IMG/VR virus record: IMGVR_UViG_3300044675_001548
Location: 54,229 to 118,228 of that record
Length of the DNA stretch: 64,000 bases
Source: a virus
Reading direction: 5' to 3' (one strand)
In this document: one piece after another, positions 1 to 64,000 of the stretch
Numbering within the stretch: position 1 is the stretch's first letter
How the letters are laid out: each line of letters begins with the position of its first letter
Made by a program: the position numbers and the translations under genes
The notes under the pieces: generated by a model
What the model was told of the DNA's origin: nothing
What the model saw: the letters and a program-made list of their open reading frames with translations, nothing else
Database searches by the model: none

Positions 1-162
1 GTAGATATTCAAGACCTTTCCGAAAATCTTTACGATTATGAAATTCTTGAAGTTTTAGATGGATTTAATGATACCTACACAGGCTCATCATTTAAAAGCT
101 ATGAAGAAGCACAAACAGCCTGTCTAGCTAATTTAATTGAAATTGTAGAACAAAAAAAATGA
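1..162 (+). CDS. 3' fragment of a small hypothetical phage protein (5' end outside window)
   Basis: Frame 1 is open from base 1 to TGA 160-162 and reads ...FKSYEEAQTACLANLIEIVEQKK; not in the ORF track. Confidence 0.6.
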   Translation, partial: VDIQDLSENLYDYEILEVLDGFNDTYTGSSFKSYEEAQTACLANLIEIVEQKK

Positions 163-256
163 GAATAGAATGAGATAAATAGTAGTAAAGTGCTAATCCA
201 GCAGATGCTAGGACCATGGGATGGTTAAAATGATTTTATTAATGATTTAAAAATTT

Positions 257-1006
257 ATGATTATGAAAAAAGGATTTATTCAAATAGCTACAACAACAGA
301 TTATACATTGTTTAACTATTTACCAATGAACAGAATTATTGATGCAAAACAAGTAGAAGCATTAGTACAGAGTCTCCGCAAGATTGGTGTAAGAAGATCA
401 GTAATGTGTATTAAAACAGATCTTATTGATGGTGAGTTAAAAACTTATATTATTGATGGTCAGCATTTGTTACATGCATGTCAAAGGGAAGGCGTTCCAG
501 TTAGATATGAATATGTTGAGGTAACTGATCTTGATGATATAGTACATACTATGGCATTTTACAATAACTCTTCCAAGTCTTGGAAGCTTATGGATTATGT
601 AAATGCTTGGTTATATATTCACCCTGATTACCTTACACTGAAAAAGTTTAAGAACTTGTATAACTTGGAACCACTAATGATTGCAGGTATTTGTAATAAT
701 TCAGATTCTTACAATGGTGTATCTGCTGCAAGTGATTTAATTAAAACTGGTAACTTTAGAGTTACAAATCCAAAAGCTCAAGCAATGTGTAAAGACTTTA
801 GTGATTTGTTTATTAAGATTGGTAAAGCTGATAGATGGGTTAAGCATAACTTCTTGAGAGTATTTATACAGGCTTATAATAGTAAAAATTATGACCATAA
901 AGCTACTCTTCAGAATATTGATGATAACATCAAGACTATTAAAGCTATGACAGATGTATCTGAGGCTAACCAGTTTATCCAAAAGAATGTATTTAATTTA
1001 ATTTAA
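257..1006 (+). CDS. ParB/Srx-like (DGQH-type) domain protein
   Basis: YIIDGQHLLHAC core motif followed by ParB-like helical region (NNSSKSWKLMDY); the usual Arg of DGQHR is Leu. Confidence 0.65.
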   Translation: MIMKKGFIQIATTTDYTLFNYLPMNRIIDAKQVEALVQSLRKIGVRRSVMCIKTDLIDGELKTYIIDGQHLLHACQREGVPVRYEYVEVTDLDDIVHTMAFYNNSSKSWKLMDYVNAWLYIHPDYLTLKKFKNLYNLEPLMIAGICNNSDSYNGVSAASDLIKTGNFRVTNPKAQAMCKDFSDLFIKIGKADRWVKHNFLRVFIQAYNSKNYDHKATLQNIDDNIKTIKAMTDVSEANQFIQKNVFNLI

Positions 1007-1010
1007 AAAA

Positions 1011-2105
1011 ATGAACAGGCAAGAAGTCCAAGAAGAAGCAATCAAAGCTACAGAGGGTAAACAACGTGTTTCAGTGGTACTTGGCACAGGGGTCGGCAAG
1101 ACCCTTGTTGGCCTAACTCATATAGAGCAAAACACTACAGAGTTGATGCGGTGTCTTATTGTAGCACCAAAGAAGGCAATCTTCCAATCATGGAAAGATG
1201 ATGCTGTGAAATTTGGTAAACAAAATTTATTAGGTAGAATGACATTCACTACTTACTTAAGTCTGAACAAACACAATCCTAATGATTATGATGCTGTCTA
1301 TTTGGATGAGATGCATAGTCTACTGGATAGTCACCGGGGATTCCTCCAGTTATACAAAGGTAAAATCCTTGGTCTAACTGGTACTCCACCTAAGCGTGAT
1401 TATTCAGAGAAAGGTAAGTTAGTAAATGAGTTCTGTCCTGTAGTATATACATTCAAAGCAGATGATGCTGTAGAGAATGGAATACTAAATGACTATCAGA
1501 TTATAGTACACCAGATTCAATTAACTGATCAAAAGGTGTATCCAGTCAAAGTAGGCAATAAACAGTATTTAGCATCTGAGATAGATAACTATACTTACTG
1601 GTCTAGAAGATTAGATGTAGGGTCAGGAAATGTGCATATGCTCAGAGTGATGAGAATGAAGGCTATGATGGAGTATCCTAGTAAAGAAAGATATACTAAA
1701 AAGCTAATGGAAAGCATTAGTACTAAGTGCATTATATTTGCTAATACTCAAGCCCAGGCTGATAGATTATGTGAATACAGCTATCATAGCGGTAATAAGG
1801 AGTCTGAGGATAATCTAGAACTGTTTAAGAAAGGTGAAATTACTAAGTTATCTACGGTACTGCAGTTAAATGAGGGTGTGAATATACCCAATCTTAAGCA
1901 AGGTATCATTATGCATGCGTATGGTAATGAGAGAAAAGCTGCACAGAGAATTGGTAGGTTACTCCGGTTAAACCCTGATGACAAAGCTATTGTACACATA
2001 CTATGTTATATGGATTCAATAGATGAAAAATGGGTAAAAGAAGCCTTGGAGAACTTTGACCAGACTAAAATTATTTGGAAAGATTTTAATATTTCATTAT
2101 ATTAA
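1011..2105 (+). CDS. Superfamily 2 helicase
   Basis: Walker A GTGVGKT, DEMH, motif III LTGTP, LNEGVNIP, motif VI QRIGRLLR. Confidence 0.9.
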   Translation: MNRQEVQEEAIKATEGKQRVSVVLGTGVGKTLVGLTHIEQNTTELMRCLIVAPKKAIFQSWKDDAVKFGKQNLLGRMTFTTYLSLNKHNPNDYDAVYLDEMHSLLDSHRGFLQLYKGKILGLTGTPPKRDYSEKGKLVNEFCPVVYTFKADDAVENGILNDYQIIVHQIQLTDQKVYPVKVGNKQYLASEIDNYTYWSRRLDVGSGNVHMLRVMRMKAMMEYPSKERYTKKLMESISTKCIIFANTQAQADRLCEYSYHSGNKESEDNLELFKKGEITKLSTVLQLNEGVNIPNLKQGIIMHAYGNERKAAQRIGRLLRLNPDDKAIVHILCYMDSIDEKWVKEALENFDQTKIIWKDFNISLY

Positions 2106-2109
2106 TAGT

Positions 2110-2364
2110 ATGGAAGAGACTAAAACACACAAGCTGGCAATTTACAATGATGATGTAAATTCCTATGATTATGTTACAGCATGTCTTATTAAGTTATGTA
2201 AACATAATCCTATACAAGCAGAACAATGTGCTATTACAGCACATAATGTAGGAAAATGTGTAGTAAAATCTGGTGCTTTCTTGGACATGTTTGAGTTAAA
2301 AACTACTTTTGATGATCTAGACATTAAGTCTGAAATTGAGGAATATGCAAGTGATATGTATTAA
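2110..2364 (+). CDS. clpS: ClpS-like N-degron adaptor protein
   Basis: LAIYNDDVNSYDYVTACL...AEQCAITAHNVGKCVV matches the ClpS core, including the N-D-D and His substrate-binding residues; start moved from 2056 to in-frame ATG 2110, just after the helicase stop. Confidence 0.8.
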   Translation: MEETKTHKLAIYNDDVNSYDYVTACLIKLCKHNPIQAEQCAITAHNVGKCVVKSGAFLDMFELKTTFDDLDIKSEIEEYASDMY

Positions 2365-2620
2365 TGATGAGAATAAGCCAAAAAGAATCTCTCCATATGA
2401 ATGGATTGAGGAAGGTAAAACCTATACTGTTGTAGAAGTATCTAAAATGGGTTTACAAGCCGGTAAATTTGGATATAAACTTAAAGAAGTGCAACTATCA
2501 GAACAGTCATTTCCATATGAATATTACAATGCAGACAGATTTGTACCAGTAGAGCCATTAAAACAAGCATTAAAAGAAGAAAGAGTAGAAGAAATCTCTG
2601 CAGATCTAGAACTAGTTTAA
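2345..2620 (+). CDS. Hypothetical protein
   Basis: ORF track (start 2336); ATG 2345 (MQVICINDENKP) preferred; coupled to clpS. Confidence 0.7.
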   Translation: MQVICINDENKPKRISPYEWIEEGKTYTVVEVSKMGLQAGKFGYKLKEVQLSEQSFPYEYYNADRFVPVEPLKQALKEERVEEISADLELV

Positions 2621-2630
2621 CTTAACACAT

Positions 2631-3071
2631 ATGGAAGAGTACACTAAAGAAGATGTAGTGGAAGCTCTTTTAAAAATCCCTAACAAGTCAAGACATAGAG
2701 TATTAGTTGATCAAAGAAGTTACTTAGTGGCTATTTTAGCTTATAGATTTTTATTAACTGAAAACACTATTGCTAGTCTTACTGGTTTTAAAAGAGACAA
2801 AGTAAACTACAATAAAAAACTTGCATTACAGTTACATGCAGATAAGTCTTATCAGCAAAATGTCTATGTGTATGCTCAAATGTTTCCATTTGATTTTAGT
2901 GTAATTGAACCAAATGAAATTGGTAGCCATAGATCAAAAAGAATTGAACTTGATCTTGATAGAAAGTTTTATAACAAGTTAAAAGCAATTGGAAATATAA
3001 AAGGTCACTCAGACATAAGAGTTACAATCAAATTTTTTTTAGAAAAAAGTATAAAAATATGGGAAGAATGA
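2631..3071 (+). CDS. Putative DNA-binding protein (DnaA-C/TrpR-like HTH plus possible C-terminal ribbon-helix-helix)
   Basis: SRHRVLVDQRSYLVAIL...TENTIASLTGFKRDKV resembles the DnaA domain IV pattern; C-terminal RIELDLDRKFYNKLKAIG...IRVTIKFFLE is RHH-like. Confidence 0.45.
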   Translation: MEEYTKEDVVEALLKIPNKSRHRVLVDQRSYLVAILAYRFLLTENTIASLTGFKRDKVNYNKKLALQLHADKSYQQNVYVYAQMFPFDFSVIEPNEIGSHRSKRIELDLDRKFYNKLKAIGNIKGHSDIRVTIKFFLEKSIKIWEE

Positions 3072-3319
3072 AAGAACTTTGTATGGATATTATTGAAGCC
3101 AATGGTGGTATACCTGAAGGCATGACTATAGGAGATGTAGTCAAAATGAAAGAGTTAGAAAATTATAATTGGCATGAGTATGAACGACAACAAGAGAAAA
3201 ACAGACTACAACAGTATCAACAAGAAAATACAGGAGAGACTGGAAAGGTTGAACAAGTCAGCAAAAAATTCTCCCAGAGATATGGAGAAGCCAAAGAACA
3301 AAAAAACAGTGAACAATGA
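3059..3319 (+). CDS. Hypothetical protein
   Basis: ORF track; overlaps neighbours in the same operon. Confidence 0.65.
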   Translation: MGRMKELCMDIIEANGGIPEGMTIGDVVKMKELENYNWHEYERQQEKNRLQQYQQENTGETGKVEQVSKKFSQRYGEAKEQKNSEQ

Positions 3320-3768
3320 AGAAGGTGATTAATTTATTAGGAGCAATACTAATTACAGGAAGTGTTAGTGCTCAATGGACTTATGAGAAAATAGATAATG
3401 GTTTTGATGACCCTTACAAGGTTGCATACACAGAAACAGATAACAATGCTTTTCTTAAGCTAGAAAGAGTGGATACCAATACTATACTTTTTATTAAAGG
3501 TGGTTACTATTGTGATGATAAGCCTGAAGTAGATATAGTATTTGTAGTGAATGGTGTAGATAAGAAGTATAGAAAAGTTTGTGATAAGTCTGAGAAAAAT
3601 AACATAGTTTTCCTAACCTGGTCATTGGAATTGAGACCTGAGATGCTTGCAGATTTTAAAGCAGCATCTGCAGTAAAAATTAGGATAAATGAGAGTTATT
3701 GTACAACAGAAACTTATAAGTTTAACATGAGTGGTAGCAAAGCTGCTTATGACTTTATGCTAAAATAA
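3316..3768 (+). CDS. Exported protein with Sec signal peptide
   Basis: MKKVINLLGAILITGSVSA|QW: basic N-region, hydrophobic core, VSA cleavage site; mature Gln start is typical of Bacteroidota secreted proteins. Confidence 0.75.
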   Translation: MKKVINLLGAILITGSVSAQWTYEKIDNGFDDPYKVAYTETDNNAFLKLERVDTNTILFIKGGYYCDDKPEVDIVFVVNGVDKKYRKVCDKSEKNNIVFLTWSLELRPEMLADFKAASAVKIRINESYCTTETYKFNMSGSKAAYDFMLK

Positions 3769-3783
3769 TTAAAACAAGCAAAC

Positions 3784-4029
3784 ATGAAAAAGATAATTAG
3801 TGTCTTACTGTTAAGTTTAGTCCTTTTAAGCTGTAAAAAAAAAGAGTGCAAATGTGCTGATGTAAAGGATAAAGATATTGATCATATGCTTAGCTCATCT
3901 GGTAATGTCATAGGAACTTCCTATACTATACTATTTTATGATCCTTGTATTCGTGAGTCTAGATGGGTAAGTGTTAGTGAGGAGCTGTACAATAGCTTAG
4001 GACTTGGTGATACTTATTGTATACCTTAA
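3784..4029 (+). CDS. Putative lipoprotein
   Basis: MKKIISVLLLSLVLLS-C lipobox followed by KKKE. Confidence 0.75.
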   Translation: MKKIISVLLLSLVLLSCKKKECKCADVKDKDIDHMLSSSGNVIGTSYTILFYDPCIRESRWVSVSEELYNSLGLGDTYCIP

Positions 4030-4220
4030 TGCTTCACTTTATTAAGTACCTAGTGGTATGGATAAGCCAAAACTTATCTGTACCATTTTGGATGGTTGGT
4101 CATGTACATTTGATGTCCACTATATATGAGGACATTCATGAAATAATAGCATCTTGTGGTATGAATGTACTAGTTGCTGCTGGATTTATTATTGATTATT
4201 TAGAACAAAAAAACAAGTAA
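4029..4220 (+). CDS. Small membrane protein
   Basis: Hydrophobic 63-aa ORF; ATG 4029 overlaps the upstream TAA (TAATG). Confidence 0.65.
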   Translation: MLHFIKYLVVWISQNLSVPFWMVGHVHLMSTIYEDIHEIIASCGMNVLVAAGFIIDYLEQKNK

Positions 4221-4222
4221 AA

Positions 4223-4570
4223 ATGGCAGTTAACAATAAAGTAAAAAATTCAGGAAGGCCTAAGAAGGTTAAGAATGATGATTTTGTAATGATGAAGAGT
4301 GATTTGGAACTTAACTTAGAAAAAGCACAGGCATGGCTTAAAGTTAAGGATGAGGTTATTGCAGACTTAGAAACTAAGTTAGATGAGGCTTATAAAGAGC
4401 AAGAAGACATGCTTAAAGAAGTAGATAAGTGGGTATTCCAAGTAATACACCATTGTGCTGAAGTAGAATCTAAAACAGGTAGAATTACACTACATGATGT
4501 AGACTACTGTGTAGATTTGATCAAAAGAATTATGAAACATAAATTTGAAAGTAAACCTGAAAACTATTAA
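4223..4570 (+). CDS. Hypothetical coiled-coil protein
   Basis: ORF track; heptad-like Leu/Glu/Lys-rich middle. Confidence 0.65.
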   Translation: MAVNNKVKNSGRPKKVKNDDFVMMKSDLELNLEKAQAWLKVKDEVIADLETKLDEAYKEQEDMLKEVDKWVFQVIHHCAEVESKTGRITLHDVDYCVDLIKRIMKHKFESKPENY

Positions 4571-4572
4571 TT

Positions 4573-4974
4573 ATGAAAGATGTTGTTTTAGCACTTATGA
4601 TAGGTGCAGCCTTTATGTATGAAATGTGGGTGTTTCTTAAAACAAGAGCATTTGTAAAAGTAATTTACATGTTGCCAAATGATGATGAAGATAAAAAATC
4701 AATAAAACTTGCAACTGGTTGTTTTTCAGCAATTTATTTGATGTGGTTAATTTTAGGAATGGCTATTAGTGGACTATGGTATGCTTACTTAGGTATTTTT
4801 GTATTATCTCTTTTACAAGCTCCTGTGGCCAAATATTTTAAGAAAAATAAGCACTGGGAAAGTTTGATACTATTTAAGAAGATAGATGGTATAATATCTA
4901 TGGCTATTCTTATATGGTTATTTGTAGCTCATTTTCATCCTGAACTACTTGGATCTTGGAAAATTAACCTTTAA
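4573..4974 (+). CDS. Integral membrane protein (about 4 TM)
   Basis: Four hydrophobic segments, e.g. FSAIYLMWLILGMAISGLWYAYLGIFVLSLL. Confidence 0.75.
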   Translation: MKDVVLALMIGAAFMYEMWVFLKTRAFVKVIYMLPNDDEDKKSIKLATGCFSAIYLMWLILGMAISGLWYAYLGIFVLSLLQAPVAKYFKKNKHWESLILFKKIDGIISMAILIWLFVAHFHPELLGSWKINL

Positions 4975-4985
4975 ATCAGAATAGA

Positions 4986-5342
4986 ATGAAAGCAAATGAA
5001 TTAAGAATAGGAAATTATGTTTATGATACTTTAGGTAAAGTAAATAAAATAGATTTAGAAGCAATTACCTATATTGTAAAAGAACCACATAATCAAGTTA
5101 AACCAATACCACTAACTGAAGAATGGTTGTTAAAGTTTGGGTTTGAGAAGTCAAAAGTAAGTAGCCAATTTGACAAAGAAAAATTAACAATACAAGTATC
5201 AAATGAATTAGAGCGTCATAAAAAAGGTAGAGTTTATTTTAATTCTTGGGCTATTTTAGAGGAATCTATTAAATATGTTCACCAACTACAAAACTTATAC
5301 TTTGCACTGACAGGAGAAGAATTAACCTTTAAATCAGAATAG
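4986..5342 (+). CDS. Hypothetical protein (MKANELRIGN-type small phage protein)
   Basis: ORF track; N-terminal ELRIGNYV and C-terminal YVHQLQNLYFALTGEEL are a pattern I recognise from Bacteroidota phages. Confidence 0.75.
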   Translation: MKANELRIGNYVYDTLGKVNKIDLEAITYIVKEPHNQVKPIPLTEEWLLKFGFEKSKVSSQFDKEKLTIQVSNELERHKKGRVYFNSWAILEESIKYVHQLQNLYFALTGEELTFKSE

Positions 5343-5343
5343 A

Positions 5344-5517
5344 ATGATAATAGTAAAATGTAATGATAAAAATATAGGAGAAATAAAATGTGAATCAATG
5401 TATGAAGCTCACACTTGGAAAATATATCTTAATGCAAATGGATATGAATGTGAAGTGCTTAATAATGGAGAATCAATAAATCTCTCTAATGAAATTCAAC
5501 ACCCAAATAGTTATTAA
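5344..5517 (+). CDS. Hypothetical 57-aa protein (below ORF-track cutoff)
   Basis: ATG 5344 to TAA 5517 (MIIVKCNDKNIGEIKCESMYEAHTWK...), bounded by repeat copies 2 and 3. Confidence 0.6.
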   Translation: MIIVKCNDKNIGEIKCESMYEAHTWKIYLNANGYECEVLNNGESINLSNEIQHPNSY

Positions 5518-5535
5518 CCTTTAAATCAGAATAAG

Positions 5536-5820
5536 ATGGAAGAAAAAATAACAAATGAAACATTAATTCAAGATGGTTGGATTAATGAGGGTATTAGTTA
5601 CTCTAGAGATTGGGCTGGATCAAAATATAGATTGTTTCTATCCCATAATTATGGAGTAGATGGTAATTATTTTATAAAGCTTCAACAAGATTTGAGTGAC
5701 TATTCTCCTTCAATAAACATAAACTGTTTAACAATGAGAGATTTGGAATCAGTACAATATTTGTTTCACAGAGCAACTGCTTTGGATGTAATAAAAGATG
5801 TCATGAGAAATTATCTTTAG
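5536..5820 (+). CDS. Hypothetical protein
   Basis: ORF track; follows repeat copy 3. Confidence 0.65.
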   Translation: MEEKITNETLIQDGWINEGISYSRDWAGSKYRLFLSHNYGVDGNYFIKLQQDLSDYSPSININCLTMRDLESVQYLFHRATALDVIKDVMRNYL

Positions 5821-5824
5821 ATGT

Positions 5825-6109
5825 ATGACACTCAGAGATACAGAACTAATAGGTAGGAGACTTGTAAAGTATGGGTTTTTTAGATCTAATAACAATCATC
5901 ATAATTATGAGTGCTTGAGAAGACATGCTCGTACTGGTATTGGTATAAAGTTTATCAAATATGGTTCAATATGGGTGGCAGATTTTCTTTATCATATTGA
6001 TCATTGTACAATGGTAAAGTTTAATCACCATGAGGCTGTATTTACTCCAGAATGGGTAATAGAGGAACATGATAAATTAATAGCAATGTTTAAATTTTTA
6101 AGAGGATGA
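5825..6109 (+). CDS. Hypothetical protein
   Basis: ORF track; tight operon spacing. Confidence 0.65.
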   Translation: MTLRDTELIGRRLVKYGFFRSNNNHHNYECLRRHARTGIGIKFIKYGSIWVADFLYHIDHCTMVKFNHHEAVFTPEWVIEEHDKLIAMFKFLRG

Positions 6110-6513
6110 TAAAAACATTTAAAGATCCTAAGATTATGAAATTAATCCAGGAAATTTGTACAGAACATCAACTGGTTGCAAAACCAAGTGATAGTAATAT
6201 TGGATATTTATGGTTTATGTATGCAGCAGGTACTAAAGCAGGAACATTTAGACCCTTTATCTTTTTAGCAGAGTTAAACTTACTAGTTAAAACAGGTTAT
6301 ACTACTGAAGATGAAAAGCAGAACATGCTTGGTATGTTTCTTAGTTCAGATGAGGATAATGCTAATATAATGGCATATTCTATTCTTACATTAAGAAGCA
6401 ACAGAATAAAAGATATGGGATTGTGGACTCCTGATAATGATAAATACAGTGAAATTGATTACATTAGAGATATTATTAACACTGAAATATTTATGAACCA
6501 ATGGCACAAATAA
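6106..6513 (+). CDS. Hypothetical protein carrying the shared M-F-x-S-S-D-x-D-N motif
   Basis: ORF track; contains MLGMFLSSDEDNANIMA. Confidence 0.7.
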   Translation: MIKTFKDPKIMKLIQEICTEHQLVAKPSDSNIGYLWFMYAAGTKAGTFRPFIFLAELNLLVKTGYTTEDEKQNMLGMFLSSDEDNANIMAYSILTLRSNRIKDMGLWTPDNDKYSEIDYIRDIINTEIFMNQWHK

Positions 6514-6725
6514 TTTTAAGGTTTAGAGAAGATGAACTTGAAGATGCTAGAACAGCATTGGATGGTTGGAAATGGAAAATGGCTATGTGGGATCTTGATC
6601 AACATCTCAGAAGTGAGATAAAGTATAATGAGAAGTTATCTGCAGAAGCAGATGAAGCTTATCAAGCTATCAGAGATAAGATCCGGGAAATATTACATGA
6701 CAGTAACTTAAATATAGAATCATGA
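6501..6725 (+). CDS. Hypothetical protein
   Basis: ORF track; overlapping junctions on both sides. Confidence 0.7.
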   Translation: MAQIILRFREDELEDARTALDGWKWKMAMWDLDQHLRSEIKYNEKLSAEADEAYQAIRDKIREILHDSNLNIES

Positions 6726-6904
6726 CTTGTGTAAAATGTGGAGCTCCTGCAACTAAGAGGTATAGTCCTGATCTTGATATCAAGGGTATAGGAATGTGTG
6801 CTGAGCATACTGATGAAATTATGATGGATCTTATGGTAGCTCAGTTTGACAAAAGAGGCTGGGAGAAATTTGAGAAAAAGTATTTACCTAAAAAAGATAA
6901 GTGA
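6722..6904 (+). CDS. Small putative zinc-binding protein
   Basis: CVKC...CAEH (CxxC...CxxH). Confidence 0.6.
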   Translation: MTCVKCGAPATKRYSPDLDIKGIGMCAEHTDEIMMDLMVAQFDKRGWEKFEKKYLPKKDK

Positions 6905-6999
6905 TGGAATTTGTGATTATAACAGTAGTAGTATTTGCAGTTGCAGGTTTAATAATTAATAGCTTAAGAAATGAAAATTATTATAACTGGGATGATTGA
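6904..6999 (+). CDS. 31-aa single-TM micropeptide (below ORF-track cutoff)
   Basis: MEFVIITVVVFAVAGLIINSLRNENYYNWDD*; ATG overlaps the upstream TGA. Confidence 0.5.
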   Translation: MEFVIITVVVFAVAGLIINSLRNENYYNWDD

Positions 7000-7047
7000 T
7001 TGTGTATACACAGCTATCATCAGTATTATTTATAAAAATCTGGAATA

Positions 7048-7299
7048 ATGACAGAAAAAGAATTAGTTGAATTAGGCTTTGAAAAGGTAAGTATTACTGA
7101 TGATGAAAGCCAGAATGGATATGATTACTATTACTACCAAAAAGAAATGTGCAGTGGTGTTGTGTTACACAGCTCTGATAGTATAGATACTAAGGGTGAT
7201 AACTGGACATTGAAATGTTTTGAGATCCCGGCTATTAGTATCAGCACTAAGGATCATTATGATCAGTTTCTTGAAGTGATGAACAATATAATTTGTTAA
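7048..7299 (+). CDS. Hypothetical protein
   Basis: ORF track. Confidence 0.7.
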   Translation: MTEKELVELGFEKVSITDDESQNGYDYYYYQKEMCSGVVLHSSDSIDTKGDNWTLKCFEIPAISISTKDHYDQFLEVMNNIIC

Positions 7300-7301
7300 T
7301 T

Positions 7302-7655
7302 ATGTTTAGTGGAAGATTAATTAAAAAAGATGGTAAACTTACTTATGCTAGCCCTCAAGATAAATTGGCTTATGACATATTCATTAGCAAATTAGAAGAG
7401 GGTCAGATAGTAGAAATGTATATTGATCTTGCAAATGCAGATCATAGTAAAGCACAACTTGCAAAAGTACATGCTTGTATTAGAGAAATGGCAAAAGAGT
7501 CCGGGTACACTTTTGATGAAATGAAAGATGTGGTAAAAGAAGCATCTGGTCTGGGAGGTAAATCCTTTGCAGATTGTAGTAAGGATGAACTTATGTTAGC
7601 TATAGAAGCTTGTATACAAATAGGAAGAGAACAGTTTAATCTTAATCTTGGGTAG
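7302..7655 (+). CDS. NinB/Orf-like recombination protein (putative)
   Basis: HSKAQLAKVHACIREMAKESGYTFDEMK...KSFADCSKDELMLAIE resembles the NinB pattern (S.xQ...H.....ia; ST..lsk.e); start taken at ATG 7302. Confidence 0.5.
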   Translation: MFSGRLIKKDGKLTYASPQDKLAYDIFISKLEEGQIVEMYIDLANADHSKAQLAKVHACIREMAKESGYTFDEMKDVVKEASGLGGKSFADCSKDELMLAIEACIQIGREQFNLNLG

Positions 7656-7971
7656 GCTCTACATAGCCTTCATCTCCTGGTTCTAATATTTCTTTTTCTT
7701 CAAACATATTGTTAGCAATAGCTTGTTTTTCAATTTCAGCTAACAAGAGAGTAGTTGTATAAAAGTGTTGTTGTAGTTCAGTTTCCAGCTCATTGTATTT
7801 TTTGGTCATTACAGCTTTAAGATCCTCTTCAATAGTTTCTTTTGGAAGGTTTTTGAAGATATAGTAAGACAAACCTTTTACCATGAGATAAAAAGCTTTG
7901 TTAACTTTGACATCAACTATAACATCATCCTTTAGTTCTTTAACCTTTACCATTGTATTAATTTTAAACAA
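7642..7971 (-). CDS. Hypothetical protein, lone reverse-strand gene within the early arm
   Basis: 109-aa ORF with protein-like composition that fills the gap between + strand genes; alternative start 7953. Confidence 0.7.
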   Translation of the reverse strand: MFKINTMVKVKELKDDVIVDVKVNKAFYLMVKGLSYYIFKNLPKETIEEDLKAVMTKKYNELETELQQHFYTTTLLLAEIEKQAIANNMFEEKEILEPGDEGYVEPTQD

Positions 7972-7984
7972 AAATAGAAAAAAA

Positions 7985-8683
7985 ATGGACTTAGAAGAAA
8001 TTAAACAAAAAATGTTTACTAAACTTGGACCCAGCGGCTGGGACAGGGTATTTAAATCTTTTATATTTAGCAGTGACTTTGATGATATACTTACTAAGCT
8101 ATATACACTGAGTCAGGATGATAAGAGATTTACTCCACCACTAAAACAAGTGTTCAGAGCATTTGAAGAATGTCCTTATGACAAGCTAAAAGTAGTTATA
8201 GTGGGTCAGGATCCATATCCACAGTTAGGAGTTGCAGACGGTATATCATTTAGTTGTGGTAACACAGGTAAATTACAACCAAGTCTTAAGTATATCTTAG
8301 GAGAAGTAAACAGGACAGTATACAATGGTCATCCAGTAAGTGAAGATGTAGATCTTACCAGATGGTCTAATCAAGGTATACTTATGCTTAATACAGCTCT
8401 TACAACTGAGGTAAGTAAAATAGGTAGTCACTATGATATATGGAAGAAGTTTACCGCATATCTATTAGACTGGCTTAATAACTACAACCCCGGACTAATT
8501 TATGTATACATGGGTAAGAAGGCTGAAGAATGGTCTGAACTTACTACTAATACAGATTATAAGTTTATGGTAAAGCATCCTGCTAGTGCTGCATATAATG
8601 GATCTAAATGGGATTCAGATGATGTTTTTGTTAAGATATCTACAATAGTAACTAACACCACAGGTGAAATAATAACTTGGTAA
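7985..8683 (+). CDS. ung: Uracil-DNA glycosylase, family 1
   Basis: KVVIVGQDPYP (motif A), QPSL, GILMLNTALT, KHPAS (motif B variant); start corrected to ATG 7985. Confidence 0.95.
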   Translation: MDLEEIKQKMFTKLGPSGWDRVFKSFIFSSDFDDILTKLYTLSQDDKRFTPPLKQVFRAFEECPYDKLKVVIVGQDPYPQLGVADGISFSCGNTGKLQPSLKYILGEVNRTVYNGHPVSEDVDLTRWSNQGILMLNTALTTEVSKIGSHYDIWKKFTAYLLDWLNNYNPGLIYVYMGKKAEEWSELTTNTDYKFMVKHPASAAYNGSKWDSDDVFVKISTIVTNTTGEIITW

Positions 8684-9270
8684 TGACAGATATATTTACA
8701 AGGTTGATCCAAGAAGGATTAACACCCAATACTTACTATGTTTTACATTGTATAAGAGAGAAAATTGTTCCACATAAATCTGTCAACAAAGAATTAGAAT
8801 GCAAAAGACTGCAAACGGATCAATGGTTGACAGAAAGTTTGGAATTAACAAGCAAAAGTCTTATCTTTATGGAAGAAATTAATGGTTACTTTAAGAGAAC
8901 CAAGAAGAAAACTTCACAAGATTTAATGGGGCAAGACTTTGTAAGAAATATAGAGAAATATGTAGAAATATTTCCTAACATAAAACTCCCATCTGGTAAA
9001 TATGCTAGAGTAAATGCTAAGAATCTTGAAGCACCATTTAGATGGTTCTTTGAGACCTTTAATTACAATTGGGAGGAGGTAATTAAAGCCACAGAAAGAT
9101 ATGTTGATGAATTCAGTGTAAGAAGATATGATTTTATGAGAAACTCACAATACTTTATCAGGAAACAGGATCCAGATAAATCTTTTGAATCTGATTTGGC
9201 AACATACTGTGAGATAATCAGAAGTGGTGGTAATGAAGAACAAGTATATTTTAGTGAGAGAGTAGTATGA
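8683..9270 (+). CDS. Hypothetical replication protein (possible initiator or helicase loader)
   Basis: Lies just upstream of the DnaB-like helicase; N-terminal winged-helix-like pattern; function inferred from context only. Confidence 0.45.
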   Translation: MTDIFTRLIQEGLTPNTYYVLHCIREKIVPHKSVNKELECKRLQTDQWLTESLELTSKSLIFMEEINGYFKRTKKKTSQDLMGQDFVRNIEKYVEIFPNIKLPSGKYARVNAKNLEAPFRWFFETFNYNWEEVIKATERYVDEFSVRRYDFMRNSQYFIRKQDPDKSFESDLATYCEIIRSGGNEEQVYFSERVV

Positions 9271-9443
9271 TAAATCTAAAACTGACTATGATTGCTGTGG
9301 TGGGGTCTTTATTTTGCTTTACTGTTATAGACTACTTTATTGTAAGTATGAGTTTCTGGCAGTATTTGATAATTGAAGTAATCATGGCAGTTGTACATAG
9401 TTTTTATAACTATGTTAAAAACAAATATTTAACTAACACATAA
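9267..9443 (+). CDS. 58-aa two-TM membrane protein (below ORF-track cutoff)
   Basis: MINLKLTMIAVVGSLFCFTVIDYFIVSMSFWQYLIIEVIMAVVHSFYNYVKNKYLTNT*; ATGA overlap upstream, 4 nt gap to the helicase. Confidence 0.6.
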   Translation: MINLKLTMIAVVGSLFCFTVIDYFIVSMSFWQYLIIEVIMAVVHSFYNYVKNKYLTNT

Positions 9444-9447
9444 ACAT

Positions 9448-10473
9448 ATGGCAGAATTATTTAATGGTGCACAGCCACTACAACCTGTAAGTGAAAGAGA
9501 TGCTTTATACAAAGCATTAGCAAAAATGGCGGCTAGAAGCCGGGGGGATATAAAATCTTTAAGAAGTGCCTGGCCCAAATTTAATGATGCCTTTTGTGAT
9601 GGATTAGAATGGAGAACTATCACCGTAGTTGGTGCTAGACCTGGTACAGGTAAAACTTTATTCATGGAACAATTGATTAGTGACATTATTGAGATGAACA
9701 GAGATCAAAGATTCCGTGTATTAAAGTTTCAAATGGAAATGGTTGATGAGACCAGTGGTATAAGAAAGTTTAGTCTGAATACAGGTGCTGATTACAACAC
9801 CCTGATGAGTAAGGGTAAGAAGATTGATAAAACTCTTTATGCAAAATGCAAGGATTATTATGATAATACAGCTCACAAGGATATAATAGATGTAATCTAT
9901 GATGCTTGTACTGTAGATGAAATGTGTGCTACTATTCATTACCAAATGCAAAAGTATTCTAAGTTGACTGTGGATGCAGATGGTAATCAGAAAAGAGAGT
10001 ACACTAATATGCTTGTTGCAATAGATCACTCAGCTTTATTTAAAAATGGTAAGGGACAAAGAGATAAATTTGAAATGTTAGGAGCTTTAGGTGAAGCACT
10101 CACCATGTTAAAGAAAAAGTATCCGGTAGCTTTTGTAGTCCTTAGCCAGTTAAATAGAAACATAGATGATCCAAAGAGAGCAGTGGATGGTGATTATGGT
10201 AATTATGTATTGGACTCAGATATTTATGGGTCAGATGCATTATTACAACATGCAGACGTTGTGCTGGGTATAAACAAACCTTCTCTGAGAAAAATAAGAC
10301 AGTATGGACCAGACAGATATATCATAAATGATGAGGATATATTAGCTTTTCACTTTTTGAAATCTAGAAATGGTACCACAAGGATAAGTTTCTTTAAACT
10401 TGACAGAGAGGTGATGAGAATAGTAGAGATACCTACTCCAGCATGTGCAACTAAAAAAGTATCAACACAGTAA
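9448..10473 (+). CDS. DnaB-like (SF4) replicative helicase
   Basis: GARPGTGKT, FQMEM, AIDH, LSQLNR, GSDALLQHAD, KSRNG. Confidence 0.92.
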   Translation: MAELFNGAQPLQPVSERDALYKALAKMAARSRGDIKSLRSAWPKFNDAFCDGLEWRTITVVGARPGTGKTLFMEQLISDIIEMNRDQRFRVLKFQMEMVDETSGIRKFSLNTGADYNTLMSKGKKIDKTLYAKCKDYYDNTAHKDIIDVIYDACTVDEMCATIHYQMQKYSKLTVDADGNQKREYTNMLVAIDHSALFKNGKGQRDKFEMLGALGEALTMLKKKYPVAFVVLSQLNRNIDDPKRAVDGDYGNYVLDSDIYGSDALLQHADVVLGINKPSLRKIRQYGPDRYIINDEDILAFHFLKSRNGTTRISFFKLDREVMRIVEIPTPACATKKVSTQ

Positions 10474-10482
10474 ATTTTAAGT

Positions 10483-11139
10483 ATGAATATAAGAAAAGAA
10501 AGAGAAAAAGAGTTCTTTGTAGAACACATGGAGACTTTTAAAAAGCTGGGTCTGTCAGATCCGTTTTTTATAATTAAAACTGCATTCTTCCAGAAAGGTA
10601 AATTTGGTAGACAAGTACAGTTATTTGAGTCTGAAATCAGTAAAGGTGAAGATGTCTATATTGAATTTTATGACAATGTAACTGATGATAAAGGTACTGT
10701 AACTGATGTAACCCCATTCAATGAGGACAGGCAGTTGTTTAAGTACAAAGCTAATCCATTCTATGCTGAGGAGTATGAAACAAAAGAGGGTACAAACTTT
10801 AAAGGTGAGCCTTATGTTCTTTATACTGTTCCTACATCTGAATTGGTAGCAGTTCTTGAAGATGGTACTGAGATAACTTATGCTCTTTATGAAAAGAGAA
10901 AGGAAGAGAACAAGAAAGAAGATTCTTTACCTAAGTTACAGAAAAGCTTGTCATTGTTTCCTGATTTTGAAGATGAGTTTGGTTCCGCTAAGGAAATAGA
11001 ATTAAGCAGTCAGCTTGATAAAGATGTACCATTGTCAGAGATTACTATAAGAGATCTTGCAGCTATCATGTTAATGAAGCCTGTAAGTAATAGACCATGG
11101 TTGAATGATCTGATTAAACAAACAAAAAGTGAAATATGA
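10483..11139 (+). CDS. Hypothetical replication-module protein
   Basis: ORF track; lies between helicase and AAA_24 ATPase. Confidence 0.7.
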   Translation: MNIRKEREKEFFVEHMETFKKLGLSDPFFIIKTAFFQKGKFGRQVQLFESEISKGEDVYIEFYDNVTDDKGTVTDVTPFNEDRQLFKYKANPFYAEEYETKEGTNFKGEPYVLYTVPTSELVAVLEDGTEITYALYEKRKEENKKEDSLPKLQKSLSLFPDFEDEFGSAKEIELSSQLDKDVPLSEITIRDLAAIMLMKPVSNRPWLNDLIKQTKSEI

Positions 11140-11858
11140 GTATAGTACTTCCTACTAAAAAGGTTAAGGCTGAAAGACAGAATCCAAAAAGAATGATTAT
11201 TTATTCCAAGCCTAAGACTGGTAAGACAACAGCCTATGCTGGTCTTGATGACAATTTAATCCTAGATTTGGAGAGTGGTTCTGATTATGTTGAAGCTCTG
11301 AAGATTAAAGTGAATACTTTGCAAGAGTTGCTAGATGCTGGTAAAGCTATCAAAGCAGCTGGTAATCCTTATAAGTATGTTACTGTAGATACTGTAACTG
11401 CATTAGAGGATATGATACAACCTCTTGCAATAAAACTTTACCGTCAGACACCAATGGGTAAAAACTATGATGGAGACAATGTAACTACACTACCAAATGG
11501 TGCTGGTTATTTATATATCCGTCAAGCATTCTTCCAAGTTTTAGATTTTATTGATACCTTAGCTCCCCACATTATTTTATCTGGTCATATTAAAGACAAG
11601 GTAGTTGATGATAAAGGTGAGATGGTTATGTCTGCTAACATAGACTTAACTGGTAAAATAAAGTCTTTGATTTGTGCTAATGCTGATGCTATTGGGTACA
11701 TGTACAGAAAAGGAAATAAAACTATTCTGAGCTTTAAGACTAATGAAGAAGTTACTTGTGGTGCAAGACCAGAACATCTCCGTAATGAAGAGATAGTAGT
11801 AACTGAGATGAATGAAAAAGGTGAATTGCAGTTTCACTGGGATAAAATTTATGTATAA
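11136..11858 (+). CDS. AAA_24/Sak4-like ATPase (recombination)
   Basis: IIYSKPKTGKTT, ILDLESGS, VTVDTVTALED, IILSGH, ADAIGY. Confidence 0.8.
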   Translation: MSIVLPTKKVKAERQNPKRMIIYSKPKTGKTTAYAGLDDNLILDLESGSDYVEALKIKVNTLQELLDAGKAIKAAGNPYKYVTVDTVTALEDMIQPLAIKLYRQTPMGKNYDGDNVTTLPNGAGYLYIRQAFFQVLDFIDTLAPHIILSGHIKDKVVDDKGEMVMSANIDLTGKIKSLICANADAIGYMYRKGNKTILSFKTNEEVTCGARPEHLRNEEIVVTEMNEKGELQFHWDKIYV

Positions 11859-11881
11859 TAACAAATAAAAAATAAAAAACA

Positions 11882-12565
11882 ATGGGATTAAGTACAACTG
11901 ACTTAGGAACTGGTGGCAGTGGGCTACCTAAAACAATTTCTCCAGGAAATCATGTGTTAAAGATTAACTATGTGGAGCTAGAAGATTTTAAATTCATTGA
12001 TAATGCAAAACATTTGCTTTTGCATGTGGAAACACAACCTATTGATGGTTTTGAAGGCTTCATGCTTGACAAAGATGATGAAAGCAAAGGTAGATATGCT
12101 GGTCAGATTGGTAAAGTTAAAGCTAGCCAATATGCATATGCAGATGGTGTAACTAAAACAGGTATTAAGATTCAGAGAGATAGATCTATCTTGATTTTTC
12201 TACAAAGCTTGTGTAAAACTGCAGGAATCAATGAGTGGTTTACTGAACAAGATGGTAAGCATGACACTATTGAAGACTTTGTAGAAGCATTTAATGCTAC
12301 TGCACCTATCAAAGATAAGTTTCTTGAGTTCTGTATTGCTGGTAGAGAATATGAAGGTAAGACAGGTTATACAAACTATGATATGTGGTTGCCAAAAGGA
12401 GAAAATAAAAAGTATGCTTATGGTGAGGTAGAGGAAGGAAAAGTTATTACTTTTGATGAATCCAAACATTTGAAAAAATTAGAGACAAAAGAAGTAAAAA
12501 GCTTTGGAGAGGATGATGACTTCACACCTCCATCTAAAACATCTTCTGACTTCAGCCTAGACTAA
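11882..12565 (+). CDS. Putative single-stranded DNA-binding protein
   Basis: Follows the Sak4-like ATPase; beta-rich core with acidic aromatic C-tail (GEDDDF...DFSLD). Confidence 0.55.
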   Translation: MGLSTTDLGTGGSGLPKTISPGNHVLKINYVELEDFKFIDNAKHLLLHVETQPIDGFEGFMLDKDDESKGRYAGQIGKVKASQYAYADGVTKTGIKIQRDRSILIFLQSLCKTAGINEWFTEQDGKHDTIEDFVEAFNATAPIKDKFLEFCIAGREYEGKTGYTNYDMWLPKGENKKYAYGEVEEGKVITFDESKHLKKLETKEVKSFGEDDDFTPPSKTSSDFSLD

Positions 12566-12573
12566 TAAGTTAT

Positions 12574-12609
12574 AGGGGGAGTTAGAAATGGCTTCCCCTT
12601 AATTTTTAA
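12574..12609 (+). terminator. Putative intrinsic terminator hairpin
   Basis: AGGGGGAGTTA-GAAA-TGGCTTCCCCT followed by TAATTTTT. Confidence 0.6.
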
Positions 12610-12619
12610 ACTAGGTAGT

Positions 12620-13603
12620 ATGATTTCAACAAAGAATTTAATTACTGATTTAGAACAAGTCCCCAGAGAATGGGTCTTTGAATATTATCTTAACCTAAAG
12701 GAAAAACTAACAGGTCAAGATGTAAAAATGTTATCTGCATTTAATGCCAAGGACAAAGTTCCATCCATGTTTGTTTATTTTGATGTAGCCTCTGGATTCT
12801 ATAAATTCAAGGACTTTTCATCTGGTTATCAGGGAGATAGCATTGAGTTGGTAAAGTATTTGTTTAACATGTCTACAAGAGGACAAGCTACAAACAAAAT
12901 ACTTCTTGAGTATCAACAGTATCTTAAAGATAACACTACATATACTCCTGAGGCTGCTATGTTTCATGATAAGTATAGAGTAGTAGATTATGAGATGAGA
13001 CACTGGAATAACTTTGATCAGACTTATTGGATGGGTTTTAAGATTGGGTCTGGAATGCTTGATAGATATAATGTAGTTCCTCTGGCTTTCTTTACTATGA
13101 GCAAAACTGAACAAGATGGTAGTATAACTTCACATACATTTAGAAAGTCCCATACTTATGGATATTTTAGAAATGATGGTAGCTTGTATAAGATATATAT
13201 GCCAAAGAGTACTCAGAAGAAGTTTATCAAGGTAGAAAACTATATTCAGGGCACAGATCAGTTGAGATATGATTGCAAGTATCTTATCATCACATCTTCA
13301 CTTAAGGATCTTATGGCTTTCAACAAATTAGGTATTAGTAATATTGAGGCTATAGCACCAGACAGTGAGAATACTATGATAGGAGAAAAGGCTATTGGAG
13401 AACTAAAACTTAAGTATCATAAAATAGTTGTGTTGTTTGACAATGATGAGCCTGGGATTAAAGCTGCTCAAAGATATTCTGATATGTATGGATTTAGCTA
13501 TATACTGCTACCAATGGAGAAAGATCTTTCTGACTCAGTTAAAGTACATGGTATAGATAAAGTAAGAGAAGTATTATTTCCATTATTAAAACAAGCATTA
13601 TGA
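12620..13603 (+). CDS. DnaG-like DNA primase (Toprim)
   Basis: YKFKDFSSG, SSLKD, VVLFDNDEPG (DxD), EKDLSD. Confidence 0.85.
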   Translation: MISTKNLITDLEQVPREWVFEYYLNLKEKLTGQDVKMLSAFNAKDKVPSMFVYFDVASGFYKFKDFSSGYQGDSIELVKYLFNMSTRGQATNKILLEYQQYLKDNTTYTPEAAMFHDKYRVVDYEMRHWNNFDQTYWMGFKIGSGMLDRYNVVPLAFFTMSKTEQDGSITSHTFRKSHTYGYFRNDGSLYKIYMPKSTQKKFIKVENYIQGTDQLRYDCKYLIITSSLKDLMAFNKLGISNIEAIAPDSENTMIGEKAIGELKLKYHKIVVLFDNDEPGIKAAQRYSDMYGFSYILLPMEKDLSDSVKVHGIDKVREVLFPLLKQAL

Positions 13604-14025
13604 GTTGGATATATCAAGGTAAAGAGTTTACTAACAGTATGATTCCTGAAGGAGCTGTGGGATTTGTGTATGAGATGGAAGCCATTATTGATGGTAAGTC
13701 TGTAAGGTATGTGGGTAAGAAGAATTTTTACTCTACTACAAAGAAGAAGTTTGGTAAAAGAGCTGTTGCTCAGATGACTGATAAAAGAAACAAGAAATAT
13801 GAGACTGTTTCTAAAGCTAGTTACCAGAACTACTATAGTAGTAATGCAGTTCTTAAAGAAGCTCACAAAGCTGGTATACCAATCAAAAGGTATATGGTCA
13901 AGATATGTTTTTCTAAAATGGAACTTACATATTTTGAGACTAAGTATCAATTTTTGAGAGAGGTTCTTGAAAAAGAAGAGTACTTGAATGGAAACATTCT
14001 AGGTAGGTTTTATAAAATCAAATAA
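13600..14025 (+). CDS. GIY-YIG-family endonuclease
   Basis: GFVYEM...RYVGKK motif pair with downstream conserved E (ELTYFETKYQ) and N (YLNGNI). Confidence 0.7.
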   Translation: MSWIYQGKEFTNSMIPEGAVGFVYEMEAIIDGKSVRYVGKKNFYSTTKKKFGKRAVAQMTDKRNKKYETVSKASYQNYYSSNAVLKEAHKAGIPIKRYMVKICFSKMELTYFETKYQFLREVLEKEEYLNGNILGRFYKIK

Positions 14026-14026
14026 T

Positions 14027-14218
14027 ATGAGTAATGACAGGCACATCTGGGAAGGTTGGACTGTACAAGATTTTATCAATGAGTTGGAAATAACATTTCC
14101 GTACCAAAAATTTACTACAAAGGAAGAAGTTAAAAACTGGTGTAAGTCTGAACAGCCTTATTATAAGAAACACATTCCTGAAGTAGCAAAACATTTTATT
14201 CAAAAAGCAGGATTATGA
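14027..14218 (+). CDS. Hypothetical protein
   Basis: ORF track. Confidence 0.65.
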   Translation: MSNDRHIWEGWTVQDFINELEITFPYQKFTTKEEVKNWCKSEQPYYKKHIPEVAKHFIQKAGL

Positions 14219-14622
14219 CAGAATTAGAATTAACAAGCCTCCTATTTAGGTTGGCTGACTATGGTATTACAGGTGTTAAAGTAAAATATGATGGTGGAGG
14301 AGACTCAGGTGCCATAGAATGGATAGGTTATACAAAAAAACCTTGTGAAACTCCAGAAGATGTAAATGATAATATAGAAGATTGGGAAAATGATTGGTTA
14401 TTAGCAAAAATTTCTGCAGATGCCCATAATGCAATTGAAGAATTTGCTCAAGAAAAACTTCTTGATGACATAGAAGACTGGTGGAATAATGAAGGTGGTT
14501 GGGGAGAGTTATGTATTTGTGTTCCTTCAGGTAAGTATATTATTAATAATAATATTAGAATTACTGACCATGAGACTCATTTTCATGATGGTAGTATTCT
14601 AGATAAAGCAGAAGAAGACTAA
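14215..14622 (+). CDS. DUF6878-like protein
   Basis: GITGVKVKYDGGGDSGAIEWI...WWNNEGGWG matches the family pattern as I recall it. Confidence 0.65.
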   Translation: MTELELTSLLFRLADYGITGVKVKYDGGGDSGAIEWIGYTKKPCETPEDVNDNIEDWENDWLLAKISADAHNAIEEFAQEKLLDDIEDWWNNEGGWGELCICVPSGKYIINNNIRITDHETHFHDGSILDKAEED

Positions 14623-14801
14623 TGGAAGATTTTGAAAGATGGTTAATAGATGAGTTGGAGACTCAAACATTAACAGATGAACTAAAAGATGAAATACTTG
14701 AAAGGGTAAGAGAATTGTATGATGATGCTCAGAGTGAGGGATATAGTGAAGGTACTAATCAGGTTAGAGATGAGCTTATTGAGTTATTAAACAAAATGTA
14801 A
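14622..14801 (+). CDS. 59-aa acidic helical protein (below ORF-track cutoff)
   Basis: MEDFERWLIDELETQ...ELLNKM*; TAATG overlaps at both ends. Confidence 0.7.
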   Translation: MEDFERWLIDELETQTLTDELKDEILERVRELYDDAQSEGYSEGTNQVRDELIELLNKM

Positions 14802-15148
14802 TGGCACATCCTTGGCAACATGCAAAATCATCAGCTAAGAAGTTTGGTGGTTCTCCTGTGGATTACCTAGCAATACATAACTGGTTTGATGAAACTAAGG
14901 CCTGGGTAGGTCATAGTATGCACAGAATGTTTAGACATCATAGTGAAGGTATATTTGAATGTGAGCAAAGATTTGGTATGGTGATTACCAACTCTGATGG
15001 CAAAGATGTATATGTAAGATATGTTGGTGAGCAGCATGTCAAGGAAGATTGCAATAATTATATCCCTACTGCAAAAGAATGGGTGGATATGATTGAATCT
15101 GGTAAACCACATATGTGGGCAATAAAAACTTTAAAAATTGAAGACTAA
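14801..15148 (+). CDS. DUF6915-like His-rich protein
   Basis: MAHPWQHAKSS...IHNWFDETK...HRMFRHHSEGIF...GEQHVKED. Confidence 0.7.
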   Translation: MAHPWQHAKSSAKKFGGSPVDYLAIHNWFDETKAWVGHSMHRMFRHHSEGIFECEQRFGMVITNSDGKDVYVRYVGEQHVKEDCNNYIPTAKEWVDMIESGKPHMWAIKTLKIED

Positions 15149-15477
15149 TGGAAGAAGTAAAGGCAATTAAACTAGAAAATGAAAAAATTAAAGTGGTTTT
15201 TACAAATGAAGCTGATTCAAATGAATCAGACTTAGTAATGACACTTACTATAACTAGAGATGGAGAAAAGAAAATAACCTCAGTAAGTATAGATCCTTCT
15301 GTACTTAGTAGAGAAGCATCATTTATGGGTGAAATGTATATGAAAACTGTTGATGTTTTGTTTGCTGTGAAAAAAATATTTGATGCAGGTGAGACATATG
15401 AGGGATTACATGTATTAACTAGAGCAGAGTATAAAGAGTATGTAACAAAAGTTTTAGGTTATAAAATTGAAGACTGA
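15148..15477 (+). CDS. Hypothetical protein flanked by near-identical junction sequences
   Basis: ORF track; AAAATTGAAGACTRATGG at both ends. Confidence 0.65.
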   Translation: MEEVKAIKLENEKIKVVFTNEADSNESDLVMTLTITRDGEKKITSVSIDPSVLSREASFMGEMYMKTVDVLFAVKKIFDAGETYEGLHVLTRAEYKEYVTKVLGYKIED

Positions 15478-15893
15478 TGGCAAAGATGATTTTTGACAAA
15501 GAAGAAACAAGGAACTTAATGATGATGTTGCAATCTGAGGATGCAGATAATCATCTTATAGCATTTGAATCCTTGAAGAATGTTGATTATAATAAGTATA
15601 TAGGAGAATTATTAGTGCTTTATAAGTATGGTGGACACAGTTTAAACAATTGGCAAGTTAACTGTAAAAAAGTAACTGATAAACTTGATAAGATTTTAGA
15701 TCAAGCTGTACTAAGCAGTCCTAGAACATTAAGTTTGATTACAAAACACAGAGGTTCTAAAGCTTCGGTTGAGCTATTTATGGAATTCTTTATTAGGGAT
15801 ATGTCAAGGATGTTAGAGTCTATTGGCTATCCTACTGACAAATTTGAAATAGATATTAAATTTAAAGATGATGGACAGACAACAGAGTCTTAG
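15477..15893 (+). CDS. Hypothetical protein with shared M-L-x-S-E-D-x-D-N motif
   Basis: ORF track; MMLQSEDADNHLIAF. Confidence 0.7.
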   Translation: MAKMIFDKEETRNLMMMLQSEDADNHLIAFESLKNVDYNKYIGELLVLYKYGGHSLNNWQVNCKKVTDKLDKILDQAVLSSPRTLSLITKHRGSKASVELFMEFFIRDMSRMLESIGYPTDKFEIDIKFKDDGQTTES

Positions 15894-17052
15894 TAAAATT
15901 GCAAAAGAGTTAATGCTGAAAGAGCCCTTCTACGGGTTCTTTCTTATTGCTCTAAACAAAGTCTGGGATGCTAAAAGAGTTCCTACAGCAGGTGTTAGTA
16001 AGAATAATATTAATTATCAACTTGCTATTAATCCTGAGTTCTGGGAATCTCTTAGTGATAACCACAGACTTGGTTTACTTAAACATGAATTGCTACATAT
16101 TGCATTTGGACATCTTACTACTTTCTTTAAGTTTAGTGATAAGAAACTTGCTAATGTAGCAATGGACATGGAAATCAATCAGTATATATCTAAAGACTGG
16201 CTACCGGAAGGTGGTATTGATATAGATAATTATGCTGACTTAAATCTTGATAGGAAAGCTGGTTGTAGATATTACTATGACAAGCTGAAACAACTACAGG
16301 ATGAGAAAAATCAGAAGGGTACTTGTGGTAATGAACCTATGGACAAGTTACTAGATGCTATGGCAAATGGTGAACTTGATGAACATGCTACCTGGGAGGA
16401 GTTTGAAGACATGACTGAGGCAGAACAGAAGTTAATTGATAAACAATTACAAAAGGTTCTTGGTGATGCTAAAGAACAAACTCTTAAGAAGAAAGGTAAT
16501 GTTCCTGGAGAAATTGAAGGAGTAATTATTATTGAAGAAGTTGTAAAGCCTAAGTTTAATTGGAGAGGTTATATCAGAAGATTTACAGGAGTAAGTACTA
16601 AGGTATTTACTAAGAAAATCAGGAGGAAAGAGAACCGCAGATTTGATGCTAATCCTGGTCTGAAGGTAAAAATGAGACAGCATATGTTGTTAGCTATTGA
16701 TACTTCAGGTTCAGTAAGTGATTCTGAGTTGCAGGAGTTTATGAGTGAAATCTACCATATTTACAAATGTGGTGTTGATATTACTGTAGTACAGTGTGAT
16801 ACTGTTATTAGATCTATTGAACCTTACAAAGGTAAGTTTGAAATGGCTGTGCAAGGTAGAGGTGGAACTGAGTTTGACCCTGTCCTAGAATATTTTAATG
16901 CCAACACTAAAAAATATACAAGCCTGGTGTATTTTACTGACGGTGAATGTGGTTATTCTGTAAAACCTAGAGGTAATACTCTATGGGTTTTGTCAGAAAG
17001 GTCTTATATGAATACAGAGTTACCAGGTAAAGTTATTAAATTAGAATTATAA
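15868..17052 (+). CDS. DUF2201-type zincin metallopeptidase plus VWA domain protein
   Basis: HELLH (HExxH) and NVAMDMEINQ in the N-half; MIDAS AIDTSGSVS, RGGT and FTDG in the C-half. Confidence 0.88.
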   Translation: MMDRQQSLSKIAKELMLKEPFYGFFLIALNKVWDAKRVPTAGVSKNNINYQLAINPEFWESLSDNHRLGLLKHELLHIAFGHLTTFFKFSDKKLANVAMDMEINQYISKDWLPEGGIDIDNYADLNLDRKAGCRYYYDKLKQLQDEKNQKGTCGNEPMDKLLDAMANGELDEHATWEEFEDMTEAEQKLIDKQLQKVLGDAKEQTLKKKGNVPGEIEGVIIIEEVVKPKFNWRGYIRRFTGVSTKVFTKKIRRKENRRFDANPGLKVKMRQHMLLAIDTSGSVSDSELQEFMSEIYHIYKCGVDITVVQCDTVIRSIEPYKGKFEMAVQGRGGTEFDPVLEYFNANTKKYTSLVYFTDGECGYSVKPRGNTLWVLSERSYMNTELPGKVIKLEL

Positions 17053-17064
17053 AAATTAAAGATT

Positions 17065-18234
17065 ATGAATCAAGTGCAATTGAATGTAAATGAGTTAAAG
17101 GATTTTATTAAACATATGGTTAAGAATAACCAACATATCCAAGCTGAAGGTAAAGTTCCTGTGGCAGTGAATATTGAGGGTGATGCTGGTTTGGGTAAAA
17201 CTTCTGCAATCATGCAGTTGGGTAAAGAATTGCAAATGGAAGTTGTAAAGCTGAATTTATCTCAGCTAGAAGAATTGGGTGACTTGGTTGGTTTTCCTGT
17301 AAAAGAATTTCAAATTGCAAATGCTGAAGGTCAGACAAGATGGATTAATGAGTCTCAGATATCTGCAGCAAGTGCTAAAGGTTATAAAGTTGTAGGTAAG
17401 AGAATGTCACATGCTGCTCCTGAATGGATTCAGGGTAAAGGAGAGGGTGGTTTCTTGATTCTTGATGATTATACCAGAGCTGATGCAAGATTCATGCAAG
17501 CAACTATGGAGATATTAGACAGACAAGAATATGTATCTTGGAAGCTACCAAAGAACTGGCATGTAATCTTGACTACTAATCCAGACAATGGTGATTATAA
17601 TGTTACTTCTCTTGACGTAGCTCAGAAGACTAGATTTATCTCTGTTGAGTTAAAATATGATTCTGATGTATGGGCTAAGTGGGCAGAGAAAGCAAACATA
17701 GATGGTAGATGTATTAACTTCATGTTGATGCACCCGGAATTGGTAACTCAAAGAGTTAATCCAAGAGCTATTACTACTTTCTTTAATGCTATTAGTTCTA
17801 TTGAGAAGTTTGAAGCAGACCTGCCTCTAATCCAAATGATTGGTGAAGGTTCTGTTGGTGTAGACTTTAGTTCAATGTTTACTATGTTTATTAATAATAA
17901 GCTAGATAGAATTATTTCTCCAGTAGACATCCTGACTAAAGATGAGCAGTATGTAATGAATAGCTTAACCAATGCTGTTGGTAAGGATGATGATTTCCGG
18001 GCTGACATCTCTAGTGTTATTGCTACCAGGGTGATTAACTATTCTCTTACTTTAGCTGACAAAGGTTCAGTAGGTAAACCAATCATTGACAGGATAGCTA
18101 AACTTACTACTGACTGTGAAGCATTTACTGATGACCTTAGATACTATATGGTCAAAGAGATTGTTAACGGTAATAAAGTTAAGTTCTCTCAGCTCATGAT
18201 GAATCAGGACGTGGTGAAGATGGCTGTCAAGTAA
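17065..18234 (+). CDS. MoxR-like AAA+ ATPase
   Basis: Walker A GDAGLGKT, Walker B LILDDY, sensor-1 TTNP, arginine finger KTRF, NPR sensor-2; adjacent to the VWA gene. Confidence 0.85.
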   Translation: MNQVQLNVNELKDFIKHMVKNNQHIQAEGKVPVAVNIEGDAGLGKTSAIMQLGKELQMEVVKLNLSQLEELGDLVGFPVKEFQIANAEGQTRWINESQISAASAKGYKVVGKRMSHAAPEWIQGKGEGGFLILDDYTRADARFMQATMEILDRQEYVSWKLPKNWHVILTTNPDNGDYNVTSLDVAQKTRFISVELKYDSDVWAKWAEKANIDGRCINFMLMHPELVTQRVNPRAITTFFNAISSIEKFEADLPLIQMIGEGSVGVDFSSMFTMFINNKLDRIISPVDILTKDEQYVMNSLTNAVGKDDDFRADISSVIATRVINYSLTLADKGSVGKPIIDRIAKLTTDCEAFTDDLRYYMVKEIVNGNKVKFSQLMMNQDVVKMAVK

Positions 18235-18248
18235 AGCAAACATCAAGC

Positions 18249-18314
18249 AGTTCCCCACCAAAAGGAACTTAAAATTTAATTAAAACAAACATAGGGGGAG
18301 ATAAAACTCCCCTT
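18249..18314 (+). terminator. Two tandem hairpins after the AAA+ gene (possible terminator or RNA processing site)
   Basis: AGTTCC/GGAACT (18249-18269) and AGGGGGAG-ATAAAA-CTCCCCT (18293-18313); weak U tract. Confidence 0.45.
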
Positions 18315-18329
18315 ATTAAACTTAAAAGA

Positions 18330-19700
18330 ATGAAAACATACTTACATATTTATGAAGCAGATGCAATGTCCAATGAGCTAATTATAAAGGTAGAACCTTT
18401 ATATTGTGCTGATAGTAGTACAAACATAATAACTGCAACTGATAAAGATTATACCCCTTCAAAAGGAGATAAACTTTATTTTCTACCGGGAGTAAACATC
18501 CCAAGAGTAAAACTAAAAGACTTGTCTTTGCAACATGGTATTAAAACTGTCAGAAATATAAATGATGCTACACATGTATTTGTTGGTAAGAACACTAAAG
18601 ATAAGATTACAAGTGGAGCTTGGTATTATTCTATACAAACTTCAGCTGTTAGAGCTATTCTTCTAGACCCTGAACTAGTTATGGATGACTATTATAAAGA
18701 AAATCTTACACAAGCTTTAGAGTTTTATACTGAAGATGTAGTTATTATAGATTATTCTGCAGCTGGTCAACTTAGAAATTCAGAATTAGCATTTGTAAAA
18801 AGATACACTTATAATAGTATTTCTAGACACTCTAGTGTATATTATTCAGTAGACAGTGATCACACAGATTTATTTCCAGATATCTTAACCCTAGATATTT
18901 ATGATGAGAGTAAGTTAATTAAACACATTAATGGTGAAGATGCTGCTACTATAGATGCAACTATGTTCAATCAGATTTCTGATATGTTTAAGAGCTCAGA
19001 TGGAGACAATCATGTACTTGCAATGGAGATTATGGCTAATTGTAATTATATAGATAGCTTATTGTATCTAGAGATGTTATTCAAGGATCATGCTGGCAAA
19101 ATGTACAACTGTCATACTAAGAACCATGTGAATTTCAAGTCTTTACTTAGTTATCTAGGTAAAAGTAAAAGCAACATGGATACCAGTGTGGATAATATAA
19201 TGCAGTCTCTTATTAACAAAGATGTCCTTGATACAGATAAAATAGATGTTCTTATGGAGCATTATTCTGATGAACTTGGTAGAAGAGGAGACAGTACATT
19301 TTTTAAAGTAAAAAGTATAACTGTCAATGAAGAAACTCTGCAGTTGCTAAATACTAACTATGTTTATGAAGAGCTCCCAGATTTTGTTCCAGAGGATGGT
19401 ATAGAGATATCTGAATTGCATGGAGACCTTGTAGATCTTAACACTTTGTCTCCAGGGGTGGCGGAGGTTGCTGATGTATGCAATGAGCCTGCACAGGAGG
19501 AAGAACTAGCTGATGAAGACATAGAAGATGCATTTACTAATATTGTTAGAAATGAACTCAAGTCAGAGTTAATAGCATTAGAAGAGTCAGATCCTGTTTC
19601 CGAATCTGAATTAAATGAAATTTCAGGGACCCCGGCTGAAGAATTAAATACTAATCCAACAGAAGAAAAAAATGACACAAATGACTTTGAATGGTTCTGA
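18330..19700 (+). CDS. Protein with N-terminal BRCT-like segment and acidic C-terminal tail
   Basis: KLYFLPGVNIPRVKLKDLSLQHGIKTVRNINDATHVFVG fits the BRCT beta1-alpha1-beta2-beta3 (THL-like) pattern; last ~100 aa are Glu/Asp-rich. Confidence 0.55.
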   Translation: MKTYLHIYEADAMSNELIIKVEPLYCADSSTNIITATDKDYTPSKGDKLYFLPGVNIPRVKLKDLSLQHGIKTVRNINDATHVFVGKNTKDKITSGAWYYSIQTSAVRAILLDPELVMDDYYKENLTQALEFYTEDVVIIDYSAAGQLRNSELAFVKRYTYNSISRHSSVYYSVDSDHTDLFPDILTLDIYDESKLIKHINGEDAATIDATMFNQISDMFKSSDGDNHVLAMEIMANCNYIDSLLYLEMLFKDHAGKMYNCHTKNHVNFKSLLSYLGKSKSNMDTSVDNIMQSLINKDVLDTDKIDVLMEHYSDELGRRGDSTFFKVKSITVNEETLQLLNTNYVYEELPDFVPEDGIEISELHGDLVDLNTLSPGVAEVADVCNEPAQEEELADEDIEDAFTNIVRNELKSELIALEESDPVSESELNEISGTPAEELNTNPTEEKNDTNDFEWF

Positions 19701-20691
19701 TGAACTAGAGAGATTTTACAAACAGAAGTTTTACTTTAGCTACAGTGGGTTGAATAAGTTACTTTATTCTCCTGCATTATTTTACAATCATTATGTGCTC
19801 AACCAAAGAGAAGATAGTAAGGATGCTCACCTTGTAGGAGGGAGCGTCCTGCACTGTTTACTCTTTGAGCCAGAAGCATATGATGATAAGTTTATTAGCA
19901 TGCCTGGGAAACTGCCCAGTGAAAACCCAAAGAAAATTATTGATAATATTTTTAGGACACATCTTGGATATGGAAATAATTCATTAACTTTGGAAGACTA
20001 CTCACAAGATATACTCACACAGCTACTCACAGCAAATCTTTATCAGAATCTTAAAACAGATCAGCAAAGACTTGACAAAATTCTTACTGATGACCACAAA
20101 GAGTATTTTGAATTCCTTAAACAAAGTCTAGACAAATCAATAGTGGATCAACCTACTTTGGATGGCTGCAAAGCACAGGTAGAGATACTAAAGAGTAATA
20201 GTGATGTGAGAACACTATTAGCACTAGATGTTACTAAGGAAGACACACACATTGAGACCTATAATGAGTTGCATATTAGGGTTGACCATGACAAATTACC
20301 TTTTGGTTTTCACGGAATTCTTGACAATGTTGTTGTTGACAATGAGGCAAAGATGATATTCATCAATGACCTTAAGACAACTGGCAAGTCAATTCAGGAT
20401 TTCCCGGAAGCTGTTGAGTACTATAAGTATTGGATGCAAGCTGTTATCTATACTATTCTAGCTTCAGATAAGTTCTTGAAAGACAGACCAGATGCTAGAG
20501 ACTGGCAAGTTCAAGTAACCTTTATTGTAATTGACAAATACAATTTAGTTTATCCTTTCCAAGTCTCTACAGAAACAATGACCAAGTGGAAGGGTGATTT
20601 CAAATCTGTTATACAAATAGCCCAGTGGCATTATACACAGAAGAGATATGACTTACCATTTGATCTTGCAGTTGGTAATATTAAATTGTAG
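19672..20691 (+). CDS. PD-(D/E)XK exonuclease (RecE/DUF3799-like)
   Basis: FSYSGLNKL, GSVLHCLLFEP, GILDNVVVD...INDLKTT, YWMQAVIY. Confidence 0.85.
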   Translation: MTQMTLNGSDELERFYKQKFYFSYSGLNKLLYSPALFYNHYVLNQREDSKDAHLVGGSVLHCLLFEPEAYDDKFISMPGKLPSENPKKIIDNIFRTHLGYGNNSLTLEDYSQDILTQLLTANLYQNLKTDQQRLDKILTDDHKEYFEFLKQSLDKSIVDQPTLDGCKAQVEILKSNSDVRTLLALDVTKEDTHIETYNELHIRVDHDKLPFGFHGILDNVVVDNEAKMIFINDLKTTGKSIQDFPEAVEYYKYWMQAVIYTILASDKFLKDRPDARDWQVQVTFIVIDKYNLVYPFQVSTETMTKWKGDFKSVIQIAQWHYTQKRYDLPFDLAVGNIKL

Positions 20692-20696
20692 AACTT

Positions 20697-21269
20697 ATGG
20701 TTATTAGCACGCTTTATAAGAAGTACTTTCAAAAGTCCAAGATATTTTTATATCCGCTCTTGGACATTAAAAGAGGTACAAGTGTTGTTCCAAAAGAGAC
20801 TTATGTTTCATGGAGTAATACTTGCACAACTGAGGATATGAAATTGATATGTGTTTATCACACCCGCACTGATGCTGAGTATATTAACTTTGAAAAGAAT
20901 GTTTTACTAAAGCATTCTAGACTCTGTGACTATGTGAAGGCTGATGCTGTGACAAGTATATTCACATTTGATTTTTCTGATTTAAGTGATGATTGGGACC
21001 ATTTTATAAATGGTAGGTATAGCAAAATGGATATAAAAATAAAGCGTAGAATTTTAGATTTCTTTGACAGCAACAGTGGTAATTACTATTATGTGAATAG
21101 TTATTTGTTTCCCATTCCTCATTTTAAACTGTATGCTGAGCTGCTGGATGTGCCGGTTGCTCTTGTAAAATCAGTAGGTGAGCTATGTGATAAACCCAAC
21201 TTAGATAAGGAAAATCTAGTATTGGAAGTTGCAAACTTGGAAAATATAGAAAAAACAGTAAATTTGTAA
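20697..21269 (+). CDS. Hypothetical protein
   Basis: ORF track. Confidence 0.7.
   Translation: MVISTLYKKYFQKSKIFLYPLLDIKRGTSVVPKETYVSWSNTCTTEDMKLICVYHTRTDAEYINFEKNVLLKHSRLCDYVKADAVTSIFTFDFSDLSDDWDHFINGRYSKMDIKIKRRILDFFDSNSGNYYYVNSYLFPIPHFKLYAELLDVPVALVKSVGELCDKPNLDKENLVLEVANLENIEKTVNL
21237..21266 (+). promoter_or_regulatory. Bacteroidota sigma-A-type promoter (TTG-N19-TAnnTTTG)
   Basis: TTG at 21237-21239, 19-nt spacer, TAAATTTG at 21259-21266, 22 nt before ATG 21289. Confidence 0.6.
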
Positions 21270-21288
21270 AAAATTAAACCAACAAAAA

Positions 21289-21642
21289 ATGAGTGAAAAC
21301 ACAATGATGCTTGTACAATCCACATGGAATGACAAGCAAACTTTCAGAATGATTCCTATTACTGAGTCTTGTCCTTATGTAGAGTGTATCATGGACCCGG
21401 ATACTAAGGTATTTGTAGTGATTTCTAAGATTAGAAAAGTATCATTACATATGTTACCAAAAGTTGATGATTATGGGCAGCCTGTTACTGGTACAAAAGG
21501 TGTGAAACAAGAGAGACACAAGATTGAAGTGTTTCAGGAGTTTTATATAGAAGATGCTACAGCAATAGATGAAGTTATCAAACTATTTGCAGTTAATGCT
21601 AAGAAGTTTGATTATAAGAAGTTTATGGCTGAGCAAGCTTAA
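21289..21642 (+). CDS. Hypothetical protein
   Basis: ORF track; preceded by an A-rich Bacteroidota-style leader. Confidence 0.75.
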   Translation: MSENTMMLVQSTWNDKQTFRMIPITESCPYVECIMDPDTKVFVVISKIRKVSLHMLPKVDDYGQPVTGTKGVKQERHKIEVFQEFYIEDATAIDEVIKLFAVNAKKFDYKKFMAEQA

Positions 21643-21660
21643 ACAATACCAAAAAACCAG

Positions 21661-21696
21661 AAAGAGGGTGAGTACCAAACAGCACCCTCTTTTTTT
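21661..21696 (+). terminator. Intrinsic terminator
   Basis: AAAGAGGGTG...CACCCTCTTT stem followed by a T tract. Confidence 0.8.
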
Positions 21697-21735
21697 ATTT
21701 AATTAAACGGGGGAACAGCTTAACTGAACTAAGGT

Positions 21736-23637
21736 ATGAGAACACATTATGTCATGGATTATGAAACATTATCCAATTGTTTTATAGCCTGCTTTGAAGA
21801 TGTAAAGTCTGAACACAGAGAAGTATTTATCTGTCACAAATCACAAAATGATATACTAGAACTAGTAACATTCCTTGAGAGAAACATAACTCTTGAAGAA
21901 TGGCATGTTAGCTTTAATGGTCTTGCATTTGACAGTCAGATTACTGAACATATTCTCCGGAATAAAGAACAGTTACTTGAACAGGACGGTGAGACTATTG
22001 CTAGGTTTATATATCAAAAAGCACAAGCTACTATACAAAGAAGTAATGCAGGAGAGTTTGCTGAATTTGGTTCTAGAGACTTACAGATTAGGCAGATAGA
22101 TGTATTTAAACTTAATCACTGGGATAACCCAGCTAAGAGATCTAGCCTGAAGTGGATTCAGTATAGCATGGATTGGAAGAATATAAAAGATATGCCTATT
22201 CCTCACTATACTGAAGTTACAGAAGGTCAAATAGCATCTATAGTAAACTATTGTATTAATGATGTCCGGTCTACTAAGCAAATCATGAGTTTGAGTAAGG
22301 GTCAGATTGAATTGAGAAGAGCACTTACTGAAGAATATGGTATTGATTTATTCTCAGCCTCTGAACCTAGGATAGCTAAAGAATTGTTTTTGCATTTCTT
22401 AAGTAAACAAACTGGTATCAAGAAGTATGATCTCCGTCAGATGAGAACCCAAAGAAACCAGATTGTTGTAAAAGATATCATACTACCTTATATAAGTTTT
22501 GAAACAGCTACATTCCAGCATCTTCTAAAAAAGTTCCAGGATGTGGTTATCCACACTGGTGAAACAAAAGGAGGCTTTAAATATTCTGTACAATATAAGG
22601 GAGTTAAAACAGACTATGGTCTTGGTGGTATTCATGGTGCTAGAACAAGTAGGGTATATAATGCAACAGAAGACATGGTTATCATGACTTCAGATGTTAT
22701 AAGTTTTTATCCTAATCTAGCTATTAGAAACAGATGGGCTCCGGCACATTTACCACAAGATGAATTCTGTACACAGTATGAATGGTTTTTTGATGAGAGA
22801 AAGGTTATACCTAAAAAGGACCCAAAGAACTATGTATATAAGATTATCTTAAACTCTACTTATGGTCTCAGCAATGATGAGAATAGTTTCCTGTATGACC
22901 CTGAGTTTACTATGAGGATTACTATTAATGGTCAGTTGAGTCTTACTATGTTGTATGAGATGATTTGTGAAGGTATCCCGGGTGCAATTCCTCTAATGCA
23001 AAATACAGATGGTTTGGAAACTATGATACCTAGGGACCAGATGGATAAGTATATGGAAATCTGCAAGATATGGGAGAAGATGACAAGTCTTCAACTAGAA
23101 CATGATACATATAGTAAGCTAGTACTGGGTGATGTAAATAACTATATTGCTGTTACTGAAGACGGTAAATCTAAATGCAAGGGTAGATTTGAGTATGCTG
23201 ACTTAGCTTTACACAAGAACAAAAGTTTTTTAGTTATACCTAAAGCTTTGCATGCATACTTTGTAGAAGGTATCCAGCCTGAAGATTATCTTAAATCCAA
23301 CAGAAATATCTTTGATTATTGTGGAGGCAAGAAGATTAAGGGTGATTGGAAATATGTAGAGAGATGTATTAAGAATGGTGAGTATAGAGAAAAAGAACTA
23401 CAACACACCTTAAGATATTATGTATGTAATACAGGATCTAAGATCATGAAGATCAATAAGTCTGATGGTAGAGAAATAAACATTGAGGCCGGTAAATGGC
23501 TACAGCAAATTTATATCAACCACATAGATGACATGGACTTTGATGAGTATGAGATTAACTACAAATACTATCTGGAAAATATAAAGAAAGAAATAGAAGG
23601 TTTAGAACCAAATGTAAACCAATTAAGTTTATTTTAA
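21736..23637 (+). CDS. polB: Family B DNA polymerase with 3'-5' exonuclease domain
   Basis: Exo I DYET, Exo II FNGLAFD, Exo III YCINDV; motif A DVISFYPNL, motif B KIILNSTYG, motif C NTDG; ends in QLSLF. Confidence 0.95.
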   Translation: MRTHYVMDYETLSNCFIACFEDVKSEHREVFICHKSQNDILELVTFLERNITLEEWHVSFNGLAFDSQITEHILRNKEQLLEQDGETIARFIYQKAQATIQRSNAGEFAEFGSRDLQIRQIDVFKLNHWDNPAKRSSLKWIQYSMDWKNIKDMPIPHYTEVTEGQIASIVNYCINDVRSTKQIMSLSKGQIELRRALTEEYGIDLFSASEPRIAKELFLHFLSKQTGIKKYDLRQMRTQRNQIVVKDIILPYISFETATFQHLLKKFQDVVIHTGETKGGFKYSVQYKGVKTDYGLGGIHGARTSRVYNATEDMVIMTSDVISFYPNLAIRNRWAPAHLPQDEFCTQYEWFFDERKVIPKKDPKNYVYKIILNSTYGLSNDENSFLYDPEFTMRITINGQLSLTMLYEMICEGIPGAIPLMQNTDGLETMIPRDQMDKYMEICKIWEKMTSLQLEHDTYSKLVLGDVNNYIAVTEDGKSKCKGRFEYADLALHKNKSFLVIPKALHAYFVEGIQPEDYLKSNRNIFDYCGGKKIKGDWKYVERCIKNGEYREKELQHTLRYYVCNTGSKIMKINKSDGREINIEAGKWLQQIYINHIDDMDFDEYEINYKYYLENIKKEIEGLEPNVNQLSLF

Positions 23638-23638
23638 T

Positions 23639-24775
23639 ATGCCAAAGAAAATACAGAACACAACTAAAGCAAACTTAATAAGTGTACCACTGCCAAGTCA
23701 TGGTGCTACTTATACTGTGATTAGTCACCAGTTTGTTATTGATTATGCTTATCAAGCCCTTGCTGCTGCAGGGTTTGGTATTGTAGATGAGGAGTACAGA
23801 TGTACTGCTGACGGACAAATAGCTCAAGGAATTTATAAACTAAATTTTAATAATGACCCTGAGTTGTCAATGATGTTTGCATGGACAAACAGTTATAATA
23901 AACAAGTAAAGTTTAAATGTGTAGTAGGTGCATATATAAACAATAGTGGATCTGTTATGATGTCTGGAGAAGTTGGTAGCTGGGTTAGAAAACACACAGG
24001 TACGGCAGACACAGAGACAAAAGCCACTATTGATGACTATATCACTAATGCATATATGTATTATAATCAGCTATGTGCTGATAAAGCTGCTATGGAAGTA
24101 ATAAGTTTGAATAAGAGAAAACAGTCTCAGTTATTAGGCGTGTTGTTTGCTGAGTATGAGATACTTACTACAGAGCAAGCTAGTATGATTAGAGATCAAA
24201 TGAAGAGACCACAACAAGTATTCAAGAATACTGATAGCTTATGGGCCTTTTATAACTTTGTAACTAATGCATTACAGTCCTCACATCCAAGAACATGGAT
24301 GGAAGACCAAAGAATCTTGCATTACTTTATTGGGACAATTTGTGATTTTAGTGCACCAGCTATTCCTAATGCACCACTTGCTGTAATTAGTGAACCTGTT
24401 GAAGAAGAAGTAATAGACCCATTGTATGCAGATCCGGGACAGACTAATATTCTAGATCAGATTGCTGAAGCTGAAGCTGAAGAAAAGACATTTTCACAAA
24501 TGGTGCAAGAAGACCCTGAAATGTTAGAGATTGTGCACCAGGTAGAAGAAATACTTGGTACTTTAGATGAAGCTGAGGAAGATGTATTAAGTCTTGAACC
24601 AACTGTAGAAGATCATATTCAATTTGAAGCAGAAGGTATAGTTAACTATACTGACACAGCAGGTAATACATTTGAAGCTCCTATAGTAATAGATGATTTT
24701 GCTGAGGAAGATAATTTTGATCTTGACTTTAATGAAACTGAAGAAGAACCGGATAACACACCGGACTTTTTCTAG
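23639..24775 (+). CDS. DUF932-like protein with long acidic tail
   Basis: YTVISHQ, WTNSYN, RKHTG and LWAFYNFVT resemble DUF932; last ~150 aa are very acidic. Confidence 0.55.
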   Translation: MPKKIQNTTKANLISVPLPSHGATYTVISHQFVIDYAYQALAAAGFGIVDEEYRCTADGQIAQGIYKLNFNNDPELSMMFAWTNSYNKQVKFKCVVGAYINNSGSVMMSGEVGSWVRKHTGTADTETKATIDDYITNAYMYYNQLCADKAAMEVISLNKRKQSQLLGVLFAEYEILTTEQASMIRDQMKRPQQVFKNTDSLWAFYNFVTNALQSSHPRTWMEDQRILHYFIGTICDFSAPAIPNAPLAVISEPVEEEVIDPLYADPGQTNILDQIAEAEAEEKTFSQMVQEDPEMLEIVHQVEEILGTLDEAEEDVLSLEPTVEDHIQFEAEGIVNYTDTAGNTFEAPIVIDDFAEEDNFDLDFNETEEEPDNTPDFF

Positions 24776-24809
24776 GAGCCTGTTGATGTAAACAGGTTAA
24801 TAATCAATC

Positions 24810-24838
24810 GGGGATGCAGAAATGTATCCCCTTTTTTT
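24810..24838 (+). terminator. Intrinsic terminator
   Basis: GGGGATGCA-GAAA-TGTATCCCC followed by seven T. Confidence 0.85.
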
Positions 24839-24853
24839 CTTTATCTTTACATT

Positions 24854-25261
24854 ATGGAAAAACAATTAACTAAAGTAAAAAAGTTTCATGAAGCTTTTGG
24901 ACAAGAAAATGGAACATGGCCACAAAATTTAGGACCAGATGAAGCAGTACTAAGACATAAACTAATGGCTGAAGAAAATGATGAATACCTTGATGCATGT
25001 GACAAAAACTCATTAGTAGAAATAGCAGATGCTTTGGGAGACCAGTTATATATCTTATGTGGAACTATTCTTAAACATGGTATGCAGAATATTATAGAGG
25101 AAGTATTTGATGAAATACATGCTAGTAATATGAGTAAACTAGGTGAGGATGGAAAACCTATACTTAGAGAGGATAATAAGATATTAAAAGGTCCTGGATA
25201 TTTTAGACCAGATTTAAGTAAGTTTATTAAAGTTGAAATAGATGCATCCAATAACATTTAG
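24854..25261 (+). CDS. MazG-like (all-alpha) NTP pyrophosphohydrolase
   Basis: EENDEY...EIADALGD (ExxE...ExxD), EIHASNMSK, GKPILREDNKILKGP. Confidence 0.88.
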   Translation: MEKQLTKVKKFHEAFGQENGTWPQNLGPDEAVLRHKLMAEENDEYLDACDKNSLVEIADALGDQLYILCGTILKHGMQNIIEEVFDEIHASNMSKLGEDGKPILREDNKILKGPGYFRPDLSKFIKVEIDASNNI

Positions 25262-25427
25262 AAAAGCAATGATTGAGGCCTATATGGCCGGAGCAGAAGC
25301 TATGACCTCAGGAGATATAGATGAACCTAACAAAAAAGATGCTAGGGATTGGTTTGATAATGAGTACGGACAACTAGAGTCAGAAGACTGTGACTGTTGT
25401 GAAGAGGATGAAGATGGAGACTCTTAA
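25242..25427 (+). CDS. Hypothetical protein
   Basis: ORF track. Confidence 0.55.
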   Translation: MHPITFRKAMIEAYMAGAEAMTSGDIDEPNKKDARDWFDNEYGQLESEDCDCCEEDEDGDS

Positions 25428-25665
25428 ATGTTTTAATTGTGGTGTAGAAAAACCATTAGAAAAATTCAAGAATAACAACAGAAAGTATCAAGTAAAAAGT
25501 GCAAAGGGTAAGTGTATAGTTTGTAAAGCATGTTCTTTTCACAAAGCATTAAGTACACTATCTGTTGTAAGATATAATTTTGAAGAAAATATTTTTAAAG
25601 TAATACACTTTAAAGACAAGTATGAAGTCTTAGACTTCTATGAAAATGAAGGGGGAGAGCTGTAA
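25414..25665 (+). CDS. Small zinc-finger protein
   Basis: CFNC...CIVCKAC; start taken at ATG 25414. Confidence 0.6.
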   Translation: METLKCFNCGVEKPLEKFKNNNRKYQVKSAKGKCIVCKACSFHKALSTLSVVRYNFEENIFKVIHFKDKYEVLDFYENEGGEL

Positions 25666-25685
25666 AAGGTTCTCCCCTTTTTTTT
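25649..25685 (+). terminator. Terminator at the convergence of the early and late arms
   Basis: AAGGGGGAGAGC...GTTCTCCCCTT stem plus an eight-T tract; overlaps the stop codons of both converging genes. Confidence 0.8.
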
Positions 25686-25824
25686 ACCGTCCTTGGGAAC
25701 GGTATGCTTTTTTGTAGTTCTTAGATCTTTTAGATCTAGAAGTCTTTGTCTTTGCATGAACACCAGGTCTAGAAATTTTAGGCTTGATATATGCTTTTAC
25801 TGTTGTTGTTGTTGCCTTTGCCAT
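25684..25824 (-). CDS. 46-aa highly basic peptide (below ORF-track cutoff)
   Basis: MAKATTTTVKAYIKPKISRPGVHAKTKTSRSKRSKNYKKAYRSQGR*; no acidic residues; last gene of the late arm. Confidence 0.75.
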   Translation of the reverse strand: MAKATTTTVKAYIKPKISRPGVHAKTKTSRSKRSKNYKKAYRSQGR

Positions 25825-25830
25825 TATTTA

Positions 25831-28800
25831 TTATTTAAGATTTTGGAATTGTTCATCTCTTCTTAATGCCCATATAGGAGATAGGTTCTTACCTTTAATA
25901 CCATAGATGCTTAATATGTGATTCCATAATTTATAGTCCCCTTCTTCTTGCCATGGATATGGTCCAGACTCTTGACGGTATACAGCCTTCTCACTACCGG
26001 TTGCCATGTAACCTAAATCTGCAAGTATCTTTAAGTAAAGACCAATAGTAGGACCAAATGCAATTGAAGTAGCATCTCCATATTTATACCATTCTTCTAG
26101 TCCGCCAACCCATGGTAATGGAATAAAAGATTGGTTCTCTCTTTTGGTTGCAATTAACTGATACAACATATGATTACCCATCCATCCAAAGTAACCATAG
26201 TCCTCTTCTCTCTTGGCTAGTTTCTGGAATCTATCTTCATCCTGAGGATCCCAACCAAATATAAGAGTTATAGCCATTGCCATTAATGCAAGTGTCATAC
26301 CTTCAGTAATCATTTTTCTGAATGCAGCTTTTTCTTCTTTAGTCATTACTGACCAATAAGCACCACCGGTTCTCAATGTTTTATACATTGCTTGGACACC
26401 TGCTATATAATATCCTTTTACAGGTGAACCTGCTTCCCAGTTGTACACATGACCCCAGCGGTTATTCTTAGACAAGTCTGTTTGGAATCTGTTTAGGAAC
26501 ATACCAGTAGCAAACTTTTTATAGAAAGTAAATAGCCTATATACAATATACTTCTCTGCTTGTGGAGAATCTAGTTCATCCATAGCACCATTAAGTCTTT
26601 TCTGTACATAATGGATCTTCAACTTGTAGTCATTGAAATTAGTATTTCTAGATACAACAAGTTCTTGTCCTTCAGTAAGCTTAGCACTAGGTTTGATTTT
26701 ATTCTTAGCGGCCAGCTCTTCAACAGACATACTATATTTTTTAGCTATAGCCTCTAGAGTTTCATTAGGAGCTACAGTATGGTCAACATATCTATTACCC
26801 CACTCAGGATTAATACCCTGTTTAAGAACTATTTCTTTTTTATCATTAAGTTCCCAAGCATCTATATACTTTATTTTCTTTACAGAACCATCTGGTTGGA
26901 TTTGTTCTATTTCTTTATGATACATCATACCACCCATTACTTGGAAAGCACCTTCAACCTCCATAAGTTTTCTAGCATCATAAGCCCAGGTAACATCAAA
27001 CATATCTCTGATAAAACTTCTAGTAGCAGATTTACCATAGTCCTTTTCTACTTTACCTATAACAGGGTCAAACATGTCTATCATTTGTAGGTTAAGTGAC
27101 TTAGCTCCTTTCTTATAGATACCTCCTCCGGTAAAACCTGCAAGCTCAATAGCTGATTGATATGCCCACATTCTACCAGAAGCAAATGAGATTGGGTTAT
27201 AGTAAACCCCAGCTGCAGCTTCAATAGAGTTCTGAACTATCATACCAAATCTGTTTTTCACAGCTGATACCAAGTCAAAAGCAATAAATGATCTACTTGC
27301 ATTGCTCATTAAGCTATTAGCAAACTTAAGCCACCCTGGATATTCAGATTCCCATGCACTATTTTTCTGGCCATAGAATGTCTTTTCTATAAAGTAATCT
27401 AGTGCAGCAGCTCTTCTGTTGTCTCCAGCTTTAAGAAAAGATAGTACACCAGTATTCTTAGCTACTTGCTTACTAGCTTTATTTAGATCTTTGATAGCAT
27501 TATCTGGATCATTCATTACAGATCTCAGTGTTTCAGCCTTGGCTTTTTCTTTTATTAGTACTCCCTGTTTGTTAAGTGAGTAGTTATACATGAACATAGC
27601 ACTTAATACATCTGTAGAAACTTCATTAAGTTCCATTTTGTATAAACCGTCTACTGGAATTCTGGCTATAGGTTGTCCCTCTAAGTCAGTTGATACTAAT
27701 AATGTATTAGGATTATAGTTTATACCAAAGTTTTGGTAGTCATCTTTTCTTTTTGCAAATGTAGATTTAACAGCTTCCCATGTAGCACTACCTTTTTCTT
27801 TAACATCAGACACAGCTTTTCCAGACTTAAGTAATTCTAAGTTACTAGCCTTTCTTCTTCTTGGTAAGTCAAGATAGAGTTTAGCTGAACCTGGTCTATT
27901 CTCCTGCATCTTTAACATGTACTCAGTTACTTTATCCAGTAAGTTTTTCATAGCAGGATTAGTAATAGCTTGAGCATATTCTTTATCCATGTACTTATCA
28001 TCATAGGCACTGTTTGGATCACCTGGTTTGTATTCTTTAGGAAGGTAGTTACCATCATTATCTATAATAGTACCAATATATTTTTTCTTAGCCTCAGCAT
28101 CAAACGGTACAGTAAAGTACTCTTCTTTGACTCTTTGGTAAGAATACTTAGGTCCCGGTACTCCATTGATAATTAATGGTTGTTTAGTAACAGGATGTAC
28201 TAGAGTAGTTTTCTTGTAATGATTTTCATCTACAGGTTTTACTGAAGTCCACATTCTAGTTCTAAACCACTTGTCTTCTTTTTGTTTGGTACTATTGTTC
28301 CAGACTTTTTTCTTGTAGTGGTTATTCTCAAACCATTCTGCAAACTCTGGATTAAGTTCCATTGCAGTATATAAATCTTCAGAGTTTATCCAGTCATCTG
28401 CATTCTCTAAAGTAATATGAGGAACCTCTGTATCACCCAGCATATTATTAAATGCTATATAGTAGTATTCAGTAGGTGTCTTTTGTGTCAAGCCTCTTAA
28501 ATCTGCAAACAGTTCTTTTAGCTTTTTGAACTCAGATTCAGACAGACCTAACTCATTTCTTCTTGCTGTAAGTTCATCATAATCAGTCTGTTCTGTAACT
28601 GATAAGTCATAACCTGCTGCAAGTCTTTCTTCATAAGCTTTGAGTTTATCAGCTTCTTCAGCAAGTAAACCAGACTTGGTATCTATTTTACTTTCTAAAT
28701 CAGTTATCTTTTCCTCAATGTCCTTCATAAGTTTAAACTGCTCAGGTTTATACTCAAGAGCATTAGTCTGACCGTTTCTATCAGTCACAAGATTAGATAA

Positions 28801-31662
28801 TGCAAATCTCTGACGGTATAGATCAGCTAACTCAGTAGCAATAGCAGACTTCTTACTTTTGCTAGTAAGGGTCTTTATCTCAGTCATTATAGTATCTCTA
28901 CTTTCATAGTAGCTTGGAGTATAGGCTACTCTAAAGTTTCTTTCCTCAAACTTTTCAAGAGCTTTTTGAAACTCTTCAGGATTAGATTCCATTGTAATTT
29001 TTCTAGCAGCTAGGTCCTGAACAAAAGAATCTAAATCTGTTTGTACTTTATCTTCATTAGGAATATACTCATAGAACTTACTAGACCTTCTTCTATATTC
29101 TAGTCTTACTAAAACTCTTTGGAGCTCTTCTCCAGTTTTAGGTTGACCCTTGCTATCATATATCTGGAATAACTCATTGTATCTTTTCTGAGCTTCATCT
29201 GCTTCAGTAAAGGTATAGATGTCATCCATAGTAGTAAAGTCCCGGCTTTTGTATACTATCATCTCACCAAGTGCTTTCTGTCTTTCAAGATAAGACTCAG
29301 TAGCTATAGTAGCAGGGATTGTTTCTACTTGTTTTGTAAATGGATTAGTGATTTTATTTTCTTGTTTCCAAATATCCTGCACAGCATAATACTCAGGAAC
29401 TTTTTCCTGATGCATATATTTCTTTTCCCAGTCCCACTTTCTTGCAAGAATTTCTTTCATTGCAGTCTTGTCTCCTTTTTCTTGAGCCTGTTGGAATTCA
29501 TATTCAAATCTATCTCTGTCAGCTCTCCATCCGTTACCAAATTTACTTTTGATTTTGTAGACTTCAAACTCTTCATACTCACCTTTATCATTTGTACTAC
29601 CTACTTTATCCACAGATAGTAAAGCTTGTCCTGATCTCTCAATGTTTGTAGGATTTAGACCTGCAGCTTGCATTAGTGGTATAAGTGTCTCAAGCATATC
29701 AGTCTCTTCTCTAAGGCTAACTTGCTCAGCATCAGATAGTTTTGTTTTCATAAATCTTACAAAACTACCTAGCGGATCATCAATGGACATGTATGGGTTA
29801 AGAAGTGATTCCATAATACCTATGTCTTCTGTATTACCTTCTATCCAATTGTTTAATGAATCTCTGGTAAGTCTTTTTTGATAGTACTCACCTACTTCTC
29901 TAACTAATTCTGCAGCACGGGCTGAATTGATTCCAGCACCCATGTCTTTAACAGTAACAGTCTTACCATCAGGATTAGATATAATCCTTTCTACAAGTTC
30001 ATCTATCTGAGCCTGTGGTATTTTATCCTGTTTAAGATAAGTATTGATTCTTTCAGTTAATCTTTTTTCAAGTTCATCTTGCATAAATGCAGTATTGTCT
30101 TCCATGAACTGAAGAGCATATTCCTTTTGAAGTTCTTTTACTTTATCTCTGGCAACAGAAACTATATCAGATATATCAGATACTTCTTTTACAAACTCAT
30201 TGGTTCTTGAGAGACCAATAGTTTTTTTGATAGCCTTTAAGAATTTATCTTGTCTAGATAAGAAGTCATTAAAGTATAAGATTTTTGATATACCATCTTC
30301 AGTTAAGTAACTGTCATTGTTCTCCATCTCATTTAGGATGTTCTCTATCTTAGTAGTAAAGACTTTTACCTGGGATAAACTTTCAACTAATGCAGTAGCT
30401 CTCACTCTGAATTCCTCTTGTTGAGCTTGTAATGCTTCTGCCACATCTTCAACAGGAACATCTTTTACATCAACATTTTGGTATCTAGCTAGGAAACCTT
30501 TAAGATTACTAAGTATAGCAAGACCACCTTCACCAACAAGTTCTTTCTTAAGTCTACCTGAGTCTTTCAATACTTGAATCTGGTACTTAGCCTCAACATA
30601 TGTTTGGTTGATGGCATTCTGTAGATTTTTAGTGCTCACATTTTGGAGAGCATCTACAAGGTCATCATACTCATTCTTCATCTCAGCATAGTCTGTCTGA
30701 TCAAACTTTAAGTTAGCTATCTTAATGTCCTCAAACAGTAACATGTCTGTAAGTTGATCTATGGTTGTATCTGACTTAAGATCTTTTACAGAAATTACTT
30801 TGGATATTTTTCTGAAGAGTTCTTTTATAGCATATACAAGCATGCTGATAAAGTTATTGAACTCCGGATCCTGTTGCTGAAGCTTATTGATTTTATTCTC
30901 AGCATCTCTCTCAAGAGATCTAACAAGAACTTCTTCCATAAATCTATCAGACTCAAACTGTAGATTAGGATATAGAGCCTTCACTTGCTCAATAATACTT
31001 TGGCCGGTAGCTGTAAGCTTGGCTTTGTTATACAAGTTATTAAATAACTTATTGTTTTGGATTGATATACCTTTAATAAAAGGGTGGGCAAACTCATGGA
31101 TCATTGTACCCATGTTAGCTTTACCTTTAACTAGATATACCATATTACCATAGTAAAACCCTGGTTGATTTTTATATGGAGTGCTTGTTCCAGATAATGT
31201 CTCAATTGCTTCCTCTTCTGTTATGTACTGATATGGTACATCTAAAGTAAGCATCATTTTTTCTGCAAGAGCATTAAGAACTTTCTCTGCTCTCTCCTGA
31301 CTTACATCCTCTTTATTAAACTCAAATGGAACTATGTCTGGCTTAGATCTTTCTGGTAAATAATCTGGTCTAAGATATGCATTCTCTTTATAGAAGATAC
31401 CTTTGAAAGCATCTATCTGATGAAACATTTCTTTGTTAGGTAAAGCTCTGGTTCCACCAAACTCTGGAGTAAACAACCTACCTTCAATACCATATTTCTC
31501 ATTAGCATACTTTGACCACTTAGAGTTGTATTCCAGAAATTTTTTGAAGTCCTGGATATTAAGGTACTTATCTACAATACCTAGTGATCTCATGTTAGCT
31601 TTAGTAGAGGCTTCAGAGGACTTAAATCTTAAATTCTTGTTTGTGCATGCAGACCTTGCCAT
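25831..31662 (-). CDS. Large virion/ejection-type polyvalent protein (zincin HExxH, LysM, C-terminal TM segment)
   Basis: HEFAH at 31084-31098; LysM HTVAPNETLEAIAKKYSMSVEELAAKNKI...GQELVV at 26650-26781; hydrophobic GMTLALMAMAITLIFGW. Confidence 0.75.
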   Translation of the reverse strand: MARSACTNKNLRFKSSEASTKANMRSLGIVDKYLNIQDFKKFLEYNSKWSKYANEKYGIEGRLFTPEFGGTRALPNKEMFHQIDAFKGIFYKENAYLRPDYLPERSKPDIVPFEFNKEDVSQERAEKVLNALAEKMMLTLDVPYQYITEEEAIETLSGTSTPYKNQPGFYYGNMVYLVKGKANMGTMIHEFAHPFIKGISIQNNKLFNNLYNKAKLTATGQSIIEQVKALYPNLQFESDRFMEEVLVRSLERDAENKINKLQQQDPEFNNFISMLVYAIKELFRKISKVISVKDLKSDTTIDQLTDMLLFEDIKIANLKFDQTDYAEMKNEYDDLVDALQNVSTKNLQNAINQTYVEAKYQIQVLKDSGRLKKELVGEGGLAILSNLKGFLARYQNVDVKDVPVEDVAEALQAQQEEFRVRATALVESLSQVKVFTTKIENILNEMENNDSYLTEDGISKILYFNDFLSRQDKFLKAIKKTIGLSRTNEFVKEVSDISDIVSVARDKVKELQKEYALQFMEDNTAFMQDELEKRLTERINTYLKQDKIPQAQIDELVERIISNPDGKTVTVKDMGAGINSARAAELVREVGEYYQKRLTRDSLNNWIEGNTEDIGIMESLLNPYMSIDDPLGSFVRFMKTKLSDAEQVSLREETDMLETLIPLMQAAGLNPTNIERSGQALLSVDKVGSTNDKGEYEEFEVYKIKSKFGNGWRADRDRFEYEFQQAQEKGDKTAMKEILARKWDWEKKYMHQEKVPEYYAVQDIWKQENKITNPFTKQVETIPATIATESYLERQKALGEMIVYKSRDFTTMDDIYTFTEADEAQKRYNELFQIYDSKGQPKTGEELQRVLVRLEYRRRSSKFYEYIPNEDKVQTDLDSFVQDLAARKITMESNPEEFQKALEKFEERNFRVAYTPSYYESRDTIMTEIKTLTSKSKKSAIATELADLYRQRFALSNLVTDRNGQTNALEYKPEQFKLMKDIEEKITDLESKIDTKSGLLAEEADKLKAYEERLAAGYDLSVTEQTDYDELTARRNELGLSESEFKKLKELFADLRGLTQKTPTEYYYIAFNNMLGDTEVPHITLENADDWINSEDLYTAMELNPEFAEWFENNHYKKKVWNNSTKQKEDKWFRTRMWTSVKPVDENHYKKTTLVHPVTKQPLIINGVPGPKYSYQRVKEEYFTVPFDAEAKKKYIGTIIDNDGNYLPKEYKPGDPNSAYDDKYMDKEYAQAITNPAMKNLLDKVTEYMLKMQENRPGSAKLYLDLPRRRKASNLELLKSGKAVSDVKEKGSATWEAVKSTFAKRKDDYQNFGINYNPNTLLVSTDLEGQPIARIPVDGLYKMELNEVSTDVLSAMFMYNYSLNKQGVLIKEKAKAETLRSVMNDPDNAIKDLNKASKQVAKNTGVLSFLKAGDNRRAAALDYFIEKTFYGQKNSAWESEYPGWLKFANSLMSNASRSFIAFDLVSAVKNRFGMIVQNSIEAAAGVYYNPISFASGRMWAYQSAIELAGFTGGGIYKKGAKSLNLQMIDMFDPVIGKVEKDYGKSATRSFIRDMFDVTWAYDARKLMEVEGAFQVMGGMMYHKEIEQIQPDGSVKKIKYIDAWELNDKKEIVLKQGINPEWGNRYVDHTVAPNETLEAIAKKYSMSVEELAAKNKIKPSAKLTEGQELVVSRNTNFNDYKLKIHYVQKRLNGAMDELDSPQAEKYIVYRLFTFYKKFATGMFLNRFQTDLSKNNRWGHVYNWEAGSPVKGYYIAGVQAMYKTLRTGGAYWSVMTKEEKAAFRKMITEGMTLALMAMAITLIFGWDPQDEDRFQKLAKREEDYGYFGWMGNHMLYQLIATKRENQSFIPLPWVGGLEEWYKYGDATSIAFGPTIGLYLKILADLGYMATGSEKAVYRQESGPYPWQEEGDYKLWNHILSIYGIKGKNLSPIWALRRDEQFQNLK

Positions 31663-31671
31663 ATCAATTAA

Positions 31672-34600
31672 TTATTCTCCTAAAAATGGATTAGTACAGT
31701 TATTATCTAGATCATCAGAGTCATCTTCTTCAGTATCTTTTCTCTCAGTAAAGTTAGTTAAATTTCCAGTGTTGTCAAGTTCTATTCTTGGTATACTACC
31801 AGTATGATATATAGTAAACTTAGCACCTATCTCTTGTAAGTAATCTATGAACTGACTGTCTACTCCCGGCATATCTCCTACTACAAACTCACCTCCATTA
31901 TTAAATGCTATTTCTATTTGATTTTTAGTTTCAGAACTAAGAGGTTTATTTTTTAATTCACCATTTCTTGCTAGCATTACCACTTTATTACCATCTACTC
32001 CAGTTTCTCTATATGCAACAACTGTTGGTGCATTATCAAAATAATCTAATGTATTATTGGTTTTATCCTTTTCATATATAGATTTGGCTGAAAAATTACT
32101 AGATGTTTGTTTATTTCTATCAAGTACTTCACCAATAAATCCATCAGCAATCTGTCTCATTGCTTTATCTTTACCATCACCTTGAGGAGTACCTTTACCT
32201 ACATTTTCAAATCCACCTTTATATCCTTGAAAGCCAGTACTTACAGGAGCTGTAGGTTGAGTAGATACAAACTGTTTAAATCCTTCTATATCTTGTTTAC
32301 CAGTTTGTTCTACATATTGAGAGTATAGTTGTTGAGCTTGCTGTTTTTGTTGTGGAGTTATAGGTGCATACACAGTCATAATGTTTATTCCTGCGTTTTT
32401 TAAAGAAAAATATCTATGATAACCATCATTTAATATACCATTAGAGTCAACAATTCCAGGTACTTTTTGCCCTTCTTTTTTTAAACTTTCAGTGTATTTA
32501 TTATTTTCTTCTTCACTTCTTTGTCCAAAATTACCTAATTTGATTTCAGATAAAGGTAATGTTTTTTTAACCCACCAAAAACCATTATTAGAATAGTTTT
32601 CTATAGTGCTTTCATCTTTGCTACCAAATACTTCATCAACCACATTATCTAATCTAATAAACCCAGCAGCTTCATATACAGCATTAGCTAATTCAGGATT
32701 AGAATCAAATAGTTCTGGTACACCTTCTTTAACTTCTCCTACTGGTTGTACAGTAGGTTGAGTAGGTTCTTCTCCAAATAAATTTAACTGAGTACCTGGT
32801 GTAGGTCCTTCTTCATCTGTTTCACTTTGTTCTTTTACAAGTTCATTGTAAATAAGTATCTGAGCAATAGCAAAGTTTGCAGTCTTTCTCTCTTTTATTT
32901 TAGTTTTTTCATTGTATTGTGGATACTTCTTTAAAAAGTCTTTTAAGAACTCTCTTGCACCATCTGCAGTTTCTTTTGTACTTTCAATTGGTTCATTAAT
33001 TTTTGATAATTCATCAAAGAATTCTATTATCTGGTCTTCATCATAAGATGATTGTATAAACCCTGGTGCAACCTCATTTGCAAGTTTAAGTGCTTCAGGA
33101 GATAATCTTCTGTTACCAGCTTCACTAAGTTTTTCAGCATCAAGCATGTATGACTTGAATGGAGTTTTAACTTGTGTAAGTCTATCAAATATAATTTGGA
33201 AAGCATTGTTATTCATGTAGTTATCTGAGAACACTTTAGAAGCATACTTCATTATGGTGTTATACTTATCTACAGGAAGAGCTGAATTAAATCCATATTT
33301 AGATTTACCTACACCATGCTGGTATACCATCATTTGTGGGAATAAACCAAAGACATCACTAATAACTTTATTTGATATTGGGTCTTCTACTTTCTTAATA
33401 TTAGGATCAGCAAGTTGTTTTATATTCTGTACATATATCTGAGCCTCTGATCCAGAGATAATTTTTCTGTCATTAAGAGTTAACATATTATCACCAGTCT
33501 TACTTGGTACTCTAGATATTTGTTCTAGTATTGGGAACTGTGCTTTTAGCTGAGGAAAATTCTTAATGATATTCATAATTTTATCAGTATATGAATGTTC
33601 ATTATCCTTCATTATTGCAGTTCTGTTGAATGTATTCATAAGAGCTTTATCTGCAAGATACATCTCTAAAGATGCTGCAGGTATTGTATCTTTATAAATA
33701 TCTCTTAAGTATTCTCTCTCTATGACATACTTTATAAAACTTGTTTTGTCTGGGAATAAAGCATCATCCTCTTTAAATGTCTTCAGACCTCTCTTAAAGT
33801 AAGAGTTATCTACCGCATTATTCTTACCAAGGTATAAGTTGTTATTATAGTCAGATTCAATTAAGTTATAGTTAACAGATATACCTGTTATTGTTCCTTC
33901 TGCATCTTTATTTATAATTACATCTTTCTCCTGGGAGTTATTACTAGTAACTTTATGACCTCTATAATCATCAGGTCTATTACTTATTTTACCATTGGAA
34001 TCTATAATATTGGACATATAGTTCTGGTAAATAAAGTTGATCATAGCATTCTTATATTCATCTATGAACCTAGAAGCACCATCTTTACCTTGACCAAAGT
34101 TAGCTTTGATAAGATCAGCATTTAATCTGATCTTAGACAATATAAAATCATTAAGTAATGTATTGTCTCTTAACTTAAACAATGGGTTAAGCATAGACAT
34201 GATGATTTCCTTGTCAAACAATGAACTAAGAACTGAATCAGTCTGTAGTGATGTCATTAAGGTTGGATCTACCTTAGAGTTATTAGCTAACAAATCAATG
34301 TTTACATCTCTATACAATATCTCTTGTGGGCTCTTAAATGTTTGAGTATCCGGTTTTGCATTTGACTTAGCAGTAGAAATACCTTTAAGTTGTTTTTCTA
34401 TTTCCAAGTAATGTAAGAACATAGAGATAGCAAGGTTGGAGTTTTCTTGACCTGGTTCTTTTACTAGTTTTTCCATGTCAGCCGAACTAAATACTCCATT
34501 CTTAAGAACATTTGGTTTGTTCACATAATTACTTACAGACTTAGCATACGTTGTACTTGTTATCTCAGGTTTAGTATAAAGTATTTTTGTCTGTGGACTA

Positions 34601-37600
34601 CCTGAGATTTTCTCAAGTCTTTTTATTAAAGATACTTCAAGGTTTCCGTTTCTGACCTCTTCTATAAATACCTCAACAGACATCCTGTTAACTTTTGGTT
34701 TAAAATCAAAAGGTCCTTGAGTAACAACAAACATATCACCTTTGTGCTCCTTAACAACATTTCTAAGCAATTGAGAAATTACTCCATTGACAACCATCTC
34801 AGCTGAGTTATACTTAACAAAGTTTTGATTTTTTGGAGCATCTCCAGTGAACTCACCATAAGCACTCTTTAATCTTTTTTGATTATCTACATACTGTCTT
34901 ACTAAAGGGTTGGAAACAAAGAAGATAGCATCTCTTACCGGAACCCCTGCTTTAAATAAATAGAACAGTGTACTAGCTACTTCCATGTTACCTTGAATAA
35001 AGAATATCCATGGGTTTTTCTCAACGTCCACAGTACCATTAATAGCCTGTGAAAATAATTCAGCTACACTATTAATACCATCAGCATCATAGATTTTTGA
35101 AAGGGATATTCTACCATCATCTGTTTTATTATGAGGTAGGAATAATCTCATTGGAACTTTTGGTTTATCTTTAAGTTCTACATCTCTTCCAAGTTTTTTA
35201 CTAAACTTAGTTAAGTAATAATCTTTTGGCATTGCCGCACCAATAGAATCAAAGACTGGACTGATAGCATTTTCATTAGCTGCAATACCAAGTACATCTT
35301 TACCTTCCATGTTTACACCATGCTTATGTACATTGTACAGTGGATGAAGTGTAATAGATGGAGTAATCTTTTTTCCATCTTTATCACCACCTACAAATCT
35401 ATCATAGTCACTTACTATGTTCTCAAGCTCTTCAGAAATGTCCTGTAAGATATATGTATCATTTGGTCTCACAAGGTTTACGTAATTATCTGGTAATTCA
35501 AGTACCCCTTTAATTGACTCAAGTATCTCATTCTCTGCAGCTTTCTTCTGTGCTTTAATCTGGCCAGCAAAACTTTTATTAGTCTTTTCTCTCTCAGCAT
35601 TTATCTTATTGATAAAGTCTTTGGTGTTTTCTTTACTAGTAACATATGTACCATCAGAAGCTATGTGTGGAAAGAATGTAGTTAACTTATCAACGTCAAA
35701 GTCACCACCAGACTTAGCAACAAGTTCAGATGGAACAAAGATCATGTTATCAGCACTAGGATCCATGAAATGATAAACCTCCATAAACTCCATAGAGTTA
35801 AGACCTTGAACTGGAATCCTAACAGCACTTAATGTAATTGACTTTCTGTTATCATCAGTATTAAGCCACTCTTCATCTTTGATAAGTTCATTAAGTCTTT
35901 GGATAGTACCTATCTTTTCACCCTTCCATTCTTTATTAAGTAAGTTATTGAACTCACCTTGGATACCAATGGAAACTTTCATGGCATTTGTATTACCATC
36001 TTTTCCGGGCTCATAGAAAGGAAGTGTATTACTACCTAGTAGTTTTTCTCTCTCAGCTTCAGTACCTTCAGTAAACTTAACACCACCAGACCACATACCT
36101 CTAGTAAGTGTACTTGATACTTGAACCAGTGCTTCACCATAAAGCTTTTGCTTAACAAATCTTTTCTCTACTATTGACATTATAGTCTTCTCAATTGTCT
36201 GAGCATCAAGATGTATTGACAAGTCATTTTTTAAAGTACCATCTTCATTAAGACCAATAGCCTCAACTAAATGTTCTGGCATATCTTTTCTTCTTAGCTC
36301 TCTTTGGATTAATCTAAGTAAGTTTTCAATATTACCTTTGTAACTATCACCTTCTTTCTTAAAGTTAATCTCATCAAGAAGCTCAAGCTTTAATAGATTA
36401 GTGTAGTTATCTACTGCAGCTTTATATCTATTAGCAGCAGACTCATTTTTAGTATTGATAAGTTTACCGCTTTCATATAGACCATTAAGAAGTAGTTTTC
36501 TTAACTGAGTTGCAAATACAACTTTACCTTTAGAATAATCTGGAACACTAGCTGATTCTTTAAGATACTCTACATATACAGTATTAGGAGTAAGAGTCAG
36601 TTTGTCCTTTATAATCTTTTGCTCTTTGTCAGCAAAAATGTTATCTGGTTTCCCGTCAGCAGTAACACCACCAACTTTAGATCCACTGGCAAATGTTGCA
36701 TACTGAATATTGTTTCTCAACATTTCATGATGTAGTGTCTCTAAGTCAGATCCTTTAATTACAGATGGTATTAAAGGCATAAGAGCAAACTTATGCATTG
36801 CTGTTACAGGTAACACTGTACCAGCTAAGTTACCATAGTTCTGCAACTTAAATACAGGGAAGAAATTTACAACATCTGCTGCTGTAATCTCTTGACGAGC
36901 TACTATTTTTTTATAAAGTGCTTCTTGCTGATCACTCCACTTATTCATACCCTTCTTAAGTGTACGGTATGCATCAATTGTAATATAACCTTGACCATCA
37001 GCCTCAGTCATGTTCAAGTACTTATCAGCTTCAATCTTAACTCTCTTCTCTACTTCTTCTGCAGCATTAGGTTTACCAGCATATCTTTTTTCATAATCCT
37101 CTCTGATAGCTTTTTCAATAATTGGTTTGTAAATACTATCTCTATCTGCATCCTGCATAATAGCTGTATTAACAGTACCATTGTAAGTAAACTTAACATA
37201 GTCTGAGCTACCTACAGTTTTAGCATAAGCATTTCTATCCCATGTAAATCCAGTTTCTTTACTGTTGACATCATTTATGAAATCTCTAAATGCTTTGTCA
37301 GTTCTGATTTTTGGTCCACTGGAAATAGCTCCTGAAGTTCTTTTATGAAACTCCTCTTTCTTATGATTGAACTGTGCAATGTCTCCAAAAATAACTTGAG
37401 ATATTTCAAAGTTATGAATCCAAGCATTATACATATAAGCTTTAGCAAGTATTCTTTCTTTTTCAGAGTTAGTTAGATTAGGTACATTTAATCTATCCAT
37501 GACAGTTTTATCTATATACTTAGCTTTTTGTAAGTATTCATAGACTTCTTCTGTACTATCATTAAAGTATTTAGTTACTCTTTGTTTTATTCTATCATAA

Positions 37601-40600
37601 AGCTTAGGATCATTTTTAATATAATCCTTTAACTTCACACCAGGTTTATTAACCACAGCTAGAATATCATCTTGTAAATCTTTATCAAGTATAGAATCAA
37701 AGTACACATATGACTCTCCATACATTTTACCATCCTTAAACTCTCTGTTATAACCAGTATAGTTCTTAGCTATAGAAGAGTTTTTAAATCTGTTGATTCT
37801 TTCAGTCTCTGCAGATATGTAAGGCAGAATAATATTGTCAAATGCAAATGATTCAGCATTACCCTCTGGTAAAAACTTATCTAAATCAACATAGTATCTT
37901 GGGTCTTTTCTATCACCAATCTCAGACATAATTCCACCTTCTATTCTCAAAGCCATAGCTGTAGACTTAGATCCAGCTCTTAGGAACTCCTGTAAACCAC
38001 CTTTAAAGAATGTGTGGAACTCCTGTAAGAATTTACTGTACTGATCTAATGATGTAGTATTAGTACCAATAGACTTGGTAATTTTATTTCCTTCATCATC
38101 TTCAACAGTGAACTCAGCAATTTGAGTACCCATGTCAAGTATTAAGTCAAGAGATCTGCTTGTTCTTCTTGCTTTCTCAGGCTTGCTTAAATCAAATAAG
38201 GATTTAGTAATTTGTAAGTCTTCAACAAAAGGATTTACTGCAGGATTGAATGAGCTCATATATTTTAACTCATCTTTTTTCCAGAAGTCTTCAAGCTTGG
38301 TAGCTTGATTAAAACCATTAATGATCATACTAGCACTACTATGCTCTATATGTTTGTTCACTAAGTTTCTTTCTGGGTTAAGTGCTGTAAAGTTAGAGGC
38401 ATCAACACCATACTTAACTTGTAATCCAGCTATCTTCTCAACAAAGTTTTTCTGTTTAGAACCTGCCGTATATACAAAGCTAGATGGTGGTCCAATAATT
38501 TGAGGTGAGATACCTTTTATTAAGGTAGCTAAAGGATCTTTCTTAAACTCAGAGATAACATCAGCAGCTGCTTTACTTACAGTCTTAGCATTCTCACTAT
38601 AGCTTATAGCTTTTATTGTATTGAATATATAATTAACACCATATTTTTTTACACCCTGTATACTATTGAGCTCATCCTTTATAACTTTGAGGTCATCAAG
38701 ATAGAAGCCCATTGCATTTAGGAACTTAAATGTTTTATCTGGGTCTAAGTTACCATTAGCATCTGAAAAGTTTCTTATTAATGCTGTTACATTTAACATA
38801 GATTGATTATCTATTCTTTCTATGTATGCATCTCTAGTATCAGCTTTAAATCTGTTACCAAATTCTCTAATAGTATTTGCTACATCTACGGCAGCATTTG
38901 TAAGTTCAGTTATGATACTTCCATCATCTTGTTTGAATCCAGTTAACTGTAGCAATGTAGCTGCAGGTTTCTGGAATGTTTGCCACATAGAAGTGATAAT
39001 GTCATTCTCTGCAGGAGTAGTAGGTAGTGATGGATCAGGTATCTTGTTTAACAACTGTTCAAACTCAGGATATATTTTTGAAGCCTCAACAATTGCAGTA
39101 TACATTTGCTTTGGATCAGTAATACCATTCAAAGTTCTTACAGTGTTTTTCCAGTTTTGGTTAAAGTTACCTAAGTCTTTGAAGCCTAGTTTGTTATTAG
39201 TAGTTATAAACTTAGTACCTTTCTTAGTTTGTTTAAATAAACTTTTTAAGATATAAACTATCTCTTGGTCAGCCATCTCTAATAGAGACATTTCACCGGC
39301 TTTCTTTTCAAACTTTTCACTAGCTGTTGCATCACCAGTTGCATCTTTCTCAGCATCTATATCAGTAACTTTTTGTCTGATAAGATCAAATCTACTATTC
39401 TCAATATGATACTTTATAACACCAGTAGTTGGATCACCCCAGTTGTTTAGAGCAGTCTGTAGAATTCTTACATTGTCTAATTCTTGACTTTGCTCATATG
39501 GTACTTCTGGTAATGTATTTACTACATCTTCATTAATATCTATTGAGGTAAATGTTTTGGCTTTCCCTTTAATATAATTATCATACTGGTTCTTAGCCTC
39601 TTCAATATCTGTAACTATTAATATATCAGCAGGCTGATCATTAATATTATTAACAGCCTTATGTTTGTAAAAGTCTGAGATTATCTCTATGGTTTCTTTA
39701 TATAATTCACCCTTCTGTCTAGTTCCCGCTTTTGTATCTAAATCTAAGTTATTATAATCATCAATCTGAGATCTTAAGAACACATATTTATGATTACCAT
39801 CTTTGTCTCTGATAACAGCTGCAGCATTTTTCTCTAATGCATCAGCATCTTGGAAGCTATTAAAAGGTTTCTCTGGCATGTATGTGATCTTACCAGGACC
39901 TTCTCCTTGTATTTGTCTAAGTCTTTCTTGAAATCTTTGTCTTACAAGTTCATATAACTGAACTTTGTTCTCAGATTTGGTCAAAAGTTTTAGAGTACCG
40001 GACTTACCATAGTTATTAGATGGGTCATTGTTTACCTCATCAACTATTTCTGATATAACAGAATCTATAGACTCAGAAACTAGTACAGCATCTTGTTTAT
40101 TTAATGAATCCTCCTTAGGTTGACTAACATTATTGATACCTCTGTTAAGTATATCAAACATTACATTATCTACAAGTGGAGTGTATATGTTCAATAAATT
40201 TGGGTTCTCACCAGCCATATACAGTCTGTAAAATAATTCATTAACTGTATCACTCTGTTCTGCTAAATTTGGAGACATGTCTTGTACTCCAGGTATACCA
40301 AATAACTTTTTAATAAAGTTCCAGATCTTTCTGAACAATGTATTTCTTACTGGAGAACCTTTCTTAGTCTTTTGATTTAGTGCATATTTCCTAAAATCCT
40401 CAGCTAAGAGTTCTTCCATTTCACGGAATGAATAATTTTGAACAAGGCCTGTTTCAAACACCTCAGCATATAAAGCTTTCTTCTCATCTCTGGTTAAATA
40501 TAACTGAGAGAATCCATGCCATGCTTCATGATATACATCAGTGAATGAACCTGACTTGTATATTTCTATCTTAGCAGGTTTACCACCATTAGCAAGAGTA

Positions 40601-43161
40601 TTACCGTCAACTATAAATCTGGCATATGCATCAGAGTTAACTATGTTTGCTAAGTGTGATAACTCAATATATTTGTTTAGTGGAGATTTGGTCCACCATT
40701 CTTTGGCATCATCTATTTGTTTAGCTGTAACACCTTTTGGTAAGGTAATCTTTCTATCAAGACTAAACAGACCACTAATACCAGTACCTTTATCTGAAGG
40801 TTGAGAAACATTAGGGTTGTTTATTACCTTATTAACTTGTTCCTCAACTGAGGTTTTTGGCTCTACTTTTTCTTCAACTATATCTCCTGGTTCTGCAGTG
40901 TAATCTCTTTCAGGCTCATCTTTTGCATAGTCAGTCTCAGCAGCCTGTCCAAGTAATACACCCTTCTTATCTCCTGTATAATCAAATACTTGTACTACAT
41001 CTGGTATAACTTTATTATCTACAGTTATAGTAGCAACTTCAAGAAGAACTTTCTGTCCATGCTTTGGAAATTTAAAGTTCTCAGATTCCTGTTTTTGCTC
41101 CAAGTATATTTTAACTCCTTGGCCTTCTTTGATTGGATTAGCAATCTTAAAGTTAGCATATGGTTTACCATCAACAGTGGTTCCTGCAGCAGTTGCTCCA
41201 ATAGTTGTAGTAGTCATACTCTTTGTAGATGAAGCTTTGATAGCATCAGCAAGATCATCTTTGTTAGTTCTTACAACAGATTTCTTTTCAGCATCTTCTT
41301 TGGCCTTTTCAGCAGCAGCATCTATCTTTTCACTAAGTTCTGTTGGAACTCTGAATCTCATATATGAGTTATAGAAAGGCACAGCCTTAGCACCATTTAT
41401 AAATATCTGAGCAGGAAGAGTAGTTAAGAAATCTAGGTAGTTAGCAGGAACTAATTTACCATCTTGAAAGTCAAGATATACTTCTTGATCCAATGCTGTA
41501 TCATCATATCTGATCTTGGCTGGGAATTTTGCACCACTAGCACTAGACTTACCTGACATAAGTATCTTATAAATATCTTCTTCAGCTGTAGGTGACTTTA
41601 AATCTATAGCTTGTCTTTTATTAGACTGAGCTTTAGCTTTGTCTGCTTTCATTTCTTGTTCAGTATATGTATCATATGTAAACAAGAACTGTCCTTTTTT
41701 AAATGCAGCATAGTGTCTTTTAGTACCAAAGAATCCTTTGTCTACAAAGAACTGTGAGTAGTAAGTATTCTTATCTTCATCAGATAAGCTAGATGTAAGA
41801 GCCTTAGCTATCTTTCTTGCTAAGTCTTCTGTTATATCTGATCTATCTACCTTATATGTTTCACCTTCAATGTTTAATACTGCAGCACCGGCTTCAAATC
41901 CTTTTGATGGAGTATTAAGTATTATCATACTACTTAATATCTCATTACTATTCATAGGAAATTGTCCGGTAAGGTTCTGTAAAGTTACCTTTTGATTAGG
42001 GTCAGTTTTAATTCTAACACCTGTTGAGATACTAGTTAACTTAAGTAACTTTGATTTACCTCCTTCTACAATAGAGTTTCTTAACTCATATAGAGCTTTG
42101 AATTGTTTTTGTTGATCTTCAGCAAGACCTTTTACAAAATCAGTAAATGACATCTTTTCACCCTTTTCAAATGCAGCCTTGTCTTTGTAACCCATGAAGT
42201 TCATCATGTTCTCAGCAATCTGTTCAGGAGTTTGAATTTGATCTGTTCTACCATAGATATCAGTAACTCTATATTTGTTACCTTCTTTTCTGGCATCACG
42301 CATCATTTGGTAAACTATTCTACCACCTTTTTCTTTAGTGGACACATTACCATTATTGTCAAAGTAAATGTAGTTTCCTTTCTCATCAGTAACCACTAAA
42401 GCAACAATCTCATTTGGTTTTTTTACTTTAGGATCCGGATTCTTAATGCTATTAGCTCTTAGTACAAAGTTATTACTGTACTCAGTTCTATCATTTACTG
42501 AAAGCTTAGATAGTAATATTGTTTTTAGTTTCAAGGTTTTACCCTGGAAAACAAAATCAGTATTAAGATCTCTGCCTAAATCATTTCTCATCTCATCATT
42601 TATCTTTCTAAGAGTAGCATAGATATATGATTTGTCTGGGTCTATTTGTTCTGCAAAGCTTTCAGGTTTTTTATTTGGATCTACTGTAAGATACTCTTCA
42701 AATGTAGAGCTAAAAGCACTGTCTGCTTTGTAATCATCTGTATCTTTAAACTCTGGTCTTGGTTTAACCGGGACAGGTTCTTCATCTTCACTAGCCTCTT
42801 CTTCTGCCTCAGCTATAATACTAAGTTGTTCTGGTGTTAAACCTCCACTAACCATTTTAAGAGTTTCAGCATAACCAGTCTCCGGGTTCATCAATGTTCT
42901 AGCTAGATTTCTAAGATCAGTCTCTGGACTTATCTCAACATCATCTAGTCTATAGCTTAATATACCAGCAAGATAAGGTATTGCTTGAACATACTCAACA
43001 GCAGGGCCTTCACCCTGTCTTTCTCTAAGTTGCTCATATAGTCTAGACATTAAAGTTCTAACATCAAAGGGTGTTCCTTCAGGAACATTTTGCATGTTTT
43101 TATAAACTACAGCATATAATACCTCCAACTGCTGGTTTCCCAGTGTACATGTAATAGCCAT
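31672..43161 (-). CDS. Giant virion-associated DNA-dependent RNA polymerase (crAss-like), with zincin, ParB/Srx-like and SLOG-like accessory domains
   Basis: RIPxQ at 35812-35820 and GGDFDVDK (DxDxD, 35689-35703); also EADGQGY and TQLRK segments; HEAWH at 40516-40530. Confidence 0.88.
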   Translation of the reverse strand: MAITCTLGNQQLEVLYAVVYKNMQNVPEGTPFDVRTLMSRLYEQLRERQGEGPAVEYVQAIPYLAGILSYRLDDVEISPETDLRNLARTLMNPETGYAETLKMVSGGLTPEQLSIIAEAEEEASEDEEPVPVKPRPEFKDTDDYKADSAFSSTFEEYLTVDPNKKPESFAEQIDPDKSYIYATLRKINDEMRNDLGRDLNTDFVFQGKTLKLKTILLSKLSVNDRTEYSNNFVLRANSIKNPDPKVKKPNEIVALVVTDEKGNYIYFDNNGNVSTKEKGGRIVYQMMRDARKEGNKYRVTDIYGRTDQIQTPEQIAENMMNFMGYKDKAAFEKGEKMSFTDFVKGLAEDQQKQFKALYELRNSIVEGGKSKLLKLTSISTGVRIKTDPNQKVTLQNLTGQFPMNSNEILSSMIILNTPSKGFEAGAAVLNIEGETYKVDRSDITEDLARKIAKALTSSLSDEDKNTYYSQFFVDKGFFGTKRHYAAFKKGQFLFTYDTYTEQEMKADKAKAQSNKRQAIDLKSPTAEEDIYKILMSGKSSASGAKFPAKIRYDDTALDQEVYLDFQDGKLVPANYLDFLTTLPAQIFINGAKAVPFYNSYMRFRVPTELSEKIDAAAEKAKEDAEKKSVVRTNKDDLADAIKASSTKSMTTTTIGATAAGTTVDGKPYANFKIANPIKEGQGVKIYLEQKQESENFKFPKHGQKVLLEVATITVDNKVIPDVVQVFDYTGDKKGVLLGQAAETDYAKDEPERDYTAEPGDIVEEKVEPKTSVEEQVNKVINNPNVSQPSDKGTGISGLFSLDRKITLPKGVTAKQIDDAKEWWTKSPLNKYIELSHLANIVNSDAYARFIVDGNTLANGGKPAKIEIYKSGSFTDVYHEAWHGFSQLYLTRDEKKALYAEVFETGLVQNYSFREMEELLAEDFRKYALNQKTKKGSPVRNTLFRKIWNFIKKLFGIPGVQDMSPNLAEQSDTVNELFYRLYMAGENPNLLNIYTPLVDNVMFDILNRGINNVSQPKEDSLNKQDAVLVSESIDSVISEIVDEVNNDPSNNYGKSGTLKLLTKSENKVQLYELVRQRFQERLRQIQGEGPGKITYMPEKPFNSFQDADALEKNAAAVIRDKDGNHKYVFLRSQIDDYNNLDLDTKAGTRQKGELYKETIEIISDFYKHKAVNNINDQPADILIVTDIEEAKNQYDNYIKGKAKTFTSIDINEDVVNTLPEVPYEQSQELDNVRILQTALNNWGDPTTGVIKYHIENSRFDLIRQKVTDIDAEKDATGDATASEKFEKKAGEMSLLEMADQEIVYILKSLFKQTKKGTKFITTNNKLGFKDLGNFNQNWKNTVRTLNGITDPKQMYTAIVEASKIYPEFEQLLNKIPDPSLPTTPAENDIITSMWQTFQKPAATLLQLTGFKQDDGSIITELTNAAVDVANTIREFGNRFKADTRDAYIERIDNQSMLNVTALIRNFSDANGNLDPDKTFKFLNAMGFYLDDLKVIKDELNSIQGVKKYGVNYIFNTIKAISYSENAKTVSKAAADVISEFKKDPLATLIKGISPQIIGPPSSFVYTAGSKQKNFVEKIAGLQVKYGVDASNFTALNPERNLVNKHIEHSSASMIINGFNQATKLEDFWKKDELKYMSSFNPAVNPFVEDLQITKSLFDLSKPEKARRTSRSLDLILDMGTQIAEFTVEDDEGNKITKSIGTNTTSLDQYSKFLQEFHTFFKGGLQEFLRAGSKSTAMALRIEGGIMSEIGDRKDPRYYVDLDKFLPEGNAESFAFDNIILPYISAETERINRFKNSSIAKNYTGYNREFKDGKMYGESYVYFDSILDKDLQDDILAVVNKPGVKLKDYIKNDPKLYDRIKQRVTKYFNDSTEEVYEYLQKAKYIDKTVMDRLNVPNLTNSEKERILAKAYMYNAWIHNFEISQVIFGDIAQFNHKKEEFHKRTSGAISSGPKIRTDKAFRDFINDVNSKETGFTWDRNAYAKTVGSSDYVKFTYNGTVNTAIMQDADRDSIYKPIIEKAIREDYEKRYAGKPNAAEEVEKRVKIEADKYLNMTEADGQGYITIDAYRTLKKGMNKWSDQQEALYKKIVARQEITAADVVNFFPVFKLQNYGNLAGTVLPVTAMHKFALMPLIPSVIKGSDLETLHHEMLRNNIQYATFASGSKVGGVTADGKPDNIFADKEQKIIKDKLTLTPNTVYVEYLKESASVPDYSKGKVVFATQLRKLLLNGLYESGKLINTKNESAANRYKAAVDNYTNLLKLELLDEINFKKEGDSYKGNIENLLRLIQRELRRKDMPEHLVEAIGLNEDGTLKNDLSIHLDAQTIEKTIMSIVEKRFVKQKLYGEALVQVSSTLTRGMWSGGVKFTEGTEAEREKLLGSNTLPFYEPGKDGNTNAMKVSIGIQGEFNNLLNKEWKGEKIGTIQRLNELIKDEEWLNTDDNRKSITLSAVRIPVQGLNSMEFMEVYHFMDPSADNMIFVPSELVAKSGGDFDVDKLTTFFPHIASDGTYVTSKENTKDFINKINAEREKTNKSFAGQIKAQKKAAENEILESIKGVLELPDNYVNLVRPNDTYILQDISEELENIVSDYDRFVGGDKDGKKITPSITLHPLYNVHKHGVNMEGKDVLGIAANENAISPVFDSIGAAMPKDYYLTKFSKKLGRDVELKDKPKVPMRLFLPHNKTDDGRISLSKIYDADGINSVAELFSQAINGTVDVEKNPWIFFIQGNMEVASTLFYLFKAGVPVRDAIFFVSNPLVRQYVDNQKRLKSAYGEFTGDAPKNQNFVKYNSAEMVVNGVISQLLRNVVKEHKGDMFVVTQGPFDFKPKVNRMSVEVFIEEVRNGNLEVSLIKRLEKISGSPQTKILYTKPEITSTTYAKSVSNYVNKPNVLKNGVFSSADMEKLVKEPGQENSNLAISMFLHYLEIEKQLKGISTAKSNAKPDTQTFKSPQEILYRDVNIDLLANNSKVDPTLMTSLQTDSVLSSLFDKEIIMSMLNPLFKLRDNTLLNDFILSKIRLNADLIKANFGQGKDGASRFIDEYKNAMINFIYQNYMSNIIDSNGKISNRPDDYRGHKVTSNNSQEKDVIINKDAEGTITGISVNYNLIESDYNNNLYLGKNNAVDNSYFKRGLKTFKEDDALFPDKTSFIKYVIEREYLRDIYKDTIPAASLEMYLADKALMNTFNRTAIMKDNEHSYTDKIMNIIKNFPQLKAQFPILEQISRVPSKTGDNMLTLNDRKIISGSEAQIYVQNIKQLADPNIKKVEDPISNKVISDVFGLFPQMMVYQHGVGKSKYGFNSALPVDKYNTIMKYASKVFSDNYMNNNAFQIIFDRLTQVKTPFKSYMLDAEKLSEAGNRRLSPEALKLANEVAPGFIQSSYDEDQIIEFFDELSKINEPIESTKETADGAREFLKDFLKKYPQYNEKTKIKERKTANFAIAQILIYNELVKEQSETDEEGPTPGTQLNLFGEEPTQPTVQPVGEVKEGVPELFDSNPELANAVYEAAGFIRLDNVVDEVFGSKDESTIENYSNNGFWWVKKTLPLSEIKLGNFGQRSEEENNKYTESLKKEGQKVPGIVDSNGILNDGYHRYFSLKNAGINIMTVYAPITPQQKQQAQQLYSQYVEQTGKQDIEGFKQFVSTQPTAPVSTGFQGYKGGFENVGKGTPQGDGKDKAMRQIADGFIGEVLDRNKQTSSNFSAKSIYEKDKTNNTLDYFDNAPTVVAYRETGVDGNKVVMLARNGELKNKPLSSETKNQIEIAFNNGGEFVVGDMPGVDSQFIDYLQEIGAKFTIYHTGSIPRIELDNTGNLTNFTERKDTEEDDSDDLDNNCTNPFLGE

Positions 43162-46100
43162 TACTCACAAATATTTTGGTTAAATAATCTTTCTTCTAAG
43201 TCTTCAATACTCATTGAATCTGCCTCAGCTTCAATAGCATCTAATCTATTAAAGTCTTTTACAAACTCATCAATATTTGCTTTGGACTTAGCAACTATAT
43301 CTTGTTCTTTTTTAGTTAAAGGTTTTTCAGTTGTAGCTTTCATGTCTTCTAGACTATCTTTTAAAGTTGTTAATGCATTTACTTGTGCAAATGTAAGGTT
43401 TTCTGTTTTCTTACCTCTAGCTTTTCTAACAGTAACTCCTGTATCACTTACATCAGTTATCACTAAAGTATTTCCATAAATGGCCCACTTAGCCCCTCTT
43501 ATAAATATAGGTGTTTTTACAATAAGTTTGTCATTTTCTTTAAGATTTTCTTTATTTAATTTCAGAACTCCTTCAGATAATGAGTCAAGTTTCTCTTGTA
43601 ACTGGTTAGATAATTCAACAACTTCTGCCGCACTCAGTTTCTTAACAGCTTTATTTAAACTAGCTTGTGCTGCTTTAATAGAATCTTTAGATTTGGCAAG
43701 TCTGATCTTCATTGCAAGTTGTGCAGCCATATCAGGATCTCCTTTTCCAACACCAATAGGTTTTTCTTCAAGAGTTTCTTGAGCTTTAACTGCAGGTGAC
43801 GGAGCATCATCAGCATCTTGTCTTGGAATGCTTTCTAGATTAGCGGCCTCAGCAGATTCTTTAGACTCAACAGCCACACCTTTTCTAGGTATAATAGAGT
43901 CAATTTCTTTCTGGTAAATGCTTTTATCTAATGGTATCTCATATGAACCTGGTAATAATCCTGAAGCAACTTTTGGAGACTGTGCACTTAGTACTTTACC
44001 TGTCTCATCATCTTTAGTTATTTCAATTGGGAATATACCTATAGAGGCATTAAGACCTGTCATATTGAATAACAAGTTAGCATAGGCTGTTTGCTGTAAG
44101 ATATAGTCTTTTTGTTTTTGGTAGCCAAATTTCTTTTTGTCCTGGAAGTTATTCCATTTACTAGCCTCACCTGTTTTAACGTCAACTATCTTAACATTAC
44201 CATCTCTGTCTACTATGATGATATCTATCTCACCGGCTATACCAGCATCCTTGTCAAATACTCTGATGTCTTTGGTATATACAGCAATCTCATTTCTATC
44301 AAACTTAGCTTTAAGATCTGTAACAATACCTTCTGGACCAAACAAATTGTTATATGCTATTCTGGTTATGCTGTTTTCATCATATACAGCTTTACCTATC
44401 TTAGGGTCAAATATGTTTTTGATTTGGTTATCAATGTAGTTACCTGCAATTCTAGAAGCTTCATAAGTCTTCTCTTTGACTATAGCCATAACCTCATTTC
44501 TAATCTCATCTGAAAGACTACTTGTGTCTCCACTTGTTTGAGCTGATGGGTCTTGATACTCTATTGATATAAAACTTGCATCATCATTTTTATGATTTTT
44601 TCTAAAGTCATCAAAATTTAAGCTCTTTCCAAAACCTGCTTTTATAAAGTCTTGTATTGCTTCTTTAGTTTCAATAAAGTCAGATGCTAAAACAAGTCTT
44701 TCACCAGGTTTAAGTTCAACTGTATATTTTGATATCTTTTTAGCAGGCTCAGCACTTGTGTTACCATTAGAATCAACACCCCATGTAAAGCCATCTACAA
44801 AAGGTGAAGTACTCAGACCTTCTGCTTGTCTTATGTTATTATTTTTATCTACTACAAAAAAAACAGCATCACCTACATGTTCAATCTCATATTTATTATT
44901 ACTAACTCTTTGAGCTTTTACACCAACAGCACCAACAGCTCTTGTTAACCAGCTATCTTTATCAGTTATAGATTCTGGATCTTTTAAAATTCTAAGTAGA
45001 CCATTTATAGCAATTATAGTAGGATCCGCAAGACCAGAAAAACTTGTATTATCAAACTTTACAGAATCTGAAATAAAACCATTACTCTGTAATAGTTTAA
45101 ATATTTCTTCTGTAGTAACTTGATTGTTTGCTTTATAAGCATTTGCTATAATATCAAAAGGATTTTTTTCCTTAACACCTCTAAATTGATTTATCATCAA
45201 TCTAGCAGCATCATGTGGCTGAAAGAAAGGTACTTTATTTACTCCACCCATTCCATCAGCAACAATAAATACACCTTTGTTATTATCTACAAAAACTGCA
45301 TCTTGATTCTGTCTAGATGAATCTTTACCCATTTTACCAGCAGCTCCAAAAATAACCCCATCTTCCTCTTTTATTTCAGCTTCGGTTGGCTGGAAAATAG
45401 TTGATGTTTTAGTAGCTTTTGGTTTACCACCTTTTAAAGTAGGTAAGATTTTTTCTAATTCTCTTTTTAGTTCATTGTATGTGTACTCACTAAAGCCACC
45501 AGGTCTTTTAGTTCTTAAGTCTGTAATGAAATCTTCTACAGACTTTCCTTTTACAAGTGTCTGATTTACAGATGCTAGCACTTTAGTTTCATCTGAATAA
45601 GAATACTCAGTTACACCAAGCTCTTCAATAGCTTTAGTAACCCTTCTCATCAATTGATTTTCTACATAGTAGGCTTCATTAATTTTTTCAAGCTTAGACT
45701 GAGCATCAAACACAAGTTGTAGTCTATTGATAGTCTCTTGCATTTTTTCAGATACCTCTTTAGTATCTCTACTCTTAAGGTATCTATCAATCTTTGCTTT
45801 ATCGGCCTTAGCTTCTGCTAGCATTAAGTTCTCATCAGGAGTTCTCTTATCCTTATTCTGCATATTGTTAATCTGCATCATAAGCAACTGTCTGTTCTTT
45901 TTAATTACAGACTCTGGCTGATCAGTTAGATCAACTTCTTTACCTGATAATTTTATAACTAATTTTTCTGGAACTCCTGTGACTTCAGTAGCAGCAGTAA
46001 GTTTAGACTTTTTATTATACTCATCAATAATTCTTCTAGCTACACCACTTGTTCTAGCAAATGCTCTAAGCTCATTAAAGAACTGCTCATCATCAAACTC

Positions 46101-49100
46101 TTCAGCTTCAGGAAAGTTTTTGATAAATGCTTCTTGTAATTGATCTTGTAAGGCTTTATCTAGAGTACTAAAGTCATCTGTTGCACTGTATACTGCAGGC
46201 TCAGCTTTCTTAGTTTCAGCTTTAGCAGCCGGAGTTTCCTCTTCTGCTTCAGCTTGAGCAGTTTTCTTTTCAGCATACTTGTTTATAACATCAGCCTTTT
46301 TGTTTTTGTAAACATTCTCAATTTCTTGAGCTTGTTCCGGATCTGGTTTTAACTCTTGTGTGTATCTCTTATTGTCAATAATATCTAGTTTCATTGATTT
46401 AAGATCAACAAGAGCACCTGTATTCACATTATTAAAAGTACCATCTTCTGATCTGTATAGACTAATCTCATCCTGACCATCTTTGGTTTTAAATGTAATG
46501 TCTATATACTCAGTATTCTGTACTTGATCTTCTATGTCTTTAGCTGTAACTTTAGAACCTTTACTTGGTTCAACAGGGTCCAATTGAGTTGTTACTTCTA
46601 CTTTTGGAAGGGCATCTAACTCCTGAGCCTTTTGTGCATCAAGTTCTTCAAGTTCTTTTTTAAGCTCCTCATCATAGTTAAGGTTCTCATCAAGAACACC
46701 AGCTTGTCTTGCTAGAAATGCTGCATCAAAAATTGCAGAAAATCTATCATACTCAGCTGTACCTTCTCTTACTACTATATTCTTTTGATCATTAAAGAAT
46801 TCATCTGGTACCTGGCCAGTTTGTTGCCATCTTTCAAAGTCATCTAGGCTTACATAAAAGTTCTCATCAGCTAACTGGTTTAACAAAGCATTGTCTGCAA
46901 ATGCATTCATGCTAGCTTGGATCTGATCCTTATAGTAATCTTTTCTGTTCTCCCATAACTTTTTCATCCACTCAAAATGCCTTTCAACAAGATCAGCAAA
47001 GTCTCCTGGATTGTTAAGTAGGTTAACATACTTGGCCATATCTCTAGATTCTTTTTCTAGATTATAATAATCAAGTATCTTTTCAAATGCTGTTTCTGCA
47101 GCTTCATCAAAATAGGTATCATCACTAACACCGGCAACAGCTTTAAGATAATCTTTGTATGCTCTCTCAAATAAAGAGTCCACTTTATTGTCTGACTCAT
47201 TAGATCTTCTAACCATATTCTGAGCTTCTAGTTCTCTATCAAGTAGTTCATCTAGTTCTTCCTCAGTTATCTGTTCTTTCTGTTCATCTGTAAGAGTATC
47301 TATAAAGTCAGATTTAATTTTACTTGGATCTGCAGCATAGTGCTTACTTCTATAGTTAAGTGCTTTAAGGAAGTTATCCATTGCGGATATCTTGGTCTCT
47401 ATCTTGTCTGCCTTTGCTGCATCATCTGCTTTACCGGACTGTCTAAGTGTCTCAACCTCATATCTCAACATCTCCATCTCAGATTTCATTCTAGATGGTT
47501 CAAATATAGACTGCATCTCTGCAGCTGACATGTTCTTTAAAGGTTTCTCAGCCAACAGTGTATTTGCCATATCATACATCCGTGACATGGTGTCATCATA
47601 TGTATGTTTAAAGAACACTGCATTTTTCTTACCTTCTGCTAGAGCTGACTTATATATAGCAGCTCTGTTATAATCATCACTACCTTTCTTATAGTCATCA
47701 AGGTTTATTTGATCTGGGTACTTTTGGTTCAGATTCTTATAAGTAGTTTGCATGTTGTCAGCATGCTTTAGGATATCATCTATTCTAGCTTGATATTCTG
47801 CACCTGTACCTTTTTCAAAACCAAGAGCCTCTTCAAATTCCTCAGGAGTGTACTGTTTAAATGAACTTAAGTGATCTTTAAAAAAGTCAAGAGTGTTAGT
47901 TTCAAAGGCTGTGGTAAGTTGATTAATAAATGATTCTGACTTAGCATCATTTACTTCTTTAGTATTACCATTTTTAGTAATTATATTTGCTCTGTGTTGA
48001 GCAGCAAAGTTTGTAATCTTTGAATTAAAAAACTCAGTTGGATCTGCACCTAAAGCATTAAGATTATTGACCATCTGAGTACCAACTTTTTGTTTGGCAT
48101 CTACGTATTCTTGGTATTTTTCATTGTTAAACAATCTAGCTTTACCATAGCTTAATAGAGGTATTGCTTGATTTAGTGGAGCACCAAATAGACCCATCAC
48201 AAACCCAGAAGCAAATGTTTCAAGACCTTTTCCTGTAAACTGACCAGCTAAAGATGTATTAAATAAACTCTTTGCATAATTAAAATTAGCTAGTGCAGGA
48301 TCTTTATATGACTCTACATAATAATTTTTTGTAGTTTCAGAAATTACTTCTTGTAAGTTTTCTTGAATACCTTCAGAAAAGTTTGCTTTAGCATAACCTA
48401 ATACTTTAGGAATTGCTCTTACAGGATCTTTAGCTAGACCTTTAATAGAGTTCATTAAAGAGTTTTCTACATATCTAAAAGAACCTTTCATTCCTTTTTG
48501 AGCACCTGCTTTAACTGTTTCTTTTGCTGCTTTTTTACCAGCATTTTCAAATATAATTTTACCTGCTTTTAAGTCAAGGATATCTCTTGTTTTTGCCCTT
48601 ATAAAATTATTAATGCCACCTCTTGGTCCAAGAATATTTGGAAACATTATTTTATTAGAGGCATGTATAATAGCAGCATTCCATCCTAATGCAGTGATAC
48701 CAGCTTCTTTAGCTTGTTTATACATTAGTTCTTGTTCTTTATTACTTGGTCTTCTACCTGTTTCTTGATAAAAATCAGAGTATAGTTTATCATATGTATC
48801 ATTTTGAACAAATCCTCCTTCTAATCTTGCTTCTGAAAGAGCCATATTTAAACCTCTTACGTCTCTATATAAACCACCAGCTGTTTTACCTACAGCTTGT
48901 GTTGTTCTAGCAAGTCCTGTAAGGTTGTCTGAATTTCTTACTATACTTTCTATAGCATCAAATGTATTGTCTGCGGGATTTATGAATTTGCCAATTGGTG
49001 TATCTGCAGCAGATTTTACTTTACTCCAAAAAGATCTTGTATTGTTTATATCATCAAGAGTCTTTAATGAAGCCTTCATAGCTTTAGTACCATCAACAGC

Positions 49101-49964
49101 TCTATCAAATCCTTTTAATGTCTTAAATATACCTGGTATTTTTCTTACATTATTTGCAGTAGTTGCTACTAGTGCTCCAGATCCACCCCCTAATGTAGCT
49201 CCTGTAAGTGCTGCGGCAGCAAGTTCTTCCATCAGTATTTCTGATACAATACCTGCAGTATATCCAAAAGACATTGCTGTATTATTAAAAAATCCAAACA
49301 AACCACCTTTAGAGGATTGCCCTATAGCCGCATATTCTTCATATAGTTTAGCATCATCTGCATCTACAGAAGTAAAATCACCCTGTAACATTTTCCCCAT
49401 ACTCTTAATACCTGATGTAAAACCAAGACCAGCAAGCGGCATAAATGAGTGTGTTATCATTCTGCTAAACTCATCAAACTTACTTGTTTGAGCCGTAAAC
49501 ACAGCTTCATTATCTTGAAAGGGTGTAAACCCAATTTTATCAAACTGCTCTTGACCTAAAGCATGATATTTTTTATAGTAAGCATTTCCAGCAGGTCCTG
49601 CATTATAGTTATAAGTTCCTCCATAAGTACCCTGAGAAGCAGCTCCAGACATTAGACCTTGTGCCATACTTAACTTAGCTCTACGTCTTTCATTAAAAGA
49701 CATATCTTTATTTGGTGCAGCTGGACCTGGAGGTGCACCAGTATATTTTTTAGTAAGTTGTTTTGGATAAGTTGTACCTCCTGTACGGGGTAGGGCATTA
49801 AAATATTGTGGTTGCTCAGGTTTAGGAAAGTTAATTTTAGGTTGTTCAATTCTATCACCTTCAAAAGGAGCTATTCCTTGTGTGTCTAATATTGGTAAAT
49901 CACCTCTACCATATTCCGGACCAAGTGGATCTAGTGAACTAAATGGTACATTATCTTCTGCCAT
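43161..49964 (-). CDS. Large virion/ejection protein with PP2C-like phosphatase and PD-(D/E)XK nuclease domains
   Basis: N-terminal Gly/Ala hydrophobic helices; NQDA, VADGMGG, HVGD, LASD, NDDA; GEIDIIIVD...IVDVKTG...QQTAY. Confidence 0.75.
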   Translation of the reverse strand: MAEDNVPFSSLDPLGPEYGRGDLPILDTQGIAPFEGDRIEQPKINFPKPEQPQYFNALPRTGGTTYPKQLTKKYTGAPPGPAAPNKDMSFNERRRAKLSMAQGLMSGAASQGTYGGTYNYNAGPAGNAYYKKYHALGQEQFDKIGFTPFQDNEAVFTAQTSKFDEFSRMITHSFMPLAGLGFTSGIKSMGKMLQGDFTSVDADDAKLYEEYAAIGQSSKGGLFGFFNNTAMSFGYTAGIVSEILMEELAAAALTGATLGGGSGALVATTANNVRKIPGIFKTLKGFDRAVDGTKAMKASLKTLDDINNTRSFWSKVKSAADTPIGKFINPADNTFDAIESIVRNSDNLTGLARTTQAVGKTAGGLYRDVRGLNMALSEARLEGGFVQNDTYDKLYSDFYQETGRRPSNKEQELMYKQAKEAGITALGWNAAIIHASNKIMFPNILGPRGGINNFIRAKTRDILDLKAGKIIFENAGKKAAKETVKAGAQKGMKGSFRYVENSLMNSIKGLAKDPVRAIPKVLGYAKANFSEGIQENLQEVISETTKNYYVESYKDPALANFNYAKSLFNTSLAGQFTGKGLETFASGFVMGLFGAPLNQAIPLLSYGKARLFNNEKYQEYVDAKQKVGTQMVNNLNALGADPTEFFNSKITNFAAQHRANIITKNGNTKEVNDAKSESFINQLTTAFETNTLDFFKDHLSSFKQYTPEEFEEALGFEKGTGAEYQARIDDILKHADNMQTTYKNLNQKYPDQINLDDYKKGSDDYNRAAIYKSALAEGKKNAVFFKHTYDDTMSRMYDMANTLLAEKPLKNMSAAEMQSIFEPSRMKSEMEMLRYEVETLRQSGKADDAAKADKIETKISAMDNFLKALNYRSKHYAADPSKIKSDFIDTLTDEQKEQITEEELDELLDRELEAQNMVRRSNESDNKVDSLFERAYKDYLKAVAGVSDDTYFDEAAETAFEKILDYYNLEKESRDMAKYVNLLNNPGDFADLVERHFEWMKKLWENRKDYYKDQIQASMNAFADNALLNQLADENFYVSLDDFERWQQTGQVPDEFFNDQKNIVVREGTAEYDRFSAIFDAAFLARQAGVLDENLNYDEELKKELEELDAQKAQELDALPKVEVTTQLDPVEPSKGSKVTAKDIEDQVQNTEYIDITFKTKDGQDEISLYRSEDGTFNNVNTGALVDLKSMKLDIIDNKRYTQELKPDPEQAQEIENVYKNKKADVINKYAEKKTAQAEAEEETPAAKAETKKAEPAVYSATDDFSTLDKALQDQLQEAFIKNFPEAEEFDDEQFFNELRAFARTSGVARRIIDEYNKKSKLTAATEVTGVPEKLVIKLSGKEVDLTDQPESVIKKNRQLLMMQINNMQNKDKRTPDENLMLAEAKADKAKIDRYLKSRDTKEVSEKMQETINRLQLVFDAQSKLEKINEAYYVENQLMRRVTKAIEELGVTEYSYSDETKVLASVNQTLVKGKSVEDFITDLRTKRPGGFSEYTYNELKRELEKILPTLKGGKPKATKTSTIFQPTEAEIKEEDGVIFGAAGKMGKDSSRQNQDAVFVDNNKGVFIVADGMGGVNKVPFFQPHDAARLMINQFRGVKEKNPFDIIANAYKANNQVTTEEIFKLLQSNGFISDSVKFDNTSFSGLADPTIIAINGLLRILKDPESITDKDSWLTRAVGAVGVKAQRVSNNKYEIEHVGDAVFFVVDKNNNIRQAEGLSTSPFVDGFTWGVDSNGNTSAEPAKKISKYTVELKPGERLVLASDFIETKEAIQDFIKAGFGKSLNFDDFRKNHKNDDASFISIEYQDPSAQTSGDTSSLSDEIRNEVMAIVKEKTYEASRIAGNYIDNQIKNIFDPKIGKAVYDENSITRIAYNNLFGPEGIVTDLKAKFDRNEIAVYTKDIRVFDKDAGIAGEIDIIIVDRDGNVKIVDVKTGEASKWNNFQDKKKFGYQKQKDYILQQTAYANLLFNMTGLNASIGIFPIEITKDDETGKVLSAQSPKVASGLLPGSYEIPLDKSIYQKEIDSIIPRKGVAVESKESAEAANLESIPRQDADDAPSPAVKAQETLEEKPIGVGKGDPDMAAQLAMKIRLAKSKDSIKAAQASLNKAVKKLSAAEVVELSNQLQEKLDSLSEGVLKLNKENLKENDKLIVKTPIFIRGAKWAIYGNTLVITDVSDTGVTVRKARGKKTENLTFAQVNALTTLKDSLEDMKATTEKPLTKKEQDIVAKSKANIDEFVKDFNRLDAIEAEADSMSIEDLEERLFNQNICE

Positions 49965-49981
49965 AATTAATAATTTTATTC

Positions 49982-52900
49982 TCAGTAACCATCATAATAA
50001 CCATTGAATGCACGGATATTATCTTCTCTATTTGCATTTAAATAGTCTACTCCATTTTTAAGATACAGCTCAAGTTGTCTATCTTTTGGTGAGAAACTAT
50101 CATAAGCTATGTCCTGATATACTTTTTTGTCAATGGGATTATACGTATCTATTGTGGTAGTTGTTATATACTTTGATGTACCAGTGGTACCTTTATCAAT
50201 TCTAAATGTACCACCATCCGGAACTGATTCCTCATAATAACCTCTGTAATCTACAATATTTTCTAGTGGTGTTTTATAAACACTATTCATTAACGGATTA
50301 CCAAAGGCATCTGAAGAGGATATAACAGATAATCCATTTTGTATAATAGCATTATACTCATCATTGGTTAACAAATTATTTGTATTATCCTTATCTGTAG
50401 CTTTAAACTGTTTAAGCCACTCAGCATCAGGCATAATTATCATAGCAGATTTATTATAATCTCCACCTGCCATTGGTAACGCAGCAAGTGTAAATGGTTT
50501 TAAATCATTATCTGGTAATGAAGATTGACTTATAAGAGCCTGAAGAATTGCTTGACCTTTTCTAGTTTGTGCAACTGCTACATCTAGATCTTCCATTGCT
50601 GTTTTTTCTGTTCCAGTTATACCTTCAGTATTACCAAACAAAATAGCATTTTCTTTACCGTCAAATGATGCCATGTTACGGAAATCATTTGTGAACCCAT
50701 GCCATGAATTAAATCCCTTAGTGCCAGGTGCTTGAGGTAATACCTGTATTCCTGTGCCTGTAGCAGCAAATCCTGTCCCCCCTTCATTAAGTACTCTGAA
50801 AGTAGGCATGTCAGCTAAATTATTATTTTTATACCAATCAGAACTTGTTGCATTCTTAAATATTTTATCATATCTGCTTTCAAGTTGTTCCTTTAAAAGA
50901 ACATATGCTTGGTCTTTTGTATCTCCACCTAGACCAGCAATACCTCTCACATATGGGCTATACTTAGCTATTTTTTCTCCAACCCATGTAGTAGGTGCTT
51001 CATTTCGGAATAAACCATTCCAATATTTAAGTGTCTCAGCATCCATACTATTTCTTCCACCTGTAGTATAGAACATAAAAGCATCACCAACAGCCTCAAA
51101 AAAGTTTTTATTTGATTCTGGCTGAATTTGCTCACCATATATAGCTTTAGATGCAACTTGTCTAAGTTCTTCTTTGCTTAGAAGATTGTTATCTTTATCA
51201 AACATCATCTTAGCTATTGGTCCTATTTCAGGATCACTTTCCATAGCTAGCCTAGTTTGATATTTAAAATCTTCTATATCATGATTTACATATGCAGAAA
51301 ACTTTGCTGGACGTAATGTTTCATTAATAAAGTTTGGTGCTGTTTCAGCAATAAAGGGAATATCATAATTGTCCTTTATTGTTTCTTCAAGTTTAGCGGT
51401 GACATAATCATAATAGTTTCTTGTATCAACATATTTTTTACCTGTCTTATCTGTTGCTATAGAATTTCTTCCTACAGGTATAAATGTTTTTTCTAGATTA
51501 TATATATCTTGGGCTGTTAGTTTATCAAGGTTCTCAAGAGTTACTCTTGGTGCTCTTGTTACTCTTTTTTCATCATCAAAATCTACATAATCATCCACTC
51601 TATAATCAGGACTAGTACCATCACTTTCAGTAACACTAGCAAATCTAGATGATGCTTTTCTTGTTGGTTGCCCTGTTTTAGGATTTATTTGGCCAAAATC
51701 TCCTGGATTTAAGATCTCATCAATTTCCTCTTCAGAAAGAGCCTTACTATCAAATGCTTTTTTTAACCATACACTAAATTGACCATTAGTTGCCTGGAAC
51801 TCTTGTGTTTTTCTTTTCTGAGCATTATTTAAAAGATCTGCAGGATTTAATTCATCTGTAGAATTTGTTATTGATTTCCATTCAAATGCCTCATTCTCAT
51901 TTGGTACAATGTCAACTATGGGATTACCATACTGATCAGTTGCCATTTTACCTGTTTTTGGATTTATTCTTGGTTGTGATTTTAAATAACCTTTTTTAAG
52001 ACCTTCAGAAGTTTTTAATGTTTCAAGTTCACCAGCATTTCTTATTCTAGCTGCATCAGTTGCACCTTTTGCTTTTATACTAGCAGCTCTTGTACTGTAT
52101 GAACCTCTAGTATGAATTTGTTGCATAGCTTGAGCATGTTTAACTTCAAGCACTTTGTATGGATTTTCTTTAATACTTGTCTTAGCATCTTTATATGCAA
52201 ATATTTCTGCAGCTTCATTAAGATCTTTAGACATAAGCATGCTTGCCATACCTGCATCAACCTTCCATCTCAGTGAGTTTACATCACCATAAGGATTAAT
52301 AAATCCTGTAGAAGTTGAAGGTGTGCTGGATGAAGTTTGACTAAATTCATTATTTTGTTTCTCAACTCTCTCAAGAATCTTATCATTAATTTCTTTAGCT
52401 TGTTTGTATTCATTTAATAGTTTCTCTGCAGATGGTGCAGCTTTTTTATCAGCAATAGATTTTTCTATTTCCTTTATCTTATCAGCATAGGATGTACTTC
52501 TGTTTTGAACAGCTTTATATCTTTGAGCATTTTGATCTTTGAGTATGTTAAAGCTATCTTCAAGGTATTTCATCTCTGCTGCATTTTGATCTCCATTAAA
52601 CTGTGCTGCATTTGAAGCCGCATAGTCTTTACGGTTTACATAAGCTTGAGTTTTATACACAGCTTGTACTTGTGGATCAGAGCCTAGTCTTGCTTCAAAT
52701 AATTTACTAAGTGGCTCTCTTAATTTTTCACCATTTTTTTGTGTAATAATCCATTTTTCATCCGGACTAAAGTCTACTGACTCAATTGAGAGACCAGCAT
52801 CCTTAGCAATCTTTTGAGCTAACTCAATAGAGTTTACATAAGGTGTATATGCTACATTTTGGAATCCCATTGCAGTACCATCATCAGCTTTTTTAAACTC

Positions 52901-53350
52901 ATCTCTTTTATACTGCATTTCTCTAAGTCCTGTATCCCAGAATTGCTTTCTTCTTTCTGCATCTGCTGAACCTTGTAAGGCTTCGGCTCTTCCTACTTGC
53001 GCATTGTAGGTCTTGGTCCAAGCCATATCTTTCATTAGATTCTTATCTTCATAGAAAGGTTTAAATACTTGTGTAGCCTGGTTTACATTTTGCTCTAAAG
53101 ACAAATCAAGTTGTGATACTCTCTTTAAATTAAACTCCATGTTCTTTAAAAGCTCATCTTTCTTTTTTATATTTCCATCTCTTGTAAGGTCAGCATAAAA
53201 ATACTGTCCATACATTTTATTAAGTGACTTCCAGTTACTGTCATACTGACTTTGTTTAGTCTGTAGAACATTTGCATAGAAATTTAAATCAGGCTGAAAG
53301 GGTTGAAACTCCGGTATATAATCAGTGACTCCCTGTAGATATGTTGCCAT
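49982..53350 (-). CDS. Large putative virion cargo protein
   Basis: 1122-aa ORF with no Cys, in the late arm directly upstream of the ejection-protein genes; no catalytic motif recognised. Confidence 0.6.
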   Translation of the reverse strand: MATYLQGVTDYIPEFQPFQPDLNFYANVLQTKQSQYDSNWKSLNKMYGQYFYADLTRDGNIKKKDELLKNMEFNLKRVSQLDLSLEQNVNQATQVFKPFYEDKNLMKDMAWTKTYNAQVGRAEALQGSADAERRKQFWDTGLREMQYKRDEFKKADDGTAMGFQNVAYTPYVNSIELAQKIAKDAGLSIESVDFSPDEKWIITQKNGEKLREPLSKLFEARLGSDPQVQAVYKTQAYVNRKDYAASNAAQFNGDQNAAEMKYLEDSFNILKDQNAQRYKAVQNRSTSYADKIKEIEKSIADKKAAPSAEKLLNEYKQAKEINDKILERVEKQNNEFSQTSSSTPSTSTGFINPYGDVNSLRWKVDAGMASMLMSKDLNEAAEIFAYKDAKTSIKENPYKVLEVKHAQAMQQIHTRGSYSTRAASIKAKGATDAARIRNAGELETLKTSEGLKKGYLKSQPRINPKTGKMATDQYGNPIVDIVPNENEAFEWKSITNSTDELNPADLLNNAQKRKTQEFQATNGQFSVWLKKAFDSKALSEEEIDEILNPGDFGQINPKTGQPTRKASSRFASVTESDGTSPDYRVDDYVDFDDEKRVTRAPRVTLENLDKLTAQDIYNLEKTFIPVGRNSIATDKTGKKYVDTRNYYDYVTAKLEETIKDNYDIPFIAETAPNFINETLRPAKFSAYVNHDIEDFKYQTRLAMESDPEIGPIAKMMFDKDNNLLSKEELRQVASKAIYGEQIQPESNKNFFEAVGDAFMFYTTGGRNSMDAETLKYWNGLFRNEAPTTWVGEKIAKYSPYVRGIAGLGGDTKDQAYVLLKEQLESRYDKIFKNATSSDWYKNNNLADMPTFRVLNEGGTGFAATGTGIQVLPQAPGTKGFNSWHGFTNDFRNMASFDGKENAILFGNTEGITGTEKTAMEDLDVAVAQTRKGQAILQALISQSSLPDNDLKPFTLAALPMAGGDYNKSAMIIMPDAEWLKQFKATDKDNTNNLLTNDEYNAIIQNGLSVISSSDAFGNPLMNSVYKTPLENIVDYRGYYEESVPDGGTFRIDKGTTGTSKYITTTTIDTYNPIDKKVYQDIAYDSFSPKDRQLELYLKNGVDYLNANREDNIRAFNGYYDGY

Positions 53351-53367
53351 AGTAATTTATCTTTGTG

Positions 53368-53396
53368 TAAAACTATTAAAATTTTATAAGTTTAAT
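53368..53396 (-). promoter_or_regulatory. Candidate late-gene regulatory motif, copy A
   Basis: On the - strand ATTAAACTTATAAAATTTTAATAGTTT; closely resembles 60498-60524; both sit in the only sizeable late intergenic gaps. Confidence 0.4.
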
Positions 53397-53409
53397 AAAC
53401 CTGAGAAGT

Positions 53410-55680
53410 TTACATAATAAAAGGGAAGATTGTATCTGCATAGACATAACCTCCATTTTTTAAGTAACCTACATAACCTCCTCTTTGTAAATTATCACTG
53501 CCAGCACCTCTCATACGTGCAGATACCATTCTACCAATTATATCTTTATCAATCCCTGCTGCTTCTAAACTTTGTACATATTTTATATCATCTGCATCTT
53601 TAGTTGGATTAAGAGTTTTTTCTGTTGGTCTATAACTTACAAACCCACCAGTAGAAGGATCAACTTGATAGTTAGGTGTTAATTGGTTCTGCGCATCTGT
53701 TTGTGCTCTGTTAGTAACAGCAGTATTGTACTGTTGTCTAAGATTGTTCATAGCTTGTCTCTTAGAGTTGTCAAACTGTTGATTAGCAATAACATTCTTA
53801 TCATACAAATCATTAGCAATTTGCTGGTTCATCAACTGTTCTTGGTTTCTAATTCCAACTTGTTGACCTTCAAATTGATTTGCTATACCAACATTTTGGT
53901 TGTTTATGTTAGATAGTGTATTTGCTGCTTGTGCTGCAGCTGATCCTTGTATGTTAGCTAGTCTTGCACCCATTTGTTGAGCACTACCTGCAAAGGCATT
54001 AGATGCTTGAGCAGCAATATTAGCTTGTTCAGATTGTGCTGCTAACTCTCTTGTAGGATCTAAGAATGTAGGTCTAGGTTCTTCAAGATCAACTTGAGCG
54101 GCCCACGGCATGTATTTGTTTATACTTGCCATATCACCAAATGCACCCATAGTATTTACAGTATCTTGTAACCACCATGGAGCATAACCATCCTCCATTA
54201 CAGGTTCTTGATAGTATTCATCTTCTACTTCTTCTTCAACTTCCTTTGATGGACAAGGAGGACATGTGCCATCAGCATTCTTAGGCATCGGTTCTGACTT
54301 AGTACCATCTTCATATTCACAAATACATTCCTGCTCATTAACAGGTGTTCCTTCTATCTTTACTATATCAACTTTTTCTTCAATGTTTTGACATGCTTGT
54401 AATTGTTTTCTTATGTCTTCAATTCCTTTATAACCGGCATCAAAGAACTTATTTATTTTACCTGTTTCATCTGGTACACCATTAATAACTTCATCAACTG
54501 TGTAACCTTTAAGATCACCGTTCTTCATTCTACCACACACACCAGACACATATGCAGATAAGTTAAAATTAGCAGTGTTACCTTTACCTGTTGTTGAACT
54601 TTTAATTGCTTTACCACCAGAAACATCACCTGTCCCATAATAACCACCACCTAAATCCTCATATCCTGAGGGTGCTGTTTTTACAGTTTTTACTCCTTCT
54701 TTTGGTATTCTTGTTTTTAATTCATCTTTAGTATATTTTCTACCTGTTGTTTTTACCTCATCACCGGGTCCGTACTTCTTTAATGCACCACCATAAGCCA
54801 TTTGATTAGGGTCACTATAGAATGGCATTCCATAACCACCCATTTCCATACCATAGGCTGCCATAGGATATCCTCCATATTGCATTGGTGGTTGCATCAT
54901 TGCTTGGTCTGGTGCTCCTTGTTCTGGCATTGGTTCACCTTGTGGCATAGCTACGGGAGATCCATCAGGCATAGTTTGAGGAGCTTCATTTTCTTCAGCC
55001 ATCATTTCTTCACCTTCTGCTTCTAATCCAGCTTCTGTAGCCTCTTCTTCCTCTTCTTGAGGTGGTACAAAGTCTGCTTCAGAAAGACCATTAGCTTCCA
55101 TGAATGGTTTAGCTACAGCAGGAACACCTTGAGGGAATCCTTTCTTAGCCTCTTGTGCTAATGCTAATGCTCCTAACTTCATGTTATAATTACGGATCAT
55201 TATCTCTGCAGTCTTTCTATCTATTGCATCTGAGTTGGGGTCCTGTAATATCTCTCTATACTTCTGTATGTCATATTGTTTAGAAAGTTGAGCTGGAGTA
55301 TATGCGGTTTTACCTTTTACAGCTTTACCAAACTTAGCTAGTAATGCTGGGTCCTTTATCTTCATTTCTCTAAAGTCACTGTAGATAAAACTATCATCCG
55401 GCAGATTTAATGGAACACCACCTTGAGCATGTCTTGGTCCTTTAATAGTGTAGAATGCAGGTATATTACCTGTATTCATCATCACTGTTTCATTACCTTC
55501 TGCTTCAAGATTAGCCTCTTCTCTTGGCACCTTCTTGAGTGTTCTATTCATCTTTATATCAGGAATACCAATATATGAATCATAGTCTGCACCACCCATT
55601 GCAGGCACATCATTAGCTAAAGCTCCACGTACTTGATAACCTGTTCTGGCTTTTGGTACTTTTTTAATTCTTACTTTCAT
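53410..55680 (-). CDS. Putative virion cargo protein with GG-motif punctuation
   Basis: EAEGNET...GPRHAQGGVPL...FIYSD segment; MQYGG, MEMGG, MAYGG, LQRGG, LKNGG; Cys cluster. Confidence 0.6.
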   Translation of the reverse strand: MKVRIKKVPKARTGYQVRGALANDVPAMGGADYDSYIGIPDIKMNRTLKKVPREEANLEAEGNETVMMNTGNIPAFYTIKGPRHAQGGVPLNLPDDSFIYSDFREMKIKDPALLAKFGKAVKGKTAYTPAQLSKQYDIQKYREILQDPNSDAIDRKTAEIMIRNYNMKLGALALAQEAKKGFPQGVPAVAKPFMEANGLSEADFVPPQEEEEEATEAGLEAEGEEMMAEENEAPQTMPDGSPVAMPQGEPMPEQGAPDQAMMQPPMQYGGYPMAAYGMEMGGYGMPFYSDPNQMAYGGALKKYGPGDEVKTTGRKYTKDELKTRIPKEGVKTVKTAPSGYEDLGGGYYGTGDVSGGKAIKSSTTGKGNTANFNLSAYVSGVCGRMKNGDLKGYTVDEVINGVPDETGKINKFFDAGYKGIEDIRKQLQACQNIEEKVDIVKIEGTPVNEQECICEYEDGTKSEPMPKNADGTCPPCPSKEVEEEVEDEYYQEPVMEDGYAPWWLQDTVNTMGAFGDMASINKYMPWAAQVDLEEPRPTFLDPTRELAAQSEQANIAAQASNAFAGSAQQMGARLANIQGSAAAQAANTLSNINNQNVGIANQFEGQQVGIRNQEQLMNQQIANDLYDKNVIANQQFDNSKRQAMNNLRQQYNTAVTNRAQTDAQNQLTPNYQVDPSTGGFVSYRPTEKTLNPTKDADDIKYVQSLEAAGIDKDIIGRMVSARMRGAGSDNLQRGGYVGYLKNGGYVYADTIFPFIM

Positions 55681-55685
55681 TATAT

Positions 55686-58600
55686 TTAACTTATAATTTC
55701 TACTTCACCACCATTTGCTAGGAATTCTTCCAGTTCTTCCGGAGTCATATCTACTACATCACCTTCTGCAAAACCACCCTCTTGCATGAAACCACCTAAC
55801 TGTTTAGATCTACTGTTCCATATCTGACCTTGTTCATTAGGTCTGTATAAACCAGTATTAGTATCATAGTCTCCACGGTCTCTACTAGGATCAGAAGCAT
55901 AAAGATTATCTGAAGTAAACTTGTCATAGAAGTCTTTGTTCTGTCTTCTCTGATCTCTTTTCTCAAGCCTATCAAATAAACCTCTGGCAAGAGCATTACC
56001 AGAGTTTAGCATAGCCTGTGCATCAAGTTCATAAGTATCTTTATTTTTAAAGTCTATTGCAAAAGAATCTTCTTCAATTCTTCTTCTAGCTTCATCTGGT
56101 GACATTACAATCTCATTGCCTGATTCATCCATAGTAGATGTACTACCTGCAGGAGCAGCACTAAAGTCATCACCCTCACCATAACCTTCATAGTAATTTA
56201 GTGTAGATTTTAGTTGTTGATTTTCATCTTTTTTAGGTTCACCAAATCCTGGTATAACAAGTTTACCAGCATCATCATAACGGAGAAAAGGGTTCACTGG
56301 GTTATTTGTATTTGATACAGGGCTTTCTGTTCCTGTTGAAGTCCTAGTAACTTCATCACCATAAACAAACTTGCTTAGTGCACCACCATATTGTTTACCT
56401 ATAATACCACGCATCCAATCAGGTACAAATTCCATTGCAGAATCTTGCTTTTGTTTTTTACTTCTAGGTTTTGCAATCTGATCTATTTTTCCTTGCATTG
56501 TATTATAGAACTTATCATAACCTTCTACTTTTAGATAGTTATCAAAGTCACCATAATTTTTTCTCTGTGCTGGTGACATGTTTTGCCACCTTGTATCAAT
56601 AGCATATAGTGTTTTTTGTCCAGCAGGAGAATCTTTTAATGTTTCAAGTTGATTTTTGTTTTTGTTTATTACACCTTTAATATCCCAGTCATCAGTCCAG
56701 TTACCAGCCTGATTACCTTGTCTATCAGAATTAAATGCTTGTTCTTTAAGTGCACCAGCATCTCTAGATTGTTTAGATCCTTGACTTCCAGAACCAGATG
56801 AGGCTTGTTGTTGCTGTTGTCTTATAGCAGCTTGCTGTTGATCATATTGTTGTTTAGCAGCAATCTCTCTATTTCTTACAGAACCTTCACTCATACCATC
56901 CATAGTTCCCGGAAGATATTGCTCATCATTAGATGCAAATCCTTCAAAGGCATCTGTATATTGTGGAAAACTATTTAGAAGCATATCTTCATAATTAGCT
57001 CCTTCTAATTGGCTTGCTGGTAGTGTTGGTGCATTGATATTATCAGTATAAGCTAACTTATAAAGATCTTCACTAGGTTTTCTAGTATTTGGAATTGCTT
57101 GATCTCTATTGCTGAATATATTTGATTCAGTTAATCTAGCACTACGTGGTTGAAAGTCAACAGGTTCAGATCTTCTATTTTTCTCATAGTAATCCATAGC
57201 TGCTTTTTCTCTGTCAGATAATTGGTAATCTTCTCCAGTTGCAATTTCAGGAGTTGCACCAAAGTTAGGATTTGCTGCAGGAGCACCAGAACTTCCCATA
57301 AACATAGGGTTTCTTTGCATTGATTGTTGATTCATGATCTCTTCTTCAGCATCAGCTGTTAAGTTATCTCTTTCAACTGCAGCTGCATCTTTTCCTACAA
57401 CTTCATTTCTTTGACGTATTAGTTCTTCAAGCTTGCTGTCTATCTGACCTTTTGTAGGGTTTTGTTTTAATAGTTCATTGAACTCAGCATCAGCTCCTTC
57501 ACCAAGTACCTCTGTAATATCACTCATAACATCACCCCATTCTCCTTGAACATAGTTATTTGCAGAATCAGGGGAATCATAAGTTGTAGTAGATTCTTCA
57601 AAGTCTGAAGGTCCTTCTTCATTTCCACCACCCATACCAATACCAAATGGATCATCCTGTACTCCTTCAACTTCAGAGAAGTTTCTTATAACACCTTTGT
57701 TAGCTTCAGTAGCCGCATCTCTTGCAGCAATTTCTTCAGCAGAAGGTCCATAAGCAGTTTCTTCAGTTTCAGCTTCAGGATCAGGTAATGAGTCAACCCA
57801 TTCTTGACTCTTCATATTTCTTTTCTCTTGTCTTTTTTCTTTTGCACTCATTTTATCCCATTCTGCATCTGAATATCCAAAGAAGTCTTTTGGATCTTTT
57901 GCTGATTTATTTGCAGTTGCTCCTGAAGCAGAATCTGAATAATCAGCTGATGATGCTGAAGAAGGTTGACTACCAGGTTTAGCACCGCTTGTCTCTTCTA
58001 AGAATTTAGCAAGCTTAGGATCTACATTGTAGTTACTAAAGTGCATAGTATATTTCTTAGGTCTACCGGATAACCAGCCTGATTTTCTTACATCAATTTT
58101 TGTAAGATTAGTGTTGGGTCCAAAACCTCCAGCAAAAGCTCCACCAGTTCTTGGATCATAAGGCATACCTTGTTGTTGAGACCATGTACCCACTCTTCTT
58201 ACAGTGTTAGCTGGGAAGTATCTACCAAAAGCATTTGGTCTATAACCACCTCTTACATATCCACCATAAGGATCATATCCTCCACCACCACCTGAAGACT
58301 GATTTTCTTTTGTATAATCATCTTGCCATTTCTTTTTTTCATCAGCTAGTCTCTTATCATAATCTTCTTTAGATGTAATAGCTTGGAACTCTGGTTTTTT
58401 AGCCTCTTCTTTTTTCTCTTCTTTTTTCTCTTCAACTATTCTTTTAGTTTGTAAATTATCAGGAACACCATCACCATCTTTGTCCCAGTCCTTTACTTCT
58501 CCCTTTTTTTCATATTTTACTAAACCACCTTTAGCAAAGAATGGACTACCTGTATTTCTAGAGTCTGTATAGTCTAGGTCTTGTTGTGTGGTAACATCAT

Positions 58601-60473
58601 CTCCACCATATACAAACTTGTATAGGTCTGGATTTGAGCTGTCTACAAAACCACCACTCTCAAAACCACCAGGTAAAACTCTTTTTAAATCCCATAATGA
58701 TTTAACAGACTGACCAACATTTTTTAACATGTCAAGCTTCCCTTGTTGTTCATTTAAATATCTATCTACAATTGTGTTACTTGCAGGAGCTGGATTGGAT
58801 TTTGAATTATTTTTGATACTATTTTTTAACCATTCTGGTACAGGATCATATGTTGATGCTTTTGCCGGGGCTTTACCTGATTCAGTTAAGTGTGCAAAGC
58901 CTTTAGATTTAGCTGTAACAGCAGCTTTACCTTTATTAGTTTGTGCAGATGAAGCTGCAGGTTTGCTTTGACCAGCTTGTTTTGATTTGGTAGCTGTTGT
59001 TGTTTTTGCTGTTGCTGTTTTAGTGGGTACTTTAGCTCCAGTACCTACTGCATCTTTATTAGGGTTGTTATTTACTGCTGGAAGATTTGTTTTAACTTCA
59101 GTTACATCCAACATGTTGTTTGCATTTCTGTCATATGCAGAAGCTGTACCAGGAGTTGATGGTATTATATTACTTTGAACATTATCAGGAACACCATTAC
59201 CGTCCTTATCATACTCAGGATTGTTATTTAAAACTGTAGTATTATTTTTACCAGGATCAGCAGCTTTGTTTACTAACTTGGATACACCTTCTATAGTTTT
59301 TCTTTGTTTAGATTTAGTACCATAACCAGCACCAGGCATCATTCCAAATCCAGGTATAGCAAAGTCACCGCCAAACTCAATAGAATATTGTGATGGTCTT
59401 CCTGTAAGCCAGTTAGATTTTCTAACATCCAACTTCATACCCGGCATAGTTCCTTGTACATGTATAGGTTTTTGCTCAGGCATCATTTGAGGATATGTCA
59501 TGATATTCATTCCCATAGGAAAGAATCCACCCTGTGGAACCATGCCTGCAAATGATTGCATTTGGTTTCTACCAAAACCTCTTGGCATCATTCTACGCAT
59601 TTGTCTTACTGACATACCACGTTGAGCCATTGGTACTTGTTCCATAGGAGGTTGCATAGGAACTTGTTGCTGCATCATAGCTTGTTGCTGTTGTTCCCAC
59701 ATAGCTTCAGCTTTCTCTTTCATTTTAGCTTCTTGAGCTGAACTTGCTAGTGCTGCAACAAACTCATCTTTCTTATTTTTCTTTTTATTATCCATGGTGT
59801 CCATAGGATCAAAACCAGCAGAAGGCTTTTCTTCTTCACCTCCAGCTTGTTTCTTAAGTAATTTCATTACTTGACCTATGTACTTTCTTTTTGTAATACC
59901 ACCTTGTTTATAAAAATTTTGTTTGTCTTGATTGTATTCATAAGGATCATATCCAGTAAAGCTTACTGCATTGTCTTCAGGAATTATATCACCACCTTGT
60001 TGCATGTAGGCTTCTTCAGGTATGTCATCATCATCATCTTCATCTTCTTCATATTCACCATCAGCAGCTGTATCATCATAGTAACCATAGTCATCAGCTA
60101 GACCAGCTTGTCTTTCTTCTTCAGCTTCTTGCTCTTGACGTTCTAATTCTGCTAAGCCTTCATCATATACATCAGTCTCTTCTTCTTCTTGAACTGGTTC
60201 TTGACTTTCAAAATTAGCAGCAATGTTTTCTACCATTTGCTCAGCTTGATCCATAGGAATTTTAGCAGCCACTAACTCACCTATGAGTGAGTCTTTTGTC
60301 ATCTCCATATCAAGCTCATCAGTGTTTGCAAGGGTTTTGTAAACATAATCAGTTATTTGTGATTGCTGATCTTGTTGCCCACCTTCCTGTGCTTTCCGTA
60401 AAAACTTTGCGGTTTTGTTTACAAATTTTCCTTTACCATCTGGAGCTTTGTAAATTCTTACTTTTTTCTTCAT
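55686..60473 (-). CDS. Low-complexity modular putative virion protein with GG-motif punctuation
   Basis: About 11 xxxGG motifs, an internally duplicated module, DxDGxG Ca-binding-like loops, Q/E/D-rich linkers. Confidence 0.6.
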   Translation of the reverse strand: MKKKVRIYKAPDGKGKFVNKTAKFLRKAQEGGQQDQQSQITDYVYKTLANTDELDMEMTKDSLIGELVAAKIPMDQAEQMVENIAANFESQEPVQEEEETDVYDEGLAELERQEQEAEEERQAGLADDYGYYDDTAADGEYEEDEDDDDDIPEEAYMQQGGDIIPEDNAVSFTGYDPYEYNQDKQNFYKQGGITKRKYIGQVMKLLKKQAGGEEEKPSAGFDPMDTMDNKKKNKKDEFVAALASSAQEAKMKEKAEAMWEQQQQAMMQQQVPMQPPMEQVPMAQRGMSVRQMRRMMPRGFGRNQMQSFAGMVPQGGFFPMGMNIMTYPQMMPEQKPIHVQGTMPGMKLDVRKSNWLTGRPSQYSIEFGGDFAIPGFGMMPGAGYGTKSKQRKTIEGVSKLVNKAADPGKNNTTVLNNNPEYDKDGNGVPDNVQSNIIPSTPGTASAYDRNANNMLDVTEVKTNLPAVNNNPNKDAVGTGAKVPTKTATAKTTTATKSKQAGQSKPAASSAQTNKGKAAVTAKSKGFAHLTESGKAPAKASTYDPVPEWLKNSIKNNSKSNPAPASNTIVDRYLNEQQGKLDMLKNVGQSVKSLWDLKRVLPGGFESGGFVDSSNPDLYKFVYGGDDVTTQQDLDYTDSRNTGSPFFAKGGLVKYEKKGEVKDWDKDGDGVPDNLQTKRIVEEKKEEKKEEAKKPEFQAITSKEDYDKRLADEKKKWQDDYTKENQSSGGGGGYDPYGGYVRGGYRPNAFGRYFPANTVRRVGTWSQQQGMPYDPRTGGAFAGGFGPNTNLTKIDVRKSGWLSGRPKKYTMHFSNYNVDPKLAKFLEETSGAKPGSQPSSASSADYSDSASGATANKSAKDPKDFFGYSDAEWDKMSAKEKRQEKRNMKSQEWVDSLPDPEAETEETAYGPSAEEIAARDAATEANKGVIRNFSEVEGVQDDPFGIGMGGGNEEGPSDFEESTTTYDSPDSANNYVQGEWGDVMSDITEVLGEGADAEFNELLKQNPTKGQIDSKLEELIRQRNEVVGKDAAAVERDNLTADAEEEIMNQQSMQRNPMFMGSSGAPAANPNFGATPEIATGEDYQLSDREKAAMDYYEKNRRSEPVDFQPRSARLTESNIFSNRDQAIPNTRKPSEDLYKLAYTDNINAPTLPASQLEGANYEDMLLNSFPQYTDAFEGFASNDEQYLPGTMDGMSEGSVRNREIAAKQQYDQQQAAIRQQQQQASSGSGSQGSKQSRDAGALKEQAFNSDRQGNQAGNWTDDWDIKGVINKNKNQLETLKDSPAGQKTLYAIDTRWQNMSPAQRKNYGDFDNYLKVEGYDKFYNTMQGKIDQIAKPRSKKQKQDSAMEFVPDWMRGIIGKQYGGALSKFVYGDEVTRTSTGTESPVSNTNNPVNPFLRYDDAGKLVIPGFGEPKKDENQQLKSTLNYYEGYGEGDDFSAAPAGSTSTMDESGNEIVMSPDEARRRIEEDSFAIDFKNKDTYELDAQAMLNSGNALARGLFDRLEKRDQRRQNKDFYDKFTSDNLYASDPSRDRGDYDTNTGLYRPNEQGQIWNSRSKQLGGFMQEGGFAEGDVVDMTPEELEEFLANGGEVEIIS

Positions 60474-60497
60474 ATATTAAATATAATAAATTCTAAC

Positions 60498-60524
60498 TAA
60501 ACTACTAAACTTATTAAGTTTAAT
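60498..60524 (-). promoter_or_regulatory. Candidate late-gene regulatory motif, copy B (contains inverted repeat TAAACTT-N3-AAGTTTA)
   Basis: On the - strand ATTAAACTTAATAAGTTTAGTAGTTTA; similar to 53368-53396. Confidence 0.4.
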
Positions 60525-63318
60525 CTAGCTCTTCTACTATGTAACCTCTCTTTATATAATCTTGAATTTCCTTGTTTGACATGGTAGTTACAATACCACC
60601 TTTTTGTTGAGTTGGTAATTCACTGTTTGCATTTTTTAAGTGCCTTCTTATATGTTTTGGTTTTAAATAGTTAAACCCTTTAAAACCTTTTGTGTTAATT
60701 GGAACAAGGTCAGCTCTCTTTGTTGGTAGACCTGACATTGAATTAATTAATCTTATAACACTAAAGGCTGTTCCTGCATCAACACCATCTTTTGAGACAT
60801 CATCATAGATCTCTTGACTACGTGCTATTACATTCAATGGGGTTGTAAGATTATATGCATGATTTGCTGGTGATAGTACACCTGTTAAATCAACTACTGC
60901 ATCAGTCATGTTTGTTAAACCTTCTCTAAATTCTTCTCTGCTTCCATTTGAAAGACCTTCTTGTAATTCACCGGTACCTTTATAAACATTTTCACCAGCT
61001 TTTGTAAGAGTATATCCTCTTAATACATTCTTAACTGTAGGTTGTGCCCAGTCTGGCATATTTTCCATTACTTGACCTGCTTTATTAAGAAGTTGAGTTC
61101 CTTGAGCAGAATCTGTTATATAGTCAATACCTTTTGCATAAGGTGTTGCAGCAGCTTTAACAAGATTTGCTTTAAGTGCAGGGTCTGTAAATTTAGCAAA
61201 ACCTTTAACAGCACTTTTGTATTTATCTTTAAATGGTTTAATATAGGTTTTTGCAAAGTTAAATCCCTCTTTAGTTTTCAACCAGTCTCTAGCAGCCTTC
61301 ATAGTTTTTAGTCCAGGATAAGCAATGATTGCAAGATTAGCTAATTCATCAAGACCTTGACCATACTTTTCTCCAAATCTATTTAATTCACCTTCACGGC
61401 CTGTTGCCAAGTCATAACCTTCCACAAGTGTTGTTCCAACACCCTCTATTGTATCCATAGGATGTCTTGCAACCTCTTGTAAAGCATATGCTGTACTTGC
61501 ACCTTGCACATATGGATTTCCAAGAACAGCTTGAGCTGCTGGACCTACTGCACCTGCGGCTCCTACAAGTGGGATTGCAGTTGCTACTTTACTTACCATA
61601 TCAACAAACTGTGGCACATCTTTCATTGCAGCAGCTTCAGCTTCTTTAGCTGAGTAAACTGCATTAGAACCTTTACCTTGCTTTACATTAGGATCAACAG
61701 CATCTAGTCCATATCCTTTATATAAAGCTGCTACTTGATCACCAGATAAATTAGAATTTCTTATAGCATCCAAGATCTTCATTTTACCTTTTGTGGTATT
61801 AAGATCTTTTAGTTTAAGATTCTGTATGTCTTTGTTGTCTTTTAAGGCAGCTTTGCTTTTAAGATTCTCAAGTCTCTTAAGTTCAGCCTGTGTATCTTCT
61901 TGTTCTTTTCTTAATTCATCTTTGTAAAGTTGTATACCTTTTCTAAGATCTTCAATACTAGAAGAAGCATCAGCTATGTTTAATCTAAACTTTTTACCTT
62001 TGTTTTTTTCTGTAAAGTTTTGATATGCTTGTTTTGCATCTGATAACTGTCTAATAAGACTTGCTTGTACTTTTTTAGACTTGCCATCATATACTGTAGT
62101 TTCTGGTAAGTCTTGTACACCAGGTTTTGTATCACCACCATTATCAAATCTGTTTAATGAAGGTACAGAAATATCTTCTACAACATAACCACCATTAACA
62201 TACTGAGCTATCTCATCATCATCAAGTTCAAGATCTACATACCCACCGTCTTCAAAACCATATTTTATACCTGCTGTTACTCTTGGATTAAAATAACTAC
62301 CAGGCATCATAGTGTTTTGTATACCGGCATTTGCTACAAAGTTTTTACCTAGCTTTTTTTCATAACCAAGTTCCAGATTTGCACTTGGATTAAATAACTT
62401 TCCTGGTTCTGAATAATTACTTAATGTAGCATCACCATATATGTTTCTGTATTTTTTTCTTATACCTATGTCTTGAGTTGATCTAGGTGCAGTGTTTCTA
62501 TTCATGAATGGAACTTCTGCATTTATGTTACCGTGTAATCCAGATTTATGTGACATATCTACATTAGCACCAATAATCTGAGAACCTGGTCTGTTTGAAT
62601 TTGTATACAACCTAGGCTTTATGTTAAAGTTAGGAGGACCACCCTCTTGATAATACTTGGCATTAGGATCAAATACTTTATTCTTTTTAGACTTGGGTTT
62701 TTTAAACAATCTGTTTTCTGTAAACAATCTGTTTGTTGCATCAAGACTTCTTGAATACTTCTTAGAAGCTAAACCTTTCTTACTTGGCTTAGGCATTGGT
62801 ATAAGACCTCTTGTATAACCTCCTCTTTTCATTTGTGGATTATCATCTACACTTTGAACATTCCAATTATCATCAAAGTAAATCATGGAACCATGTTTGG
62901 TTTTTACAGTTTTTGCATTTAATTCTTTTGCTTGTGCTTTCATAGATTCCCAATTAGGAATCCAAAAACCTTCTTCATTATATGAACCAGCATCTTCAAT
63001 AACTGGAATATCACTTCTTGTTCCACCACCCTTACGCATGAAGTCTTCAGGTTGTTCTAACTCTGGCTGCATTCTGTAATTAGTAGTTAGCTCTTCCCCA
63101 GGTTTAAGATCTCTTTTGGCATACACATATCTTTTGTCACCAACCTTAACACTGTACATAGTTGGTTCATCAGAATGATTATGCATTTTACCTAGTGTAC
63201 CTACAGGCTGACCTTGTCTATGAGCAAGACCTATTCTTTCACCTTGCTTAATTGGGTTCTTTGCAAATAAACCTTTATCTGCATTTGGGATTTTAGATTT
63301 AGATACTTTATACTTCAT
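60520..63318 (-). CDS. Modular putative virion polyprotein with N-terminal SET domain
   Basis: SKIPNADKGLFA...NHSDEP...RDLKPGEELTTNY; modules separated by MRKGG, MKRGG, YQEGG, FEDGG, YVNGG, FDNGG, QQKGG. Confidence 0.7.
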   Translation of the reverse strand: MKYKVSKSKIPNADKGLFAKNPIKQGERIGLAHRQGQPVGTLGKMHNHSDEPTMYSVKVGDKRYVYAKRDLKPGEELTTNYRMQPELEQPEDFMRKGGGTRSDIPVIEDAGSYNEEGFWIPNWESMKAQAKELNAKTVKTKHGSMIYFDDNWNVQSVDDNPQMKRGGYTRGLIPMPKPSKKGLASKKYSRSLDATNRLFTENRLFKKPKSKKNKVFDPNAKYYQEGGPPNFNIKPRLYTNSNRPGSQIIGANVDMSHKSGLHGNINAEVPFMNRNTAPRSTQDIGIRKKYRNIYGDATLSNYSEPGKLFNPSANLELGYEKKLGKNFVANAGIQNTMMPGSYFNPRVTAGIKYGFEDGGYVDLELDDDEIAQYVNGGYVVEDISVPSLNRFDNGGDTKPGVQDLPETTVYDGKSKKVQASLIRQLSDAKQAYQNFTEKNKGKKFRLNIADASSSIEDLRKGIQLYKDELRKEQEDTQAELKRLENLKSKAALKDNKDIQNLKLKDLNTTKGKMKILDAIRNSNLSGDQVAALYKGYGLDAVDPNVKQGKGSNAVYSAKEAEAAAMKDVPQFVDMVSKVATAIPLVGAAGAVGPAAQAVLGNPYVQGASTAYALQEVARHPMDTIEGVGTTLVEGYDLATGREGELNRFGEKYGQGLDELANLAIIAYPGLKTMKAARDWLKTKEGFNFAKTYIKPFKDKYKSAVKGFAKFTDPALKANLVKAAATPYAKGIDYITDSAQGTQLLNKAGQVMENMPDWAQPTVKNVLRGYTLTKAGENVYKGTGELQEGLSNGSREEFREGLTNMTDAVVDLTGVLSPANHAYNLTTPLNVIARSQEIYDDVSKDGVDAGTAFSVIRLINSMSGLPTKRADLVPINTKGFKGFNYLKPKHIRRHLKNANSELPTQQKGGIVTTMSNKEIQDYIKRGYIVEELD

Positions 63319-63998
63319 TACCTTAAGGATACTTGGTTTTTAATATTGGATATTTTGAATATCATGTTTACATCACCTGATACCATTCTTGACAAACTTA
63401 AGAAATTTAAATAATGTCTAAACTTCTTTCTTTGCAAAAGTGGTTTTACATAATCTAAGTTAGCTTGATTAAGGAGTCTCTTGTAACCGCTAGGTCCTGT
63501 CTCCCATATCTGTCTCTCATCATAGTTACCTAATAGTTGTGTAGTTCCTGGAATAAGTGGTCCTTGTGGAGGATAACTTGATCCTATCGGAAACTCAGCT
63601 CTATCTTTTGTTATATCCCAGAATTGGTTTAGTCTGTATTTGTTTTCTTCTTTAGAGAATAAGATATCATATCCTGGAACTGGTAAGTATGTTGGGTCTA
63701 CAGATAAAGATGGATTAGGTCTTGGGTATTGTAAACTTAAAGCTACATTATTCTTAGGGAATATATTTAGGTTTAAGTATCCGGAAACTTGCTCTGAGTT
63801 ATATACCAAGGCTCTGTCAAAATTAAAGTCAAGAACATGATACTGGTCAAAGCAATTGTACTCAGATCTTTTATAACACTCTAATATATACTCTACAGAT
63901 TTAATTGTAGTTACTGTTTGTCCTGTTGATACAGGTATCTCTATTTCAAATGGGTAATCTACACCATAGAAGTTACAGTAAGTTCCACATGTTCCACC
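63318..63998 (-). CDS. 3' part of a putative tail stabilization-type structural protein (5' end outside window)
   Basis: The frame stays open past the track's TTG start (63809) to the window edge: ...CNFYGVDYPFEIEIP...VYNSEQVSGYLNL...KKFRHY; resembles crAss-like tail proteins from memory. Confidence 0.5.
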   Translation of the reverse strand, partial: GGTCGTYCNFYGVDYPFEIEIPVSTGQTVTTIKSVEYILECYKRSEYNCFDQYHVLDFNFDRALVYNSEQVSGYLNLNIFPKNNVALSLQYPRPNPSLSVDPTYLPVPGYDILFSKEENKYRLNQFWDITKDRAEFPIGSSYPPQGPLIPGTTQLLGNYDERQIWETGPSGYKRLLNQANLDYVKPLLQRKKFRHYLNFLSLSRMVSGDVNMIFKISNIKNQVSLR

Positions 63999-64000
63999 TG

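Follow-up and report, generated by a model that had tools for sequence, protein, structure and literature searches.

The window analysed here is a 64,000-nucleotide stretch of viral DNA in which three giant co-oriented genes, termed A, B and C, close the virion module, as they also do in phi14:2 and in ~100 related loci (Table 1). By tblastn, B matched phi14:2 g066 with E = 5e-10 and crAss001 gp50 with E = 7e-9, the catalytic region of B being ~21-27% identical to these homologues. The three aspartates of the GxDFDxD motif (D437, D439 and D441, in the numbering of the alignment's first sequence) were invariant in 7/7 phages aligned. No family in PHROGs or Pfam matched B, and a phmmer search against PDB sequences returned no match, leaving tblastn and motif alignment as the basis for homology to gp66; phage records yielded no megablast match to the region. 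By synteny with phi14:2, A occupies the position of g067, which is that of gp47 in crAss001, and C occupies that of g065 and gp49. Homology of C to gp49 is transitive only, cr118_1 gp15 matching both crAss001 gp49 (5e-36) and C of the window (1e-7). The homologues of A, B and C in phi14:2 and crAss001 are virion proteins by mass spectrometry; the published LC-MS/MS of crAss001 virions included a sample that was alkylated but not reduced (PMC10172136). Taken together, A, B and C are most likely the RNA polymerase-associated cargo of a divergent environmental crAss-like phage, packed into the virion and injected.

Table 1. Genes, motifs and cysteine codons of the cargo block, in window coordinates
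Feature	Position	Strand	Description
Upstream protein	49982..53350	(-)	1122 aa, Cys-free; marks outer end of putative chain
Gene A	43161..49964	(-)	2267 aa, 252.9 kDa; first protein of RNA polymerase cargo block
Cys2266 codon of A	43167..43169	(-)	Penultimate residue, protein ends ...NQNICE; sole Cys in A
Gene B	31672..43161	(-)	3829 aa, 432.5 kDa; virion RNA polymerase homologue
Cys5 codon of B	43147..43149	(-)	Protein begins MAITC...
DFDVD catalytic motif of two-barrel RNA polymerase	35689..35703	(-)	B residues 2487-2491
Cys3822 codon of B	31696..31698	(-)	Protein ends ...NNCTNPFLGE; 8th residue counting from C-terminus
Gene C	25831..31662	(-)	1943 aa, 224.3 kDa; last protein of block
Cys6 codon of C	31645..31647	(-)	Protein begins MARSAC...; sole Cys in C
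HEFAH zincin-type motif in C	31084-31098	(-)	C residue 189
LysM domain in C	26653-26781	(-)	Sole Pfam match in C

A manual scan in the first-pass annotation had reported only four cysteines in the three proteins. Computation confirmed that count, and the codon coordinates proved exact. These four residues (A-2266, B-5, B-3822 and C-6, the two in B being its only ones) are the total for 8039 residues and all lie at facing termini; the cysteine content of the remaining ORFs of the window is 1.10%. For four cysteines placed at random, the probability that all would fall within the four facing terminal windows is ~9e-10. The outer termini and the upstream 1122-aa protein were likewise confirmed to be without cysteine, so that neither side of the junction of this protein with A carries one, and still farther upstream the proteins of 1595 and 932 aa are also Cys-free. 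The stop codon of A overlaps the start codon of B (TAATG). A summed mass of 909.7 kDa was computed for A, B and C, in agreement with the ~0.9 MDa first suggested for a chain of the three.

The same distribution is found in cultured crassviruses. In phi14:2, where the three giant genes follow the tail and cargo genes in the same order, cysteines are present in g067 at position 1797 (the last residue), in g066 at positions 3 and 2179 and in g065 at position 3. The corresponding residues in crAss001 are Cys2339 of 2341 in gp47, Cys5 and Cys2404 of 2412 in gp50 and Cys5 in gp49; a linked set of these three would come to ~0.69 MDa. The window differs in that its B is far larger (3829 aa versus 2180-2412 in phi14:2 and crAss001) and has a zincin-like HExxH domain inside B, whereas in crAss001 gp47 ends with such a domain. 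The opposite strand encodes A in crAss001, cr128_1, cr85_1 and DAC15, with the C-terminal cysteine kept; given that crAss001 gp47 still carries this residue when encoded on the other strand, the rule is one of proteins. The terminal cysteines are not catalytic, since gp66 is active in DTT. These residues are mentioned neither in the phi14:2 study (bioRxiv preprint) nor in the crAss001 cryo-EM study.

Conservation and co-variation of the terminal cysteines had been named beforehand as a check, and both were found in a sample of 75 non-redundant lineages (≤80% identical in the catalytic region). Cysteine was present on both sides of every A-B junction (52/52), of every junction between B and the next protein (69/69) and of every junction formed by an extra link (11/11). 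By contrast, it was present at 0/85 outer or control termini, comprising 28 at upstream control junctions (0/14 such junctions in relatives), 45 C-termini of C and 12 N-termini of A. A Fisher test that takes each terminus as independent gives p of ~1e-83 for the difference between facing and outer or control termini; the lineages are related, so these are not independent events. Internal cysteines numbered 48 in 457,062 residues (0.0105%) versus 268 terminal ones, a ~100-fold suppression relative to the 1.1% observed in the other genes of the window. Each block contained 2, 4, 6 or 8 cysteines, always in pairs.

Alignment of 50 lineages revealed how little else is conserved at these ends. The cysteine was the sole invariant column in the last 150 aa of A, and the first 400 aa of B, with a mean column identity of 18% (16-18% for the aligned termini overall), contained three nearly invariant columns, namely Cys5, P62 and G381. 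The cysteine itself varies in position, lying 3-6 residues from the N-terminus and at -1 to -10 at the C-terminus, and both cysteine codons are used, which indicates that selection acts on the residue. One genome, L010, was excluded from the tallies and obeys the rule under code 11. L024, an apparent exception, has an interrupted C gene, the first piece of which (128 aa) begins MAC.

Genes that have been fused or split in relatives show which termini belong together. Three A+B fusions (L088, L104 and L110; 4187-4665 aa) have one cysteine each, at the C-terminus, and in the fusions of cr118_1, cr53_1, cr10_1, cr108_1, L111 and L114 no cysteine lies near the fused junction, which can be placed only to ~100-300 residues. 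The B+C fusion of crAss002 lacks cysteine between residues 2141 and 3118. The unfused junction retains its pair. Two fused proteins have a lone cysteine near the inferred junction (cr4_1 Cys2180 and cr8_1 Cys2380), where the breakpoints are approximate. Breakpoints in L047, L045 and L038, which have a longer B and a shorter C, could not be mapped by blastp on the window proteins owing to their divergence, and cr108_1 could not be aligned to cr111_1.

The converse is observed where additional ORFs lie between B and C. These encode 165-782 aa and contain exactly two cysteines each, one per end. The extra ORF of L082 shares 61% identity with residues 1-380 of C in L011, where this protein is unsplit and Cys-free at that point, and that of L106 matches an internal Cys-free part of B of the window. 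Apparent exceptions at junctions of L082, L095 and L106, ORFs without terminal cysteine, were rejected as links, being GIY-YIG homing endonucleases. Given that a fused junction lacks the pair and a split gene acquires cysteine at both new ends, the facing termini would be expected to pair with each other. Alternative pairings, of A with C or of B closed on itself, were rejected, because fusions lack exactly the two facing cysteines. The pairing first suggested, of the A C-terminus with the B N-terminus and of the B C-terminus with the C N-terminus, is thus well supported by the conservation, fusion and fission data as a reading of the sequences. It has been suggested that the fused polyproteins are cleaved (Drobysheva et al., bioRxiv preprint, phi14:2); in that event the cargo could do without a permanent tether.

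We consider it probable (roughly 0.65) that these sole cysteines link A, B and C head to tail in the particle, most likely by disulfides, as a chain of ~0.9 MDa. A-Cys2266 would bond B-Cys5, and B-Cys3822 would bond C-Cys6. A precedent exists in the cyanopodophage A4 (Anabaena phage A-4L), for which cryo-EM shows a disulfide between gp27 and gp26 (PNAS 2025, PMC12002296). The sole cysteine of A-4L gp27 is at 1715 of 1717 (-3) and that of gp26 is at 5 of 1114; as in the window, consecutive ejection proteins have their only cysteines at facing ends. Given that the bond observed in A4 has the same cysteine signature, a disulfide is plausible in the crassvirus block. Of the daisy chain originally put forward, the pattern stands, the pairing is well supported and the disulfide is made plausible by this analogy. 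The two systems differ in that the A4 one has a single link rather than a chain of two to four, involves no RNA polymerase and has had no evolutionary rule described for it. No homology between A, B or C and the A4 proteins was detectable (best blastp E = 0.38), and as judged from sequence the resemblance to gp26/gp27 is functional and not one of descent. The belief that such linkage had not been described holds for Crassvirales, for which a literature search found no paper on terminal-cysteine linkage, but one end-to-end disulfide, that of A4, was published in 2025. Structural disulfides are present elsewhere in the crAss001 virion.

The disulfides might do no more than lock a static cargo assembly within the capsid, a role put forward for the pre-ejectosome bond of A4, with no ordered pulling and with ejection requiring or following dissociation. 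In A4 the bond does stabilize a C-terminal helix that fits into a cleft of the following protein, within an ordered pentameric assembly (PMC12002296). A stabilizing bond, however, could be anywhere in an interface, and here the cysteines are always ≤6 residues from the N-terminus and ≤10 from the C-terminus. This placement, like the exact interchangeability of the junction with a peptide bond when genes are fused or split in relatives, is better suited to a linear thread, and the crAss001 cryo-EM maps have no ordered density for these cargo proteins. We regard a purely static role as unlikely.

A contact that depends on cysteine but is not a disulfide is more doubtful again. The facing termini could share a metal ion (Zn, Fe or Cu), and residues nearby or another copy of the junction could supply further ligands, much like the Rad50 zinc hook. 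Each junction offers two thiols able to serve as ligands, such a site could arise while the particle is assembled in the reducing cytoplasm, and acidic residues often adjoin the C-terminal cysteine of B (e.g. EEDPFxC). Yet neither terminus has a conserved histidine or a second cysteine, the paired cysteine numbers of the blocks misfit a single shared Cys4 node, and gp27-gp26 of A4, the single solved case of the signature, is a disulfide.

It is highly improbable that the terminal cysteines have separate roles, such as homodimerization, virion attachment, a packaging signal or a redox switch, with no pairing of neighbours. Nothing specific was found to favour this, and it leaves unexplained the Cys-free outer termini, the joint absence of both cysteines from a fused junction when the other junction still has its pair, and the joint gain on fission. 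Lipidation and CaaX box readings of the terminal cysteines were rejected along with these alternatives. Chance, annotation artefact or a DNA-level junction signal such as translational coupling is already refuted: the cysteine codons of the window do lie ≤25 nt from gene boundaries, but the chance probability is ~1e-9 from the window alone, and the pattern survives protein identities of only 16-30%, changes of position and the use of either codon, survives where A is encoded on the opposite strand and distant from B, and is absent from the cr108_1 insert within the DFDID motif, an interruption that is not a protein boundary and has no cysteine.

From a disulfide-linked chain we infer a fixed order of threading and release by reduction. 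The bonds would form once the termini dock and the particle meets an oxidizing medium. Against oxidation stand the reducing cytoplasm in which virions are assembled and the anoxic gut that many such phages inhabit. Each disulfide would take the place of a peptide bond, such that the three products act as the single polyprotein that one gene encodes in some relatives. Cysteines placed ≤10 residues from the ends would keep the joint slim, so that an unfolded thread could run through the tail channel with each protein pulling the next after it, and reduction in the host cytoplasm would then free the polymerase.

Crassviruses are the most abundant human gut phages and transfer, in podovirus-like fashion, a megadalton cargo that includes an RNA polymerase through a narrow tail. 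If the tether exists, a reducible covalent link would offer a mechanism by which the cargo is packed stoichiometrically, delivered in order and released, would explain how genes can be fused, split or relocated without loss of function, and would turn one structural observation, made in a cyanophage, into an order-wide rule. More tentatively, and as a possibility to which we give rather less than even odds, the RNA polymerase cargo throughout Crassvirales may be one ejected polyprotein in which breaks anywhere, including those at homing-endonuclease insertions, are mended post-translationally by terminal disulfides, and which leaves as a single thread of up to ~1 MDa to be disassembled by reduction in the host cytoplasm, freeing the polymerase.

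A different solution is seen in the Schitoviridae (N4 gp50-52 and DEV gp71-73), whose ejection operon is Cys-free, a feature attributed to passage through the oxidizing periplasm (PMC11445570). These phages resemble the window in having a giant virion RNA polymerase with co-ejected proteins and near-total cysteine suppression. They differ in that cysteine is absent even at the termini, the polymerase fold is unrelated and there is one giant protein rather than a linked set. Joining by a split intein or by trans-splicing was also considered and rejected: a Pfam search of A, B and C detected neither a Hint nor an intein family, and cysteines 1-10 residues from the ends leave too little space for intein fragments.

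The cysteine rule has a practical use, in that it marks real protein boundaries and start codons in giant, poorly annotated genes. The true start of crAss002 gp33, for example, is probably Met33, which gives an N-terminus of MSC.

The run of giant genes on the minus strand of the window includes three consecutive cargo genes, A, B and C, the second of which encodes a virion RNA polymerase homologue. Translation and residue counting showed that the three products, with a combined mass of 909.7 kDa, contain four Cys exactly where the first-pass annotation had placed them, and its Cys codon coordinates were recovered on re-derivation. The 1122-aa protein encoded upstream of A has no Cys, as had also been claimed, and the 1595- and 932-aa proteins further upstream are likewise Cys-free. 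The Cys content of the other ORFs in the window is 1.10%, and four Cys placed at random would all land in the facing terminal windows, also four in number, with a probability of ∼9e-10. The 756-aa protein encoded two genes upstream of A (53410-55680, minus strand) has six Cys, all in residues 382-476; crAss001 gp45 (cargo protein 1), which has the same relative position, carries Cys390 and Cys398.

Coordinates of the cargo genes of the window and of homing-endonuclease genes in relative loci (L-numbers)
Feature	Coordinates	Strand	Observation
A	43161..49964	minus	2267 aa; sole Cys is the penultimate residue (translation and count)
B	31672..43161	minus	3829 aa; Cys only at residues 5 and 3822 (translation and count)
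C	25831..31662	minus	1943 aa; sole Cys is residue 6 (translation and count)
GIY-YIG homing-endonuclease gene	L082:15712-16305		Split site between X (extra ORF between B and C) and rest of C; Pfam PF01541 above cut-off
GIY-YIG homing-endonuclease gene	L106:10024-10641		Split site between X and rest of C; Pfam PF01541 above cut-off
GIY-YIG homing-endonuclease gene	L095:12361-13050		Between B and C; Pfam PF01541 above cut-off

No match to B was found in Pfam, PHROG or PDB sequences. By tblastn, its central part matches Crassvirales virion RNA polymerases (cr108_1, E=1e-27; crAss001 gp50, 7e-9; phi14:2 g066, 5e-10), and the invariant GxDFDxD motif is present. C contains a HEFAH motif and a LysM domain, and the gene order is that of phi14:2 g067-g066-g065. 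No near relative was found among deposited phage genomes; IMG/VR holds three relatives at 90-96% identity and many at 26-60%. The window belongs to a crAss-like phage that is environmental and divergent.

Conservation was assessed in 105 IMG/VR loci and 14 annotated Crassvirales genomes, a sample outside which Crevaviridae and some other families lie. The gene chain around the polymerase was called blind to Cys, and junctions were tallied over 75 lineages, defined by clustering the catalytic region at 80% identity. A terminal Cys was scored at ≤12 residues from the upstream C-terminus and ≤10 from the downstream N-terminus. Cys was present on both sides of 52/52 A-B junctions, 69/69 junctions between B and the next protein and, homing-endonuclease ORFs excluded, 11/11 junctions after extra links; given that the lineages are related, these counts exceed the number of independent events. 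Cys was found on neither side of the junctions upstream of A (0/14), nor at the C-termini of C (0/45) or the N-termini of A (0/12). Over 457,062 residues, 48 Cys are internal (0.0105%), compared with 268 that are terminal. The N-terminal Cys lie at positions 3-6 and the C-terminal Cys at −1 to −10, mostly −1 to −4, and both Cys codons are used. Across 50 lineages, Cys is the sole invariant column in the last 150 aa of A (16% mean column identity); in the first 400 aa of B (18%), three columns are nearly invariant, Cys among them.

Some gene models in this sample deserve comment. The annotated start of crAss002 gp33 (L033, 8788-8890) is probably 32 codons too early; from Met33 the protein reads MSCTPS, agreeing with all other polymerase N-termini. 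In L024 (18091-18654), gene C is broken into a 128-aa ORF starting MACNSRENT, ∼180 nt and the remainder in a different frame, which a frameshift, intron or assembly error could explain. Each cargo gene of the Suoliviridae cr4_1 (L035) and cr53_1 (L120) contains 18-40 in-frame TAG codons with TAA as stop, which fits reassignment of TAG in the late genes.

At least 12 lineages encode an additional ORF (165-782 aa) between B and C; each such ORF has two Cys only, one per end. These ORFs are detached N-terminal parts of C. In L011, C is unsplit and has Cys3 as its sole Cys; its residues 1-380 share 61% identity with X of L082, a 396-aa protein with Cys3 and Cys395. X of L074 similarly matches residues 1-563 of C from L069. 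X of L106 matches an internal, Cys-free portion of the window's own B. In L082, insertion of the GIY-YIG gene coincides with the split of gene C, and the Cys pair is retained on the protein ends flanking the inserts in L082, L095 and L106.

The terminal-Cys rule acts at the protein, not the DNA, level. It is obeyed by phi14:2 and crAss001, the two crassviruses studied experimentally. In crAss001, cr128_1, cr85_1, DAC15 and cr126_1, gene A is on the opposite strand, beyond C; the relocated A still ends in Cys, and the Cys at the start of B is also kept. In cr108_1 (L028), ∼290 nt (21806-22097) interrupt the polymerase gene inside the DFDID motif (AKAGSD/YDIDKMY), which is not a protein boundary, and Cys was found on neither side. 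Annotation splits the interrupted gene into two hypothetical proteins, and the insert looks intron-like or like another type of insert.

Gene fusions provide the complementary case. The N-terminal parts of the A+B fusions in L088, L104, L110 and L111 are homologous to A proteins, and L114 was taken as such a fusion from the starting point of B homology. The L088, L104 and L110 fusions (4187-4665 aa) have one Cys each, which is C-terminal; the following protein begins with Cys in L104 and L110, and the L088 locus yielded no downstream ORF. In the A+B fusions of the Suoliviridae cr118_1, cr4_1, cr53_1 and cr10_1 and the Steigviridae cr108_1, the B-C pair is retained and the fused junction has no pair, and the B+C fusions of the Intestiviridae crAss002 and cr8_1 retain the A-B pair alone. 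Fused junctions could be placed only roughly, and lone Cys near them in cr4_1 (Cys 2180) and cr8_1 (Cys 2380) were scored as ambiguous. Given that the Cys missing from a fusion are precisely the facing pair, and that the other pair is intact, these sequence patterns imply that pairing must be between facing termini. Neither pairing of A with C nor a B closed on itself fits this pattern. The co-variation of adjacent termini anticipated by the first-pass annotation was thus observed, the pair being absent at fusions and gained at fissions.

A disulfide is favored as the putative chemistry of the link on three points. First, in the Anabaena phage A-4L (A4), gp27 and gp26 have the same signature (sole Cys at 1715 of 1717 and at 5, respectively), and these Cys are disulfide-bonded in the pre-ejectosome by cryo-EM (PMC12002296). 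Given that no sequence homology to A, B or C was found, this resemblance is a functional parallel. Second, structural disulfides occur in the tail and at the portal vertex of the crAss001 virion; the atlas reports disulfides solely in tail and vertex proteins and lists gp47, gp49 and gp50 as unresolved cargo (PMC10172136). Third, no conserved His or second Cys, as a metal site requires, was found in the terminal alignments. Recombinant gp66 is active in dithiothreitol (phi14:2 polymerase study, bioRxiv preprint), so the terminal Cys are not catalytic. That preprint, which does not mention Cys, describes the three proteins as fused in some phages and perhaps cleaved, and a 2026 N4 paper calls crassvirus ejection proteins unresolved. 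The first-pass annotation knew of no such linkage; none was found for crassviruses, but the A4 gp27-gp26 disulfide is published and, a full-text literature search for the combination having found nothing further, is the only precedent found.

In N4-like phages, periplasmic passage has been invoked to explain the general loss of Cys from ejected proteins (PMC11445570); retention of exactly the facing terminal Cys against such loss is telling. The termini may dock non-covalently first, with oxidation then forming the bond. With Cys only a few residues from the ends, the joint could stay narrow enough for an unfolded thread to go through the tail, with each protein drawing its successor along, and cytoplasmic reduction would then separate them. 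According to Bayfield et al., cargo must partly unfold, and gp45 exits N to C (PMC10172136).

Cargo-protein domains are redistributed over the A/B boundary, given that a zincin-like domain (about residues 845-960) with the motif HEAWH (residues 878-882; window 40516-40530) is in B here and its homologue is near the C-terminus of gp47 (2100-2257) in crAss001. In the cr108_1, cr118_1 and cr4_1 fusions, this domain directly precedes the polymerase part. Where C is split in L082, its new N-terminus (16308-16709) is a ∼100-aa P-loop-containing module (GTSGSGKS), also present at 58-66% identity inside A of L107 (780-876) and B of L098 (2383-2488) and L060 (3083-3179), so the module moves between cargo proteins. 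Residues 1901-1980 of A weakly match a PD-(D/E)XK nuclease (17.1 bits, under the Pfam cut-off of 22), and the 932-aa protein that opens the gene run (60520-63318, minus strand) has a SET-domain match near its N-terminus (PF00856; residues 38-81; 36.1 bits, cut-off 22.4).

Follow-up and report, generated by a model that had tools for sequence, protein, structure and literature searches.

A Gly-Gly junction motif with leaders and tags in the candidate cargo proteins of a crAss-like phage

Introduction

Few phages are as abundant as the crassviruses and their environmental relatives. In the genome considered here, three adjacent late genes encode proteins punctuated by short peptides ending in Gly-Gly, which raises the question of what these peptides do. 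An initial annotation had proposed that they are maturation cleavage sites releasing a variable set of small injected effectors or, alternatively, repeated capsid-binding tags. We analysed the surrounding DNA, a window of 64,000 nucleotides from a 118-kb genome; positions refer to the window unless marked as genome positions.

Results

Judged by its virion genes, the phage is crAss-like. The muzzle gene (genome 549-6200) matches Pfam crAss_MUZ, the Pfam families CrAss_Ring_1, CrAss_Ring_2 and Crass_capsid are also matched, and PHROGs identify the portal and terminase. Gene order is as in crAss001 (comparison with PMC10172136), and the order muzzle, 932, 1595, 756, 1122, 2267, 3829 (DFDVD), 1943 is maintained among relatives, for which we compared 65 related IMG/VR contigs. 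The 932-, 1595- and 756-aa genes lie directly 3' of the muzzle gene (gp44-like) and 5' of the giant RNA-polymerase-associated proteins. All three reading frames are exactly as first annotated, and all 7, 11 and 5 Gly-Gly pentapeptides listed for them are present.

25831..53350, minus strand: downstream cargo genes of 1122, 2267, 3829 and 1943 aa, motif-free
53410..55680, minus strand: 756-aa third cargo-slot protein, conserved array member (65 relatives, alignment, AlphaFold model)
55686..60473, minus strand: 1595-aa second cargo-slot protein
60520..63318, minus strand: 932-aa first cargo-slot protein, after the muzzle gene (open reading frame and translation, mosaic BLAST segments, AlphaFold model)
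63318..64000, minus strand: duplicated 3' end of the muzzle gene, which repeats genome 247-1231 at 94% identity owing to overlapping contig ends (Pfam crAss_MUZ on the full copy and on this duplicate)

By its position, the slot after the tail muzzle gene is the predicted cargo (ejection) protein slot, and its three products are most likely packed into the particle and injected. In Cellulophaga phage phi17:2 the counterpart, gp41, carries the annotation 'virion structural protein', given by similarity to phi4:1. Searching the three proteins by tblastn against 50,697 phage records returned zero matches, and distant cultured relatives were reached only through the muzzle protein.

The signal in these proteins is [F/Y/M]-[Q/K/A]-x-G-G, not Gly-Gly as such, and it is real; we found no published description of it. 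Of 19 strict copies ([FYM][QKA].GG) in the 118-kb genome, 18 belong to seven virion-module proteins. Per 1000 residues, the looser [FYM]..GG is found 4.9 times in the three proteins and 0.9 times in the remaining ORFs of the genome; residue shuffles give p <=0.002 for two of the three proteins and 0.058 for the 756-aa one, and p <=0.02 for all three when hydrophobic residues are required on both sides of Gly-Gly. The enrichment over other ORFs that the initial annotation had suggested checking thus holds for the motif in context and only in part for plain Gly-Gly, which is unenriched in the 932-aa protein (8 observed, 7.6 expected), enriched in the 1595-aa protein (24 against 13; shuffle p=0.0025) and weakly so in the 756-aa protein (11 against 7.2). 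Across the 65 relatives, motif density is 4.64 per 1000 in proteins encoded after the muzzle gene and before the 756-aa homologue, 3.07 in that homologue and 0.26-0.27 in the two cargo proteins that follow it; compared with the neighbouring giants, these gene slots are 10-18x richer in the motif.

A logo of 1,358 Gly-Gly contexts places the information at -3 (Y/M/F), -2 (Q/K/A) and -1, with little after Gly-Gly. Immediately downstream, Pro stands at 0.52x background and aromatics or Met are enriched 2-3 fold, and some sites do have Pro there, including YQEGG-PP in the 932-aa protein. Could composition account for the pattern? The three proteins contain 9-10% Gly against 5-6% in their neighbours and, with the Gly-Gly count of the 932-aa protein at expectation, the motif might be a side effect of Gly-rich, low-complexity internal proteins that carries no specific signal. 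We regard this as extremely improbable: composition-keeping shuffles are significant, information precedes Gly-Gly, positions are conserved, and the profile of an associated C-terminal tag (below) matches 1,241 protein cluster representatives. The shuffle and conservation tests together refute it.

Because the motif codons follow ordinary usage (GGT-GGT in 12 of 19 Gly-Gly pairs, GGT being 59% genome-wide), selection acts on the peptide, not on DNA homology. We rejected GGAGG as an internal Shine-Dalgarno sequence or recombination homology, since the pairs are mostly GGT-GGT with normal codon usage. We also rejected the idea that the SET enzyme encoded by the phage targets the motif: neither -1 nor -2 needs to be Lys, and SET occurs in few relatives while the motif is family-wide. 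A helix C-cap (Schellman, Phi-x-x-G-G-Phi) suits some sites but not the Pro-rich contexts in basic proteins, and is not general. Those basic proteins, of 326 and 387 aa in the head module, hold 11-13 Gly-Gly pairs, many motif-like in context; for the 387-aa protein a pattern scan gave no homologues, whereas searching five related records did. Capsid and scaffold candidates are motif-free.

The 932-aa protein is a mosaic. From the N-terminus it comprises a SET domain, a small domain, a basic linker, a beta-rich module and an internal C-tag, followed by a unique part of 500 aa, which includes a hydrophobic Gly/Ala segment, and by a terminal C-tag.

63043..63318, minus strand: predicted SET-domain lysine methyltransferase module, residues 1-92 (Pfam, AlphaFold, Foldseek)
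62839..63021, minus strand: alpha/beta module of ~60 aa, residues 100-160 (pLDDT 86-96, dips at 97-99 and 165-175)
62257..62637, minus strand: beta-rich module, residues 228-354, with alternating hydrophobic residues, ending ...AGIKYGF
62134..62256, minus strand: internal acidic C-tag copy FEDGG-YVDLELDDDEIAQYVNGGYVVEDIS, residues 355-383, and junction SVPSLNRFDNGG, residues 384-395
60523..60609, minus strand: C-terminal tag QQKGG-IVTTMSNKEIQDYIKRGYIVEELD (tag HMM 904-931, 34.3 bits)

Fold and sequence motifs make the first module a predicted SET-domain methyltransferase. It matches Pfam PF00856 (E 9.4e-09, above the curated cut-off), is modelled at pLDDT 92-97, and retrieves vSET, PRDM and MLL SET domains in Foldseek at E about 1e-5 to 1e-6, the best-described match being vSET 3kma (E 5e-06, TM 0.62 on target). 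MRKGG (63025-63039) follows directly and, together with MKRGG (62818-62832), brackets the residue 100-160 module, which has no Pfam match. Pfam and PHROG searches with the three cargo proteins and ten sub-regions returned SET only. The notion of small injected effectors therefore gains one recognisable module and no other enzyme module, and its support is weak.

YQEGG (62638-62652) and FEDGG flank the beta-rich module, for which AlphaFold predicts a fold without confidence (pLDDT <50). Residue 227, just ahead of it, is the end of many relatives' BLAST segments. The two variants of the first cargo gene on this contig, 183 and 932 aa long, part immediately behind YQ[DE]GG; the beta-rich module is missing from the shorter one. 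In the AlphaFold model, which covers residues 1-460, the confident parts are SET (1-88), the second domain (100-160) and the tag (361-385). MRKGG, MKRGG and FDNGG lie in pLDDT dips (97-99, 165-175, 393-412), and a low-confidence stretch, 223-360, is opened by YQEGG and closed by FEDGG. BLAST segment ends fall within 6 residues of Gly-Gly in 15 of 22 cases against 2.2 by chance, although these ends are non-independent. Both pLDDT dips and BLAST ends agree with the earlier placement of the motifs at module borders, with two caveats: several Gly-Gly pairs are plain turns inside folds, and the border module singled out as beta-stranded has a low-confidence fold.

The internal tag is recognised by the tag HMM at 353-383 (21.5 bits) and modelled at pLDDT 80-91. 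One relative's stand-alone ORF terminates at this very point (...DISVPSLNQ, then stop), and the layout of a tag followed by SVPSLxxAQxGG recurs in database proteins. The C-terminal tag was aligned with 57 relatives.

The 1595-aa protein starts with a basic leader and continues through acidic and Q/M/P/G-rich low-complexity stretches that bear the Gly-Gly motifs; it also contains a DVRKSxWLxGRP module in two copies, and a C-tag.

60378..60473, minus strand: basic N-terminal leader MKKKVRIYKA...FLRKAQEGG, residues 1-32, motif at its end
58515..58688, minus strand: four-motif cluster (LPGG, FESGG, FVYGG, FAKGG), residues 596-653, a conserved block of ~50 aa
56349..56390, minus strand: YGGALSKFVYGDEV, residues 1362-1375, common to the 1595- and 756-aa proteins
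55689..55808, minus strand: C-terminal tag region KQLGG-FMQEGG-FAEGDVVDMTPEELEEFLANGGEVEIIS, residues 1556-1595

The leader is kept at the N-termini of slot-2 proteins in relatives, in some as the short form MKKRVRIYKAQEGG. Relatives' BLAST segments begin at 596-607, where the four-motif cluster starts, and many begin at 1355-1363. The element common to two proteins was correctly described earlier as YGGAL[SK]K[FY]xxGDEV, at residues 1362-1375 here and 296-309 of the 756-aa protein. In the C-tag (tag HMM 1564-1594, 46.4 bits), the leading Gly-Gly is present in at least 90% of alignment rows and G27 is invariant.

The 756-aa protein combines a leader, two folded regions and a linker.

55591..55680, minus strand: basic N-leader MKVRIKKVPKARTGYQVRGALANDVPAMGG, residues 1-30, predicted disordered
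55081..55548, minus strand: folded N-domain, residues 45-200, with near-invariant H84 and G87-G88 (pLDDT 75-91)
54745..55056, minus strand: disordered acidic, M/Q/P-rich linker, residues 209-312 (pLDDT <50)
53611..54183, minus strand: long-helix, Q/N-rich C-domain, residues 500-690, with a Gly-Gly hairpin (678-679) at its end

Conservation across 52 relatives separates two kinds of site. G87-G88 and G678-G679, each conserved in 49/52, are structural turns inside folded domains according to the model. The linker bears MQYGG, MEMGG and MAYGG-ALKKYGPGDEV, and its GG281 and GG297 are kept in 42/52 and 36/52 relatives while their flanks vary; the leader pair, GG29-30, is kept in 32/52. By motif-level likeness to crAss001 gp45, phi17:2 gp41 and Lbo-JY46 XAI97384, the 756-aa protein is a probable counterpart of crAss001 cargo protein C1 (gp45). 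In hhalign, a 52-sequence profile against gp45 pairs residues 97-135 with gp45 480-510 at a non-significant probability of 0.1% (E 0.59); that gp45 segment sits in the portal-bound domain, and the alignment contains a merely suggestive ...[FY][IV]FSD... stretch. A PDB sequence search with the 756-aa protein matched nothing, and Foldseek and VIA searches with the whole model, dominated by the helical domain, gave generic helical matches only.

Leaders and tags recur in the array. Slot-2 and slot-3 proteins begin with a basic leader, M-K-K-V-R-I-K-x ... [L]PKAQxGG. In slots 1 and 2 the C-terminus is an acidic tag, ~30 residues long, that has the motif at its start and runs Gly-Gly, strand, helix, G[G/Y], strand, the inner Gly-Gly alternating with GY. 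Mean net charges are +5.0 for leaders and -6.6 for tags. All 113 tag HMM matches, 79 of them C-terminal, fall in proteins encoded after the muzzle gene and before the 756-aa homologue; in the search of protein clusters, 122 of the 149 top-scoring proteins with tag matches have a C-terminal copy. Arrays are most often laid out as 'tag / leader+tag / leader' (12 of 32). Where proteins are fused, ...PSLxxAQxGG comes after the internal tag, a leader end without the basic strand, as expected if a covalent link replaces pairing between tag and leader. The look of the conserved leader and C-tag comes close to the capsid-binding tags first offered as an alternative. An association by eye between tag flavour and next-leader flavour is confounded by conserved gene order and has exceptions; we do not claim it.

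The cargo proteins are mosaics whose modules and genes are swapped, fused and split at motif joints among relatives, which bears out the earlier description of modular late proteins with motifs at module borders. Folded modules are separated by flexible segments, each containing the motif. Motif-flanked modules also occur as free-standing genes with ends at the motif, and stand-alone orthologues begin within two residues after the Gly-Gly of fused forms: a DUF6321 protein reads MQKGG-SSPAWTR when fused and M-AKTPAWTR when alone, and a second module forms an ORF of its own, with AQNGG and LPKAQKG at its borders. In one relative a free-standing module ORF has YTTGK where YKTGG stands otherwise; judging by this sequence, the second Gly is retained only where a joint exists.

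Such fusion and fission, the leader-like ...AQxGG after internal tags, and the parting of the 183- and 932-aa variants right after YQ[DE]GG would all suit a motif that is mainly an evolutionary scar or recombination linker, its internal copies being former termini with no role of their own in the mature protein. We consider this unlikely. Ordinary codons at the motif imply peptide-level selection, the 756-aa linker motifs hold their position in 36-42 of 52 relatives while flanks drift, and a scar should decay, yet the high density is family-wide.

Our Pfam scan for proteases covered 102 ORFs of 75-1200 aa, the muzzle protein, four large cargo proteins and three giants. It gave zero clan-CE matches (Peptidase_C5, C48, C57, C63); no C39, S49, ClpP, S77 or S78 protease was found in any genome ORF at Pfam/PHROG sensitivity, nor did head-module ORFs match a prohead protease (S77, S78, U9/U35, S49, ClpP) in Pfam or PHROG. 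The search for a Ulp1/adenain-like or prohead enzyme recommended by the initial annotation thus found none at this sensitivity. Only HExxH motifs are present, in two giant proteins: at residue 878 of the 3829-aa protein (which has RNA-polymerase DFDVD at 2487) and at residue 189 of the 1943-aa protein (which also has LysM). Neither HExxH region matches a Pfam peptidase family, MPTase included. The non-structural part of the genome encodes a DUF2201 metallopeptidase-VWA protein and ClpS.

Published crAss001 data bear on cutting indirectly and point away from it for the giants and for three gp45 Gly-Gly pairs. Peptide-mass fingerprinting of its gel bands (PMC6235969, supplement 14) identified gp44, gp47, gp49, gp50, portal and tail fibres in bands 1-9. 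The giants gp47, gp49 and gp50 run at full size with peptides from all quarters, and are uncut on this gel. Spectra of gp45 never rose above shuffled decoys, so gp45 has no gel placement. In the crAss001 structure (PMC10172136), gp45 Gly-Gly pairs at 427, 434 and 447 fall within a continuously modelled segment, 425-552; these demonstrably uncut pairs do not match the strict motif.

Discussion

We tentatively propose that the three proteins are crAss-like virion cargo, that [F/Y/M]-[Q/K/A]-x-G-G is the junction and terminal signal of this class, and that the joints are not cut. In the virion the joints would stay intact, with the Gly-Gly pair as a flexible hinge, so that a string of modules could be stored and then pass, in partly unfolded form, through portal and tail. 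Leader and tag would be loading or ordering handles. They may dock on virion parts, as gp45 segments do on portal and tail barrel, or the acidic tag of one protein may pair head to tail with the basic leader of the next, in which case cargo would exit in gene order.

Among the closest known parallels is crAss001 gp45, in which stretches of unresolved chain lie between short ordered segments bound to the portal and the tail barrel; it is treated as a single intact chain, and the main text is without words that start with 'cleav', 'proteoly' or 'protease' (PMC10172136). Like the array here, its gene follows the muzzle gene, its basic N-terminus closes in ...FDTGG (MAKKKIKRRGKMPPNIFDTGG), it is Gly-rich (12.6%, 21 Gly-Gly pairs, many xA[FY]GG), it includes a hydrophobic Gly/Ala segment, and its C-part is helical and rich in Q/N. 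Both resolved segments start at, or four residues after, xA[FY]GG. Unlike gp45, this lineage has an array of three proteins with swappable middles, and strict [FYM][QK]xGG and the C-tag are far clearer in it; only the architecture is clearly alike, as no sequence or profile match is significant.

Intact joints are favoured by a motif that is class-specific and lies in pLDDT minima and disordered linkers; by the tag and leader layout, their opposite mean charges and the strandless leader end after internal tags; by the same build in gp45, with three Gly-Gly pairs inside a modelled segment, and the full-size crAss001 giants; and by the lack of a suitable protease at the sensitivity given above, with YTTGK in the free-standing ORF. 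Against this, a plain hinge leaves the fixed residues at -3 and -2 unexplained, and information lies nearly all upstream of Gly-Gly, as in sites cut after it. The Gly-Gly-rich, very basic head proteins look like precursors of small basic peptides, stand-alone orthologues start near Gly-Gly, and Pro after it is at half background. Tag-leader pairing is confounded by conserved gene order, and the uncut gp45 pairs are off the strict motif in a protein that has no gel placement. To our knowledge, wherever a short joint motif is repeated in internal virion proteins, as in T4, phiKZ, adenovirus, ASFV and poxviruses, it serves as a cleavage site, and all these precedents count against intact joints.

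It is quite possible, if somewhat less probable in our judgement, that the motif is the site of a virion-associated protease cutting after Gly-Gly or just before the hydrophobic residue. Modules would then be released as effectors, leaders and tags removed as loading signals in the manner of T4, and basic head proteins chopped into DNA-condensing peptides, whether by a cargo-giant HExxH domain, an unrecognised phage protease or a host enzyme after injection. A five-residue signal with specificity on the non-primed side and a relaxed primed side fits such an enzyme, as do sites in disordered linkers at each leader end and tag start, confinement of 18 of 19 copies to internal virion proteins, the Gly-Gly pairs of the 326- and 387-aa proteins, and free-standing orthologues that begin just after Gly-Gly (DUF6321; the ORF between AQNGG and LPKAQKG). 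Pro depletion and aromatic or Met enrichment after Gly-Gly would suit a zincin S1' pocket, HExxH is present in the 3829- and 1943-aa proteins, and zincin processing has been speculated on before, for crAss-like virion polyproteins (bioRxiv 10.1101/2020.03.07.982082) and for polyvalent proteins (PMC5512222). The protease families searched are nevertheless missing at Pfam/PHROG level and the HExxH regions lack a Pfam peptidase; the giants, the supposed polyproteins, carry no motif, and those of crAss001 are uncut, like three gp45 pairs in a continuous modelled domain. Pro follows some sites, several Gly-Gly pairs are turns in folds, and the tag's inner pair alternates with GY.

The register also differs from that of known enzymes of this kind. 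Adenain processes pVII, pX, pVI, pIIIa and pTP, and ASFV pS273R the polyproteins pp220 and pp62, at (M/I/L)-X-G-G-X, cut after the second Gly, with a hydrophobic residue at P4 and a clan-CE cysteine protease required. As there, a short motif ending in Gly-Gly recurs along internal or core virion proteins here, some of them very basic, and cutting after it would likewise yield small basic peptides. Yet the hydrophobic residue is at P5 here, with Q/K/A at P4, unlike in adenain or LXGG sites. Those are, moreover, eukaryotic viruses of another capsid lineage, and their clan-CE protease has no detectable equivalent here at Pfam sensitivity.

T4 capsid-targeting sequences, cut by gp21, and the sites of phiKZ gp175 end in L/I-x-E and S/A/G-x-E, respectively; the prohead protease gene lies in the head module, and the enzyme also trims capsid protein and scaffold. 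There, as may hold here, short terminal signals load diverse internal or ejected proteins, with a simple motif at the joint of signal and cargo. We found no prohead protease gene, however, and the capsid and scaffold candidates lack the motif. Double-glycine leaders processed by C39 peptidase-ABC exporters (including Nif11/NHLP) are marked by Glu at -8 and by hydrophobic positions -4, -7 and -12. Leaders here likewise end in Gly-Gly before the functional part, but they are basic (MKKKVRIYKA...) and off the canonical pattern, the genome has no Peptidase_C39 match, and a sub-threshold Nif11 match (E 0.003-0.008) falls at residues 421-451 of the 756-aa protein, apart from its leader. Polyvalent proteins are multi-domain, highly mosaic and delivered with DNA, and zincin-like self-processing was proposed for them (Iyer et al. 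2017, PMC5512222); that main text is without 'linker', 'glycine' and 'crAss', and its three uses of 'cleavage' are unrelated to domain joints. The cargo here shares the mosaic build and probably the delivery with DNA, whereas the MPTase family is undetected by Pfam and SET is the single recognisable enzyme module.

Weighing these points, we lean slightly towards uncut joints with loading or chaining tags over protease sites, and regard the initial interpretation as partly supported. It is quite possible, though less likely than not, that in this crAss-like lineage a putative [F/Y/M]-[Q/K/A]-x-G-G protease, probably a cargo metalloprotease, strips leaders and tags, frees modules (SET and others) and chops basic head proteins; if so, phages would have evolved independently, and with another site register, an equivalent of the core maturation seen in adenovirus and ASFV.

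The crAss001 structure raises the question of how megadaltons of protein are loaded into head and tail and ejected in order. A three-part, family-wide peptide code of junction motif, basic leader and acidic C-tag would offer an experimental handle on loading and ejection, and the tags could flag cargo genes in uncultured phages. If cut, the motif would define a new phage maturation protease system; if uncut, a docking or chaining grammar by which proteins are ejected in order. In both cases, it shows where modules of injected proteins are swapped in nature.

Genomic setting of the cargo-slot genes

The window comprises the final 64 kb of one 118,228-bp contig from a crAss-like phage. Among its gene products, Pfam identifies the muzzle, ring 1, ring 2 and capsid proteins of crassviruses, and PHROGs identifies the portal and the large terminase. 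The contig ends overlap (window 63016–64000 and whole-genome coordinates G000:C1:247–1231; 985 bp, 94% identity), so the assembly is imperfectly closed and represents two strain variants. On the minus strand, the head genes, ring genes and muzzle gene are followed by genes for proteins of 932, 1595, 756, 1122, 2267, 3829 and 1943 aa, with a DFDVD RNA-polymerase motif in the 3829-aa protein. In crAss001, the muzzle gene is followed by those for cargo proteins C1 and C2 and for the giants associated with the polymerase; these products are stored in head and tail, and then ejected (PMC10172136). Because of this shared gene order, we place the first three proteins in the cargo slot. The three ORFs agree exactly with the initial annotation:

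Window 60520–63318, minus strand: p932, 932 aa, first slot (ORF translation)
Window 55686–60473, minus strand: p1595, 1595 aa, second slot (ORF translation)
Window 53410–55680, minus strand: p756, 756 aa, third slot (ORF translation)

A junction peptide ending in Gly-Gly

Plain Gly-Gly (GG) is unremarkable in p932 (8 observed, 7.6 expected) and moderately enriched in p1595 and p756; the signal lies in the residues that precede and surround it. In the comparison with other ORFs proposed in the initial annotation, the density of [FYM]..GG per 1000 residues is 4.9 for p932, p1595 and p756 combined and 0.9 for all remaining proteins of the genome. Two of the three exceed composition-preserving shuffles, while p756 reaches only p=0.058. 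The strict form [FYM][QKA].GG occurs 19 times genome-wide, 18 of them within seven virion-module proteins: p932, p1595, p756 and four small, very basic head-module proteins. We regard a compositional artefact as excluded.

Across 65 related IMG/VR contigs, with genes assigned to classes by BLAST, motif density was 4.64 per 1000 in proteins encoded between the muzzle and the p756 homologue, 3.07 in p756 homologues, 1.09 in muzzle homologues, and only 0.26–0.27 in the counterparts of the two cargo proteins that come next. In a logo of 1,358 distinct GG contexts, Y/M/F stands out at −3 and Q/K/A at −2; the −1 position shows a weak preference, and the residues after GG carry little information. 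Codons at the motif are ordinary, mostly GGT-GGT, so the constraint acts on the peptide. Conservation at this level argues against the motif being purely a scar of recombination, which we consider unlikely.

Predicted placement of the motifs

The AlphaFold model of p932 residues 1–460 (72-row alignment) contains three confident modules, and its SET domain was confirmed by Foldseek against vSET, PRDM and MLL structures. The p756 model was built on a 52-row alignment.

Predicted features of p932 and p756
p932 1–88: SET domain (pLDDT 92–97, AlphaFold)
p932 100–160: second confident domain (AlphaFold)
p932 361–385: confident tag (AlphaFold)
p756 1–40: disordered leader with PAMGG (model)
p756 45–200: folded domain, with HAQGG as a nearly invariant turn inside it (model)
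p756 209–312: disordered linker with MQYGG, MEMGG and MAYGG (model)
p756 500–690: long helices closing in a GG hairpin (model)

The proposal that motifs mark module borders was supported. MRKGG, MKRGG and FDNGG fall in pLDDT dips in p932 (97–99, 165–175 and 393–412, respectively). The "beta-strand module" at 228–354 is not confidently folded and has no Pfam match. It lies in a low-confidence stretch, 223–360, with YQEGG at its start and FEDGG at its end. With its alternating hydrophobics and ...AGIKYGF end, 228–354 (window 62257–62637) resembles a small outer-membrane beta-barrel with a C-terminal signature; if real, it would be of interest in an ejected protein that must traverse the outer membrane.

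The last two GGs of p756 are modelled in a disordered tail. In its linker, GG281 is kept in position in 42 of 52 relatives and GG297 in 36, despite drifting flanks. Model placement and linker conservation thus point to two kinds of GG: plain turns within predicted folds, lacking the hydrophobic-Q/K prefix, and prefixed motifs in predicted flexible segments.

Modules are exchanged at the joints

p932 is a mosaic, and its segments 1–101 (SET), 94–227, 157–227, 355–399 and 902–930 recur in relatives in varying combinations and positions. Residues ~500–880 have no counterpart among the 65 related loci; this region (window 60610–62133) holds a hydrophobic Gly/Ala-rich segment, ...ATAIPLVGAAGAVGPAAQAVLG..., resembling the predicted membrane segment of crAss001 gp45. 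BLAST segment ends in p932 lie within six residues of a GG in 15 of 22 cases versus 2.2 by chance, and segment starts in p1595 lie near one in 20 of 46 versus 6.4, although such ends are not independent and are drawn to conserved islands. These counts, together with genes fused or split at joints, support the suggestion that relatives swap modules at GG borders.

The first cargo gene is present in two versions, one at each of the overlapping contig ends. The 183-aa form, also found in the closest relative, consists of SET, linker, YQDGG and tag, and the 932-aa form departs from it directly after YQ[DE]GG (YQEGG in p932). First-slot payload varies widely, with cell-wall enzymes replacing SET in cultured relatives: a lytic-transglycosylase-like C-terminus (...ESGGNYRAVN...GKYQF...) in Leptolyngbya phage Lbo-JY46 (XAI97386, L079 24578–26065), and a lysozyme-like N-terminus plus two HExxH motifs in Cellulophaga phage phi17:2 (gp42, L078 26329–28548). 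In the second slot, p1595 contains two copies of a module common to many relatives, [LI]DVRKSxWLxGRPxxYx[IM]xF, at residues ~349 and ~794 (window 59367–59456 and 58029–58121).

The cleanest joint fusions and fissions involve the four basic head-module proteins (K+R 20–26%), encoded outside the window at G000:C1:17268–18248, 18261–18785, 19640–20803 and 32922–33176. Each has 3–13 GG pairs, many as MQKGG or YQKGG; DUF6321 occurs in one and DUF5872 in a neighbouring ORF. In relatives, their modules are separate small ORFs whose ends coincide with motifs. The DUF6321 protein here reads 85-aa extension, MQKGG, SSPAWTR...; two relatives begin directly with M-AK[TS]PAW..., and in a third, a 23-aa leader precedes MKSGG and STPAWTR. 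Likewise, the segment of the 387-aa basic protein between AQNGG and LPKAQKG is a free-standing 61–74-aa ORF in three relatives, where the internal YKTGG becomes YTTGK. The head module also encodes a Dps/ferritin-like protein (G000:C1:15213–15725; DUF5856; PHROG "starvation-inducible regulator").

Basic leaders and acidic tags

Two conserved elements emerged from a listing of protein termini across the family. Second- and third-slot proteins start with a basic leader (MKKKVRIYKA...FLRKAQEGG in p1595; MKVRIKKVPKARTG...PAMGG in p756), frequently M-K-K-V-R-I-K-S-L-P-K-A-Q-x-G-G in relatives; the crAss001 gp45 N-terminus reads MAKKKIKRRGKMPPNIFDTGG. The C-termini of first- and second-slot proteins carry an acidic tag of ~30 residues, in which motif-GG is followed by a short strand, an [ST]xxE[IL]xx[FY] helix, G[G/Y] and finally xVE-hydrophobic. 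In a 59-row tag alignment, conservation of the leading GG is at least 90%. Mean net charge is +5.0 for leaders and −6.6 for tags, and the arrangement seen most often in the arrays is tag / leader+tag / leader.

A tag HMM gave 113 matches among family proteins, all between the muzzle gene and the p756 homologue and 79 of them C-terminal. Matches in this genome are p932 353–383 and 904–931, p1595 1564–1594, and the 183-aa variant. A search of 1.84 billion cluster representatives with the tag profile matched 1,241 proteins at E≤0.001, of which 228 reached E≤1e-10; among 149 top-scoring proteins with tag matches, 122 had a C-terminal copy. Internal copies typically have another joint within ~6 residues downstream (DNYQDGG, SVPSLxQAQxGG, PKAQxG). 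Motif and tags also exist in cultured phages, namely in phi17:2 (gp41) and Lbo-JY46 (XAI97386, XAI97385, XAI97384). Full-text literature searches found no description of motif, leader or tag.

Cut or uncut joints

Cleavage at the motif by a protease is a serious possibility, nearly as likely as joints that stay intact, and it accounts better for the basic head proteins. The motif's information is one-sided, its copies occupy flexible joints and separate tag from cargo, and it is restricted to internal proteins. Basic proteins contain up to 11–13 GG pairs, many in motif-like context, and free-standing N-termini coincide with the residue following GG. At that residue, Pro is depleted twofold, and aromatics and Met are enriched 2–3-fold.

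Against cleavage, the proposed genome-wide search for a Ulp1/adenain-like or prohead protease came back empty by Pfam and PHROGs, and no ORF matched clan CE, C39 or ClpP/S49. HExxH motifs, the sole candidates, occur in the 3829-aa protein (residue 878) and the 1943-aa protein (residue 189), and neither matches a Pfam family. These giants, the large cargo proteins downstream of p756, themselves lack the motif. Its hydrophobic residue occupies P5, versus P4 in adenain-type sites. The non-structural part encodes a ClpS adaptor homologue (one ORF within genome 35.3–58.0 kb; Pfam 4e-14). ClpS reads N-terminal F/Y/W/L, and the homologue would matter if cuts after GG bared the frequent Tyr or Phe.

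crAss001 also argues against cleavage. Three gp45 GGs (427, 434, 447) fall within segment 425–552, modelled as a single portal-bound domain (PMC10172136); the other resolved segment (214–245) begins four residues past SAYGG. We re-analysed the MALDI peak lists deposited by Shkoporov et al. for the virion gel (PMC6235969, supplement 14). Band 3 contained gp47 and gp50, and band 4 gp49 and gp44, with matched peptides from every chain quarter, far above shuffled decoys; the crAss001 giants gp47, gp49 and gp50 are therefore not processed. For gp45, matches in bands 1–10 did not exceed those of decoys, and bands 11–13 are absent from the deposited lists. Fingerprints of bands 1 and 2, which lie above the 270-kDa band, match the 156-kDa muzzle protein gp44; part of this protein therefore migrates as a multimer that resists SDS even under reducing conditions.

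Among the giants here, the 3829-aa protein (window 31672–43161) has the polymerase DFDVD at residue 2487 besides its HExxH and looks like a fusion of two proteins that phi14:2 encodes separately, one bearing the zincin and the other being the virion RNA polymerase. The phi14:2 preprint (bioRxiv 10.1101/2020.03.07.982082) speculates that a zincin domain of this kind could act on the polymerase polyprotein or break down cell wall. The 1943-aa protein (window 25831–31662) also has a LysM domain (1628–1670). Cysteines lie at the very ends of the three giants (...NQNICE*, MAITC..., ...NNCTNPFLGE*, MARSAC...; window 43167–43169, 43147–43149, 31696–31698 and ~31645–31647), a pattern that would fit a head-to-tail link in gene order. 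Cultured relatives show it too: in phi17:2, gp39 ends ...GFMC and gp38 starts MASC and ends ...KCN; Lbo-JY46 XAI97382 ends ...VNC.

Discussion

The closest known object is crAss001 gp45, which shares position and architecture with these cargo proteins but has no significant sequence or profile match to them. Adenain/ASFV, T4/phiKZ and double-glycine leader systems are functional analogies; what defines them, site register and protease, was looked for here and not found. For the array as a whole, polyvalent proteins (PMC5512222) are the nearest concept.

As to the role of the joint, we infer, tentatively and with a slight lean, that joints stay uncut and come with loading or ordering tags. In one version of the uncut reading, the acidic tag would pair head-to-tail with the next protein's basic leader. 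Such pairing would fit the commonest array layout and the opposite charges, and also fused proteins, which retain the tag and the leader's ...AQxGG end and have lost the basic strand.

Follow-up and report, generated by a model that had tools for sequence, protein, structure and literature searches.

The first gene behind the tail muzzle gene in the genome of this uncultured crAss-like phage encodes a modular 932-aa protein whose N-terminal part (aa 1 to 93/97) is a true, stripped-down SET-fold domain. The protein lies in the virion gene block, among the ring, muzzle, and giant-protein genes, and by analogy with PBCV-1 vSET and T4 Alt there is roughly an even chance that the domain functions as a virion-carried, swappable protein methyltransferase module. 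The window, which is the whole 64,000-nucleotide stretch of DNA that was analyzed (positions 54,229 to 118,228 of IMG/VR record IMGVR_UViG_3300044675_001548), contains the following features.

60520..63318, minus strand: whole open reading frame, 932 aa, taken from the ORF list; modular, free of Cys, and at the position of cargo protein 1 of crAss-like phages.
63028..63318, minus strand: mini-SET domain, aa 1 to 97 (folded core, aa 2 to 93), from Pfam SET, AF2, Foldseek, and VIA.
63271..63285, minus strand: motif I region N-A-D-K-G, aa 12 to 16, from the alignment of 207 domains.
63172..63183, minus strand: motif III H-N-H-S, aa 46 to 49, a putative SAM-binding-type "NH" motif, from the alignment of 207 domains.
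63076..63099, minus strand: motif IV G-E-E-L-T-T-N-Y, aa 74 to 81, with the putative catalytic-type Tyr81, from the alignment of 207 domains.
63040..63069, minus strand: clade-specific C-terminal tail Q-P-E-L-E-Q-P-E-D-F, aa 84 to 93, from the alignment of 207 domains and AF2.
63025..63030, minus strand: Gly-Gly junction closing the SET module, aa 97 to 98, from the family GG position and the fall in pLDDT.
62827..63024, minus strand: optional module A, aa 99 to 164, missing in the short allele and found in P0007 after another N-terminal module.
62638..62826, minus strand: Lys-rich basic linker, aa 165 to 227, common to the short allele and to SET-less homologs.
62167..62241, minus strand: internal acidic motif of about 25 aa, "ELxxxEIxxYxxGGYxxEE," aa 360 to 384, matching the C terminus of the short allele (E 1e-8).
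60520..62166, minus strand: conserved C-terminal core, aa 385 to 932, with 50 to 60% identity to many SET-less homologs.
60523-60597, minus strand: another copy of the acidic motif, with which the C-terminal core ends (motif match, E 9e-6).
63318..64000, minus strand: 3' end of the upstream 1883-aa muzzle gene (PF25731 crAss_MUZ), which continues at the record start.

The domain carries the strings from which the first-pass annotation had read a minimal SET domain with motifs I, III, and IV, namely, SKIPNADKGLFAKNPIKQGERIG (aa 8 to 30), MHNHSDEP (aa 45 to 52, with the codons CAT AAT CAT TCT at 63172-63183), and YAKRDLKPGEELTTNY (aa 66 to 81), and two of the checks proposed there, the PF00856 model and structure prediction, both bear that reading out. 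Pfam SET (PF00856; cutoff, 22.4 bits) scored 43.9 bits (E 3.4e-11) on aa 1 to 97 and 36.1 bits on the whole protein; only model positions 56 to 104 were aligned. A profile built from 25 family members matched the SET domain of MLL1 (E 3e-9), a SET1/MLL-type enzyme (PDB 2W5Y/5F5E) belonging to the best sequence relatives among solved structures, and PBCV-1 vSET (E 1.4e-7). The AF2 model of aa 1 to 97 (pLDDT 87.9, pTM 0.76) found SET/PR domains exclusively among its top 50 structural matches in VIA (Z 11.9 to 6.2; rmsd 1.8 to 4.4 A), with alignments covering 79 to 91 of the 97 residues (69 in one row) and Z scores of 11.9 for EZH2, 11.5 for MLL1, and 10.5 for SET7/9; the best Foldseek match was vSET (3kma; E 1e-5, TMq 0.65, probability 1.00). 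A match to the SAF domain (PF08666; 24.5 bits over just 16 residues, aa 63 to 78) was rejected as a local resemblance in the beta-clip fold, since the fold searches gave SET/PR domains only.

The folded SET unit comprises about 92 aa (aa 2 to 93), so that the length of about 80 aa given in the first-pass annotation was too short, but the end that it placed at MRKGG holds, with F-M-R-K-G-G following the SET domain at aa 93 to 98. In AF2 models pLDDT collapses beyond about aa 93, and a Gly-Gly pair stands 5 to 7 residues past QPELEQP in 163 of the 202 family SET domains. Such pairs are not enriched in the 932-aa protein as a whole (8 observed versus 7.5 expected), and only the post-SET position is conserved.

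Conservation was determined from an alignment of 207 domains of the clade, drawn from proteins that are otherwise fully diverged. Residues G16, N47, H48, E76, T78, and Y81 are each 100% conserved, and H46 is 98% conserved. All three motifs align with their counterparts in MLL1: the motif I region with SPIHGRGLF (SxIxGxGLF), motif III, which reads H-N-H-S-D-E-P-T, with RFINHS (NHS), and motif IV, G-E-E-L-T-T-N-Y, with GEELTYDY (GEELTxxY). The clade consensus for motif I is G-A-G-K-G or G-K-G, compared with N-A-D-K-G in the 932-aa protein; position 14 is Gly in 80%, Asp in 10%, and Asn in 10% of the 207 domains, with Asp in the 932-aa protein, and Asp or Asn replaces the first Gly of GxG in this phage. 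DKG, listed in the first-pass annotation as a deviation from GxG, is a minority state of the clade. In contrast, PT in place of PN, which had also been listed as a deviation, is not one within the clade, where the last position of motif III is Thr in 55% and Asn in 44% of the domains. The absence of post-SET Cys was rightly observed, the 932-aa protein containing no Cys at all, but it is the norm of the clade and not a departure from it.

From SET-N to the NH motif the clade profile has 14 positions, against 48 residues in MLL1, and the roughly 34 missing residues correspond to the SET-I insert and the strands lining the lysine channel. Loss of the SET-I insert makes the mini-SET the smallest SET variant found in this analysis; more speculatively, that loss might have evolved to ease threading of the protein along the tail channel. 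The position of the motif II Tyr is occupied by Leu in the G-L-A-H sequence of the clade, whose His33 is invariant. The QPELEQPEDF tail is 77 to 100% conserved across the 207 domains, at 90% or more for every residue except D92 (F93, 98%), and a helix is predicted at aa 90 to 96 with low confidence (AF2 pLDDT 54 to 74). The VIA alignment with SET7/9 reaches the C-flanking helix of that enzyme, as it runs from 1..97 to 214..356, and the tail may substitute for the post-SET region. Between the two alleles carried by this contig dN/dS is 0.067 (21 synonymous versus 8 nonsynonymous codon differences) and, to judge from these comparisons, the putative cofactor and catalytic motifs are under strong purifying selection. 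Catalytic competence is nevertheless uncertain because the SET-I insert and the motif II Tyr are missing and the first Gly of GxG is lost here.

The mini-SET belongs to a virus-only clade of domains of about 95 aa that comprises at least 414 clusters at 50% identity, and it occurs in hundreds of related phages, on proteins that are probably carried in the virion. Among cellular genomes, scanned at one per prokaryotic species, no member of the clade appeared, only ordinary bacterial SETs with 24 to 49% identity, and with no prophage copy in that scan there is no clue to the host. Searches for cultured relatives among 50,697 phage records, using tblastn with the whole protein and megablast with 9 kb, found nothing, and the SET domain alone matched cyanophage P-RSM6 and others only weakly (E 0.1 or worse). 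The P-RSM6 protein CPXG_00131 (99 aa, "hypothetical protein," phrog_28741) scores 44.9 bits with Pfam SET, is 35% identical to the phage domain (pairwise E 2e-10), and shares with it the truncated architecture, the G-L-S/A-H strand, NHS, and EELxxxY. It differs in being a free protein, encoded beside the baseplate genes of a T4-like cultured phage, and in having neither the QPELEQPEDF tail nor the GG junction. The ESM Atlas contains clusters of viral "SET domain-containing proteins" of 94 to 102 aa. Small viral SETs are common but uncharacterized, and the statement that a SET domain is unexpected in a tailed phage was overstated in view of these clusters, the P-RSM6 protein, and the 414 clusters of the clade. 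For crAss-like phages, Crassvirales, cyanophages, and polyvalent proteins, a literature search on SET domains turned up nothing relevant; in the crAss001 paper the sole match to "SET domain" was to "C2-set" immunoglobulin domains (PMC10172136).

All 160 homologs found for the 932-aa protein are annotated as "hypothetical," the C-terminal core (aa 385 to 932) matches no Pfam family, and the SET domain is the sole enzyme domain recognizable with Pfam. Across the family, SET is N-terminal in 170 cases, internal in 29, and C-terminal in 8, with two copies in four proteins, and in close homologs it is swapped for another module or absent. Other modules that share polypeptides with SET, counted in 31 family members, are YkuD (4), ART-PolyVal (3), Amidase_2 (2), SLT (1), and lysozyme (1). 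The short allele on the same contig, 183 aa in length, keeps the SET domain and drops about 750 other residues. In this pattern of placement and exchange among homologs, the SET module behaves like an effector and not like a scaffold. Docking of the basic linker or of the C-terminal motif on the SET domain as a pseudosubstrate found no support in the AF2 model of the short allele, as aa 94 to 163 have pLDDT <50 and the linker is predicted to be disordered.

The genomic context agrees with the claim that the domain opens a modular protein encoded in a virion gene block: it occupies aa 1 to 97 of a protein encoded downstream of ring and muzzle genes. CrAss_Ring_2 (82.7 bits) and CrAss_Ring_1 (39.5 bits) precede the muzzle gene (PF25731 crAss_MUZ, 96.6 bits; L003:549-6200), whose stop codon overlaps the ATG of the SET protein in TAATG at 63316-63320. 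The same Ring_2, Ring_1, and crAss_MUZ genes lie upstream of the SET protein in relatives, one of which has two small genes between the muzzle gene and the SET protein. The muzzle gene of PhicrAss001 is followed by that of the cargo protein gp45, the N-terminal part of which is located in the tail barrel (PMC10172136). The 932-aa protein showed no homology to gp45 (BLASTP E 0.44), and PF25725 and PF25712 were absent at E <= 1 both from the protein and from the six-frame translation of the whole record. Membership in the gp45 family was rejected for lack of homology to gp45 or gp46, which leaves the 932-aa protein a positional analog only, with a cargo status that rests on synteny. The long disordered linkers and the lack of Cys in the protein are in line with a cargo context.

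Several known systems resemble parts of this arrangement. PBCV-1 vSET (A612L; PDB 1N3J, 3KMA), a 119-aa H3K27 methyltransferase, is likewise a viral minimal SET core with neither a pre-SET nor a Cys-rich post-SET region; it is packaged in virions, acts at entry, and methylates host H3K27 (PMC7019647). With its SET-N to NH region cut down, the phage domain is shorter than vSET by about 25 residues; it is about 21% identical to vSET and has its own QPELEQPEDF tail; it is also a module of a 932-aa protein, whereas vSET is free, and the phage host is a bacterium without histones. MLL1 differs in having the SET-I insert, the motif II Tyr, and a Zn post-SET and in requiring its WRAD partners. PhicrAss001 gp45 (Bayfield et al. 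2023, PMC10172136; crAss_CARG1, PF25725) occupies the same genomic slot, directly behind the muzzle gene and ahead of the giant RNAP-associated genes, is similar in size (842 versus 932 aa), and is likewise long and partly disordered. In contrast, gp45 has no SET domain, and the CARG1 portal-binding domain was found nowhere in the genome of the SET phage. The phage polyvalent proteins (Iyer, Burroughs, Anand, de Souza, and Aravind 2017, PMC5512222) similarly string unrelated enzyme modules on proteins delivered by the virion, but the 932-aa protein has a single recognizable enzyme domain and no MPTase, ArdC, or MuF hub domains; a whole-word search of the main text of PMC5512222 did not find the SET domain.

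These comparisons suggest a route by which a packaged methyltransferase could act. The 932-aa protein is a late product whose translation is coupled to that of the tail muzzle gene, and, as its gene position suggests, it would be packed in the tail barrel or the capsid cargo zone as is gp45 of PhicrAss001. It would then be extruded into the host ahead of or together with the DNA, and the SET unit, possibly released beforehand at the conserved K-G-G junction, would refold in the cytoplasm and bind SAM through the G-x-G strand, H-N-H-S, and the C-terminal tail. Were the N terminus to end up in the periplasm or the channel instead of the cytoplasm, it would have no SAM to use. With Tyr81 as the catalytic tyrosine, the enzyme would methylate lysines of one or more proteins, for which PBCV-1 vSET provides the model of host nucleoid or transcription proteins as targets. 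The full scenario, in which the SET domain of about 93 residues is an active lysine methyltransferase that is injected by the crAss-like phage at the start of infection, freed at K-G-G, and directed at host nucleoid, transcription, or defense proteins, is possible but doubtful.

A catalytically dead SET fold of the beta-clip type, serving as a plug or anchor of the cargo in the tail barrel or muzzle or as a peptide-binding module, would account for the missing SET-I insert and motif II Tyr, for the GxG degenerate on this phage, and for a noncatalytic QPELEQPEDF tail that is as well conserved as the catalytic motifs. The usual N-terminal position of the SET domain coincides, moreover, with the muzzle-proximal portion of PhicrAss001 gp45, and SET folds can be structural, as in the SET chain of the spinach plastid RNA polymerase (Z 6.8). 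However, the invariant residues are exactly those expected for SAM binding and catalysis (N47, H48, Y81, E76, and G16). The domain also occurs internally and C-terminally and is swapped or missing in relatives with the same muzzle-cargo layout, so it cannot be an obligatory element of assembly, and a purely structural role is judged unlikely.

The enzyme might instead work before packaging, in the producing cell, on the Lys-rich cargo linkers of the phage itself or on other virion parts, and could tune how these bind DNA, how they are packed, or how well they resist host proteases or lysine-directed defense. Cytoplasmic SAM would be at hand during assembly, refolding after ejection would be unnecessary, 74 of 202 SET domains have a disordered, Lys-rich linker in cis, and the adjoining cargo proteins are themselves Lys-rich (7 to 10% K). 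Against such a role, SET-less homologs retain the same basic linker, which is thus independent of the SET domain, and AF2 places no linker on it; methylation of the phage's own proteins is an improbable explanation as well. A SET-fold enzyme acting on a nonlysine or small-molecule substrate, like bacterial BurB (9l4t, solved with methionine), is brought to mind by the structural match to that protein (Z 8.4) and by a truncated substrate groove into which a peptide might not fit. Higher scores (Z 10 to 12) go to histone and protein lysine methyltransferases, the sequence motifs most resemble those of the SET1/MLL type, and the nearby genome suggests no small-molecule metabolism, all of which makes this alternative very improbable.

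Crass-like phages are one of the most abundant phage groups, and the present analysis defines a large clade of minimal SET modules that ride on their cargo proteins. To our knowledge, protein lysine methylation has not been described as a means by which tailed phages seize control of or disarm bacteria; the known injected protein-modifying enzymes are mainly ADP-ribosyltransferases, with T4 Alt as the paradigm. If the mini-SET is inactive, an ejection protein would have recruited a catalytic fold for a structural purpose. If it is active, it would be the smallest SET methyltransferase known and would inform the minimal catalytic core, would assign a concrete, testable function to some of the crassvirus cargo, about whose roles little is known, and would raise the question of which bacterial proteins merit methylation in the opening minutes of an infection. 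If it is both injected and active, it would correspond, in bacteria, to the vSET of chloroviruses and would add a new class of phage effector to the injected ADP-ribosyltransferases.

The SET domain occupies the N terminus of a large open reading frame. The ATG of this frame and the stop codon of the gene before it share bases (TAATG, 63316-63320).

Window 60520-63318, minus strand: 932-aa open reading frame (from the ORF list) encoding the SET protein
Window 63025-63318, minus strand: SET region, the first 97 to 98 codons of that frame

Amino acids 1 to 97 are a SET domain. The three strings from which the first-pass annotation had recognized it all fall within this frame (aa 8 to 30, 45 to 52, and 66 to 81), and FMRKGG (aa 93 to 98) comes after them. 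The two computational checks proposed there, a Pfam search and structure prediction, both returned a SET domain. PF00856 matched aa 1 to 97 at 43.9 bits (cutoff, 22.4), with an alignment confined to the C-terminal half of the Pfam profile. AlphaFold2, run with the family alignment, gave a confident model (pLDDT, 87.9; pTM, 0.76) with SET/PR structural matches. The top Foldseek match was vSET, the PBCV-1 chlorovirus H3K27 methyltransferase (3kma; E, 1e-5); MLL1, PRDM3, and SET7/9 came next, and the top 50 matches in a separate all-against-representatives structural search were all SET/PR domains. Z scores from the structural search with the mini-SET model were 11.9 for EZH2, 11.5 for MLL1, and 10.5 for SET7/9, and structural matches aligned 79 to 91 of the 97 residues in every row except one. 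A 25-member family profile matched the MLL1 SET domain (E, 3e-9) and vSET (E, 1.4e-7), the match being split between SxIxGxGLF...GE on SET-N and NHS...GEELTxxY on SET-C.

When 1.84 billion cluster representatives were searched exhaustively with HMMER, a mini-SET clade emerged of 414 clusters at an E value of ≤1e-3 (236 at ≤1e-10), the best 150 of which share 51 to 82% identity across ~95 residues. All homologues carry the database name "hypothetical protein." Representative prokaryotic genomes yielded only ordinary bacterial SETs with 24 to 49% identity, and no close relative was found among the cultured phages of the collection searched. The family proteins range from 112 to 2,378 aa (median, about 1,000) and are nearly unalignable beyond the SET domain, which sits at the N terminus in 170 cases, in the interior in 29, and at the C terminus in 8; four members (P0121 to P0124; L089:5134-10992) carry two copies per polypeptide. 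In an alignment of 207 domain instances, S8, I10, G16, G30, H33, G43, N47, H48, E76, T78, Y81, P85, and L87 are 100% conserved, and I29, H46, R63, Q84, Q89, P90, and F93 are ~98% conserved. Two features first listed as deviations are normal for the clade, in which Pro52 is followed by Thr in 55% of cases and by Asn in 44%, and in which Cys is as a rule absent. The third, a degenerate GxG, is real in the SET protein but not unique to it: the first position is Gly in 80% of the clade and Asp in 10%, including this protein.

The domain has a stripped-down architecture. Only 14 profile positions separate the SET-N strand from the NH motif, compared with 48 residues in MLL1, and the clade is therefore without the SET-I insert and without the usual strands lining the lysine channel. 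G-L-A-H, with an invariant His33, replaces the motif II tyrosine. The 932-aa protein contains no Cys and thus no zinc-binding post-SET. The catalytic Tyr is instead followed by a clade-specific tail, R-x-Q-P-E-L-E-Q-P-E-D-F, conserved nearly to the level of the catalytic motifs; in the AlphaFold2 model this tail is a short helix of lower confidence that aligns with the SET7/9 C-flanking region.

Small SETs are common in phage metagenomes, and the ESM Atlas holds clusters of 94- to 102-aa viral "SET domain-containing proteins." Cyanophage P-RSM6 encodes a stand-alone mini-SET of 99 aa (a "hypothetical protein"; Pfam, 44.9 bits) that has the truncated architecture of the clade (GLSH, NHS, EELxxxY).

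L007:1456-1755 (NC_020855.1, 132178-132477): P-RSM6 mini-SET, just upstream of a gp25-like baseplate wedge gene

The Hydrogenophaga sp. ANAO-22 chromosome carries a 204-aa frame with a mini-SET (L008:7848-8462), likewise without the SET-I insert, just downstream of a 658-aa frame that is primase/helicase-like by eye only, a neighbor that would point to a prophage or other mobile element.

Upstream of the SET gene and on the same strand are genes for CrAss_Ring_2 (82.7 bits), CrAss_Ring_1 (39.5 bits), and a 1,883-aa crAss_MUZ muzzle protein (96.6 bits). Downstream are six more large frames of 756 to 3,829 aa. The ring-ring-muzzle-SET protein order is repeated in two relatives with usable contigs. 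In a third (112-kb contig; GCA_050043615.1, 111,910 bp) the SET lies two genes further on, C-terminal in a 1,417-aa protein behind a YkuD L,D-transpeptidase domain; the cargo block there (L090:20485-22254 onward) includes a 5,183-aa protein with PIF1/UvrD-type helicase domains. On a fourth contig, a 1,710-aa gene that has no Pfam record precedes the one for the SET protein. The muzzle gene of PhicrAss001 is followed by that for gp45, cargo protein 1, whose N-terminal part lies in the tail barrel, poised for first ejection (PMC10172136). The SET protein resembles gp45 in gene position only (BLASTP E, 0.44), and the whole record yielded no hit to either Pfam cargo domain, PF25725 or PF25712. Elsewhere in the block, a 1,943-aa protein (window 25831-31662, minus strand) has a LysM peptidoglycan-binding domain at ~aa 1628 to 1670 (38.2 bits), which fits a cell wall-facing role for part of the cargo.

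The N-terminal modules of these proteins are exchanged. SET is missing from close homologues of the last 550 residues; some (P0009, P0013, P0014, P0021, and others) instead begin with an unrelated module of ~60 aa (GQWKHPG...NTRIP..GVxYPV..) that ends, like the mini-SET, in K-[RK]-G-G, and others start straight at the basic linker. An optional module at aa 99 to 164 of the SET protein recurs in P0007 behind the alternative module. GG occurs 5 to 7 residues past QPELEQP in 163 of 202 SET instances, and in both AlphaFold2 models confidence drops sharply past residue ~93, the following linker being predicted to be disordered. The modules look like cassettes swapped at GG junctions. GG is not enriched in the 932-aa protein overall (8 versus 7.5 expected); the neighboring 1,595-aa protein (window 55686-60473, minus strand), which has no Cys, contains 24 versus 12.7 expected (standard deviation, 3.2). 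Among 31 large members, Pfam domains sharing a polypeptide with SET were YkuD (4), ART-PolyVal (3), Amidase_2 (2), and SLT, phage lysozyme, and CBM_14 (1 each). The mini-SET thus behaves like an exchangeable effector module carried by an ejected "polyvalent"-type protein, and unlike a structural part that the protein must have. In the polyvalent-protein paper (PMC5512222), a whole-word search of the main text gave no SET domain.

The 118,228-bp record, of which the window forms the last 64 kb, is imperfectly wrapped, its first 1.2 kb resembling the last 1 kb of the window, which is why it is classed as linear; it is probably two strains merged by the assembler.

G000:C1:1-1231 (L001/L003, record start) against window 62638-64000: self-overlap, 94% identity

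The record start carries a short allele in which SET is joined to the basic linker and the C-terminal acidic motif. Its 183 codons run to the record's edge, where the frame is still open, versus 932 in the window copy. The SET domains are identical at 93 of 101 positions and differ by 21 synonymous and 8 nonsynonymous changes (dN/dS, 0.067); ~750 residues have thus been deleted while SET was kept under purifying selection. The acidic motif (ELxxxEIxxYxxGGYxxEE, ~25 aa) forms the C terminus of the short allele (L001:1-78) and occurs both inside the 932-aa protein (62167-62241) and at its C terminus (60523-60597); the long protein looks like a fusion of two units terminated by this motif.

The analysis establishes the identity of the domain, how it is conserved, the purifying selection on it, its place in the genome, and the exchange of modules around it. 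We give about even odds to the mini-SET being a protein methyltransferase module that travels in the virion and works once ejected. The module would be carried in the virion, ejected, and set free at the GG junction, and would then bind SAM and methylate a lysine of a target protein. Caution about this reading stems chiefly from the loss of the SET-I region and, in this phage, from a degenerate GxG, features that would suit a dead SET fold retained as a docking piece; against it stands the invariant Y81, and we regard a dead fold as unlikely. We attach similarly little weight to methylation of Lys-rich cargo of the phage itself by an active enzyme ahead of packaging, since SET-less homologues have the basic linker too. 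A SET-fold enzyme with a nonlysine substrate seems very improbable, lysine methyltransferases being the higher-scoring structural matches.

SET methyltransferases, minimal viral SETs, and multienzyme virion cargo proteins are each already known; our literature search found no paper on a SET domain in crAss-like phages. What is new is a clade that lacks SET-I, has a tail motif of its own, and is fused to crAss-like proteins in the cargo position. As a module acting after ejection, the mini-SET would resemble T4 Alt, an injected ADP-ribosyltransferase. It would also resemble vSET, which enters PBCV-1 virions and acts on H3K27 of the host (PMC7019647).
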